A stretch of 64,000 nucleotides of DNA from Takakia lepidozioides (Eukaryota > Plantae > Bryophyta), in the NCBI GenBank assembly GCA_030704615.1, contig CM060733.1, positions 55,862,001-55,926,000 of the forward strand, in the 5' to 3' direction. Positions within the stretch are counted from its first letter, which is position 1. Every line of letters starts with the position of its first letter. A model generated the notes under the pieces. The model was not told where the DNA came from, ran no database searches, and saw nothing but the letters and a program-made list of their open reading frames with translations. Shown here in pieces: positions 1-64,000 of this stretch. The translations under genes were made by a program, and so were the position numbers.

Positions 1-463
1 TTTCCTTTGCACCTCTCCAGGGAGTGCCATCTGGTCTCTTGAGAGTCTGACTGGACTGCATGAAGTTGTACAAAATGTCATCGACATGCGGCTCATATGG
101 GAGGTTGACGAAACAACCCTGGTCAGAAAATCTCAAAGCTGCGGACGGAGGATGGTGTCTTTGAGGTGCGAATCCTCCGCAGGCAGATCGCCTCGAACAT
201 CCTCATCTGCCAAAGACTGCAGGTTAGGGTGGTAAACACAAACTATAATGGAAGTTTGTACATTGGCTATTCAAAACACAGGCATACAACAATCTGTTTT
301 GTCACTAATCTGTGATGATCGGTGTCGATCATTACAGATCCTTCTAGAGTGGAGTTGTAGATAATAGACCATCCCGACTATAGAGGAGGGAATCAGACGT
401 CAGCACGTGTCACATCGCGATTTTGACACGTGGTTCCTCATATCAATTGACACGCGTCGCTGT

Positions 464-494
464 TGGGGGGGGGGGGGGGTTGGGATTTAATTTA

Positions 495-530
<36 letters not shown>
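464..530. repeat. Poly-G run followed by (TTA)n microsatellite
   Basis: G-run at ~464-479 and ttattatta... at ~490-530, read directly. Confidence 0.9.
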
Positions 531-531
<1 letters not shown>

Positions 532-659
532 TTTGACCAACAGGGGACAGTGGCACATAATTAAATAACAAATTTTGAAATTATTTTCTTAGATAAAATA
601 TTTATTCGCTCAGATACCAAAACACACCCTTGCGGGGAAGGAGAGTTTGCCTTAGTGCC

Positions 660-1925
660 TATGCTGAATTGAGTCTGCTACTCTCTGTAATCTAACAGGC
701 ATTCACCTTTTTGCCTCTGTTGTCCCACCATTGACTGGGGTCAGAAAAGTTCATTCCACAGCTTCTCCTCATCTCTGTTATTTGTTTATGGATACTCTCC
801 TATTGTCACTTTGGCAGTATCATGTTAAAGTCACTCCAAACTATCTACCATCTACCCATGACCATCTACCCATGCCCTTCGCTCAGATAAAAGTTGTTGG
901 CTGAACGTAGAGATATAACTTTGGTCCTTCAGCTCTGCTCATATCCCGAGCCTATGCCGAACCTGGAATCTGGCTTGTAGCTATCCTTCCACAGGGAATC
1001 ATCGGTAATCTGGAGCTTAAAATCCGGCTCTCTTTTGGATGATCTGGACCCACACTCTATCCTTGCTCCTTCAACTATTCATGCCTCTGCACAGATCATG
1101 CTTATATCCTTGCATTGCTGTTAGCAGCTGACAATGACAGCCTACATTTTTTCCAACAAACACCCAACTCAACTTATCACACTAGTTCTTATTCTCAATT
1201 GCATCTGCTACTCTTTGTAATCCAACAAGCATTTACCTTTTTGCCTCGGTTGTCCCACCATTGACTGGGGTCAGAAAAATATTCATTCCACAGCTTCCCC
1301 TCATCTCCGTTAACTGTTTTTCGATATTTTCCTGTTGTGACATTGGCAATATCATGTCAAAGTCACTCCAAACTAGATTCACTCAACCAGCTAACTTGCA
1401 GACATTGAAATTTAGGGCCCGTTTTTATAAGAGGGAAAAACAGGGTGAAATGTGTTGAAGAAAGTGCCTTTATTAGCAGTGCCTGATTTTATCAATTGTG
1501 CCGCTACACCTGCGGCTTCCAGTTCACCATCTACCCATGCAGGTTTCTTATAGCTATTGATCCACATATAATCATAGGAAATCATGTGCTTGAAATCTGG
1601 CCCTCTTGGATGAATCTGGACCCATACTCTATCCCTGCTCTTTCAGCTATCACTGCTTCTGCACAAATCATGCATACTTCCTTGCCTTCCAGCTGATAAT
1701 GACAGCCTAGATTTGTTCTAGGAAACACCCAACTCAGCTTATCACACTAGTTCTTATGCTGAATTGCGTCTGCTCTCTATAATCTAACAGGCATTAACCT
1801 TTTTCCCTCGGTTGTCCCACCATTGACTGGGGTTGGAAAAGTATTCATTCCACAACTTCTCCTCGTCTCTGTGACCTGTTTCTAGATACTTTCCTGTTGT
1901 CACATTGGTAGTATCATGTCAAAGT
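660..1925 (-). mobile_element. Three tandem degenerate copies of a LINE-like (AP-endonuclease) fragment
   Basis: The block ttgtcccaccattgactggggtcagaaaa recurs at ~720, ~1250 and ~1812. The minus strand gives W(S/G)DFNMI, EEKLWNEL, an SRL-like motif and an (S/P)DHP motif resembling an APE domain, with many stops. Confidence 0.55.
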
Positions 1926-2945
1926 TTAGATCGACATCTAGTACAATTCCAGCTTGGACGATGATACCACAAACCTCTTTGCTATTTTGCAGGGCTGCCA
2001 TGCTTGCACACATGTTGCAAACGTAATAAACGCGATGTGGTTGCGCTGCAGTATCCCTGCCCACACCACTTGCTCATAGACCTCTCCAAAGGGCCTCCAT
2101 CCCGCGCCGCTGTTGTGCATATCCTGGGATCATCATCCTCCATGCACCCCAATTTGGCATACAAGTCCACAAGGGCATAGTTCAGAACAACATTTGTTTA
2201 ATTCCAGCTTGGACGATGTCATCACAAACCCCGTCTTCACTCATTGCCTACTCTAGTTAAGTGCAATTATGGGCTAGGCTGGTACCACATCTCATTCAGC
2301 CATATTATCAAAACAGCCACGTATCCTTGTAGTTGCACCCTGCAACCTTGGCATACATGTCCACTACGGCAACGTTCATAATCACATCAGATACAATACC
2401 AGCTTTGACAATATCACTGTGGACCTCTGTACCCTTTTCCAGGGCTTCCAGGCGTGCATTTGACATACATATCCACCAAGGCAGTGTTTAGAGTGACATC
2501 TAGTGGTACAATTCCAGATTTGATGATGGACCTTTGCGTCCTTTCCAGGGCTACCAGGCTCGCATTTGACATACATGTACACCAGGGGAATGTTCAGAAT
2601 GACATCAGGTACAATTCCAGCTTTGATGATGTCACCATGAACCTCTTGGCCCCTTCCCAGGGCTGCTAGGCTCGCATATGCATATTAACAAACACAAATG
2701 AACATGACCTGGTTTGGCTTCATCATTTCCCACTTCATTTGTTCTTAGGTTTCCAAAGCCTTACTCCCACACCTATGCTACACACACCTTACAATCATGG
2801 CAGTCCACAACACCACATCTCATTTAGCCATGTTGTCAAACTCTCCCTTTGCATCAGGCTTGCTGCACCCACATTTGGCATACATGTCCACTAGGGCAGT
2901 GGTCAGAATGACAACTAGTACAATTTCAGCTTTGACGATGGCACA
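1925..2945 (-). pseudogene. Highly degenerate PLS-class PPR repeats
   Basis: Minus-strand remnants (DLYAKLG, VDMYAK, GIVPDVILN, EVYEQ) match the repeat unit of the PPR genes at 57-62 kb. Many frameshifts. Confidence 0.8.
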
Positions 2946-2994
2946 TGGCCAAGAGATATCCCAATATCCCGCTACCAATGGGTTCAATGCATAC

Positions 2995-3330
2995 TCTTGT
3001 CACATTGGCAGTATCATGTCAAAGTCAATCCAACTAGATTCACTCAACCAGCTAACTTGCAGAATTCAACATGAAAATTTAGGGCCGATTCTGATAAGAA
3101 GGGAAAATAGGGTGAAATGTGTTTCAGAAGGTGCCTTCATTAGCAGTGCTTGATTTTATCAATTGTGTCGCTGCTGCTGCGGCTTCCAATTGACCATCTA
3201 CCCATGCAAGTTTCTTGTATCTATCCTTCCACAGGGAATCATAGATAATCTGGAGCTTGAAATCTGGCCCTCTTCCACACTCTGTCCCTGCTCCTTTAGC
3301 TATCTATGCCTCTGCACAAAATCATGCATA
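2995..3330 (-). mobile_element. Further fragment of the same LINE-like repeat
   Basis: Near-copy of ~1335-1680 (cacattggcagtatcatgtcaaagtca...ctatccttccacagggaatc). Confidence 0.55.
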
Positions 3331-3344
3331 CAACAATCATTCCA

Positions 3345-3910
3345 GCAAACACCGCACCATCGTGAAGGATCTTTAAAAATCTCATGCCAGCTCTGCTCCG
3401 TGCTGCAAATGAAGGGCCGAGTCTGATGAGAGGGCAAAACAGGCTGAAATAGGTCGAAGAAGAAGGTGCCCTCACCACATTGTCAAGGTCATGACCCATG
3501 GAGGATTCGACTGACCATGAACCCAAGAGGACCTCTTGTGTGTGCTGCTTGTGTCTGTAGTTAGGTAATGTCGGATTGGTCAGTTAGAACCACCATGGTG
3601 CAGCTGAGTGGGCAGAGATTGAAACACGGCCTGCTAAGACCAAGCTAACTCTCCCAAGAACCTTGTAAACATCAGGAAGAATACAAAATCATGGTACTAA
3701 TAGGAGCCAACAACCCACATTTGCAAGATGGACAAACTTCTTCACATCGTACATTAAGAAAAAGCCACACCTTGCGATTGCAGTTGTCCCACCATCGTGA
3801 AGGATCTTTAAGAAACTCATGCTAGGTCTGCTCCGTGCTGTAAAATCAGAGCCGAGCCGGTAGAGATTGAAACGCGGCCTGCTAAGACGAAGCTGACTCT
3901 CCCAAGAACG
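3345..3910. repeat. Local direct duplication
   Basis: caccatcgtgaaggatcttta...ctgctccgtgctg at ~3355 and ~3790; agagattgaaac.cggcctgctaagac at ~3614 and ~3862. Confidence 0.75.
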
Positions 3911-4396
3911 GCGAGCTCCCAGCCGAAACCTAAACCCTGTCACATCACTTGCTTCAAGAGCTCGCAAATTCCAGTTGACTTCTATTTGACTTAATATCAT
4001 GTACGTTACAAGCTGGGAAATGATCTCAAGTTAGAGGTCCAGAGGTTGCCTGCAGCAGCTAAGCTTGGGAGGTCAACACAAATGTATGACGACTTATACA
4101 AGCAAAAAGATGTGCATGGCAGCAGTACAGTTGAAGCTGGAATGATTCTAGAGATCTTGGAATGTAGATAAGTACTCTACTCTTACTTCGGGAACGATTG
4201 TGATGGATTCGATGCACCAGTTATAAAAATTCCCAAGAGTAAAGGGCGAAATGAACCTTCAGAAAGGTAGCACCTGCAGAGGGCACGCTCTTGAACATGT
4301 CTCCACCGACTAGCTTCACTCCTGCACCCATTACAACGCACCCATGGTTACCCCAGAATGCCCTGCGTAAATTGAACAATATGAGGAGCTTTTTGG

Positions 4397-4736
4397 TCAC
4401 ACTCGTAGAATCAAGTTATGATTATGGTCCAAGCTCAGCTTCTCTCTCCGCCTCTTCATAACTATTCCAATGGTAATCCTGCTCTGAATACCCGAAGTTC
4501 TTTTCGCAAGTAACCTTCTCAGTGTCGATTCAACAGAACCGGTACATCTGATTCCACTTACGACTATATGTATACACGTTGTGTCATGGATTGTCCTTTG
4601 TTCGAAGTTCGAACACTCCCTAACTGCAACACCAGAAGAAGGCCCTGTCTGACTACAAAACATGGTACAGAATTGTTGGACACTAAAGAGGTCCGCAGTC
4701 TTCCTACTCATGTTGCAACTAGTGGTCACTGAATCC
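4397..4736 (-). pseudogene. 3' part of an unknown ORF probably separated from its ATG (11320) by an inversion
   Basis: ORF 4397..4729 starts at GTG. Joined to ATGGCTTCCTCTGAAGCGGAGTTC at 11320-11343 it reads [21 protein letters not shown]..., within 1 bp of the breakpoint. Confidence 0.4.
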
Positions 4737-6082
4737 AGGGGACTGCTCCAGTATAAGCAAAAACGTCTCTATGTGCCGATGGGAGGGATCAGAGATAGTC
4801 TCTTGAGAGAATGCCATGATGGCCCGCTTGCAGGCCACGGTGGAGCCAAGCGCACCGCGGCACTCCTGAATAAAGAGTATTTCTGGCCCAAACTGAGGGA
4901 GGAGGCCGAGGAGTATGTCAAGACATGCACCACATGCCAACAAAACCAGAGCGAGTACAAAAAACAAGCGGGGCTGTCACAACCCTTGCCAATTCCAGAG
5001 GGGTCTTGGGAAAGTGTCTCGATGGACTTCATGACTGCTATGCCGCTGTCAAAAAGATTCGACGCAATCATGGTGGTGGTGGATAGGTTCAGTAAAATGG
5101 GTCATTTCATCCCCACCAAGGAGACGGCAACGGTGCAGGAGACGGGGCAACTTTACTTCGCCCACATCTTCAAACATCATGGACTCCCGAAGGATATTGT
5201 CTCGGACCGCGATCCAAAGTTTACTAGTAAATTTTGGAGGGTACTTTGGAAGAAAATGGGGACGAGGCTCAAAATGAGCACCGCCTTCTGACCTACGACG
5301 GATGGCCAAATGGAAAGGGTGAATTCCGTGGTGAAGCAGATCTTGCGGAATTACGTGTCGGCAGACCAATCGGACTGGGTGGAGCACTTGGATGCGGCAG
5401 AGTTCTGTTATAATAACACAAAACATTCCACAACAGGAGTTTCCCCTTTCGTATTGGTCTATAGAAAAGCACCTCTGGTGCCGACAAGTTCTAAGACGTT
5501 GAGGAACCGGCAGCTGCGGCAGTGCTGGAAGAACGCGAGCGTTTGTTGAAGCTCGCAAAGTACAACATTGCCAAAGCTAGGAAACGGTATGAACAGCAGG
5601 CAAATCAGAAGTGGAGGGAGGTTAAGTTTGAGGCAGGCACGGAGGTCTGGTTGAACATCAAAAAAATTCGACTACCTCCGGAAGTGAGTCCGAAGTTCAA
5701 ACCTCCATATGCGGGACCCTTTCGCATCCGGAAGGTTATGAATGAGGATGTGTATGAATTGGAGCTACCGGCAAACAGCAAGGTGCATCCGGTATTCCAC
5801 GTCTCCCTTTTGAAGCCTTACTTCAAAGATGAAGCGCGTCCGAATCGACCTCAAGTGTTGCGTCCGCCACCTGTGTTGTTGGATCATGAAAATGAACGTG
5901 AATACGAGGTGGAGGCAGTGCTTAAGTCGAGGAGGTTCAAGAATCGAGAAACGGAGTATCTCGTGAAATGGAAGGGCTATCATCATGTGGAGGCATCTTG
6001 GGTGCGTGCCTTAGTAATGGGAAACGCATTCGAGGCGGTTGCAGCTTTCGAAGGGCGACCTCAAAAACGGAAGAAGCGTTAA
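4737..6082 (+). mobile_element. Ty3/gypsy chromovirus pol 3' half: integrase plus chromodomain (decayed)
   Basis: Zn-binding H-x6-H...CxxC (ECHDGPLAGH...CTTC), SMDF...VVVDRFSK...SDRDPKF...TDGQMER core, GPF motif, chromodomain EYEVEAVL...YLVKWKGY...ASW. In-frame stop at ~5291 and frameshift at ~5500. Confidence 0.95.
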
Positions 6083-6116
6083 TGGGGACATCAACCTTAG
6101 AGCGTGGGGGAGGAAA

Positions 6117-7712
6117 TGCATGCTTAGCCTGGCTTAGCTAGCTCAGGAATCCAATTGCAAAAACTTGTATTGTACAAATTTTGTTATAAAAGAAATGGTT
6201 TCCAAATGTTGTGCGTCCTATTTTGTTTGGAATGGTGATGCATCGTATGGTTGGCTAGTGTGTAGAATGCATGCTAAGCTTACAAAGTGGGAGAGGTAAA
6301 TTGGATCAATCGTGTGTTTGTGTAGTGCCAAAATCGGGTGACTCCCACCCAAGGGGCAAGGTAACTTGCACCTTCGTTGGGAGTTCACGTGCTAGTGCGC
6401 ACCTGGCGCGTGCGCGTACTATAACTGCGCTACCGAGGGGGTTGCCTTGCAGTGCGGGCTAATGCAGAAGCTACGTGCTTCCGTTCATGTACTATAATCG
6501 TGTAGCCTCAGGACGAAGTCGTAGTGCGGCTTCGGCGTGTTCCCGTACCTCAAGCCAGCATTCCAACGCAGACCCAATTGTAGTGATTGAGGCGCACGGT
6601 TGGTTCAAGGTTACCTTTCTAGTCAAAAAGGGTTCAAGGCAAACCCTTGCTCAAGGTGATGCCAAAAGCGACATCACGAGCGGTCGCAAGCAAATGTTGT
6701 TGCAGTAAGGCGATTCGATCCTCGGGGAGGATCGATCCTTGGCCCTGAAGTGGGTCAAGAAGAGTGCACTGGGAGGAGCTTGAGAGGCTCCACCCTTGGC
6801 CGGGACTTGGAGGAAGTCGGTCGAACTAGCTAGTGGAGAGAAGAGTCAAGTGGGGGTTTGGTTCTTAGCCATGGGACGCCATGGTGCGGAAACAAACTCC
6901 TTGATGTGGGACGCCACAACTTGGATGTTCGTTTCTACAAAATGGACAAGTCGATGAGGACATCGACTCCCTGTTGGTAAGGGTGTGTGTCGCGGCCCTT
7001 TGCCTTGAGGGCAAGGGGTCGGGTCGCAGAGGGGCTGCCCCTGTGGTGGGGGCGGTGGCAGCAATAGGTACAGGGGGCTGAAGCAGCCTCGAGTGCCCAA
7101 AGCACTCGAGGAGGCAGAGGCACTCACTAGGTGGAACCCCGCACACCGGGTTGCGGTGGGGGTGGCTCCACAAGGGGTGGTGGTAGCTTAGTGGGACTTA
7201 GTGGGGGTGGCATAGGACTCACCATGGGGGCGGAGACCTTGTGGTGGGAGTCGTGGGGAGTCTTGGGACTCATCACGGTCCAAGGGGACCGTGGTGGGTG
7301 GGCCAAGACTCACCGCGACTCATCACCGGGAATCGAGGGTTTTCGTGGTGGTTCGCCATAAAATGGTGGTGTTGTTTGTGAGACCCCCGCGGACAGTCAC
7401 AGAAGTATATATAGGGAGTAGTAACCCCGAGAACGGTGCAAGCCCGTTGGTGTCCAAAAACTAGTGAGTAAGCGTGCGAGCCGGAAAGCGACCAAGGTGT
7501 GGGGAGCTATTCCGGACTGCCATCGACCAAAGGGAATTTCCACTAGGCTCAAATTGGGAGAGGGTCTAGTGGAGGAGTAAATGGGGACCGTTATGCCCCG
7601 GTGAGCAGCCGACGCTCCGAATTGGCCCGGTGGCCAGTTTGGGAGTTAGGCGCACGCATCAAGCGAGTAACTATGACTTGAAGGGGAGCTTACCAAAGTG
7701 AGGTGCGCGACA
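6117..7712 (+). mobile_element. 3' LTR (~1.6 kb) of the chromovirus, preceded by a polypurine tract (~6100-6116)
   Basis: PPT gtgggggaggaaa, then TG...GCGCGACA. Positions 7332-7712 match the reverse complement of 14332-14710, with 10 substitutions and one 2-bp indel counted by eye. Confidence 0.9.
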
Positions 7713-8300
7713 ATCGACCTCGTTGAAACTCAGAGTGGTTTGGTGAACGAAGTTGTTACGTTTGGGATCGCAAACCATCCTCTTCAAAAATATGAAATAC
7801 AAATGTTTGCAAGGTATGAATCTACCTCTCTTGCCCAAACTGGTTGATAGCATATTCACAAAATCAGGACATGTGCAATTGGGGAAATTGGAAACCGTGA
7901 TGTCGTAGGCACAGGAGATGTTGAAGTGATCATTGTGTACACCCGACCATATCCTGGATTGGGCACTTCCGTGGTGCTTCCAACACGAGTTTTGAGCATT
8001 CTTGCGGACTCCACTTTGCCAAAGTGTTCAGCGGTTGGAGGGAAACGCCGAACGAGCTTTCCATCTCGTTTGGTTGGCCATTCTAAAGCTCAAACCGGGT
8101 AGCCAAGACATGTTCTAGAACAATTGCGAATCCATTGTCAAGGGCTTCCTTGGAGAACGGCACTGGTTTGTCATCCTTACCGCAACATTTACTGATTGAG
8201 CACATTTTTATTTTATTTTTTGCCTCGCAGGGGAAAGGAAGAGATTTAGTCAACAGAACTAAGAACCCTCCAAGGAGGAAGTCAACAAATTGAGCACATT
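7713..8300 (-). pseudogene. SWIM zinc-finger coding fragment interrupted by the LTR element
   Basis: YDITVSNFPNCTCPDF...RFIPCKHLYFIF (CxC...CxH). The frame ends abruptly at the LTR edge. Confidence 0.7.
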
Positions 8301-8364
8301 TCACATCTTCAAATCAGTGAACTTGAAAAACCAAGGGAATACGCGTATGCGACGGAGATACCAG

Positions 8365-8660
8365 GTAAGTGAGGAGCCAGCTCCACAACATGGGGTTGGT
8401 CGAAGCTGATGGCTTGAATGCTCGGATACTTTTTCACCAACATTTCCATGCACACTCCCACACCTCCTCCAACGTCTACAATGCTTCCAAGTCCCTTGAA
8501 CCCACTGTATGTGTTCAGAATATCCTGCATCGATGTGAGAGAAAGCGCCGTCATTGACCCATGGAACATTTTTCCATAATATTGGCCAGCCGCATCCTCC
8601 ATCCACTCGTAGAAGGATGTGCCATGAACTTTGGCGAAAGCACTTTCTCCCACACATACC
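8365..8660 (-). pseudogene. Isolated exon of a plant class II (COMT-like) SAM-dependent O-methyltransferase
   Basis: GESAFAKVHGTSFYEW...FHGSM...YSGFKGLGSIVDVGGGVG...KYPSIQAISFDQPHVV..APHLPG then gtatct donor. No other OMT exons seen in the window. Confidence 0.85.
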
Positions 8661-9977
8661 CTAGCGTTTCTAGGGTTGATTGCTTCAGATGCGAAGGTTG
8701 CTCCAACTGCGGGCCTCCCATGCATGTTTGCCCTCACTCCCGCTCGCTCGCTCTAAGTCCCAGCCCTCTCTCTCTCTCCCTCCCGCTTGCTCTAAGTTTG
8801 TTCACGCTACCGTGATGGGCAACTTGTTAAGTTTTTTAACCTTTTTGTAAACCCTAAAAACCCCTTTTTGATTCTTTTGATTTTTTTTCTTTTCTTAAAG
8901 GAAACCACAGGCCCTTGAGGAGGGGGAAAAATTCACCCGCCTTCATTTATGGGCCATAAGACCTACATGACGATCAATGCCCATACATACTGTCACGAAC
9001 AATCCCACACACGGGATAAGGGCAGCGGGTTTGAACCCCAAACCACCAGGGCGACACACTGTGCCACTTACCAGCCGATGCATTTTAAAAAAAATCTTTT
9101 TGCACTTTGTCAGACTCTGACCACTCCGTTTTTTCAAAATATAAATACTCATATATTATATATATAACCAGAAAATCATGTGTCGACACGTGCAGTCATG
9201 TAGTGATTCATCCATGTGATGATCTGGCAGAATGCATTAGAGTGAGAGTCATGAAGTCATATGTCTGTCTAGCAATATGTACACGTCATTCCAGTGTAGC
9301 CATGACCGTGACTGGTAGTCATATCTGCCATGCCAATATTCGTGGTCAAACATGTTTGACCTGTTTTGCGCAGAGTTCGGAGCCATACAGTCGCATATAC
9401 GCCTTCCCCAGACCTGCATTATGACTTCAAAAGCATTTTACGATTGCAAATGGCATTTCTGCCACAAATCTGTCATGACTGCGCACCCATGGGAATCATA
9501 AAAGCCGCAATCTGTTGTAGTGTGATGATCGTCACAAACAATCACTGTTTCTTGTCTGTCTCGAACGTATTTTGCAATCGATACTCTACATGAATCTACA
9601 GTATGGTCTCAAAAAAAGTGATTGGTAGTACCGCAATTCCACTTTCCTAATCTGCTCAACCTCAAACAGAGAAAATGCAATGCAAGACTATATGACTGGG
9701 GATCATAGTTACTTTCGGCACCGACACTCACTTTCTGTTGTATCAGAATGAGAGTTTTGAAAAGATAGAGAATGACGTTGCCGACAATCACAGGTTCCTG
9801 CTACAGAATGAAAGAGAAGGAGTGCTTGAAAGGCAATCAGACTGACTCTATGATCTGAAGAACAGTGAATGGTGGTACCGCCAGTCACATACTGCTGGTG
9901 TGGAAAACCATAAACAAATTTCTCACAATGCAAATCAACATGGCTTCATAGCGATGGTCGGTACCGACCATCACTTT

Positions 9978-10559
9978 CTAGGACATTGCACTCACTCTCT
10001 TCGTAGATCTGTAAACAGGAAATGGAAGGTAGAGAACATTTACTGGCACCTTCTTAGGTTTTGAATTTGGATCCCTTTCTGCAGTTTTCTTTTTCCCTCT
10101 CACATCTACTGGAATTTCTGTCTGCTCTAGGGTTTGTAGACTTTCTCCCGGTTCAGCGTTCCCCGGACTTCCACCTCCTTCAGTTTCCTTGTGAATCAGC
10201 TCTGCTTCCATAGTCTGGTTTCCAACGCTCACTGTTATCTCTGACTGTGTGGCAGCTGCAACCTCATTCTCGGTCTGCTCTTGTGTTGCAGTCTCCGCGT
10301 TCACTTGCTGCCTTGGCCGTGTGTTCTCCATTACATAACGCCTCGTCATTTGCTCTCTTGCTTTGAGTCTCTCTCTAAGGGAAGTAAAATAAAGTGACTT
10401 CCTTCTCTTTCGTATCATAGAAGGAACCCTCTCCAGTTTGACTACCTCTCTCCCTCTAAGTGCGGAAACTAGAAAGACAAAGTGACTCTCGATTTCTTGC
10501 GGAGTTGCGTGCGTTGGGGATTGTCTGTAGAAGCATCGGATTCCCTCACGCGTGACCAT
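9978..10559 (-). CDS. Hypothetical 193-aa ORF (basic N-half, acidic/Thr-rich C-half), possibly TE-derived
   Basis: ATG-initiated ORF with protein-like composition; no recognised domain. Confidence 0.3.
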   Translation of the reverse strand: MVTREGIRCFYRQSPTHATPQEIESHFVFLVSALRGREVVKLERVPSMIRKRRKSLYFTSLRERLKAREQMTRRYVMENTRPRQQVNAETATQEQTENEVAAATQSEITVSVGNQTMEAELIHKETEGGGSPGNAEPGESLQTLEQTEIPVDVRGKKKTAERDPNSKPKKVPVNVLYLPFPVYRSTKRVSAMS

Positions 10560-11344
10560 TACACAAATGTTGTTCCTTTATTAGTGCACCTGCCAGCCAT
10601 TAGTGGACAGCTGTTGGTCTGCAATGTAGTTATTGATGTCTGACGTGTGTCGCCCAAAATGAACGGCGTGTCGTTTATTTAAACGGTTTCAATAATTGAC
10701 AATAACAGCGACAGATATTATAGATAAATGTCACATTGCATATAAACAATTAGCTGGTCTGACTGCTCAGCCTCAGACAATGTCTATGCCATCAGAACCT
10801 TGGCACCGTGGAATAAAAAATATGGGACCATCTGGCGCACAATTTCAGACAAATAAATGTAAATGAACGAGTGTTTGATGACAAACTTTTGGATATCATA
10901 CACATTCATCCTTGTAAGCCAACCCCACGTTCGTTTCACAGTTTGGACTTTCCAGGTGCGCATGATCATTGGTAGTAGTATAAAGATGCATTTATTTCAT
11001 CTGCTATCCCACCCTCAGATCCTTTGGCACACTTCCGAGAAGTCGGCTAGTTATTATGCTTATTGATGAGGTTCTGAATAAAGGTTTAACAGCTACCGAA
11101 ATTGCTCCTAGGGATAGTCTGTCTACAGGGCCCACAAAAAAAAAAAATTAAAATGGACGGCTGCATGTCTGGAAGGAAGAACAGAATGTGCACAATCATC
11201 GTGTGAGCTTTCTCCGCGATATTCTCTGCTCATTCTTCAACAGTGTTCTGGAGACCTCGGTCAACAGATTTCACTGAAGATCTGCGATAGCGAGGCATCT
11301 TTGTACGAGAGGAGGGAAGATGGCTTCCTCTGAAGCGGAGTTCT

Positions 11345-14300
11345 TTGCAAGTGGAACTGCGATTTAACCCCCATCCTCAAGTCTCGCGTCACGGACTTCG
11401 CCATCTCATCCTTCCGGTAAGCCTTCCGAATCTTCCTTTGGAGCGCCGTCTCGCCCCTGTACACCATCATGAGCTGCTGCTTTCTACTTAAAGCATCGGC
11501 CACCACATTGTTCCATCCCGGTTTGTACTGGATATCCACGTCGAACAGTGCCAAAGTGTCTTGCCACCTAATTTGTTTTAGGGACAACTTAGGCTGCGTG
11601 GCAAAATACTTCACCGTGACATTGTCCGTGAACACCTTCACCGGGTTGGAGCCAATATAGTGGCGCCAAAGCTCAAGGCAATGCACCACCGCCTTCATTT
11701 CTTTCTCGTGCGTTGGCCACTGCCGCTCCACTTCATTCAGTTTCTTACTTTCGTAAGCCACTGGACGTCCCTCCTGCATGAGTACACCTCCAATCGCGAA
11801 GTCCGACGCATCCGTATGAATCTCAAATGGGCGGTCGAACTCCGGGATTTTCAGGACTGGAGCTTCCGCCATCCGCTGCTTCAACTCGGCAAAAGCTTGG
11901 CCACAAAAGGCGTTCCATACCCAGACTTTGGATTTACACAGGAGGTCTGACAGCGGCCCCGCGATCTTGGCGAAATTTCTCACATACTTTTGGTAATAGG
12001 AGGCGAGTCCTAAGAATGATCGCACTCCTGGGATCGAAGTTGGAGGCTCCCAGTCCAAGATTGCTCTCACCTTTCTGTCATCCATTTTGATCCCATCATG
12101 TGTAATCACATGCCCCAAGAACTCCACTTTTGTGACCCCGAATTCGCACTTTGAAGCTTTGGCATACAGCTTCCCTCCCCGTAATTTCTGGAACACCCTT
12201 TTGAGGTGCTCCAGGTGCTCTTCCTTTGTTTTCGAGTACACCAAGATGTCGTCGATGTACACGATCACAAAGTTGTCCAACCACTCCTGGAAAAGGCTGT
12301 TCATTAGCGTGCTAAAGGTTGCGGGTGCATTGGTGAGCCCAAAGGGCATCACCAAGAACTCATAGGAACCATACCTTGTCCTGCACGCGGTCTTTTCCTC
12401 ATCTCCTTCCGCCACTCGAATTTGATAATATCCGGAGCGCAAATCGATCCGGCTGAAATATTTCTCTCCTGCCAACCGATCGAAGAGGTCATCGATCCTT
12501 GGCAAAGGGTATCGGTTTTTGATAGTCACCTTATTCAGAGCCCTGTAATCGACACACATCCGCAGCGTCCCATCCTTCTTGTCTGCGAATAGCACCGGGG
12601 CTCCATAAGGTGACTTACTCGGCCGGATGTACCCCTTTGACATTAGATCCTTGAGCTGAGTCTTCAGCTCGACCAACTCTCTGTGGCTCAACCGGTAGGG
12701 TGCCTTGGCAGGCGGCTCCGATCCCAGTATCACCTCAATTTTGTGGTCAACTCCTCTTCACGGTGGCTAGCCGCTTGGTAAATCCTCCGGCATCACATCC
12801 TGATATTTCTCCAAAATCAACTTGATCCAATCTGGGCTCGGCTCCCCATCGCTTTTTTCCTTCACTTGTCTTATGTAAAGCAAAAACTGGGGCTCGTGTG
12901 GCTCCTCCACGGCCCACTCCCTTGCTGACAGAAGGTTTATTCGCCCTCCCACGGGGTTGGGCGTTTCCGACACTCGTAAAACTTCGCCACCATTCCCACA
13001 CGGTAATGTGACTACTCTTTTGCGGCTATCTATGACCAAAAAGGTCATCCCCAAAATGAGATCCATTCTATCGATCTCGCAAATGGTGAAGTTCTCACGT
13101 CCCTCCCAACTCCCGAACTGAAGAGGAACATCGAACGCCAACCTCGTCACCAATTGTGGTTCTCTTTTAGCAGAACGCACCTCAATCGAGGCCCCCACAT
13201 CACTTGTCGGAAGTCCCAACTTCCGTGCCGTTGCCGGTGTCATGAAGGAGTGCGACGCTCCTGTGTCCACCAATAACGATACGTTAGTTCCGGAGATTAT
13301 CCCACTCACAAACATTAACTGACTCCCTTTACGCAAGGCGTTAGTTTCCTGATACAACTCAAAAGAGTAGTTGCCTACCTTGCAAGTCTTGGCAACCACC
13401 GCCTCCACCAAGCGGCTGATAGAGGCTTCGGATAACTCCGTGGTTGCCCAAGTCATGTTCAATTGTCGGGGATTTGTACACTTCTTGGCCATGTGCCCGG
13501 GCTCCCCGCAATTAAAGCACACTCCATCGAAGGTCGCATTCTGTCCGCCATAAGCCGCCGCACCTGGTTTCCCTTTCGGGGCACGTCAAGATGACCTGGT
13601 TCTTCCATGTCCGCGACTTCGAGCACCAGCACATTGAAATCCTGAACATATCCCCGAATGTCATCCGTTTGCTTCAAATTCCTCATCTTGTCCCGGGCGA
13701 GCCAGGACGCGTTGAGGGGCACAAACTGTCTCTCATGAGTTCCTTGAACCCACTCCAGTTCAAGGTCTCTGGGTTTGGACCTCGGTCGTGAAGGCGTTTC
13801 TGCCACCATTGTTGAGCATAGCCCCTCAAATAGGTGGGAGCCACTTCCACCCGATCCTCGTCATCCAACTTGGCCGCCCGGAAGTACTCCTCTAGCTCCA
13901 AGAGCCAGGTGTTGAGTGCCTTCCGATTTTGGACGCCCTCGAAGGTGCCGGGTTCCTTAGGCTTCACCTTAAACTTTGCCTTAGTGGAAGTGGCATTAGT
14001 CGCCTTTAACACGTCTTTTAACATCCCACCAAACTGCGCCAACAACCCTTCCCGAAAGGCTGCTGGCATGGGAGGCATCTGTTGGTCTGTCGGAGCTCTC
14101 AGGGATTCCTCGGGCTCCGACTCCTCAGATTCCTCCTGTCCTTGAGCGGCCTTGCTTCCAAAGGCATGCATCGCTTCCTCAAATGGCCGCTTCGGTGACA
14201 CGTCGCCCCCATCGGGCTCACCAGGATCATCATCTTTCGAGCCGTTCCGCTTTCGCTTTGGCTTGCCCGACCCTATGATGAGGCCGATCCCAAGGACGAT
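11345..14300 (-). mobile_element. Ty3/gypsy chromovirus 5' half: gag, Zn-knuckle, aspartic protease, RT, RNase H (frameshifted)
   Basis: gag KPKEPGTFEG...WLLELEEYF; CFNCGEPGHMAKKC; LLVDTGASHSFM; [11 protein letters not shown]; RNase [13 protein letters not shown]...NVVADALSR. Pol homology stops at ...KSQFHLQ. Confidence 0.95.
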
Positions 14301-14317
14301 CATGTACTGAACTCTAA

Positions 14318-14329
14318 GCTCTGATACCA
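14318..14329 (-). promoter_or_regulatory. Primer-binding site (tRNA-iMet)
   Basis: Minus strand TGGTATCAGAGC, 2 nt after the LTR end GCGCGACA. Confidence 0.9.
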
Positions 14330-14331
14330 AG

Positions 14332-14710
14332 TGTCGCGCACCTCGCTTCGGTAAGCTCCCCTTCAAGTCATAGTTACTCGCTTGATGCGTGCGCCTAACT
14401 CCCAAACTGGCCACCGGGCCAATTCGGAGCTTCGGCTGCTCACCGGGGCATAACGGTCCCCCTTTACTCCTCCACTAGACCCTCTCCCAATTTGAGCCTA
14501 GTGGAAATTCCCTTTGGTTGATGGCAGTCCGGAATAATTCCCCACACCTTGGTCGTTTTCCGGCTCGCACGCTTACTCACTAGTTTTTGGACACCAACGG
14601 GCTTGCACTGTTCTCGGGGTTAACTCCCTATATATACTTCTGTGACTGTCCGCGGGGGTTTCACAAACAACACCACCATTTTATGGCGAACCACCACGAA
14701 AACCCTCGAT
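14332..14710 (-). mobile_element. Truncated 5' LTR (last ~380 bp only)
   Basis: Reverse complement of 7332-7712; similarity ends at 14710. Confidence 0.9.
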
Positions 14711-17700
14711 ATGGAACAGACCATTCACAGAAGTTTGTGGTGGATGACGCATTGCAGTGGTTTGTATTGGTGATGGAGCGAGCAGTATTCGACATTGATT
14801 TGCAGAATCCCAATGTCTTCAAAGTCATGTGGTGTGGGACCCCAACTAAAGACCGCATCGACGCCATTGCTCATGTCGATGGAGCATGCCTGTGCCGGCA
14901 AATCAAGGTCATTGTCCTCGTCGGAAATCTCTTGGAAGGTAAAATGTTCTGGGCAACTTTCGTGTTTCAGCTCCATTTCTTTGGCCAACTTTTTTAGAGG
15001 TTCACATTTGCAAAAACATGTGTTGCAGGGCAAGTTGATTTGGGAGACAAGCAAGTGCAGGTTGCTTTCGACTCTTTTGCCAGAGGTGCAAGGGACCTTG
15101 TCCTGGCTTTACAAAGAGTTCGGGAGACTGCCCAGCAGATTGGCCACGAGAATGTCCAACAACATATTCCCCACGACACATGTGGGCAGACTGCCCAAGT
15201 GCTGGAGACCGAGCATGTGCACCAGACCGTCCCGGGTAATAGGCCGGACCACTCCCAGCAGACTGCCCCACACACTCATACTCAGTATGTGCAAACAGTA
15301 TTGAGCGGGTAGCGAACTTTGCAGACTTTGCAGCAGACCGGCCAACAGACTGCCCCTCAGTCGACTGTGTAGCAGATCAGCGAACATGGCCAGCAAACTG
15401 CCCCTCAGCAGACTGTGCAGCAGACCGGCCAATCCAGCCAACAGATTGCCCCTCAGCAGACTGTGCAGCAGACCGACGAATCCAGCCAGGAGATTGCCCC
15501 TCAGCAGATGGCTGAGCAGACTATCCAGGAGACTAACAGCCAGTTTGTTCCCTGGATTGTGCAACAGACTCGGATGCACTGGCCTCACCGGGACCCTGTG
15601 GACGAATTTCTACTGAGTTCCCAACAACATATTTTTGGATTTGCCAGTATGAGTGTTTTGAGCGAGTCCACTTTTCCCCCAGGTACATTCACTGACGACG
15701 TCATCAGGTCACCGGTAAAGCATTCTTATCCAGCTCCCTGTGCCCTGCCTTCTATGACCTTCCAGCTCAGTTCCGTTTTCGTGCGCTTAGTGGTGAAAGC
15801 CATAGATGAATCTTATGTACGTGATGACCGAACTCAATCTGGGAACGCAAAACCGTATCATAGATCTTACAGAAGAGTCTGAGGAAGCAATTGCCGGTGG
15901 GTCTTCCATACATGTTCTTGATGTTTCCCAAGTCCATGAAGATCCGAACACCCAGCCGGCTGTCCACCAGACTGACCAACACATTGAACAGTCGACACAT
16001 GGAAGGACTGCAGAGCAACCTGCGGTGGGGCAACAAACTGTCTTCATTGATGAGCAAACTGAACTGCAGACTCACCAGCAGACTGCACAGGTCACAGAGG
16101 GAAGGACTGACCAGGATAGCTCGGAGCGGCAGACTGCACAGCTCAGTTCTGACTGCACAGTTCAGACTACACGGCCTGACCAGCACACTGCATATTTTAC
16201 AGAGGGAATGACTGACGACCAACCTGCCACCAAACACACTGCCCACATTGAGGAAGAGACTAAACCGCAGAGTTGCCAGCAGACTGCACAGTTCACAGAC
16301 GAAAGGACTGACAAAGAACCAGCGGCCGAGCAGACTGTCCACATTGAGCAACAGACTGAACATGCTGGCAGGCACACTGACGAGGAACCACATGCGGCGC
16401 AGATGCCGTATCATAGAGCGCTGGATTACATGGAGTTTGCTCCCTCACCCCTTGGGCAGGTTTTGTTATTTTCAACACTGTTGTTTATGTTTTAGCACAT
16501 TGTGAAATTGGGCTAATTCGCCATTTTGCTCGGTATCCTCACAGGATGTTCGTCCCTCCGTCGGCAGACTGTCTACTTCTGAGGACATGACATCTTCTGC
16601 CCATGCTGCAAACGTGGGATCGACAACCAAGAAAGGTGTGGGGGTGAGCATGCCCCCCGATGCGCGGGTCAGTTCTACGCATGCGACCCACAAAGCTGCA
16701 AAGACAGGTCCAACAAGTGTAAACAAACCTGCTAACCAGCCTCTATTGCGAAGTAGGGCGGCAGCGCTGCGTTTGTCTACTCTATCCAGCCCGCCTACAG
16801 CTGTCCTTGCTTCCCAGGGGAGAGGCAAAGCCAAGAAGCGGACTGTCGTGGACCATGCTGAGGAGGTCGAGGAGGGTCCGAGTACCAAGAGACTGGCGAA
16901 GAAAAAGTCTGGCGTTTTTATGAACAAGAACCGCAAGCTGGCCTTGGACATGGATAAAGATGTGGGTCGTTTCCTAGAGCAGCACAGGTGATTACTGTGC
17001 TCAGTCTCCTTGTCTGTCTTTGTCGTTAAGTGCTTTGCAATCTGTTGTGGTCAGTCTGCTCGCTAGTCAGTCTGCTGTTGGTTGTCATCATTGTCTGTTG
17101 TGGTTAGTCTTGTCAGTTTGCTGATGAACTGTTTAGCCTGTAGAGTGTTTGGTACCATGTTGATGTCAGTCTATTCAATACATGAGGCTTCCCAAAGGAT
17201 GGTCTGCTTTGTGCAGGATGGGTGCTCGGTTTGGCAAAGCACATGCTCTGTGGTCAAGGCGGATAATTCCATGCTGATGTTTTTTGAAGCGGACCCACGG
17301 TTTGAATGCCGACTGTCGCCGGATGACATAAAAGCGCTCCAGAAGGTTGAGTCAGAGTGCACAGATAGACTCTTGGAGCTGTGGTGTCGATTTTATGAGA
17401 AGTCGGTTGAGGCTGCGTTCACCAACACTATTGCTGTTCTTCCAACGTCGACATGGACGGTGTTGAAGTCATTGGGGGTGGGGCAATGTGAAAGCCTTCT
17501 GGAGGTCTTCAAAGGTTGCCTCAGCACTGAACGATTGGGCAAGGACTTGAAAGAGTGCGATTTCATTTTGGTGCCAATTGGAGACGAGTAAGAACTCTTC
17601 CGAGTCTGCTGAGACTGTCTCCCGAGTCATAGTCTGGTTTCGCAGTGTCGTCTTGACTCTGAGCGATTAAGCTGACCTCTGTATTTATCTAGTGGATTGG

Positions 17701-18238
17701 GTTTGAAAATTGAGTTTGCTGAGTCAGCTGAGTGGTCGGTCTGCTGAGTGTCAGTTTGCTGAGTCTGCCCATCATGATTGTGCAATGACGTCATGTTGTC
17801 TGATACCATTGCAGGGGGCACTAGAGTGTTTATATCATCGACCTCCGCAAGGGCTGTTACACTCACCTGAACTCTATCAGGGACTCGCATAGTTGTCCCT
17901 TTGTTCTACGGTGGATTCGGAAGCTTCATGCTGAGTGCTTAGGGTACTCGATGGACTCACCGGAGTGGCACGAGATTGTCCAAGCATTTCAGTTCCACGC
18001 GCCTGATGTGCCCCAGCAACCATTTAGCTGGGAGTGTGGCTTTTACGTCATGTCATTCATTCAAGTGTTTTATGAGTGGGCAAAAGTCAGAGGAAATGTC
18101 TCCAAGACTGCAAAGCCAGAGAGAGGAACACCTTTCACGAATGACTGGTTTACTTTCAAGTTTGCACTTGGGCAGCAAATGCAGTGTGCCCAGTATATCG
18201 TGCGGGGGTTGGACAATCTAGAGAAACTGTTCTCATGA
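14711..18238 (+). pseudogene. MULE-associated Ulp1/C48 SUMO-protease-like gene with long Gln/Thr-rich repetitive exons
   Basis: ECDFILVPIG (~17560), GH*SVYIIDL...HLNSI (HW motif with a stop, ~17816), PDVPQQPFSWECGFYVMSFI (~18005). GT-AG introns. Confidence 0.8.
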
Positions 18239-21200
18239 GTATGATGTACTTGTCCTGTGAAGTCTATGTACCAAAATAAAAAATGCGAGTCTTTTCGCTT
18301 ACTATTCCAGTGGTGATGAGCCCTGGGGGGTGCACTCCTACCAATATGTACCAGCCACGTGCGTGTACAAGAGGGGGTATTTTAAACCCCTCCATGTACA
18401 ACATTATACATATAGAGGGGGGTTTATATCACCTTAAATATAACCTTACAGGAGGGGGTTATAGAATTGTAGGAGTAGTCTAGTGGTAAGGGCGTAGAAT
18501 GTGTCGTGACGCACCGCGGGATCAAATCGCGATGCAATGTTGTTTTGCTTTTTTTTTTTTTTTTTCTCCCCGCGATCTGTCTCCCGCAGGCTCTCTTTTC
18601 CCTCCTCCCCCGCACCCCTTCCGTGTCAACATGGTCTTAGCAAGCCATGAGCTTTGTGACCCCCTCTCTTTCTTGTTTCTTTTTTCCTCTTATCCCATAA
18701 GATCTTTGAGCTTCCTGGAGCCATTGTGAAGTATGATCGCATTTTACCAAGATTTGGCGTTTGCGGAATAGTGGCACCCTTCCATGGCCTAAGCATACTC
18801 AACTGGTGCATGGTGGTGGTGATGAACTGGGTTCTGTGTATGCAGCAACGTTGGAGGTGAGTTCATCTAAGCATCTTAGCCCTCACAACTGCAGTAGACT
18901 AGATCTTTGATGTATACAATTTACGGAACCCTAACTTCATTTGTGATTTGTGAGTTGTGAAGGATTACTTCTTTTACACATGTCTTGTGGTGCTGCAGTT
19001 GCCAGAACAAGGCCTGACCAAGGAACTGAACTTATTGTACTCTCTGCTTGCATGTAGCGCTTTCCAGCGATAATAGAGTCTCGGTGTTAGAACTGGCCCG
19101 TTGGAACTCGCGGTTTGGGAACGCCAATCATCTGGCAGTTCTCAAAGAAATGAGAGCTCTCGGATGGAGACTGCGGCAGTTAATTTAATGGTCCTTTGTC
19201 AATAGGGTGGGATAATGTAGGCGATTACTACCTACTATTTTCTTTGAGAATATGCGGAACCTTAGCATTTCTTGTGGTTACTCTTCGTACAACATTGGTC
19301 ATGCTCGAAGGCAGTATGAACGCTTTGCGACTGCAGGAATTGCGGTTGTACCTACTAATGCCTAGGAATCTTTCATGAGAACATGCAGCAGACTGTTGCG
19401 GATTGTGTAGGGCAGTGGAGAGCTTCTGTGATTAAATTCTTGGGCACCCTCTTTTTTCTCCATGCATGCACCTGGCTCAACCCAGCTTAATTACCCACCA
19501 ATCGGTCGTGTTATCCTTCCTGTAGGTGATAATAGAGTTGGTGATTACGTGTGGAGGCTACAATGAAGATTGCTGAGTGTACAAGTGGCTGCCGATGACA
19601 TTGTTTGACATCACCTTCACTCAATGCCCATGTCTAGCTCCAGGTTTGTCTTTTCGATGTCTATCTCTACTCAGATTTGGGGGTGTGTCCTATGGTCTGC
19701 CTGTTTTGTCTCCTTTCAAATCTCAACGTCAACACTGTTGATCTCAATTTTTGAGCTCCATGTCCGGCTGTTAACTTTCTGCTTTTTCTCCACCACTTTC
19801 TTATTGGGCAAGTATTTGCCCGAATTTAAGGAAGGTTGATCCTTCTAGTCTAAACAACTGCTCGGACCTTGACTAGGATAGAGTTCTCTGAATAGCTGAC
19901 AGTATCTGCTATCCTCTTAAGGTGACATATTCTGTTTGCCTGCCGGAGGCATACTTCCTGAATTGGCCTTGAGAGGGTCCAAAGCCCAGCTGAGAGTCCA
20001 TGGCGATCTTGACAAGTATGAGAATTGTCCAAGTAGAAGTGAAGCTTGGGTAAGCTTATGCTTTGGATGTCCTTTGCACATGTCACTCCCAAGATCCCCA
20101 TCTCATGTTTCTCTGGACCACTATGCCCTGTTCCTACTTGTGACATGAAATACAAGGTTCTTGCTGCCACAGCTGATGGTTTAGCAGTGACCAATATCTG
20201 CTGGTAAAGAGACAGTGTGAGCATGAATGGATGTGGAGAGACATAGCACTTCACCCATCAGGAACTGAAAAAGTTGCAAAGCTTCAGGAGAATATTTACG
20301 AGTGTACCTCCATAGCAATCATATCCATGTAATGGCACCTTTGAATACATGATGACTATTTGGCATAACATTTTCCTCACCTAAACTGGTGTTAGACAGA
20401 CGGGGCATAGCAAAAGAAATCACATTGCTAGATGTCCAGTGAGAAACATGTTTATTGTGTTTGACTTTGATTTGTTTACATAACATATTTAGACCTTATT
20501 TATGTATGTGGGTCTATCCTCTCCTGTCATTTGGGTGTCTGGATCTTCTTTTAGATCAATATTGCAGGGTTGTGAGTTAGATTCAATGTGCCAAAATGAT
20601 GCTAGATTTCCTTGGGTTCGGCTGTGGCATGCAGGAAATAACGAGGAGAAAGTCTGGAAGACCAGGTTGAGATCCACTGCTGGGTGGTAGACCAGGCAAG
20701 AAAGGGGAGGAACCCATCACACGCAAAGAGGGGTTGTGGTTCTCCGGGGATGTACCTCGACTCTCCCACCAAGACTTTACAGAGTCCCTTGTTGAAAATG
20801 TCTCCGTCCATGCAGGACAATTTTCCTTCGACACCTGGCAAGGTCTACCTTTCTCTTCTTGCTATCTTAATTTGATCAATTTTTGTGCGAGAAGGTGGTG
20901 AAACTGTGTTATCTTGAAAGTAATGAAGACTTCAGTAGCTCCAAGTCTGTGAGGATGCTAAACATGTGGTATAGTAGAGCCAGCCTGTAATTGTGGCTGG
21001 CAGTCCACAGCTGTGTGTTAAAAGACCTGTGCAAGATATTTTACATGTGAGTGGAGTTTATCAACAATATGCAGCAGCGTATTAATACTACTTGATTCTC
21101 CAATCACAACACTCCCTTCTGGCTCTTGCTTCCAGTCTAACTGAGGGAGGGAGAGACAGAAGTAGATGTATGCAGCTCCCTGTGATTGTTGGCTTTGACA

Positions 21201-21540
21201 TGCTCTCCAGGCTTGGTCACTATCTGGTACAAAGCCTTCTGGAGTTAGTCTTGGGGTTTTGAGCCACCAGGATATCTATGAGCTTAATGCCGACACTCGA
21301 CCACCTGTTCCAACCATATCTTTCTAATGGATGGCATAGATGAATGAGAGAACCATAATTGCCCTCACTGAGGAGAAAAGACAATAAGCCAGATATTTAT
21401 GGGTCCTCACCTGACCTGACATCTGGCCCTCCACTTTACAGTAACCCTTACATGTCTTTTGTCGGTGAATCACTGTTGGGACAGGCTTCTTAATCTATGA
21501 TAGGGTGTATGTGAGCATGGGTTACCTTCATGGTCAAGCA

Positions 21541-22218
21541 TTATCTGGAGAGTGCTGTGATGAATGGGCAAAGCAAGTTGGAAAGTACCTCGTTCTGTTT
21601 GCTGTTCAAAGGTAGGCTTCCTTCCCTGAGTTTAAATTTCAGTCTAGTGCCGAGAGTGGGTGGACCCTTGAGGTCATCCAAGATGTCCTCCCCCATGTCA
21701 CTGACTAGAAACAAGTTCAGGGAAGTTTTCTGCCTAACTTCATTTTCATCAGACAATCTCATGGCAACAGACATGGCTTTGGACACTACAGCCTCTAAGT
21801 CGGATTTATCCAGCAGGGTCAAGACTTGCGGATCCAGGTCCAGGTCCTTGAGAATCTCTTCTACTCTGGTGTTGGGAAAACACCTTTTGATCTCAGTCCA
21901 AACCAGGAAGTGGACAGAGGTACCAATATCAGTTCTGTCGATCATCGAAGAGAAACACTGGGGGAACAAATTTTTGTCCATTATGATATAGTCCACAATG
22001 GAACGTTCCCCAGTTTGGGATTTCTCACGAGTCCACTGCACTTGGTCACCTCTTGTCTTGTTATTCAAGGTCAAAAGCTGAAGCTCTTCCAGACAGTTAA
22101 TTAACCGTCTGCCATTAGAATTCAACTCGTCCTCACCAGAAGACCCAATGATATCGTCCTGATGGAGCCCTTTGCCCACTTGGGCATTGAAGTCACCTTG
22201 CAATAGCACCACAGACAT
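21541..22218 (-). mobile_element. Internally deleted non-LTR retrotransposon (APE endonuclease fused to post-RT C-terminus), RTE-X/CR1-like
   Basis: LQGDFNAQVG...NSNGRRLI...QWT...SIVDYII...TSVHFLVW, then a jump to GTRLKFKLREGSLPLN. Confidence 0.75.
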
Positions 22219-22219
22219 G

Positions 22220-23200
22220 AAGAGAAGCTTTGGAATCTGACACTTTTCTGACCCCAGTCAATGGTGGGACAATGTGGGTGGATGGTCAATTGGAAACAAC
22301 AGCGGCAACAGTGCAATTGATAGAGCAAGGCATTGCTGATGAAGGTACCTTCTTCAACACATTTCAGCCCGAGGGCACCTTCTGGTTTGACCTGTTTCAG
22401 CCTGTTTTTCCTCTCATCCTCCTCAGCCCTGAAGCATATGTATTGAATTCTGTAAGTTAGCTCGTTGGGTGGATCTGCGGTGCTTTGGAGTGACTTTGCA
22501 AGTTACTGCCGAGGTGGCAGCATGACAGTACCTAAAAAAAGATAACAGAGATGGAGAGAAGCTGTCAAGGAATGAATACTTCTCTGACCCCAGTCAGTGG
22601 TGGGACAATGTGAGTAGATGGTCAACTAGAAATAGCAGCGGCAGCAGCGCAATTGATAGAACAAGGGACTGCTAATGAAGGTACCTTCTTCAACACATTT
22701 CAGCTTGTTTTTCCCTGTTATCAGAATCGTCCCTAAATTTCCAGATGGCCGGATTCCAAGCTCCAGATTACCTATGATTCCATGTGGAAGGATAGCTACA
22801 AGAAACCTGCATGGGTAGATGGTCAACTGGAAGCCACTGTAGCAACTGCAGAGGCATGATGTACGCATTGTTAGTGTGGAGGGAGGGGTAGCTGTTGATG
22901 CAGGGAGAGGATCGTGGGTGCAAAATCATCCAAGAGGGCCAGATTTGGAGCAAGGAACAGCGCTGGCAGGAGTTCTATAAATATGATCCACAACGGTGGG
23001 ACAATATTGTCAACAAGGTGAGCTTTCTTCATGCAACATCGTAGGGAGTTTGACAGAACTTTGTATTTAAATATGTTAGTGTGGAGGGAGGGGTAGCCGC
23101 TGATGCAAGGATGGACTGTGGGTTCAGGATCACCCAAGAGGGCTACCAGCAGTGGAAGTAGCAGCATTTGGTCAATAGCAGCAGCAAGAATTAGCAACGT
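22220..23200 (+). mobile_element. Scrambled copies of the LINE-like repeat seen at 660-3330
   Basis: ttttctgaccccagtcaatggtgggacaa and gatggtcaa(c/t)tggaa blocks, reverse-complementary to the 0.7-3.3 kb repeats. Confidence 0.6.
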
Positions 23201-23386
23201 CAAACTCATCAATCAGGTACTTGCTTCTGTATACATTTCATCCTCTTATCAACGTAGTCCCTGCTTGGACAGCCTATAGGGTTGTATAAAATAGGACTTT
23301 GGAACCTTCCAACCCGGGTGCTTTGTTATTGGTCTATCAAGGTCTGATTTGAAATGTTTTCATTGCATTTTGCAGGTGAACTCATC

Positions 23387-26300
23387 ATGGAAGAAGAGTT
23401 GGAAGTAAAAGTCCTGCTCGCTGGAGGAGATGCATCACCAAACAGGCTTGGTTCTGTGTTCACTGTGCAAGGTGTCACATACAAATGCATCCGAGCAGAA
23501 ATTCTAGGTGATGAGCTTGTCTCAGCAAAATTTCATTTCCTTTCCATGGGGGGTAGTGTCCTTTCAGCCAAGTAGGAAGAGAGGATGGTTCTGAAAGGGG
23601 ATACTGTACACATTAAGATTTCAGACCAAAATGATGGGGACCAAGGATTGAAAAGACCTCTATCTTCCAGTGGTTCTACGATCTTGCATGAGGACAGACC
23701 AGGCGAGGACTCGGCACCAGTGTCTACCAAGATGAGGATGGACCCTGATACACCCTTTGCTGGCGATGGTGGAAATGAAGACCATGCACATGAGCATGCA
23801 CTTCAGCAGAGATCTGGTAGATTGTGCAGCACGTTGGCTACATCCAACGATATTCAAAAATGGCAGAAAGAGATTAGAGCCGTTGAAAGGAAAATCTCTG
23901 CAGAAGGACAATGTGACAAGTTTGAGCTGATGACAAAGGATCAACAAGGACAAGCAATGTTCCACATATGGTGTGTTGAGTGTGAGGATGTTTATGCACG
24001 GTCTGGGAAAAACAAACCATATGATGCATGTGCAAACTTTATGAGATCTCATTTGAGGAGTGAGGGGCATCGCATAGCCTATGAGAGGCGTCATGGGAAG
24101 GGTTCATCACAATGTGTCATCAGCCCTGTAAATGCAGATGAAGCATTTGATGCAAAGAAGAACAGGGTGAAGGAGGCATTAGAGGAAGTCGCTTGGTTTT
24201 GTGAGGACAATCCTGGAAACAGATTTGAGATTGTGGAAGCCACAATTGGAGACTATTCGCAGTTGGGTTCCATAAGGATTAGGTGCCCACTTGATTCGAA
24301 GTGGCTACTCTTGTTTCCAAGGACAAGTTCTTTGCAATCTTCTTTGACAGAGCATGTGAAAGGAAAAACTCATGTCGATGCAGAGATTTGCCAGAAGATT
24401 GGAAGTAGTGAAGGACTGTGCAAAAAGAGAGGAAGGCCTCCAAAGCCTATGATTGCCAAAGATGTAAAGCAACGGGATCTAAGCTCTTTCTTGGTCAGTC
24501 AACCTGTGTTGCCGTCCCCACCACTTGACAATCCAATTGTGGCATCAACAATGGGAGCATCCTCGTCACAAACTCCATACACTTGTGTTGACGCTGCCCA
24601 ACGGGCAGATCTGATCGAGGATTGACAATTATAGCAAAGGTCCCAATGCAACAAAGGAAGAGACAGTTTGTGTTGGGGCCTATGGGATGAATGGTGGGAG
24701 TACAACTAGCAGAGAATAAGTCTGAAACCATTCCTTCAAGATAGCAAGGGAGGAAAGAAGTGGTATGTCGAGCCGTTGACAAATGCAACCATCACTCTAA
24801 CCAATCAAGAGCATAAGGTTGTTGGTACGTTTCGGCACGCGGATTGTTTTAGAGTGTCATTGGATGGGGAGCCATTTCCAAACTTGAGATGTTCAGCATG
24901 TTCTTCCATTCCCTTGGAAAATGACTTCAGAATGAGGGTATATAGAGAAAGAGGTGCCATGGAATGTAGAGGGGAGAAAGATACTGGCAATGGAAGAAGG
25001 TTGTCATATCTTGGAAATGCCGAGATTGTCAAACAAGTTTACAAAAACAGACAGGAGTTGAGACAGTTGAGGTTCAAATTGTGGGAGGCCAGGACCAAAG
25101 TGGCATCCTTGTCTGTGCAATGTAGGAGTTTGAAGGAGTCTGGGATTGAGGCAATTGAAAGAGGAGATGTTCTCAAATTTTGTCGTGATATTGTTGATGC
25201 ACATAGGAGGGGGGATTTTGAAGGAAAAGAAAGTTTGTGGGATTTTCTTGTTGATATGGGCAAGAATATTGACAGGTCTCCACAAGGGAAGAGGTATGGT
25301 ACTAGCACAAAAACAATGTTTGAGACTGTGCAGCTTTGGGGGGGGTCCGAGATTTCATCATTTTTTGGCTTCAAATGTGGGGGGTCCTTTTATTGATACT
25401 ACAAGACGGTCTTTGAGGAAAGGTTTGAAGTACAGAGCGGGAGAAAGGGATGATATATTTCAGCATGTGGCTGGAATTTACAGAGATGTGATGGAAGATG
25501 CAAATATTCCAATGGGAAGCATCCCAGTGATGGTGGCCGAAGATGAAACTGTTGTGAAGCGATTGGTACGTTGGATTGCTAGGGATGACACCCTTCTCGG
25601 GTTCTGTGGGCTTCAAGACAACCATGTATGTATTTCAAATTTTGTGGTGCAAGTGGGAGAAGGGAATCAGGGTACGAACATATTGTGGAGGCATTCAAAA
25701 ACAATGTGGTTGCCCATTACGCCAGAGTGTTGATAGCAAACCCTCTACATGTACGATTACCTCGATTGGTATTGGTAATCCAGCTCACTTGCAATAGATT
25801 TGACAACAATTTTGTGAGATCACAATGGGAAGTGGTGAGACAGTTGTGGGACAAATATGTGAGGGACGTGGTTGGGCCTATAATTGGGCATGCTTCAGGC
25901 GGAGATAGTAGGAGGAGAAAAGTGATGTTAGAAGATTATGCCAATGGGGCTGGAAGTAGATTTTGCATCCATTGGGAATGATGGTTGTTTACAGGTCGAG
26001 TGTGCAACGGGGGAGATATATACGGACTCCATGATCAGGACTTCATCCACAATGGGAAAAAATTGGTAAATCCCTTGGACAGTGCATCACGGACTTTGGT
26101 GTTGGGTGATGAGGTTGCTACATTGAATCATGTGTTATTGGTCTACCATTCATTTTCAGTGGACAAGCATGGACTTCGGGAATGTGATATCAAAAGAGAA
26201 GATCGACAGAATTGGGTAGCAGCTCAACGACTGGCATCTCGGAAGGTGCAAGCTTGTTTGAGGGAGTTACAATCAACAATGAATCATCGAAGGGAGAGGA

Positions 26301-27799
26301 CCAAAGGTACTGAAATTTACCTATACATCATTTCATGCTACATCGACATTTTTTTGTCTCCTCACATGTCATTGTGTGAGAGGATACAATCTGCTGCGAA
26401 GGTATCGTTTTTTTTCAGATTGTGGAAGTTGTGGTTATTCCACCACGAGGTGTATAATCTGAAATCCTTCTTCATTAGCAGGGAAGCATACTTGGATTTA
26501 CAAATTTCATGCCACTACGTGGTTCTACTTATCAAATTGTTCAAGGATAAGTTTAATCATGTGCAAGTTCCTTTGAGCCTTGTTGGTTCAGATGTGTGTG
26601 AAATATTCTTCAGCAAAGTAGGAGGTATGTTACGGAATGAGAGGACATATGACGGGTGTGATTTGATTGAGAGTGCGGGAGCATTAACACGCATATCCGA
26701 GTTCGAGGTGAATCCAAAAGGACCCAAGTTCTCAAGAGCTCACAAGAAACAAGAACACATTTGGTTTTCTTTGGAGAAGAAGCCAGGTATCCCCCTTGCT
26801 GATTTGTCCGACTTTTCTACTGTCCAATCGGATGATTGCATTGTGGAGGCTTTGAAAACTGGATTTCTAGAAGCGCAACTTTTATGCCATAAACTTGGGA
26901 TGAAACCAAACAAAGCGACAAACTTGGATTGGTGGAATGAGCCATGGACAATTGAGAGACAAATGGAGGCCGAGCTATTCAAAAGCATGGAAGAGGAGGG
27001 TGATGATGTCGATGCCATAGATTCTATTTGTCCTCTTAATGCACACACACATATTCAAAATGAGGTCGTGGAAGATGAATTGGTGTGCGGGCCTTCGAAT
27101 TCAATGGAGGATGTTTTGAGCCAACCTTTGGATGATCATGCGGAAGAGGTACTTATTCAAATTGAATTGAGACATACTCTGGATGCTGTCATTGATGAGT
27201 TTGAACAAAAGAAAGATGGACCGAAGGCGGTGGTTCCATTTGTCAAAGTAGACGGGAAGACCATATTCAAAAGCACTTTGGTTAGCCAACTCAATGGCAA
27301 CCCTACTCTATCCAAGGATAGATTGACACGAGTAAGAAGTGCATCGATGTTGTTTTGCCGAGAAAACAAACCAACTACCAACAACAAAGCCACGAGCTTG
27401 GGATTGGGTTCGGATTGTGCTGTATTTTTTGTTAATGAGGAGACTGCGATCCAAACTACAAACAGGAAAGGCAGACCAGGGAAAACCTGCAGAAGAGCAA
27501 CCAAATGCACTTGGTATTTGGGCAGGGTTCAAAGAATGCGGAAGAAAATCAATAAGCGGTTTGTAGAATGTAGGGATTCTGTTGATTTATTGGAGCGTCC
27601 TTCTCATATGGAGATTGGGTTAGCATGGTACCAAAAAATTCGAGGAGGGGTCTATACGTACGATTTGACGGATAACATGATGGTTGATTTGGATTCCATT
27701 ATCGCGTTAGCATGTTTAAAGTACAATGTCAAGTCAAACACATATGTACTTGATGCAAATGACCGAAAAGTCTTTGACAACTTTATCAAAGGCAAATAA
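23387..27799 (+). pseudogene. P-element-like DDE transposase (~1470 codons) with N-terminal C2H2 fingers and AT-hook; disabled
   Basis: Coiled coil (QELRQLRFKL), HTH-like GKRYG..TKTMFETVQLWGGPRFHHFL..N.GGP..DTTRR, AEDET (D1), GHASGGD (D2 site, apparently D>G), DQDFIH (DxxH), DRQN, SDVCEIFFS (E). In-frame stops at 23573, 24623, 24632, ~24707 and 25979; frameshifts at ~25340 (G-run) and ~25665. Confidence 0.8.
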
Positions 27800-28798
27800 T
27801 TTTTTTAATTAATTTGTTATATTTTATTATGTTTTAAATGAATAAATTCGATATAATATAAAAACATACATATACATATTGGAGAATTATTTTTAATGAT
27901 GGAAAATGAGAATATACATACAGAAGGGGGTACTTTTTAAAAATTGTAAATTCTTGTATATTTACAGGAGGGGGTTTTATAATCTTCAAAAAATATGTAC
28001 AGAGGGGGTATAAATTATCCAAGGACCCGTATACAGGGGGTTTTTTTATTAGGCGACGAACGCACGTGATACGCACAGTTTATAAAGAGTGCGCCCCCCA
28101 GGTGATGAGCACTTTTGTGTACTGTGGGTGCTGGCATATTTTGTAATGTTGTCACTAAACTCAATGGACACAATGGTATCAATTTTTCCATGCACTGAGC
28201 ACCCGAGTCTACTGAGCTTGAATGTGCGAGCAGTATGCTGCTGAGGCTAGGACTGGTGGGTCGGTACCTAGTCTGGTAGGCACCATGTCCATGAGTCTGC
28301 TGGGACGCTGGATTGGCATGAGTCATTAGGGAGGTAGTCCACTGGGAGTCTGTCCAATTTGAGTCTGTTGTTGTGGATGAGTCTGCTTGAGACTTAGTCT
28401 GTCGAGCAGTCTGCTAGGAGAGTTGCAGGGATGAGGTGGGAGTGTGGTGAGTAGAGATTCGGAGTGGACAACGAACTGGGCAGCAGACTGACTTACTGGC
28501 GTGCGCAGTCTGCTGACTGTGACTCTGTTGGGACTGTACGTCAGTCCGTTGGGAGATTATGCAGGAGTCTGTTGGGAGACTGTGTGGGATTCAGTTGGGA
28601 GACTGGAGGAGTACGTTGGGAGACTGTGCAGGAGTCCATTGTGGGATTCTACAGCCGTCTGATGGGAGTTTGTGCCGGAGTTTGTGCCGGAGTCTGCTGG
28701 GATTGTGGAGACTGGAGGAGTCCGTTGGGAAACTGTGCATGAGTCCATTGCGGACTTGTATTTCAGAAAGAGACAATGCTACTAGAGGAATTGCAGAC

Positions 28799-31700
28799 TT
28801 ATATTGTTTTCTTCGTGACACCTACACGACCTGAAACCTTGCGAATTTTTGAGTATATATGTGTTGTAGGTGCAGGTGCAGACACCCTCTTGCTGGTTCT
28901 CCGCAAAACCCTAGGCCGGGTTTTCCAGGCCTCCACAAAATCTCGTCTCCTTTTCAGAGACATGTTGTTGTTGTCGTTCAGTGGACGGAAAGCCTTCACT
29001 GCCGCAGGGTGCAACATTCCAGCCGCACTTTTCGCCAGGATATCAATGAGCTGCCCTCTATACATACGAAGAGCAGATCGGGCATGTGCCTCCAGGTATT
29101 TGTCATCACCTACAATACGAAGTATGTCTGCAAATTCTTGTTCCATTGAGGCTGAGACCTCCAGAGGTGCCTTGTCGTAGGGGAAGTCGTCCGGAGGATG
29201 TCTTTCCATGAACTGATTGGATTCGTCGTTGACGCCGGCACCATTGCCCAAGAGCAAATTAGGTAATCCTCCATGAATGGTTCCCAGCGCCGTGCCACAA
29301 GCGCGCACAAGGAGGCCATCCTGCAGGTCAGGGTGAGGCATCTTCAGGACACGGACTTGATGCTTGCATAAGTTTCCCTTCATTGCCCATGGGCACGTGC
29401 AACAAGCCCAATCGCAATTAGGATTGTAAACAATGTATGTTGTGCCGGGGTGGTTGCTGCTGAGAACGTAGGTTGGTTCACCAGGACCCAAGGGAAGAGT
29501 AACATTCTCAGCATGAATGTCTCGTGCTGCAAGTATAGAACTGGATATGTACTTTTTGTGTTTGTCGTTTTTTATGAACCTGTGGGTCTTCAAATGGATT
29601 GCGTACCAGTAGTGTGTTAGCACACGGCCAGTGAGTTCCCATATAAGCCAGTCCAATCTACGACCACTCATCTTGCCTTTCCCCATGACAAGTCTTGCCT
29701 TCAAATTTCCATGGTATGTCTCAATGCTTGCATTTGTGTCTTGGCTTGCATGAGGGACATGGCGGGCTGCTGTACACCACATTGCATTTTGGGCTTCCAG
29801 TACTGCTCGATATAGTCAAGAAATTCATGTCATTTTGGGTATTTTGACCTCATACGACGGATTCTCCTTGCAACCCACCGAAGCACTCTTTCTCGTTGCG
29901 TGGTCCCACTCTACAGTACATGAGGTCTCCCATATCCTTCAACAAGTTTACAGCGGTCACCGGATCCTTCGTTTTCTTGCATGATTGCTTCACCCATGCC
30001 TTGCGAACATGCCAAAGGCAGAGGAAAATGAGTACTCATTCAAAAACAATTCTGCACAACACACATGGTACACATTAGAGTCTTGGGATCGGACTGCAAT
30101 GGTGGACCGCGGGAGTGGACTGTAACAACGACCTATATCAGCGGGCAGAGCCACTGGACTTGCCCAGTGGACAGTACAATGCCATGACGTTGATGTGCTG
30201 GAATAACCCCATTGGACTACCTAGTGGATTTCCCCGTTGGACTTCCCCCTAGCTAGGACTGGGGCAGCGGACTGCATTAGCGGACTGCCGAACGGACTTG
30301 CCAGGGACTGCCGAGTGGACTTGGCAGCGGATGGCCGATCCCAGGGACTGCTAGTGGACTTGGCAGCGGACTGCCGAGCGGACTTGCCAGCAGACTGCCC
30401 AACGGACTTGCCATGGACTGCTGAGTGGACTTCCCAGCGGACTTGCCAGGGAACTGACGAGCGGACTTGACAGCGGACTACTAGTGGATTTGCCCAACGA
30501 ACTGCCATCGGGTTTCGCTACAGGAGTCTGCCAGTGGACTGTAGCAATGGACTGCTACAGTGGACCTCGACAATAGACCGGTGCTGTGGACCAACAGACT
30601 TACCGAATAACGTTGATTTTTGCTTCGGCATCGTCCACAATGAAGGCATTGGGTCGCCAGCTCGGCAAATCTGCAAGGAATCGCGCAAGGCTCTCATCCA
30701 CGGCACCATGTCTGTTGTCCGATTCCTTGCGGATATGATATAGGCAACTGATATACCGCTCAACCACTCGTTGAAGACCATCAACGTGTACAATAGGAAT
30801 TGTTGGAATGCACAATGTCAGATGGTCAGAGCATGCAAATTCCGCTCAATTCTGCACGAGAAGACTTCATAAGAGTGATTCACAGTGGGTCTGTCTCTCG
30901 GTCTTCCGCAACGTACACATAAAAACATATAGAAAGGGTCAGCACACCAAATTTTATGTGAATGCTGCATGGTACTATGCTATCATGTTCCTACAAGTCC
31001 ATGGAATTGTTCGAATAATACCTTGTCATGATTTGTTCCAAATGTTGCATCAAACTGGACCACTTGTAAGCAATTCATCTCATGACAATTGACTAGTGAC
31101 AGATAAGACTATATATATTTCTGCGTGGGGATCAGTGGATGATACCAGATTCAAGGTAATTATAGTGGAGAAAATGTGGACAACCAGACGGTTGTGTCTT
31201 CTTTACCTACCATGCCTCTTTCTAAAAAGAGTATGAGCAGTGCAAGATTTATGTTTTGGAAGTAGGAAGATTACAAGAAATATCGCATTTCCTTTTCCAA
31301 ACAAACATGGAATGGTTGGAGCTAACAATTTTTCTTGTGAGTAACATGGTAAGTGTAGCTTTCGCTTGGCAAGTGTACCTCTCCTTGATATACAATTGCT
31401 GTGATGAGACTCTGCAAGCGATACGGGCATGTCCTAGTTCCAGCATTCGTCGTTTCTACCACGGAGTCTGTATGCCAATAGTGAATGTCAAATCTCCATC
31501 AAAATGCTCGAATGTTGGCTCTAATTTCTCCTCTTGATAGAAAAAAACGGACGCAGGATTCTGGTCTCTCCACATGCGCACACTCTCCACATCATCGGTG
31601 TGCTTTTTGAAGGTTTGTCACGCACGTTTTTCGGCAAGGTTGCGAACATCTTGCTCCAACAAGAAATCATCACGGGTTCATGCATCGCCCAAGCCGGTGT

Positions 31701-32562
31701 TGTTCATCACGTGCTCTTTATGCTCCATCATGATTTGGGCGACCGACAAGCCTCGGGACAAATACTCGACGACCCAGGCTTTCAATTCCTCGCTAATGTA
31801 TGGTGCATAGGCATGGCGGACGTTCCTGAACTCTGCGGACTTCCCATGCGAGGGTTTCCCTTGCGCATCTGTATGCTCCATGTTGTTGTGTACGTGGGAC
31901 ACAGATGTCAGGGGCGAGATAACATTGTTGGACCTTGAAACAACATTGACAACCACGCTTGTAAGACTCTCCATACTCCGACTTCTTTCTCCTTGGGCCT
32001 TTATGAGGGCAAGATGTTCCAGCACCCACAAGAGGTCCTCCACGCTTCTGTTTTGGATCCTCCATTATTTTTTTGTTGGTGCGTTTGTCATTAGGACTGT
32101 AGCAGCATTGATACCTGGACAGAAAATTCAAAAATCGATATCCAACGACTCGAGGAAGCATAAAATCAGAGAACTCGTGAAACAAAAAATGGCAACAGAC
32201 ATGCAATGAAATGTCAAAAGGACTGAGGATGGTGCACACATAATACTGGATAGAAATGTATTGGCTCTGGGCGCTTTTAGCGTGCCGGGTTCCACTTTAG
32301 AATGGACATTCACCCAAAACTGAGTGGGGTAGTCCTCCAAACTCTCCTCTCCCAGGACAAAGTCACAAACTCTATCCCAAGGTATGCAGGCCTTTTCAAC
32401 ATTCACTCGCACATCCATAAATCCATATTGCGTCTCACTCTTCCAATGGAGATCCTTCCTGTTGAAGGGTCCTGGTTTTGCTGTTTGCAAACATTGTCGA
32501 AGAGGCTGTATAAGCGGGTTTTCCGTGATCAGTATATCATCGGGTTTTGCTTCCACGTCCAT
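28799..32562 (-). pseudogene. MULE (MuDRA-type) transposase with SWIM finger, multi-exon, decayed
   Basis: KRGCQCCF...H..EH (WRKY/GCM1-like), PLYTLMVFN...VAYII, FIVDDAEAKIN, LCLWHVRKAW, DTNASIETYHGNLK, SWIM CTCPWAMKGNLCKH. Confidence 0.88.
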
Positions 32563-33234
32563 GCCCTATACAGTACAAATGACACGCTTCTGAACCTACA
32601 AGAAACGCGTCGCACTACCCAGGACATGATCGACAACGTGCCACGGCTGTTGGCAAGTGGCAGGCGGCAGGGATAAAGGTTTGAATTGCAGCCCTAAAAA
32701 TGGAGGGCTCGGATGGGTTATGGGAACGGATGGTGGAGATCCTGCGCCGTCAGCGGATTTGATGTTGATGGTAGGGGGCTGGCCTGCGGACTGGCAGACT
32801 GGAGGGCAGCGGACTCATGGGCGGGGGAGTGGCAGCGCGGCGGACGGGGCGCGGAAGGGGCGGGCGCGGCTGCGCCAGCCGCGCGCAACGTCGGACGGAG
32901 TGGGGGGAGACGGGAGTCCGTGCGCAAGGCCCACTGGCCACATCGCACGTGCCCATTGAAAACCCTATTATCTTAAAATGAGAGGCGGTTTACTGTGCCT
33001 CTTGTAAATGTTATTTTATGAAAATTTGCCCTGCTTTCTTGGTGATATGTGATACCTGGATATCTGTTAGAAAATTCAAACTCTAGAGGCCTAACATTAA
33101 AGCAGGTTCGACTGTACCCTCTACCACATCACGCTAAAGTCCAAAACGATTACTGGGCCGCCGAACTCCACATGAATTCAGCACCCGACAAAATCCATTT
33201 TTTGCGGGGCTCCCCACATGGAAGGACGCCCTAA

Positions 33235-33506
33235 GGCCCCCACTTGTCCGACTTTCCTAGATTTTGGGTCCAATAAGGAAAAGACAAACAAAGCTCGAAT
33301 AACTACGTAAAGTAGGCCCCACTTGTCCAGCTTCCCTAGATTTTGGGTTCAACAAGCACATATCCAAAAAGACAAATGAAAGCTTCAAATCTAAGGGAAG
33401 TATGGGGGAAGACCCCACTTGTGGGGCTTTTCTAGATTTTCGGGCCTGCTATCACCCTCCCTGGGCTTGAGGTCCAAAAATCTAGGAAAGTCCTCCGATC
33501 GGGGCA
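33235..33506. repeat. MITE-like short inverted-repeat element
   Basis: actttcctagattttgg (~33251) versus ccaaaaatctaggaaagt (~33473-33490); internal partial copies at ~33316 and ~33425. TSD not clear. Confidence 0.5.
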
Positions 33507-33774
33507 TTTCCCTACACCTAGGTTTCGAGCTTTGGTTTCTGTTTTGGATTGTGTGCTTGTTAAGAGGTAGCTATATCCGTGGGAGCTTTAAACAGACGCT
33601 TCATCTTTCCATTAAGAAATATATAGCATGAGGGTAGAAGTATATCACTTCTCGTCCGCAGCATTGTGTTGGCGCTCAAGTGTCTGCTACACTAATGTAT
33701 CAATGTGTACATAATTGAATCTAATCTGTGAAGTGGCACTGTGTGGTTGTTGTAGGAAGTAAGTAGCTGATGAA

Positions 33775-36191
33775 TCAAAAGGAATCAAAGCAAATTCCAC
33801 ATTTGAGCTCATCTACGAATGCCTCCAAATTTCTCGTGGAGGGACCATCTTCAGCCATCGCCTTGTGTGCCAAGTGTTTGAGCTTCACGGCCCGGTCTCG
33901 CATAGCCATGCTTGCTGCCCCTCTCGTGGCCAAGCGCACCACCCTCGCCACTTCGTCTTTCTCCACCACCCCAACTTTTGACTTGTGAAACTCCACAGCT
34001 ATCTTTAATTCGTCGACGAGGACACTATTGCGCATACCCAAGTACCACTCAGTTACGCGCATCAGGAGAAACTCTGATCAAATTGAGAATTTTTTCAGTT
34101 TTGCGTTATGAATTTTGCACAGTCTAGATTGAGAGAGTTGCAGGTCTAGTTGGGGAAGATTTTCTTCTTACCTGCAGTTCATCCTTTGTTCTCCATGAAT
34201 CGGCCATGCGAGCATTGGATGGCCTGCGCAAACATCTTCGAGTATGGAATTCCAACCACAGTGCGTGAGGAAGGCCCCTGTCGACGTATGCGCTAGAACT
34301 CGGAGCTGCGAAACCCAGCCAGGCACCACTATACCCCGCCCCTTCGTTCGTTCTTCAAATCCTGCATCAACGAGGCGTGCACACCCAGATGAAGCGTTGA
34401 TAGATATTTGAGAAGTAAACATCTTTCAAACCGGGCCAGGCCCTTTTGTAGCCGCATTCTAAAATAGCGGGATGGGTAGAATCACCTGGAGGGAGAAATT
34501 CGGTAACCTGCTTTTTGGCTTGCGATGCATGAGCGGGAGGTGCCCCGGGTGGTCGAAGGACCCACAAGAATGCTTGCCCGCTCGCCTCGAGACCCAACGC
34601 TAGCTCGATAATCTGGTCGGCAGAGATCGAGGCCATGCTTCCAAATGATATATAGAGAACGGACGACGGAGGGTGCGTGTCCAACCATTCCTCATACCAG
34701 AGTTTTGGCTTCATAGCACCATTTTCAATGGTGTGGTTGACATATGGTTCTCCCAGAAGCAACGGACCAACCGGCATGACTTTCCTCACCTATATTTATG
34801 TAGAACATGTTGTATGATTAGTGTGATTCGCTTGAAAAACCCAGTGCCTAACAACATCGGGAACACCATTTACTTAAAGATATCAAAGGTTGCGAAATAT
34901 CAAAAGAAGAGTTGGAATCAATACAAAAACGTACTGATCTTATAAGCAATGGACATCAAGGTGTACCTTCACTTTCTTTGTACAAATCACGTCTTTCCGA
35001 AGTGCATCCAAGACTACGCTTTCCATGTCTTCAAAAGTGTTGACCAGAATCAAGGAAGCTTCCATCAGTCGTCTCGCATGATAATCTTGGAAGATGAATT
35101 TGTCATGTGTTTTCTCACGTTGTAGATCGGGAGGCAGGAGGTCCAAAGCGTGCATTGGGGCCAAACCAGGGATACTAAGGAGATCATTCGGGTTACTTGG
35201 TGTTGGAGGTATAAGCCCCTCGGATACGAGTGTTGTCATCTACATCACATTCAACTGTCAAATTCAAAGCGAAGATCTACAGTTCTTAACTACATGTCTA
35301 CGTCGAACATTTCGATCGCTTATAGCTTAAAACTATGCTAGCTTCGCTTGTAACTGCGGAAAACTTTGTATCACGGACTACTTAAATACGAGACCTAGCT
35401 TGAGACAAGTATTCAAATTTTGAAAATATGAACTCGTGCCCTTTTGTACGAGAAAAATCACGAGACTGTAAATGATCCCAGAATTACGACATAAATTTGG
35501 AGTATCATTTCAAATTCAGTACAATCCATGAATACAATTTCTGATGTAACTTGCAACAATTGAGAGTCTCCGGGCTCCTCCGAAGCAGATCTCCCAAGTT
35601 GATGCGCTATGTATGATATGCGGTAGACAAGCTCGAGAGACAATTGTAAAAGGTATTGGAAAATAGGAAGAGGACGAGAGAGCCTACGCAGGGCCTGGGG
35701 ACGAATTGAACTTAGTAGCATACCTGAAGCATAAGTGACAGATAGGCAGCGGGGGACGTGAAGAAAAAATGCTTTGGAATGCTGAACCTGTCGGCCACCT
35801 CGTGAGACCATCCCGCGTACATGTCTGCGATTATACAGGAAGGAGCAGACACCTCCGAATCTCCGGATGACATCTTTTCTATAATGTCCCCCAACAAGTC
35901 TATCAGTGTCTCATCTAAGGTGAACCAAGCTTCAACTCCATCTGACCCTTCTGGGAAGTTGTCCCCCAAGCCCATCAGTCGAATGCCCATGTCATGCATT
36001 CCAAAATGTTTGAACCTTTCGGCTTGCAATTGTGCGATGTGATCCTCGAGGCCGATTACACTTACAATAACACCACGGGCAACCAGTTGCTTTGCGAGAT
36101 GAATGGTAGGAACAGCGTGGCCGGATAGGGGGGTTGGGACAATCACCACATGCGGTTTGGATTCCTTGTGGGAAACCACACTGGGCGTCAT
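33775..36191 (-). CDS. Family-1 UDP-glycosyltransferase, 5 exons (36191-35724, 35239-34967, 34789-34486, 34361-34172, 34024-33775)
   Basis: KPHVVIVP..LSGHAVP; CIIADM; VLYISFGS; FLWVLRPP; PSPG box WVSQLRVLAHTSTGAFLTHCGWNSILE...PMLAWPIHGEQ. All introns GT-AG with consistent phases. Confidence 0.93.
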
Positions 36192-37189
36192 CGAAGAATG
36201 AAAATTAAAATTCACAGGTCGACAATTTGCAGGTTCCGCCTAGCAGTCCGTTGAGCTACGGAAGTGTGAGATCTCAAGTTACTGCATGGGAGCAGTTGAC
36301 ACGAGAAAAGTAAATTTAAGAGACAAGATTCAAAACAGTCTCAGACTGGCCACAATCTACAGGCAATCAGTGGTCAGCTGACTAGTCCAGGTTACGGGTT
36401 AGCACATTGTCGAATTCCCCGACCCTTAAGGACTACTCTTTAATTTTGAACCACAGTCAGCTGACCCTCTACACATGCTCTTGCGTTTGCTTGGACCTCA
36501 ATGGTACAGCTTCTCTCTTCAGCTCCTCATCACTGCACAGGCAGAGTACCCGACCACGAACAAACAAACAAACAAACCCTTAAGTCAAAAACAAACTGTG
36601 TTCTTACATGTAAGTACTTAATTTAGAATATGTTGACTCGTCTCTAGTCTCTACCAAGACGGGCAGGGCACTCGACCGCATAATTACACAACGGCCTGCA
36701 GTTGAATACCTGGGGAGATCAGTGCTCCTCCAGAGAAAGCAACAGCAACTGTTGGGATTGTAGCCGGCTGCTCAACTTGTAGAGCGTGTCACTGTATCAT
36801 ATGCACGGCGGGACCAATCAGTTGCGCGCTTCCAGAAATAGATAGCTCCACTCTCTTTGGAGCTCTGTCTCCTCCGCGCTTCGTTTTCAACTCAGCAAAC
36901 GAACGCTTCGAGACAATAAAGTCGGAGCGTAGTGGGCGGCCTAGACCCGGCCCCTCATTCCCCTCCAGTGTCGGTAGGCTGGGATCGCTCCCTACGTGGA
37001 CGCACGCATGCCTCGCACCTGAACCTACATACATACCTACCATCTCAAAACCTAGAGACCTGGATGAACCAGATACCTAGATACCTAGATCCCCCAGGTT
37101 CAAACTCATAAAGTTGTTATAAAGTTCAGTGGAGAGAACCTCATTGCCTACACTTGCTCTCATCCTACTCTATACTATACAAATATATA

Positions 37190-37810
37190 CACCAGTGTTG
37201 GACTGGTATCAGGTTTTTTACATACCAGACTGGTCCTGGTACCAGACAAATCACAAAACTTTCATACCAGTCTAGTCTATCTAATGGTGGATGTATTTTT
37301 TTCCACATACTGATATGAATATGAGCATCATGACCACAATACCAGCTCGTATGAGATATCAACTCTGATAGACCAGACTGGTCCTGGTAATCAGACGCAT
37401 CACAAAACTTTCATACCAGTCTGGTCTATATAATGGTGGATCCACATACTGGTATGAATATGAGTATCATACCAGCTCGTATGAGATATCAACTCTGGTA
37501 TCATTCCAAAGCCATCTTGAGTTACAAATGTGTCAAATGGCAAGTATAAGTGAAAACAAATAAAATATACATAAAAAATAAATATATTTAAGTACTAATA
37601 TATAGGCAGATGTACATATAAATTACTTCAATATACATACCAGAGTAAATTAGGAAGAAGGTGGGGGAGTACTGGTATTGTGGTTGGTATGAAAGAACTT
37701 ATACCAGCCTGGTCTGATATATGACCAAGTACTCTCCCAAATGATACCAGGCTGGTCTGGTATCTAATACTAGTGCATATACCAATGTTATATACCAGTC
37801 CAACACTGAT
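37190..37810. repeat. ATACCAG/CTGGTAT motif array with a ~150-bp tandem duplication (probable non-autonomous TE remnant)
   Basis: ataccag/ctggta recurs many times in both orientations; 37222-37366 is duplicated at ~37370-37496. Confidence 0.7.
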
Positions 37811-37952
37811 ATATACTCCCCACATGGGGAAAAGGCTCTTATTCATATGTATATATATATCTCTCTTATATATAGGGCTCTCCCAAGGGGGAGTAGCCAT
37901 AATGTGAAGTGGCTCTTTAGTTACGTCGGTTTCATCCGGAGTATTCTCTTTC

Positions 37953-38212
37953 TCTATACTTGCGCTGTGTCTTGCTACCAGTGGATTAGAGCGGGCTGTC
38001 GCAAGCGGGCCTTGAAAATTTTATACGTGTCCTTCACGCATCTATACTCGCGCGCTGTGTCTTGCTACCAGTGGATTAGAGCGGGCTGTCGCAAGCGGGC
38101 CTTGAAAATTTTATACGTGTCCTTCACGCATCTATACTCGCGCGCTGTGTCTTGCTACCAGTGGATTAGAGCGCGCAAGCGGGCCTTGAAAATTTTATAC
38201 GTGTCCTTCACG
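37953..38212. repeat. 90-bp tandem repeat, ~3 copies
   Basis: Units start at 37953, 38041 and 38131 (tctatact...gctgtgtcttgctaccagtggattagagcg...ccttcacgc). Confidence 0.95.
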
Positions 38213-38402
38213 CTCGGGAAAAGCCCTTTGCTAAGGGGCTTCACTTGCCCTCCACAAGGACACACTTGCTTCCCCGTGAAGTTAGCGTGGGTTCCGATGT
38301 CCGCGGTGTAATGAGTGGTCCTGCCGAGATTGTACACAGGCCCACATGGGCATTGCATGCATGAACGGTCTTGCTTGAGGAGCCTGTGAACCGGTGTTAT
38401 CA

Positions 38403-38610
38403 CAACTCAACTAGCATGGCTATTTGCATTGGGCCAACATGGCTATTGCATGCCCCTTCAAAGTGGCTATTGCATGTGGGGCGCACATGGCTATTGCATG
38501 CAACATCTAGCAAGCTGACTCAACTCAACTAGCATGGCTATTTGCATTGGGCCAACATGGCTATTGCATGCCCCTTCAAAGTGGCTATAGCATGCGGGGC
38601 CCACATGGAA
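38403..38610. repeat. Tandem duplication with TGGCTATTGCATG sub-repeats
   Basis: caactcaactagcatggctatttgcattgggccaacatggctattgcatgccccttcaaagtggctat at ~38403 and ~38521. Confidence 0.85.
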
Positions 38611-40299
38611 TCCATGCCAAGGAATGCTAGGGAAGGTTCTAGAACGGAGGTGATTTTGGCAAGGTATAGCCAAGTGGGAGCTGGGGCAAGGACCAGAAAT
38701 ATGTACCCCAATCCTTCCAACAATAAAATCGGACAAAGGCAGGCCGTCTAAGTTAGCACCTTGGTCTGAACAAGGGTGGCTATTGCATGCGGCCCCACGT
38801 GGTCATGATATCACAAGGGTCCATATTGGGGTAAGGGGCCAGGTAGGGTTTCAATATTTGTTTTTTTCATCTCATATGGGAATATGAATATTGCCCGGGT
38901 AAGTATATGGAATATTCAATATTCAAAAAAATATTTAATAACATGAAAAAAGAATTGACCTTCACATTGGATCACAGTTACAACATAATGCAAACATACA
39001 AAACCAGAATTGAGCTCACACTCATTGCACATTGAGTATCAAAAAGATGCCATACAATGCTATGCTCATACTGGCATGAGTCACAATGCCTAACTCACAA
39101 TGCCTACCTGCCCATGAATTCCCTTGCCTAACTCCACACATACACCTGCTGTTCCGTTTGGAGGCTCACATCGCGACAATACTGGCATCAGCAATCTCGT
39201 CCATTGTACCTATATACGGGCCAACACTGCTGTGAACGTGGTAGTTAGAGAGCAGGCACAACAAAAAGTAGGGGGGCCTACAAATAAACGTCCGCCTTGG
39301 GACTCGGGAGAAACGAAGCAGTGAACCCTTGGAAGATCTACAGAACACCATAGCCTTTTAAGTTGCAGTCCAGGTGGAAGATCTAATACTATGTCCAGCA
39401 GCTAGCTTGTTTATGACTGCAAGGTTCTTAAGTATATATGTTAGAAGCTGATGTCGTGATAAGCCGCCCACCGGAGGGTGGCTCAGTCCTGCTATCCAAT
39501 TTTTCCCTGTGTATATTTCCTGCAGTTCATCTGATTGGAAGGATTGCGAACCCAGCTGCAACATGCTTAGAATCTTCTACCACTCTAGGGGATTGCAACT
39601 TCAGTGCTCGTTTTTCCACAAAACAATGGCGCAAGGCCGATGGCACGTACTCTTTTTGGAGAGGGTCTCCCAATACATCGAAGATCTGCAGGCACCTCTG
39701 TGCGGGAGCTGCTGTTGCGCTTGAGATATGTGGGCTAGAAGCTATTCCTCAGACGTGTCATAAGTGTGTCATAAAACCGTGCAGCATTAATTAGGAGCTG
39801 AAATTACTGTGTCGTGCTAAGTTCATGCTTGCACCTGCAGGGCGCTAGCGGAGATCGGGAGTGACTGTCATGCTTCCGGTTTTATTCTTCCGACTTTGCT
39901 AAGCTTACTCTCTTGCCAATGCAGGTGATGCAGGAATAGGACATCATGTTGCCTTACATGTATTGGCTAGTTGGGTAATGGAAAAGATCATATAGTATGT
40001 TCATCAGATCACCGCTCATTCTGGCTTTGTGGACATCTATCGGGTACATCCAGAGAAGGGAAGGAATGAAATAACGTCCGCGGAAAGCTCAACGAGCTTA
40101 TATGGGACGCTGGAACAATGGAATTTTAGAGAGAAATTCATTACTCCCGCGGTAGACCCAAAGGGCCCTCAAGTGGGAAATAGTAACATCTAAACCGATC
40201 CAAAGGCTAAAGAGAGTTAGCACCATTATTTTTTAGCTCATGAGAGATATAACGTTGAAAGATGCAGTAGATGATGGAGTAATTCGAGGGAACAATTTG

Positions 40300-41400
40300 A
40301 GGCGAACCAAATTTTATCGGATCCAGACCGGCTGAAACGAGGTTTCCAAGCTCTCAACGTGGATGGAGTGATGGTGGACTGCTGGTGGGGCCTGCTAGAA
40401 GCAATTGAAGGCTCCCCAACTGTATGACTCCTCCTTATACCTGTCTGTTGTAAGCCTTATCTCAATCAGAACCTGTCAACTGTATATATGTCTACCGTTT
40501 GAGCTCCTCTCTCCTGCCAGATTACCAGGAGGCAGTTCTTTTCTAACATCAGCTGAGATCTGGTTGTCTGCTGTTAGCTTTGTGTGGTCTCCCTTGTTGT
40601 CTCTATAAGTTCGGTTGGTTTCCTGTTGGTGGATACAAAGCGTCTAAGTTCTTTCCTGTTTTCATACATGTTGGTCTGGTCCCCAAAATGTAATTTTCAG
40701 CATAATCTCAGATATTTGTCCACCTGAGTGGGAGGCTGTTATGTACTTTCTGGCCAATTCTCAAAGGACACATTCAGTTTCTGCACGATGATTGTGGATC
40801 TAAGTGAAGTGATGAAATGAAATGCAGAGCTATGAAAAGTACCTCACGAAAAAGGCGGCGGAGGGCACTCCAACTGGGACATGGGGAGACTGCACCTCCA
40901 TGCTGCAGGACACAGATTTCTACACTGATGGAGGTGACTATGATAGCTATATGGGCGTTTTTTCTTAAGATGACCAGTATTCATCAGTGCTCATTGAACA
41001 TGGAGCCAAGCTTTCTGCCAAGTGTAGTTCTACTTGGACCAAGTTGCAGACATCTTTGGAAGTAGGCTGTAGACGAAAACTGTGTAGTGTACAACGTCGA
41101 TTTAGAAAATAGAAACTGACATCATTGCAAACATGTATCCAAGGAGACGACTGCCAGTCAGGCATATGCTTAGTCTCTCCTCGGGTCTCTCAAATAGAAC
41201 GTGCTTGCAATTTGATAATTGTCATGTCTGTAGTAGTGTGTGGAGCTCGTTAACAGATGATTTTGTTTTCCTGATGCTATTCAGGTCTCTGGAATTCATT
41301 GGTGGTAAAATACAGCAAGCTATGCGGCAGAGCTGACGGTGGTTCTACAATCCAGCCAACCGCGATGGGTGTGCAGTCATTGCTCAAATGCTCAACAATT
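40300..41400 (+). pseudogene. Beta-amylase (GH14) pseudogene fragments
   Basis: ALNVDGVMVDCWWGLLEA (~40350-40402); YEKYL..KAA..G...DTDFYTDGGDYDSY.GRFFL (~40830-40970); VSGIHWW*NTASYAAELT.GFYNPANRDG (~41286-41370). Stops, frameshifts and missing exons. Confidence 0.85.
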
Positions 41401-43951
41401 TCCTTTTGAGGGTGCAGTTTTGCTACTGATACAGAATGTAGTAGAAAAAGCGAATGCCATAAGATTACATGCTGGAGCACCAAATGATCACCAAATGCAT
41501 ACTTTGGCGCTGCTTCAATGCAGGAGCATGGTGGGTAGTCCATGCTGAAAACCCACCAACAGGGTGTTGAGAAAATTTCTATCACAAGAAGCAGCTTGCC
41601 GTATAGTCGAAAAAGGTTTGAGGTGAGGCTGTGTCAAAATCACCTAGTACTAATTCTCCTGCGACCAGGATCCCAACATAAGCCATATAAGTACGTAGCC
41701 TATATATCAGTTTCGTAACCCTTCGCGGATTCTCATTGACACACACAAATGCTTAAATTATAGTATAATCTCGACAGTCTCAAGACAAGTGAATAAATTC
41801 TCTTGCGGCAAAATATTAGTATTTTCTGGACATTCTGTCGTTTTAAAATTGAAATCCAAGGTTGACAAGACTATGATGCAGAAGCATCTTTGATGAACAC
41901 GAGTTTACTGTTGCAAAGCATACTGCTTCCCATTACCATGCAACCTCCTGACAAACCGTGTGAACTCTTTGGAGTTGTTCTCCTCCGTCCTGAAGCTGGG
42001 AGTTCAATCTCAAGTAGGTGAAAACAACTAAGTGGTGGCCGTCAGGGTCCTTCCAAGTTGGCTTTGCATTCTTCACAATTTTGTTCACTCACTACTGAGA
42101 TGTGGGCATCCCAGGCAGGATTCAATACCTTCCAGGGACACATGTGACGTCTCTCAATCACCAGCTGCTGAACAGATCTGCCGCCTCTCCAGATCTCCCC
42201 CCTTTCAACCTCCATCATCCTCTTCACACCATCATGAGAGACTACGCACTCTCTTCCTTCTTGCCTTCCCCCACCTTCATGTCTCTCAAAAGCCATTTCC
42301 ACTCAAGACCCTTAATAGCAAGGTTGCTGTAGATGGGGACAGTTTGATAATGTCACTGCAAATATATCCCACTGGGACAACGGGCATACAACCACCTCCC
42401 AGACAAGGCCCTCGAGATCTGCCAATGCTTCCCGGGTAGCCTTCGGGTCAGGTAAAGTTAAATGCAGCCTTCTGCTTTTGTGTATGGGACCAACATCAGC
42501 AGGGAAGTCCCCGCTGTTGTGGAAGTTATGTTCCAACAGTGTTACAGTTGTCCAAAACTGTGTCCACGGCAATTTCAAACTTGCCAGCTCGACAAGCTTC
42601 TATGTAACTCTTTCACGGAAAGGTGTGTCCAATCCAAACCAACCACAATATACCTCCACATTAAACAACAGAATACGGACACGCACCGTTTGGAAAGTGA
42701 GAGGTCCTAAACAATGCCCAGAAAAGCTGATCCGAGTCCAATGGAAGTTATTACAAGAGTTCACGACATCCCTGATCTACATTCTGAAGTCCACTAGATT
42801 CACAAACAGGTGTCGCTCTGAAAACATTAATTTTAGACTGCAGGAAGCATAACCCACCTCGCATCTGGACGCAACAGACATGTATGATGAGGGTCGTCAT
42901 CTCCTCTCCTACTCTCCTCATTTTTTGCGGCTGGACTCTTTAGGGAATTTCACATGGGAACATGAAACGTGTTGCTCTCCGTTCCCAGCAGGGTGGCACC
43001 CGTGATAGAGGGTTTTGTGCAAATGGATGCGTCGCTCTGCCTCTCGGTTACTGCGCTGAAGACAGGCCCCTCCATGTCTCTCTCTACAATGTGCCTCCAC
43101 CGCAATCTAGATTGCTTCAAGCACTGGGATCATGGCCCTCTCTTGCCCTCTGAATTCTGAGGCGGACATCTGGAAGAAGGCCAGAATCAAGTGAATTGAA
43201 AGTGCATGCCAGTACTGATCCTTGAACCACATGGGTTCCACACGATGGGAGTGGGGCCCAGTTTGCTCTCTCCAAGCCCCCCTCCGGCCTGTCCTGTGTC
43301 CAAACTGAACTCGGGTTCCATGGCCACATTGCTACTGCAAGGTGCTTGTTCCGTTGTATTTTCCCCCTACTTTCCTGTGTCTTTTCCCTTTGTTTTCCCT
43401 CAAAGTTTTGTCTCCGTTTGTGGCACACTGCAGCCCCTAAAGGATGGTGGGAGTTTCGAGCACAGCATTTAATTGTTTTGTTCGTGCGTTTGTTAATCTT
43501 TCTCTCTCTCTTTCTTGGTGAGAACTTCAGTAGTTGCAATCGAGACTGTGTTCTAAGCTGCTCCTTATATCTCACCGTCTTGACTTCGCTTTGGCTGTGG
43601 CAATATTGACGATGAAGCTTTACGTGAAAATTTGTCCATTTCTTTTGAGTCGTACTGCTGGGAGGAATCCTGGCGAGATGACCTCCCTCAACTTGACTTT
43701 TCCAACATTACTAAATCCTTCTCTTCTTTCAACGTGCAGTTTGCATTCTGGACTGATGGAACTGTTCAAAGCGGTTTCGGAATGGCTGCTGAGCCTCAGT
43801 TCAAGGGAAAGATTGAACTGCGAATGCGGTATCACATATCTGATTTCTTATCTGCCGCAGTATATGTTTGAAGCCTAAAAACTGAGTGTGTGTTATTTGC
43901 TCACCAAGCTTGCACGAGGCTTTTACTACTTACCTCTGGAAAAAGCAGAGC

Positions 43952-44413
43952 ATGGCGGCAGCTTCACCGGCAGCACCATCAGAACCATCAGAACCAGTGG
44001 AAGGTGCGGAAGTGACCACAGGCCATGAAGCAGCCTTTGCAAAAGCTGTATCGATGCTTGAGAGATTTTTACTACCTCCAGGCCTGTTTCCCTTGCAAAA
44101 TGTTGAAGAATTTGGCTATGTTGAGACGACAGGCATCTGGTGGTTGAAGCAGAAAACCAAATCGGAGCATGAGTTTCACCTTGCCCAGGAGTTGGTGGTC
44201 TACGGAAAGGAGCTCGGAGGCAAAATTGAGAAAGGCAAGATTGTGAATTTGAAAGGATGGAAAATGAAGAAACTTACTAACAAGGATCTTTTTCTTTCTG
44301 AAACGTATCGAGAACTTTTTGTGGATGATCCACCATCAGGACAGATACATTTCAAAAATCACCATGGAGTTGTGAAATCTTTTCCTTCCGAAGCCTTTGC
44401 AGCTGGGCAATAA
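43952..44413 (+). CDS. DUF538-family protein, single exon
   Basis: GAEV.TG....KAVSMLERFLLPPGLFPLQNVEEFGY..TTGIWWLKQK....HEF......V.Y..E..G.IEKGKI..LKG...VDDPPSGQIHFK...G..KSFP..AF. Confidence 0.88.
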   Translation: MAAASPAAPSEPSEPVEGAEVTTGHEAAFAKAVSMLERFLLPPGLFPLQNVEEFGYVETTGIWWLKQKTKSEHEFHLAQELVVYGKELGGKIEKGKIVNLKGWKMKKLTNKDLFLSETYRELFVDDPPSGQIHFKNHHGVVKSFPSEAFAAGQ

Positions 44414-46365
44414 CACTTTCCTTTGTCAACAGAACCTCTCCCCATTCCAGCATGACCCTCACGTACCTGCGAGACTCCTCAGAGACTAACCAGCGCCTTG
44501 GCACAAGGACATGACAGGATCAAGTGAGGTAGTGTCGAGCATCTTAGCTCTTGAGACTTCAGATCAAGCCCTCTGGAGGGGAGTGGAATGGAAACCGCTC
44601 AGATCTGTCTGGGGGAATCTGGCTTACCAAGTGAGGATTTGCAGTCAATCAGGGCAGACTACATACCTGACAGGGGACTTGTTTTCAGCAAACCCTAAGG
44701 CGGAGTAAACTGCACTAGAACCTTTGGATTGGACGGAATTTATCACAATATTTTGGAGTTGATCTCTTTCATGACTGAGTCATAAGTCTAAGAGACTTGA
44801 GGTTCGCAATGCCCCCCCACCTTACATGCCTTTAGAGGTGGATGCGGCTTGAGATCTGGAGTACCGAGCAGAGATGCAGCTGGGGACTAGCAGCATTGGA
44901 TGGAGCCAACCGACTACATAATGCTGCTTACTTCTATCATAAACTTGAATCCCCAGCTGCCTTATGAGTGGCTTCGCTCTCATTGGAATATCTTAGTCAA
45001 TTGGCTCTTGTAATTGTTGGGCTTCATGAATGAGTGAAACCTTGCTCAAGGTTCAGGATAGAAGAGGGGGCCTCCCCTCCTCATACTCAGTGACTGGTCA
45101 GTCAAAACCCCGAGGGTTACTCCAAACCTAGTCTTACTCTGTCATCACTGCACTGACAACAATCACCGTCCCTATTCTTTGATACTGCCTGAGCCCACTC
45201 TGCTGCTACGTAAGTGATCTAGTATGTAAATAACACTCTTCAGGAATGATCAACTCTTTTCCTAGTGCATTCCATCGAGTTGCTTTACCCCTCAAATAGA
45301 TGCACTGCACAGATGAGGATAATCCGACAGTAAGAGTGCCACACTCCACAACACAGGAAAGTAAAGGGGGACTGACTGGTAAACATCTGTAACTAAAACC
45401 CCAGCAAAGGCATCACGCCAGGGTTTTGTTGGCAATACCAGTTGGTAGGATGCTGTAGAGTGCGAAACCAGCATTGCTCCACTCCATATCATCCAATACA
45501 GACCTGAGCAAAACAGCAAGCATGACCCTGAACCTGTCTAGATGGCCTTAAGTGTAGAGACTTACCATTGGAACTTACAGACATAAATCTTTATAATACA
45601 AGCTAGTACCACATTGTTTTTGAGGTCCCAGTGGCTTGCAGGAAATCCTGTGCACAACCTTCATAGGTATAGGAGCACCTTCTATGGTGGCCTTTACTGT
45701 TGGCTTCCACTTTTGAAGCTATTACCCAATCAGCTGTTGGCATTGGCCACAGGAGCTCAAGACCATAGCTGTATACACCTTCGAAGAACACCTTTGAAGA
45801 TCAAGACCTACCCACTGTCATGGTCCATGTTCAGCTCCAGATTTGTTGGAGCACTTTTATTCTGGAGCTGTGATGAAGTAAAATTGTACCCTGTTGATGA
45901 CCAAAATGTGTCAGTCATCAATAACTGGACCAAGCTGATCAGTCATTTGCTGTCCTCCTTGCCGGTAGCAGGCAGAGACTTAGGACCCCCAAATCCCTAC
46001 ATGGCAACAACACCACCACCCGACGGATCCTAACCTTTGCTTCAGGAATCATTGTCTGGGAAGCATACTCTGCACTTATGTACCTGCCATTCTCCTTCAT
46101 TGCACAACTTTCTCATCAAGCAACAACCAAGGCATGCTCTCCTTACTCTCATCGTTCACACCCCTGAAGACCTATACCACTCTAATACCTTATGACATTT
46201 ATTCCTCTGGTTCAACCTATTGTACACAAACCTCCCATAGGTTTTGCTGGTTAAAGTACATGTGTGACACGTCCTTATCAAATCTCCCATTAAATCCCAG
46301 GGCTCAATCCTTAAGGAACGCTCCTGCAAGAAAGGAGGAGAGTAGGCGTAGATTCTGAAGATATG

Positions 46366-49300
46366 TCAGAAGTGCTTTCGCCTCGGTCTCTTGCTAAGCT
46401 CCGCATACTTGCCCCCCATCAGCTGTAAAACTTCCTCCCATAGCCCAGAAGCTACAGCCTTTGTAATCAAGTCGGTGCTGCAGGCAGCCACACACCACAG
46501 CCCTGATGCAAGCTCTTTCTTCAGTTGCTCAGTTCCCCACCCAGAATAACCGAAAAACAACCTGAAGTCTTGTGGCAAAGAGCCCTTGCCCCCTCTAGCA
46601 AGTTCGGGTGTGGGTTCCAGGCCGTTAGCTATCCCATAGTACACTCCTGGAATCACTTCATGGTAACCCTTTATGCCACTGGTCCCATGCAACAAAAGAA
46701 ACACCTCTGTATCCAAAGGTCCCCCAAGATGTACCTGAGGCCAAAACTTTTATATCAGCCAAAGATTTTGGCGACAAAGAAGCCATCTGCCTAGGTCTAC
46801 AGCACACAAAAATTGAATTGAAGACATGACCTATGCTCAGGAAGGCGACCGACCACCCACAAAGCTAAGGATTTCAAGTTATAATCAAAAGTGGTATCCC
46901 GCCATGTGTACATGACAGCAACTGTTTATAATTCATTTTTATTGAAGGTACTGGGACAAATTTGAACCAAGGAAATATGACTAGCCACAAAGAAATCTGG
47001 TTTGCATACAGGGCATAGCAAGCATACATTACAAATACATGCAACCTGTCACAACCACATTAACATCTCACTAAGTTACAGAACCACATATTTTGTAGAC
47101 CAGGTTGAGGATTGAAGATGAATCTTAGGCACCTACATCTTCATCTTAGCCTTCCACTGACCTAGGGCCTGAAGGTTTAATGAAGGGAACAGAAGTAAAG
47201 AAACCAGCATGTTCACTCTCAGATTGCACTTTAGCCATGCTTCACAAGTTGATCATTTGGTGAAGGTCACCTGTAGGTGAGTTAGAGAGAGAGAGAGAGA
47301 ATGCACTCATAAGATGTTGTTTGACAGAGCCTTGCGGTCACCCAGTTGGGGCGGAAAAACCACCATGCACTACCTTTGTGAGGGGCTCATGTACTTACGA
47401 GGCGTTGTTTGCCATAGCCATGTGGCCATAGACCCAAGGCCAAGTTTGGGCAGAACAAGAGGGAACAGACGTTACCTTTGTGAGGAGCTCACTCCAGTAG
47501 TGGGACTCACCTTAGTATAGACAATTGGTTTGGCCTCCTCTAGAAATCCCGTCACACAAGCATCAATCTGCAGTGTGTGAGCAGCCCAGCAATAAGGGCC
47601 AGGGCTTTAGGCTCAGCCTCCAGATTTTGAAAGTTGGTGAACAGAGTTGCAGGGACTGTGTTATTCATGGTCCTGAAGAGGGTCACTCTCTGATGAGAAT
47701 ACCCCAGACATCGTGTCAGAAAATGGATTCTGTCTTCAGGCTGTCCACACATCAGCCATTGATAATCTCCCTTTCCTCTATGAAACTGTTTATCATTGAA
47801 AGGTAGACTCCTCGCCATGAGAGAATGTACTCATAAGACGTTGTTTGCCGTAGCCTTGTGGCCATTGACCCCACGCTCAGATTGAGCAGAACACAAAGGG
47901 ACAGAAACTACCTTTGTCAGGGGCTGAAACTAGGCCGCAAAAGGGCCTGGGCTTTTGGCTCAGCCTCGAGACTTTCAAAGTTGGTAAAAGAGGTTCAGGC
48001 ACAACTCCCTTGATGGATTGGAAGAGGGCGTCTCTCTCATGAGAGTACCCAGGACAATGAATCAGAAAATGAGAGAGAGAGACACACACACACACCCACC
48101 ACACGCATTTTGTACATTAAGTTTCTGCTGGGACATTTCCCTCTTCCTTATCAAAATGAAAGAAGAAAACAAATAAAAACACTTGAAAAACCTAACCAAG
48201 AACCAAAACTATATTCAACTGCCCTAAACAGAGAAGTCAAGACTGTACCTGGCAGTTGCCAAACAGCTTGACCAGAGTGCGATCCTTAGGCTTCATGTCT
48301 TTGATGCGGCGTGAGTGGGGTCTATTGAGAATTAACCCATATGGGCCCTCTCTGGGAGTACTTGAGCCTGGGTTGATCAGCAATATCACTGTTCTCTCAA
48401 ACTCCGGCTGTCCATCCAACTTCTCTGTTGCTATAAGCACACAACCAGCTTCCGGCGCCAGGATTGGATGTGCCCAGCTCTTTCTAGCAGGTGTGCCACC
48501 ATCCTCTGTAGAAATGGCCCCACTTCCAGTTACCTCAGACAGAACAAGACGTGCTCGAAATGCACGCCAGTCTGAATCCAGAAGGGAGTCCCCAACCTGC
48601 ATTAATCAAGCATTGGGTGAAATATTGCTTTGACTGAGGCAAGTACTTAACCTCCAGACATCAACAAAGCTCAGATCTTTGCCCTTCACCACCACCCAAG
48701 AGAAAACACAGGGAAGAAAGACCCTTGTTCTCAAGCTAATTCTACTATGAAGTAAAACTATTGTTCTGCAATTGCATTGCAAATAGTGTATTGAGAACAG
48801 AGAGAATGTACTCATAAGACCTACAAAGGCCCACTATACTTTAAACAACCAAGTTCCACAGTGTTGTGCACATGGACCCATCTCAGCCCTATATTGGGCT
48901 AGGTTTAAGGAGAAGGAGTAAGTTAAACTCACAACAAGTTTCAGAGTGAACACATTGGCATCCTTGAGATCTGATTTGCAATCAAAGTTCCACTCTGATG
49001 AACAAGAAGCTCCCTAACAGTCGTTTGTCGGTCGGTCATAGGTTGACAAGAGAGTACATATCTCTATTCTTTTTCTACAACTTATTTTGCTGTGATCAGA
49101 TCCCTGGTAGGCTATGTATACCTCAGCTGCTTCACTGGGCAGATCAGTTCCATTGCGCGAGGGAGCTTGCTCAGGTATGGCTTCCGGATCCTCCTCCTCA
49201 GGCACTGGTTTGCCTGTGCTGCCCTGACCTGCTGCAGCACACATATGCCCTTCGTCTGCAGAATGTCTCACTTAGCAGTGTTACAAAAAGTACAACATAA

Positions 49301-50478
49301 TCTGCTTCCTCTCGACGGATCTTAACATGGAAAGAAATGAGGTACTGAGAAATAGAAAGTCTGGCACGCAGAAAATAAGATGAAAGATAGAGACACAAGT
49401 GTGCAAGAGAGGTGGCAAAGACTAACTTCCGTTCACATCGTCCTCAATGTGGAGAATGATGTGAGTTGGGATAGACGTCTCCAATCCATCCCCTCTTAAA
49501 TACATTTTGTTCTAGCTGTAGTGATTGACTGAATGCAGTGCCCTATCTGGACTGACACATCTGGGACTGCCGCCTTGTACAACCGATGTGTTCCTCAATC
49601 AGCTTCCTTCCACAACAATCCCAAATCATTTGACTTGGTTCCTACTTTTCCAAGGTTCAACACAGTAGGGGAACATCAAGTTCATCTTTTTGGGGATCTC
49701 GTCATACTTTAAGCGACCTGCAGATCTGGGTTCCAATCAAAACAGGCAGACACCCTAGAGAAAACAGGGCGAACACCATGCCGGCATTCATAGAGGTCTA
49801 TTAATCAAATTTTTATCAAATGATGAGCCATGCATCCCGCTGGCTGTAACCAAAAAGACACCTTCTTGAATGTTCCATAACGGCTCTACAATGTCAGTAC
49901 TATTTCTTTTAGAAGCCGCGTGTCAGTTAGTTTAAGACTTCTTCGTCACATTCACTAGCAGGTGGGACTGTAGATCAAGCTTGAGAAAAAAATTAATGTT
50001 TCAAAGAGAAGAGTTTGTGGACGACTGGCTTGACCGAGCTTAACTATGCATAGGTGTGGGGAGAACATTTGTCAACTGCAACGATGGGGTTTGACGCCCT
50101 CTCTCACTTACTCGAGAGCAGCCATGGCCGTCCCTTCATCCTCGATTGAAGGCCTCCTCTTCTTTTCCAAGGAACCGACCCCCAAAGATCGGAGGACCCA
50201 ACGCTCCACGTTATGTCGGCAGATTGATTAACAGAAATGCATCGTCTTTTCAGGGTGCAATTCGCTGCTGCAGGCCAGGCCCTAACACGTACTTCATCGA
50301 CCAAATTTGAAGCAGCCCCGAGAGATTTGCGTGAAATTTCGCTTACTGGAAAATTGTTAAATACGAATCTTCCCGGACGAAAGCCTGTGATCGTACCCTC
50401 CCGCGCAGATGGCTTCAAGATATTTCCAGGTAGGTTGTGAGGGAGAGACTGTAATGAGACATGGATTGGAGTAGCCAT
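46366..50478 (-). CDS. DUF179 (YqgE/AlgH-like) protein, probably plastid-targeted; exons 50478-50112, 49255-49122, 48596-48249, 46734-46366
   Basis: DWRAFRARLV; WAHPILAPEAGCVLIATEKLDG...FERTVILL...GPYGLILNRP; HLGGPL; FRLFFGYSGW...QL..EL..GLW; LWEEVLQLMGGKY. Splice phases are consistent; the start codon is less certain. Confidence 0.88.
47300..48070 (-). mobile_element. LINE 3'-end fragments (Cys-motif region) and repeated tails within DUF179 intron 3
   Basis: SLPFN...LMCGQPEDRIHFLTRC.GYSHQR and HFLIHCPGYSHER; gagaatg(c/t)actcataaga repeated at ~47297, ~47821 and ~48803. Confidence 0.65.
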
Positions 50479-52894
50479 CCCTGGCCCCAGAATCGCACGA
50501 CAAACAAGCTTTGATGTGCAGGCCCTAGTCCCCACAGGCCGCCTCAACTACACCGAACTCTCAAAGGCAGATTTTGTTCCCTCTCACTGATGAAACACGC
50601 GGAAGTCAAACCGAGGATAGAGCCGGCATAGTGACAACAACAGACGAAAAGATGCCAATCCTCCACAACGCAAGAGACCTTCACAGATGCAACATAGGAA
50701 AAGCAAGCAGAATCACAAGCTCTCCCGATCTACCGCATTACAAAAGACCGCCACCCCACCTAACCACGGGCATACAGCGAACAGATGTCACAGAACCTAA
50801 GAAACTCAACGGCTTCCCGCGCCTCCTCCTCCTCTCAACCTCCGTCTCTTCTCTTCTCTTCTCTTCTCTTCTCTGCCAAGATGTACGATTCAACTGCACG
50901 AGCTATCCGGTTGGGTCGCTGTTGATAATCTTTGCACTTGACTGGAAACCCTCGTCCCCTTCCCTTCCCTCCTTGGCGGGCAGGCCAAGACCGGCCCCTT
51001 CCCGTCTCCCTCGTCCTCCCTCTTTCTTTGAATGCGTCTCTCTGTCGTTTGCCTTCCAGCCAAGATCCTGCTCAACATAAAGGCCCTGCTTTGCCTGCTA
51101 ATCTCTCCACTAAACTCCTTGGTAATTCACACGAGAAGATCGACCTTCGTACCATCACGACATCCACCACCCCACAATTTATTCGCATATACCTATAGGT
51201 ATTTATATGTATCGATATAGGCTCATCGCTCCTTTCCGGATGAGTCTTGAGTGTAAGTGCGAGTTGGAGTGTAGGTAAAGTTCTTGAGCTTTTCTCAAAA
51301 GCTGACAGCGACGGAAGGCAGGGACGGCATTGGCTCAAAACTCGGAGACGCACACGGCCTCCCGTTTGGGCCACTCATGACCTGCCACATGGGCTTAACT
51401 GCTGCAGCTTGGCCAGATACCCTGACGGGCCGTGCCCCAGGGCCCACACACTGTTTTTATCTTATTCTTTATGCTATTAATATTCTAATTATAGCCGGTC
51501 AGGTGACCGGCAACTGCACGCCTAATCCCGGTCGCCCCACCACTACTAGTAGAGGGACCACAGGACTGAAGCTTGAACCGAAGCCAAGGCTTCAAGTCTC
51601 AGCTGCTTCACAACAAAAGGAGATTTGCTCATTTCATCTCTCCTGCAGCATCTTAGGCTGCAGAGATTCAAGACTGGATTCCACCAACTTGCAGACCAGG
51701 CATTTGGCAAGAAGAACAATCCTTCACAGGTATGATGATGGTGTCAACCACCCAGACAGTAAACCTTACAGCAAGTGCAGCAGACATGGACGGAGACCTC
51801 CGCCCTACCGTTGCTCTTATCGTCTCGCGTGGCGCTCTGCCGCTGACTCCAGGAGCGAGGCGATAAGGATGATGCTAGTTATGACTGGTGTACACCTTTT
51901 TCTGCAGACAGGCCAACAATAGCCAGATCTCCCAGTCTCTACGAGTTGAGTAGGCAGTCCAGCAATCCGCAGGTGGTTTCCATAGTCACCTCGAAAAGAG
52001 GTGGGTATTTAATGGGGGAATTTCTGCAGCTAAGGGAGCACATCTGCTTTCAATATGTCAGGCTCCACTCCCACACAGATTCCACAGATGGGGCTGCATT
52101 CATGTGAAATATCAGCTGCGACTAGGTTCATGGGAACTTTTTGAAAATAAAGTTGGAGAGTGCATTGCAGCAATCTGCAGCTATCCTCTAAGTTGTCTTT
52201 CAACTCCCTTAAATGTAACATGCATTTTTTGGTCTGAGATTCAAAGGCATATTGATTCTCACTTGGTAGCGCAACTGTGCCCCGACAGATCCTCTGCAAC
52301 CAGTATCATCCCCATCCATAGAAGGCCCTGATAAACCCCTCGTGAGGTCACTGGTGGCCCAGCCACGCCACAACAAAAGTTGGGCATTCTGTTCCTGGCG
52401 GCAGCAGCTCCCAATAGTCATTACCTCCAGAGCAAGGAAAGACAACTATAAACAAGCAGGTCAGCACGCAACAATAAGACTAGTGAGAAAGTCATTTCAC
52501 TGTTGGATTCAATAGGGCGAGCTCATTTGCAATGGCGAACTTGTATATTCCTTCGTGACTTCTCTGTAGAGATATCTGCTGGAGAAAATTTCTGCCCAGC
52601 CTGTAGAAGCTGACATTATAGCGCCAAGCTATCCCTTTCACTCCAATATCCAGATATTACATCGAATGAATTCCACAACCCTTACATCTTGCAATTTTTA
52701 CCGGTCTTGAGCAACTGAATGACAGATGGGTTTTATGAGGTGCGAGAAATACCAAAGTGACCCTTGCTACATTCAAATGCACTTTCAGATGCTCCTTATT
52801 TGGAAAGAATGAACCTATGTACTGGAACAGCTATGTTCAGAAAGCTGGTTTACCTACTGCATTGATAACAGAGACGCAAACTGGACACAATGGG

Positions 52895-55386
52895 CTAAAC
52901 CAGTGCATCCAACCGAGGTTCAAAGGAGAATCCCAGAACACTTCGAGCTTCAAGATAATCATTGAGGGTGCAGCTGGGCAGCCACCACCATGAGTTTTGG
53001 TAGATGTCATACATAAGCATGTCTCGCGAGTAGTACTCTGTGAAACAGATGTGGTCTCCATGGGCAACGCACAGGAAGTGATGACCTTGGGACCTGAAAA
53101 CACCCCATGCATGATTGGCAGATGTTATTTTTGTCCTACCAACTCGAGTACCTGACCTTACACTCTTGCTATGGGTGTAAACACCAGTTACATGGAGCTA
53201 GCACAGGAGTGTCCTATTCTAGACAAGATTATATGACTTAGTAAACAAAACTGAAAGAAGGTCTTCCAACCTAACTTCATAACCAGCAGTGTGCAAACAA
53301 CCATTCGCCCTTACATACGAAAGTTTAATTTCTCCTTTGCCAAGGCCCCATCACAAATTGCATGAAAGGAACAGAAAAGGTATTAAAGGAGAATGGATAA
53401 GAAACCGACTTGAAGAGCATTTTGAACAACCGATCTGGCATGCGTTGAACCTCAATCCACTCTTTCTTGGCCATATCCAGCCACCATAGATGTACACTTT
53501 TAAGTGTCCCAAATTCTTCTACTCCTCCCACCATCATCAGGCGGCCACGGTTCCCCAAAAGCTGTGGGCATACTAGAGAGAGAGGCATTTTGACATCAAC
53601 TTCGTGCCATCCACCATGCTCTACATGGTATGCCAACACTCCAGTTGCTGCCCCAAACGTCATACTGTAAAGATATCCATTGATGTAGGCAGTCCCAGCT
53701 ATCAGGGCAACCCTTCTGCGAAGGCTGCTCGTCATCTTCCATGAGTCGCTCTTTGAGTCATATACCTATGATTCAATTCAGATTTTCCCACTTTGTAAGA
53801 TGTAAAGGTAGCAAACTGTAGTCTGGAAATTACCAAATCATAACCCAAAATATAGGATTGGCTGCTTTCATGTATTACAATTGCCCCCAACAACTTAAAG
53901 AAACTGAAAGTAAATGAGACTCAGGGTATACACATGCCTGTTAGCAACAAACCTGGGGAGAAGTCTATCAAGCTCCAAAATGACCTACTGAGCTACATGT
54001 TCAAGTTAAGGCTTCGAATCATTCCATCACATAGAATTTGTGTGTCTTACAGCATATAGATTGTGCGAGCCAAATGCTTTATCAAAGTTTGGCCAGGACA
54101 AAAGCAACATAGCTTGATCCAATCACCAATGATAATCTTAAAACTCAATGCTGACGGAACCTTAGGGGAGAATCAAATGCTCAGCATTTGGAACCTCTGA
54201 TAGCAATCTGTCTGTAGCAAACCTCATGAATGACTGTAAAGAACGAAGTCAACAGATTGTGTGTGGTCTTGGGATCTCACTCCACTGGATTCCTATTACA
54301 AGAATTCCTCTGCGGGCTCTCTCTCATGGTTTCAAATTATCTCCCTCACTTGTGTAGGTTTGTCATGTGGAAGAAGAAATCACTCTACAATCCCAACTTC
54401 AATTCATGCATTTCAAATGAAGCTTAGGAGGTGCCTTCTATTTCTGGATAGCAACTTCCTTTGCAACCAGTCAAACTCAAGCTGACAATTTTAGCTTGGA
54501 TGTAAGCTCGTCTGCCATTGTATCCACATCGACATGGCTCATACGCTAAAAGAGAATTCAGCCAATTGAGAATCCACACGGAAAAATAATAAGAGACACT
54601 GACCTGGGATGTCAACTGGTCTCCATCCTGGGCAACCAGAATCTTGTAAGTCTTCTTCTCTGGATCCATGACCATGCCTACCACGTACGGGGATTTCATG
54701 TCGAGCATTGCGGGGAGCTTGCGCTGCGATCGGGTCATAGGATTGGAGACGAACAACGAGCGGCTCTGGGATCCAGTACCTTCCAGACACAGAAGGCCCC
54801 CTGCGGCAGCCAAGACTAAGAAAGATTCGAAAAATGGACAGGAGAGAAAGAACGAGAGAGGTAATAGGTGCCACTTGTGCAGGGTGGGGTCATAGGCAGC
54901 GCATCTTTGCCGGAAGGGATCCGCAAACATAAGAAAGAAGGGACCATGGGAAGGAACCCTAGCGCAGATTGACAGAAAACCCCGAGAGTACAGAATGGTG
55001 TTCCATCTCTTACAAACGCAACGCAACCGGAAAAAGCTTGGCAGTGGTAACCACGCCAAAATGATATCCAGGAGATGCTCGGGCAGTTCACTCCACAGCA
55101 TTTCATCCATGGTGCCTGCCGTATCCTGGCTACACGAGCTTTCGGATTGGGCAACTAACACGATTTGATTCACTCCTTCTTCTTTCATGATTGCCAAATT
55201 CCCTTTCCCAGACGCATTAATGACACTAAGCGATGCCAGGGATCTCACAAGGTTGGCTGTGCAAGAAATCATTGCAGCATCATTCTCAAGGTTTCCGAGA
55301 CTGGAATCCGCCCCGTCCATTGCAAGCGAAACCACACCTATACCAGCTTTACTACCTTTGAACCTTCGTTTGCGCTTTCTAGTCAT
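52895..55386 (-). CDS. F-box (kelch-like) protein; exons 55386-54604, 53765-53410, 53093-52895
   Basis: F-box LWSELPEHLLDIILAWLPLPSFFRLRCVCKRWN; AAAGGLLCL; VSNPMTR..RKLP; VYDSKSDSW; GRLMMVGG; C-terminal GFSFEPRLDALV*. Splice phases are consistent. Confidence 0.92.
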
Positions 55387-56077
55387 CTTGTCAACGCAGC
55401 CATACTTGAATTGATACCACTCGTCATGCCGGCCAACGCCTCTCTTTCGGTCCGACTAAAACCTCGCACACAACACATGCCTATCTGTGCACGAAATGAC
55501 CAACTCAACAACACTCACGAAAATTTCCGCTTCCTTGAATCCTGAAAGAGAAGGGGCTGCTGCAGCTACCGAATCCAAACCACAACAGCGAGCGAGGGAT
55601 GTAGGATCGAGCGCGCAGAGAGTGCAGCGAGGCCGCAGAGAGACGAGCGGCTCCAGGCGTTGCAAGCAGGCCCGCTTGAGGATTCTCACACGTGGCCCCT
55701 CCAAGCTGCTTTGCTCGAGAAATAATGTGGGTGTGACCAATGGGGCCAAAGATTCACTCAACGGTATCATTCCACTCATACGCGACACCGCTATCTACTT
55801 TTTAAAATTCTTTTCTTTCTTTTCTTTTCTTTTCTTTTGAAGCACAATTTCGGAGTAAGTTCCGTACGGACGGTCGGCCCCTAAGTTCTTAAAAACGAAA
55901 AACGAATAAAAGGAGATTGCCAGCCTTTGGGTGTCTTTTTTTTCACTTTTCCAAAATCGCCACAAGGGCCACATGTAAATTCGTAAATTCTACCCAGCGC
56001 CCATGTGGCGAGAATAACGAGGTGGCAGGGTTTGAGAAGTACATATAACAGATGTCTTATTTTAACATGTCCACGTA

Positions 56078-56697
56078 GGAAAAATCTTGCTCCTGACATC
56101 TAACCATTGGTTGCCTGCTTCCTGCCATGCTTCCTCTGGAAACTCTACGGGCCGTACCACACTAGCGGCAAGAGGGCAAGAGGGCAAGCGGCACTCAATT
56201 TTGGACCCTCCCATTGGTTCAAGGGAGGGCAGTGTGCCGCTCTACCTACCACCTACCACACCAGCGGTGTTGCCGGCATAGAGGCGTTGACATGGCTACA
56301 ACTTGGCGCCTACATGTCACATTCCCATGAAATACGGATTTCCAGGCAATGTCCCTTGGAAATCCACAATTTTAGGAAGACATTTTGTCATGACACTGAT
56401 TCTCCCGCCATCGCGAAGCGACGCGATGTCAAAGCCTCTAGGAATTGGTTATTTTTAGAATGAAAAGATGAGGTAGTTGTGATTTTTTTTTGGCTGTTGG
56501 GCTTATGCTATAGTGTGGTAGCCAATTCATTGCCGCTTGGTGACATGGACCTAAATCATCCAACAACCCCTAGCCTGCAATGTCCACGTCAGTGCCATTG
56601 GTGTGGTACGGCCCCTACGGCCCTAAGCCTAACTTGTGTTTGGTTGAAATACATCCTTAAGGGCACAATGGCTGAATGTCAGGAGCCACATTTCTCC
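56078..56697. mobile_element. MITE (620 bp) inside the left inverted repeat
   Basis: TIRs GGAAAAATCTTGCTCCTGACAT and reverse complement GGAGAAATGTGGCTCCTGACAT, flanked by TA on both sides; absent from the right-hand repeat. Confidence 0.7.
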
Positions 56698-57189
56698 TAG
56701 CCAAGCATTAGATGGGGCCTGGAGTTGAATGCGAGGGAGCCGGTTCAGCCAGCGTGGACCCCCCGCACCCCCGCCTCCATCGCCCGCACACCGCGCGGCA
56801 CGCCCTCCCGTGCCTCATGTGCCCGCTGGGGGGACATGATGCATGCCCTGGCCATGCCCTCTCCCGCATCCCCATCCCGCCTCCCATGCCTGCCCTCATG
56901 CCTGCCATCGTCCTGCATCCAACATAGTACATGCTATCCCAAGCATACATCATGCATTCATGAAATTATGCATGATTCAAAAATTATTCTGACAGGTATT
57001 CTAATTTCAAATGGCAAATCTGAGCAAAGGACTTGACGTTCAAATGTATGCCACGTCGTCACATACATGGCCACCCCAATTGAGGGTTTTGCTACCCTCA
57101 TCGTGCATTTCCTCGTACAGCAATTCTCTCCATGTTTTCCAACCGCGTCCCTACGCAACGAGGGCGTTCACATTCCATGGAACGCGATG

Positions 57190-59156
57190 GAATGGTGTCA
57201 TGGAACGCGATGATCGCAAAATATGCACAACACGGTCTGGGATGGAGGCTTTGGAGACCTATGAGCAAATGATGCGTGGGGGGGTGAGGCCCAACCATAT
57301 CACGTTTGTTTGCATTTGCAATGCATGTGCGAGCCTTGCAGCCTTGGAAAAGGGCAAAGAGGTCCATGGTGATATCGTCAAAGCTGGAATAGTACCAGAC
57401 GTCATTCTGAACACTGCCCTGGTGGACATGTATGCCAAATGATGCAAAGGGAGTGTTCGACAACATGGTTGAACGAAATGTGGTGTCGATGATCGCAGAA
57501 TATGCACAGCACGGGTGTGGAATGGAGGCTTTGGAGACCTATGAGCAAATGATGCGCAGGGGGTGAGTCCCAACCATATCATGTTTGTTTGCATTTGCAA
57601 TGCGTGTGCGAGCCTTGTAGCCTTGGAAAAGGGCAAAGAGGTCCATGGTGATATCGTCAAAGCTGGAATAGTACCAGACGTCATTCTGAACACTGCCCTG
57701 GTGGACATGTATGCCAAATGTGGGAGCATTGAGATTGCATTGAGCAGATGATGTGGGAAAGGGTGAAGCCCGACCGCATCACGTTTGTTTGTGTTTGCAA
57801 GGCATGTGCAAGCTTGGCAGCTCTCGAAAAGGGCAAAGAGGTCCATGGTGACATCGTCAAAGCTGGAAGTGTACCAGATGTTATTCTACACAGTACCCTT
57901 ATGGACATGTATGCCAAATGTGGGAGCATTGAAGATTCAAATGGAGTGTTTGACACTACGGCTGAACGTGATGTGTTGTCGTGGAACGCAATGATTGCAG
58001 GATATGCACAACAAGGCGCGGGACTGAGGCTTTGCAGACATATAAGCAAATGATGCAGGAAGAGGTGAAGCCCAACCACATCACGTTTTTTTGTGTTTGC
58101 AATGCATGTGCAAGGGTGGCAGTCTTGGAAAAGGGCAAAGAGGTCCATGATGACATCGTCAGAGCTGGTATTGTACCAAATGTCACTCTAAACAATGCCC
58201 TCGTGGACATGTATGCCAAATGTGGGAGCATGGAGGATGCAAAGGGAGTGTTCAACAATATGGCCGATCGAGATGTGGCGTCCTGGAATGCTATGATTGC
58301 AGGATATGAAGGAATGCAAATGGAAAGCTTAAAGCTGGACAATATCATCTTTATATGTCTTCTCTCTGCATGCAGCCACATTGGCCTACTGGATGAAGGA
58401 AGATGCAACTTTGATTCCCTGAGTCAACATCATGATGTCTCTCCGACAGTAAAGCACTCTGGCTGCATGGTGGACCTTCTTGGACATATGGGGCAATTGG
58501 ATGAGGCAGAGGAGCTTTTAACAAAATGCCAATGAAACCAAATGCTATGGTTTGGAGGGCCTTGCTTGGTGCCTGCAGAATCCATGGCAATGTGGAGATG
58601 GTTGAACGTGCAGCAACATCTATTCTCAAGTGGGATGAACAGGATGTTGCGACTTATGTGTTGCTATCAAACAACTATGCTGCAGCTGGCAGGTGGGACG
58701 ATAGTGCAAAGGTACAAAAAATGATGAAGGTCAGAGAGGCTAGAAAGGAGCTAGGTCACTGCTACTTTGAGGTTGGCAACAAGGTGCACACCATTGTTGT
58801 AGATGACAAATTGCACCCCAAAATTAAGGAAATCCATGCTGAGCTGAAAAGATTGTTTGGACAGATGAAGGAGACAGGGTATGTGCCTGACACGTTTTGT
58901 ATTGCATGATGTGGGGGAGGAGCAAAAGGAATTTTCTCTTTGCCAGCACAGTGAGAAGCTGGCCATTGGTTTTGGGCTAATCAGCACGGCCCCTAGGAGT
59001 ACACTCCGGTTCATCAAGAATCTTCGGGTGTGTGGTGACTGCGACACCTCCACCAAGTTCATTTCAAAGATTGTTGGCCGCGCAATTGTTGTACGGCATG
59101 CTAACCGCTTTCACCACTTTGAAGATGGGGTTTGTTCTTGCCGGGATTACTGGTGA
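57190..59156 (+). pseudogene. PLS-type PPR-E-DYW RNA-editing factor pseudogene
   Basis: Repeated P/L/S motifs (VDMYAKCGS, SWNAMIAGY, KPNHITF), E domain (WRALLGACRIHGN), PG-box-like region, DYW HSEKLAI...CGDC...CSCRDYW. Stop at 57440 and several frameshifts. Confidence 0.92.
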
Positions 59157-59176
59157 AACAGTTTTTTCTGGAAAAT

Positions 59177-59322
59177 TGTGGTGACTGCCACACCTCCACC
59201 AAGTTCATCTCAAAGATTGTTGGCAGCGCAATTGTTGTACAGGATGCTAACCGCTTTCACTACTTTGAAGATGGGGTTTGTTCTTGCGGGGATTATTGGT
59301 GAAACAATTTTTTCTGGGAAGA
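59177..59322 (+). repeat. 146-bp tandem duplicate of the DYW C-terminus and 3' flank
   Basis: Copy of 59031-59176, encoding [13 protein letters not shown]...CSCGDYW*. Confidence 0.9.
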
Positions 59323-60639
59323 TGCAAGTGTCTTGCTTCATTCATTGATCTGTGTAGCTACTCAGTTCATCCACCATTTCTGGAGAAGATTGACCATGAT
59401 GTACTGTTGAGGGCATTTCCTGCTGCATATCCACAGGAAATGGTAGTGGGGTAGGTGAAGTCAGCCCATACTTGCACTTGACTGGAGCAGGTAATGAGTA
59501 AAGGGGGGATTTGGACTGACTCTGGTGATAGTGGAAGGAAATCAGAGTGTTGTGCTAGTTCTGGTGTGGGTGGTGGACCTTCTCCAAAGCTTGGAATTGG
59601 ATCTTGGTGAATTAAGGCTAGCTTTTCGACAACATTCATGCAAGCTAATCAAGAGCTCTATCTGACACAGCGTCGTGATACAAACATGTCCAAATTTAAG
59701 ATGCTGAACAAACTTGTGCATAGGGCTGTCCTTCTAATCAAGCTCATTACGAATTGTATTCACTTTCATCTGGCCTGAAACTTCACGTAGTGATTGTAAA
59801 GTACTTGAGATGCTGATCTCAAACAAGCGGCAAGATCTCCTAAATATCCAATAGCCTTATCACGAAAAGCAAACCTCTTTTTCTCAATCTCTTGATGTAA
59901 CTGTCCAATATCTCAAATGTGGACCCAAAAACTTATGGGTGAATCTCTTGATCCATCATGTTGGTTCAATTAATATTAATACAATTACACCAAAATAATG
60001 GATATGACTAATGAGAGGGTGATGTCGACCGCTCCTCCTTTGGCTGTGACAGCATTGTCACAACAAGACTCCACTTTGCCTTGTGATGTGGTGTGACACT
60101 CAACTCTTGTGCTAAGGGTGGGATATGTTACACCCAGGATCACCTTGGTTATGCGCAGTCAAGGCACAACTACCCAACCACGCATAACTACAGATCATAT
60201 AACAAATATCTTTCCCAGGTAGAGTGAAGATCATTCCCACAAAGGAGACTCTGCCTGTCTTCCCGTTGGTAAGGAAAATGTTTGCAGTATCTTTCTTTTT
60301 CTTGTATGAGATACAATTATGCGATCCAATGAGAGCCACGTGTCATATCTGTGGTCAAATTGGGAGCTCCAGTAGCAATGCAGGCATACACATTCTGTTT
60401 GCTAGCATGATCTGATGCCTGTAATCAGATTGCTTTTGATCATGTGGGCGCAAAGCGCAATCTCGGGCACCTCCTGGTTGGTAGACTCCACAATCACCTC
60501 TTGTTGCGTTGTTATGCCGGGGGGAGGAAATGCCTTTAAAAGTATGTCATAGTCGACATTCCCAGGGCATTGGCGAATGAACCAAGCAGCTGGATGCTTT
60601 TAATGAATGAAGCAAGCCACTCACAACATCAATTCACTA

Positions 60640-62585
60640 GAATAAACCCATCCTCAAAGTGGTGAAAGCGGCTGGTATCCTGTTCAACAATTGCTCGCCG
60701 AACAATCTTTGAGATGAATTTGGTGGCTGTGGCAGTCACCACACATTCAAAGGTTCTTGATGAATCAAAGAGGTGTCCCTGGTACCGTACTCATCCGCCC
60801 AAAAGCAATGGCCACCTTGTTGTGGTGGCAAAGAGAAATTTCTTTTGCTCCTACATATCATGCAATACAAACAGGCACGTACCTGGCCTCCTTCATGTGC
60901 CCATCCAATCTTCTCAGCTCAACATGCATTTCTTAATTTGTGGATACAATTGTCATCTACCACCAAATATGTGGACCCGTTTACCAAAGTCAATGGAGCA
61001 GCGACCTAGCTGCTTTCTGATACCTCTGAATTGCATCATTTTCCTCACCATTGCAGTATCGTCCCATCTGCCAGCTGCAGCATATATAAGTGATAGCAAT
61101 TCATAAGTTATGGTGTCCTTGTTGATCCCACTTGAGAATAGATTTTGCCACAGATTGTGCCACCTCCACATTCCCATAAATTTTGCAGGCACCAAGCAAG
61201 GCCTTCCACACCGCAGCATCTGGTTGGACAGACATTTTGTTGATGATGTCCTCAGCCTCATCCAATCGCCCTGCACGGCCAAGGAGGTCCACCATGCAGC
61301 CAAAGTGTTCCATTGTAGGAGTCAGGCCATGATCTCGATGCAGGGAATCAAAGTAGTGTCTGCCTTCATCCACCAGACCCCCATGACTACATGCTTGGAG
61401 AACACATATAAAAGTGATACTGTTCGGCGTCAAGCCTTCCTTTTGCATTCCTTCAAATAGTTGCATAGCCTCCTTATGACAACCATGTTGGGCATATCCT
61501 GCAATCATGGCATTCCATGATACCACATTTCATTCAGCCATACTGTTGAACACTTCATTTGCATCGTCAATACTCCCACATTTGGCATAAATGTCCACAA
61601 GGGAATTGTTAAGAATGACATCTGGTACAATTCCAGCTTTCATGATGTCAGCTTGGACCTCTCTACCATTTTCCAGGGCTGTCAGGCACGCACATGCATT
61701 GCAAATGCAAATGAAGGTGACCTGATCTGGCTTCACCTCTTCGCCCATCATTTGCTCATAGGTCTCCAAACCCTCTATTCCGCATCCATGCTAGGCATAT
61801 CCTCCTATCATTGTGTTCCATGACACCACATTTCGTTCAGCCATTTTGGCGAACACTCCCTTTGCATCCTCAATGCTCCCACATTTGGCGTACATGTCCG
61901 CGAAGGTGTTGTTCAGAATGACATCTGGTACAATTCCAGTTGTCACAATGTCAGCATGGACCTCTCTGCCTTTTTTCAGGGCTGCCTTCCCTGCACACGC
62001 ATTGCAAACGCAAAGGAAAGTGACCTGGTTTGGCTTCACCCCTACCCGGATCATTTGCTCATAGGTCTCCAAAGCATCCATTCCGCATCCATGCTGGGCA
62101 TATCCTGTGATCATAGCATTCCATGACACCACATTTCGTTCTACCATATTGTCAAACAGCCCCTTTCTATCCTTGAGGCTCCCACATTTGGCATAAATGT
62201 CTACAAGGGTGTTGTTCAGAATGACATCTGATACAATTCCAGTTTTTATGATGTCAGCATGAACCTCTCTGCCATTTTCCAGGGCTGCCAGGCCTGCACA
62301 GGCATTGCAAATGCAAATGAAAGTGACCTGGTCTGGCTTCACCCGTTCCTGGATCATTTTCTCGTAGGTCCTCAAAGCCTCCATCCCACACCCATGCTGG
62401 GAATATCCTCCAATCATAGCACTCCAGGAAACCACATATCGTTCAGCCATACTATTGAACACTCCATTTGCATCCTTAATGCTCTCGCATTTGGCATACA
62501 TGTCCACCAAGGTGTTGTTCAGAATGACATATGGGTCAATTCCAGCTTTCATGATGTTGGAATGGACCTCTTTGTCCTTTCCTCA
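60640..62585 (-). pseudogene. Second PLS-PPR-E-DYW pseudogene, tail-to-tail with the first
   Basis: Regular PLS triplets, E domain WKALLGACKIYGN, degenerate DYW (KVAIAFG...FIKNL...TKFISKIV...RFHHFEDG). Stops at 61791 and 61530; frameshifts from ~61125. Confidence 0.92.
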
Positions 62586-63050
62586 TCTGATGACAACTCC
62601 TGAAATACTTCGATTTCCGTCCTTACTGATTTCCGATGAAGATCACCCAAATTTTCTTGGGACACCGAGGCATGGGAGGCATGGCCCTTCGTCCTATTTG
62701 TGATTTTGCGAGGTGGCATATGTCCATGGCGCCTGAGGACATCCTCCATAATAGCCTTCTGGCTTGGTGTGAGGGGCCCTTCACCTTCCCCATGCTTCAT
62801 ACAACCATCCACCCTATGCAAGTTTAGTTTTTTTTTATCGGCAAAAAGCATATCACAGTGTATGCATCTGTATTGTCGTCTGTTAGACGCACCAGGTTCA
62901 TCGACCCTTGCCATCATGTAGGCCTCGCATATGAGGGACTCGTATTCATCAGTTTCATAAGTCTCGCAATATTCCCTCCAGTTCTCTATCATTTTGCTCT
63001 CCTTCATCGTGAGTGTTCCGTCTGCCAACAATTGCAGCAACGTGCAAACC
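62585..63050 (-). pseudogene. Zinc-finger (C2HC/C2H2-like) exon abutting the PPR array
   Basis: YRCIHCDMLFADKKKLNLHRVDGC in ORF 62549..63040; tgtag acceptor at ~63050. Confidence 0.55.
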
Positions 63051-64000
63051 TACACAGACAATGTCAAGCATAAATCCACATGCCACTCACTTGCTTGAAC
63101 CCTCAAATTGCCCGCATGGCCATTGAACCCCCCCCCAATACGTCTATGGTGTGCATGTCATTTATACTAAACCCTAAACCCCAAAACAAAATGGAATGAT
63201 TACAGATAATGACATATCTCAGAATGGAGAGTGTTCAGGGCCGCATATGTGCACGTCCCTGGAGCTCGCAAGTGAACTATGGAAACAACAGTCAATCCAG
63301 GTTTGCTCTTTCACATACCAAGCAAATAGAACATGCAACCTGCTCAGATGATTGGTTTTGGATGCTCGATGCAGAACTCACTCACGCGCTAAATCCTGGA
63401 AGAAGAGCACAATCACAATCCGGAGAACACAGAAGAGAAATATCAAGGGATAATAAGGACTTGCACGCAATTGGAGATGAAGCGGTGCAACCATTGAAGA
63501 CGGCCAAAACATCCTGCTTCGTAGCCCAATTGTCCATTCGTGTCCAAAACTGAACCTCCATGGCGGGACGCGGTACGCCAACGCCCTCAAAAATCGACAG
63601 CGACATTTCACGATGGTTGCCAACAACACACCGTCCCGTCTCATTCTACATGCAATGCAATGATATGGATGCAATGGAAGCATGCATGTACCATGGGCAG
63701 GATGAAGGCATGCAGGGGGGATGGGGATGCGGGAGAGGGCATGGCCAGGGCATGCGTCATGTCCCCGCAGCGGGCACATGAGGCGCGGGAGGGTGTGCCG
63801 CGCAGCAGCTTCTGCGCGGTGGATGGAGGTGGGGGTGGGCGGGGGGTCCACGCTGGCTGAACCGGCTCCCTCGCATTCAACTCCAGGGCCCATCTAATGA
63901 TTGGCTTTTTGCTAAGTGGACCTGTGACATCTGCTATATAAGTCAGTTTTCGAACCCTGCCACCTCGTTATTCTCGCCACATGGGGGCTGGGTAGAATTT

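Follow-up and report, generated by a model that had tools for sequence, protein, structure and literature searches.

A divergent, THAP-less element in the moss Takakia lepidozioides probably represents a P/THAP9-related transposon family of non-seed land plants

The window analysed here, a 64 kb stretch of Takakia lepidozioides contig CM060733.1, contains an element of 9,781 bp at 18322-28102 whose ends are intact. We consider it very likely (probability about 0.85) that this stretch is one cut-and-paste insertion from a divergent, THAP-less branch of the P/THAP9 superfamily in non-seed land plants. A structural match with a Z score of 21.6, a profile match, the PF21787 model and an 8-bp target site duplication (TSD) that recurs in related elements all support the P/THAP9-related reading. 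An earlier sequence-only reading had proposed a P-related land-plant lineage rather than one of the usual superfamilies, and the fold, the profile, PF21787, the TSDs and the literature are all in its favour. The boundaries of the element and the motifs next to them are as follows.

18314-18321, no strand: left TSD copy, 8 bp, TGATGAGC
28103-28110, no strand: right TSD copy, 8 bp, TGATGAGC, a perfect duplication
18322-18337, plus strand: left terminal inverted repeat (TIR), 16 bp, CCTGGGGGGTGCACTC
28087-28102, minus strand: right TIR, 16 bp, CCTGGGGGGCGCACTC as read on the minus strand
18357-18363, plus strand: subterminal ACGTGCG motif, +36 from the left end, candidate transposase-binding site
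28061-28067, minus strand: subterminal ACGTGCG motif, +36 from the right end
18365-18461, no strand: left subterminal GTAYA-N-AGGGGG repeats
27918-28042, no strand: right subterminal GTAYA-N-AGGGGG repeats

The perfect 8-bp TSD and the 16-bp TIRs claimed from the sequence alone are both present, the two TIRs agreeing at 15/16 bases, and the ends do not begin with the CA of canonical P ends, again as had been claimed. A degenerate TIR pattern matches only these two places within the 64-kb window, where 0.08 chance matches are expected. We also scanned blindly around the gene for 16-bp inverted ends with up to 4 mismatches that are bordered by an exact 8-bp duplication of any sequence, and the 18314/28110 pair was the sole match. 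The TIR is short and the pair could in principle be a chance match around an unrelated decayed gene, but this is extremely improbable: by our own estimate such a scan yields ~0.07 chance matches per locus, and the end layout and the subterminal motif recur in three further elements whose protein belongs to this family. The GTAYA-N-AGGGGG pattern has 8 matches within the 64-kb window, 6 of them at 200 bp or less from the two ends of the element. The transposase may bind the ACGTGCG motif.

The related elements carry the same kind of ends. The ends of L001 and L002 are CTCGGGGGGG...CACTC, and their 8-bp TSDs, GCTTTGAG and TGTAAAGG, are swapped between the two inverted copies; 8-bp TSDs also flank L003 from Calypogeia fissa (TGTACAAG) and L004 from Riccia sorocarpa (GATGTCTT). 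The 16-bp C-Y-Y...CACTC layout is common to the window element, L001, L003 and L004, and 7/8 ends of the four elements contain a GTGCG core, at about +36 to +39 with the motif starting at +34 to +37. The TSDs of other copies had been suggested as a test, and the 8-bp TSD does recur, in three related elements from other organisms. An assignment to Kolobok was rejected, all five TSDs being 8 bp and none containing TTAA.

Between these ends lies a single long gene on the plus strand, with the following features.

23387-27799, plus strand: transposase gene, ~1,470 codons, broken in this copy, colinear with intact relatives
23972-24448, plus strand: predicted N-terminal DNA-binding region with two CxxC...HxxxxH fingers and an RGRP AT-hook (alignment A5)
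25338-25427, plus strand: helix-turn-helix (HTH) motif GGPR...GP...T..R, in a shifted frame, with a profile match to P transposase
25536-25550, plus strand: AEDET, first catalytic Asp (Asp in 51/51 relatives), aligning with D230 of P transposase
25892-25918, plus strand: ASGGDSRRR, second catalytic Asp site, Gly in this copy (Asp in 52/52 relatives)
26033-26062, plus strand: DQDFIHNGKK, D(2)H signature opening the helical insertion domain (Asp in 50/52 and His in 52/52 relatives)
26585-26614, plus strand: GSDVCEIFFS, catalytic Glu (Glu in 52/52 relatives)
27386-27796, plus strand: C-terminal beta-barrel domain, possibly of BAH-like fold (a weak lead), from a model of the window's own piece

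The motif order that had been read from the sequence is found on the plus strand, as coiled coil, HTH, AEDET, SGGDSRRR, DQDFIHNGKK, insertion and GSDVCEIFFS, and the intact relatives colinear with the gene are 1,420-1,530 aa long. In the family alignment no sequence departs from D269, D388, H437 or E621, and 50/52 sequences have D434. The insertion between DQDFIHNGKK and GSDVCEIFFS is ~175 residues long in the window copy, in which the second CxxC...HxxxxH finger has also lost one Cys. No THAP domain was matched by Pfam in the N-terminal piece of the window or in 8 full-length relatives. The best structural matches to the C-terminal model are BAH domains (Z 5.2-6.9); in Foldseek its E values are 0.04-0.7 and the leading rows are mostly BAH-containing proteins, which weakly suggests a BAH-like barrel.

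The need to repair stops and frameshifts, raised in the sequence-only reading, implied a broken frame, and the gene indeed contains five in-frame stops (at 23573, 24623, 24632, 24707 and 25979) and two frameshifts, a one-base insertion near 25338 and a one-base deletion after 25661. The second catalytic Asp had been given in brackets, and aptly so: it is Gly (GGC, 25898-25900) in the window copy and Asp in all 52 aligned relatives. Public runs from the same organism contain a version that is 98-99% identical, in which 5/7 of the lesions are absent (the other two, both stops, could not be read) and positions 25898-25900 read GAC. The window copy is dead and unable to make enzyme because of the in-frame stops, the two frameshifts and the change of the catalytic Asp to Gly. 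With both ends preserved, it could still be mobilised in trans by intact copies.

For comparison of the fold, we used a structure model of an intact relative that is 46% identical to the window's longest piece, rather than of the window protein itself. In VIA-align this model matches Drosophila P transposase with Z 21.6 and an rmsd of 4.3 over 405/442 residues at 14% identity (model residues 168-656 against P transposase chain residues 137-566). The next matches are Transib (Z 11.2), RAG1 (~10) and Hermes (7-8), and Foldseek gives E 5.6e-9 and TM 0.66-0.69 against 6pe2/6p5a. 'Closest to P' is here relative to the content of the PDB, because there is no solved Kolobok or KDZ structure. The model has helices at 462-604 and the structural alignment includes P residues 339-528, the insertion domain; as a fold, an all-helical insertion domain (~190 residues, beta5 to alpha4), which in P transposase is the GTP-binding domain, is present in the model. 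The spacing from the D(2)H Asp to the Glu is 187 residues in relative P0002 and 192 in P transposase, whose [C/D](2)H signature string has been described (PMC8230255). The sequence-only reading had asked for a structural comparison with Drosophila P transposase, which is the best match by a wide margin, and not hAT.

This bears directly on whether the element belongs to the hAT superfamily, which has 8-bp TSDs and BED-type fingers and is common in plants. The 8-bp TSD and the CxxC...H...H fingers at the N-terminus would fit hAT, but Hermes reaches only Z 7-8 against 21.6 for P transposase, neither the dimerisation domain (PF05699) nor any other hAT Pfam model was matched among 23 members, the signature is D(2)H and not C(2)H, and the ends are off the hAT consensus. 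We therefore regard a hAT origin as very unlikely. KDZ/Zisupton was also tried and rejected, as neither the window pieces nor the relatives gave a Pfam match to KDZ families.

The sequence evidence for a relationship to P is fainter than the structural evidence and points the same way. The profile of the 52-sequence family alignment (A6) matches P transposase 6p5a_A with a marginal E value of 0.013, second after a low-complexity match; LAEDET is aligned with LAFDEM (D230 of P transposase), and residues 150-200 of the Drosophila protein are aligned with the HTH at 25338-25427. In the animal member P0141, PF21787 (TNP-like RNase H N) reaches 49.4 bits and exceeds its cut-off; in the fern protein P0004 it matches the same motif with 21.7 bits, just short of the cut-off of 24.6. 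PF12017 is matched by P0140 at E 0.061; PF21788, PF21789 and PF12596 were matched in none of the members tested, and no Pfam P-family model reaches its cut-off in any plant member tested. The position of D444, a GTP ligand in P transposase, is variable in the family in an alignment that is tentative and not significant there.

The family might instead be related to P as a superfamily of its own, sister to P and perhaps to Kolobok. Consistent with this, none of the plant members tested attains a Pfam P cut-off, the DNA-binding domain at the N-terminus and the ends are unlike those of P (the TIR is 16 bp and not 31 bp), there is an additional C-terminal domain, and the structurally aligned parts are only 14% identical to P transposase. 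However, the length of the TSD, the order of domains, the D(2)H signature, the size of the insertion domain and the fold are all as in P, and an animal member of the family exceeds the PF21787 cut-off. Where a deep branch ends and a superfamily starts is set by convention. We think a separate superfamily improbable and prefer a deep branch of P/THAP9.

The window pieces matched no model in Pfam or NCBIfam, while relatives at E<=1e-3 comprise 5,453 protein clusters, the named ones coming from the fern Adiantum and the liverworts Riccia and Calypogeia. Family members also occur in a cnidarian-like data set and in a sea spider, and a language-model comparison gives Basidiomycota proteins as look-alikes of the window protein. 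Both observations would suit a recent horizontal transfer into the plant lineage, for example from a fungus or an animal, in place of retention from early land plants onward; horizontal transfer is a known trait of P elements (PMC5751038). In a quick tree, however, the plant sequences that carry a label all group in a single clade (100% local support), the fern-containing subclade (which includes the window) lies apart from the liverwort subclade, and the animal-like sequences fall outside. Plant members are only 40-60% identical to one another, which suggests an old divergence. This tree, in which few sequences carry a taxon label, favours a probable long residence in land plants, and we judge a recent transfer unlikely.

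The long 5' non-coding part of the element contains further features.

21541-22218, minus strand: LINE endonuclease-like fragment (Pfam PF14529, E 4.5e-4, under its cut-off)
22400-22990, no strand: internal stretch of the element, either a very high-copy repeat or of low complexity (depth in run X1)
23217-23375, plus strand: intron of 159 nt, GT..AG, in the 5' leader directly before the start codon (one contig of run X6)

The LINE-like fragment is probably nested foreign repeat material. In run X1, contigs over 22400-22990 are 40-100 times as deep as those over the remainder of the element, and there are direct repeats at 22242-22368 and 22578-22704. The intron joint was seen in one contig of run X6, whose label as RNA is a guess. 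The flanking DNA that had been called a host MULE is so called on the basis of only two near-threshold Pfam matches, and no MULE ends were found.

Taken together, the data suggest how an intact copy might work. It would encode a single transposase of ~1,470 residues with two Cys/His zinc fingers and an AT-hook, a coiled coil, an HTH and then a catalytic domain, predicted to be a split RNase H-like D-D-E domain with an all-helical insertion after D(2)H, followed by the conserved C-terminal beta-barrel. By analogy with P transposase, the protein would dimerise, bind the 16-bp ends and the subterminal GTGCG and GTAYA-N-AGGGGG sites, cut the element out and reinsert it across an 8-bp staggered target cut, to which the 8-bp duplication would be due. 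The cleavage chemistry and any GTP requirement are likewise inferred from P transposase. More tentatively, and with somewhat less than even confidence, we propose that the family is an undescribed deep branch of P that dates from early land plants, persists in ferns and liverworts, has relatives in cnidarians, arthropods and perhaps fungi, and is still transcribed and probably mobile here. It would have swapped THAP for zinc fingers and an AT-hook and gained a BAH-like (chromatin-reader-like) C-terminus that could steer insertion.

P elements are a textbook animal transposon. Plant transposon catalogues and pipelines take as given a fixed set of TIR superfamilies that lacks P, as in the table of a 2022 review (PMC9033089), and in a 2025 Pfam-based screen of 1,007 plant genomes P was among the 17 superfamilies sought, with only seven others reported (PMC12973397). 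The plant members tested are under the Pfam cut-offs, so Pfam-based screens cannot see the family, a large unnamed one in ferns and liverworts that is missed by standard plant transposon screens. The family would probably be assigned to hAT by classifiers that use TSD length and by automatic plant pipelines. Recognition of the family would correct repeat annotation in large fern and bryophyte genomes and broaden the range of hosts known for the P superfamily. It would also point to an exchange of DNA-binding modules, animals having THAP and the present family zinc fingers and an AT-hook. Copies that are intact and transcribed may offer a new transposition tool for non-seed plants and could also reveal whether GTP dependence is ancestral to the P superfamily.

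Of the known systems, the P element and THAP9 are the most similar, sharing the 8-bp TSD, the coiled coil, the HTH, the split RNase H D-D-E domain, D(2)H, an all-helical insertion of ~190 residues before the Glu, subterminal repeats inside short TIRs and the fold (Z 21.6 over 405 residues). In contrast with them, the window family has two Cys/His fingers and an AT-hook in place of THAP, adds the C-terminal BAH-like barrel, encodes a protein about twice as long and has ferns and liverworts as hosts; its TIR is 16 bp with a C-Y-Y-GGGG start, whereas that of P is 31 bp with a CATGATG start. THAP has been reported as restricted to animals (PMC7776569) and may therefore not define the P superfamily outside animals. 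P-type transposons are known outside animals, and Repbase P-superfamily entries come from fungi (Pucciniales, Allomyces) and green algae (PMC5751038); these may be related to the window family, and none is from a land plant. The hAT elements Ac and Hermes have an 8-bp TSD, similar N-terminal fingers and an RNase H fold with an insertion domain, but differ in fold (Z 7-8), in a C-terminal dimerisation domain that is absent here, in C(2)H as against D(2)H, and in their ends. Kolobok is thought to be related to P and has a similar catalytic signature, with 4-bp TTAA TSDs and usually a THAP domain; the window element differs in its 8-bp TSD without TTAA and the absence of THAP. Transib and RAG1, the second-best structural matches, share the architecture of an RNase H and an insertion domain, but reach Z 9-11 against 21.6 for P, and Transib has 5-bp TSDs.

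The element in the window is bounded as follows, where TSD is target site duplication and TIR is terminal inverted repeat.

18314-18321, repeated at 28103-28110: 8-bp TSD, TGATGAGC
18322-18337: left TIR, CCTGGGGGGTGCACTC
28087-28102, minus strand: right TIR, CCTGGGGGGCGCACTC

The TIRs lie directly inside the TSDs and agree at 15 of 16 bases. When the region around the gene was scanned blind for exact 8-bp duplications outside 16-bp inverted ends, only this pair came up, and a degenerate pattern of the ends matches the 64-kb window only at the two TIRs (chance expectation, 0.08). Six of the eight window matches to GTAYA-N-AGGGGG are less than 200 bp from the element ends. The sequence-only reading of a fully bounded element with a perfect 8-bp TSD and 16-bp TIRs is confirmed.

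Similar ends were found in related elements from other DNA. One contig (ENA ERZ25073694, ctg132431) carries two copies of the element encoding the relative P0101, L001:9146-16887 and L002:9147-16886, in inverted orientation about 60 kb from each other and with 99.86% identity across 7.7 kb. Their ends are CTCGGGGGGG...CACTC; one copy is flanked by GCTTTGAG and TGTAAAGG, the other by TGTAAAGG and GCTTTGAG. Such a swap of two 8-bp TSDs between inverted copies is the signature of recombination between them that inverted the intervening segment. Blind scans also returned single pairs for L003 from Calypogeia, 10.1 kb long with TSD TGTACAAG and ends CCCTGGGCCCTCACTC and CTCTAGGCCCTCACTC, and for L004 from Riccia, 9.2 kb long with TSD GATGTCTT and ends CTCGGGGATGTCACT(T/C). 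L005 codes for the protein nearest to the window's own; the same scan gave no TSD/TIR pair there, and the locus is probably a fragment. A GTGCG(A/T) core starts approximately 36-39 bp from the terminus in seven of eight ends. Their recurrence in relatives makes the 8-bp TSD, the 16-bp C-Y-Y...CACTC TIR and the fixed subterminal site family-wide traits. On the question of whether other copies might lack the 8-bp TSD, L001 to L004 all have one.

The open pieces of the transposase gene were left unjoined and unrepaired and each was searched separately. Pfam and NCBIfam gave nothing useful for any of them. A 604-aa piece had 99 matches, the named ones belonging to Adiantum nelumboides, a fern, and to two liverworts, Riccia sorocarpa and R. 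fluitans. With P0002, an intact relative of 1,016 aa, as the query, proteins of 1,420-1,530 aa were found, one of them from Calypogeia fissa, a liverwort; further members came from the sea spider Nymphon striatum and from a cnidarian-like EukProt set. Among 1.84 billion cluster representatives, a profile search matched 5,453 clusters at E<=1e-3, a number that falls to 851 at E<=1e-30; the matches listed are close family members (all E<1e-79), with no bridge to named families among them. Named members are annotated as 'hypothetical protein' and rarely as 'transposase'. Two members, P0185 and P0191, are approximately 2,200 aa, so that some extend about 700 residues beyond the usual 1,500. The N. 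striatum gene models P0141 and P0144 consist of repeated pieces of the transposase N-terminal core fused to a C-terminus that is YqaJ or viral alkaline exonuclease-like. The N. striatum model may be chimeric, or the exonuclease-like neighbour may come from a different mobile element.

The link to P transposase was examined with an AlphaFold2 model of P0002, a relative and not the window protein itself, made from a 21-sequence alignment (pLDDT about 90 over residues 230-740). The top Foldseek matches to this model are two Drosophila P transposase entries (E 5.6e-9, TM 0.66-0.69), followed by RAG1 (E 7.5e-4). The comparison with Drosophila P transposase proposed in the sequence-only reading likewise placed P first in VIA-align (Z 21.6, rmsd 4.3, 405 of 442 residues aligned), ahead of HzTransib (Z 11.2), RAG1 (about 10) and Hermes (7-8).

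At the sequence level, phmmer with the 604-aa piece found no match among PDB sequences, nor did a first profile of 23 sequences; P transposase was reached only with the wider profile of 52 sequences, and the match to its chain is marginal but specific (E 0.013). The sole better-scoring row was an acidic low-complexity match. The profile alignment covers the HTH (GGPR..N.L...GP...T..RWL) and pairs LAEDET with LAFDEM, the site of D230. The Pfam model PF21787 (TNP-like RNase H, N-terminal) matched the Nymphon member at 49.4 bits and a fern member at 21.7 bits (cut-off, 24.6), in both cases within the part that corresponds by homology to P0002 residues 236-291. The positions D269, D388, H437 and E621 do not vary in the family, and 50 of 52 relatives have D434. 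This signature is the one that PMC8230255 gives for the P superfamily, D...D...D(2)H...E, with 187 residues between D(2)H and Glu in the family and 192 in P transposase. Language-model features gave Basidiomycota hypothetical proteins as top look-alikes, then clusters with TNP-like Pfam domains; we treat this likeness as a lead only. Several independent lines point to P, namely structure, profile, PF21787, signature and the ends of relatives. They support the P-related assignment first made from the bare sequence, and we put the probability that the window element is a P-related transposon at roughly 85%.

The coding signal is all on the + strand, and comparison with full-length relatives and a reading of the 5' region show a single gene of approximately 1,470 codons, intact relatives being 1,420-1,530 aa. 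Its features and lesions are as follows.

23217-23375, +: GT..AG intron, 159 nt (seen as a joint in a single contig; the run is labelled RNA by guess only)
23387, +: start codon
23573, 24623, 24632, 24707 and 25979, +: in-frame stops in the window copy
near 25338, +: one extra base
after 25661, +: one missing base
25898-25900, +: Gly codon GGC (Asp in 52/52 aligned relatives)
27797-27799, +: stop codon

The 5-kb 5' non-coding part of the element contains a LINE-endonuclease-like fragment (PF14529, below cut-off; 21541-22218, -) and a very high-copy repeat (22400-22990). These are probably nested insertions, which would explain why the window copy is longer than its relatives.

Contigs from X1 (public runs labelled as the same organism) and X5 (a plant metagenome run) hold a version of the element with 98-99% identity to the window copy and without five of its lesions.

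25338: window, extra base; runs, base absent
after 25661: window, base missing; runs, G present
25979: window, TGA (stop); runs, GGA (Gly)
24707: window, TAG (stop); runs, CAG (Gln)
25899: window, GGC (Gly); runs, GAC (catalytic Asp)

At the stop codon at 23573, the runs carry 23573 T>C and 23575 G>A together, giving CAA (Gln). Since contigs drop rare variants, the run version is best taken to be the family's majority sequence or another allele; under either reading, the lesions read in the runs are private to the window copy. Two runs guessed to be RNA have contigs spanning 23373-25332 and 26098-27628, and the GT..AG joint seen in one of them is suggestive of transcription. One contig of X5 agrees with the right flank as far as 28101, 2 bp short of the TSD, beyond which its next 816 letters are unlike the element; it may be an empty site or a further copy of the flank. 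In one X1 contig, 22952 is joined directly to 27707, skipping 4,754 bp of the element (one side is 29 letters), and may come from an internally deleted, non-autonomous derivative.

The host MULE into which the element was suggested to have inserted remains putative. To the right of the insertion, 28799-29779 (-) matches SWIM with 18.4 bits against a cut-off of 19.6; to the left, 17951-18238 (+) matches Ulp1 with 20.4 bits against 20.7. Beyond these near-threshold matches, the ORFs on either side of the insertion gave no MULE or other Pfam domain, and there are no long inverted repeats between kb 11 and kb 40 of the window. The two matches fit TE-derived DNA and are insufficient for calling a MULE. 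Elsewhere in the window are the following.

11261-14411, -: LTR retrotransposon pieces (RT with RNase H, aspartic protease with zinc knuckle, gag)
54424-55386 (-), 57981-58535 (+) and 61101-62552 (-): an F-box ORF and several PPR-repeat ORFs

The PPR and F-box ORFs and the chromovirus pieces fit a plant nuclear genome.

In a FastTree phylogeny of 54 sequences, arbitrarily rooted and with most rows lacking a taxon label, all labelled plant members are united in a single clade (local support, 100%). The window sequence groups in this clade with P0003 and Adiantum sequences, separately from a liverwort subclade, and a cnidarian-like sequence falls outside. This arrangement, a single plant clade with the cnidarian-like sequence outside, favours a long residence in land plants, as far as the sequences can tell. 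P is not in the table of land-plant TE superfamilies of a 2022 review (PMC9033089), and a 2025 Pfam screen of 1,007 plant genomes sought 17 superfamilies including P and found seven others (PMC12973397). A Pfam-based screen of this kind would miss the family of the window element. Fungal P entries in Repbase are confined to Pucciniales and Allomyces (PMC5751038), and we found no report in the literature of P in ferns, bryophytes or lycophytes. Judged from the literature, the family may be undescribed.

The family's terminal domains are also distinctive. The C-terminal 140 residues are conserved and form a beta-barrel when the window's own unbroken piece (27386-27796; P0002 residues 854-982) is modelled. 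The best solved matches to the barrel are BAH domains, which are chromatin readers (among them ORC1b, DIM2, EBS, DNMT1 and ZMET2; Z 5.2-6.9), and the leading Foldseek rows are mostly BAH-containing proteins (E 0.04-0.7). These scores are under the safe level for fold identity and the BAH-like fold is therefore kept as a lead; if BAH-like, the modelled barrel may be a targeting module. Pfam found no THAP domain in the window pieces or in eight full-length relatives, and THAP has been reported absent from plants (PMC7776569). In place of the THAP of the P element, the family has at its N-terminus two CxxC...HxxxxH fingers and an RGRP AT-hook.
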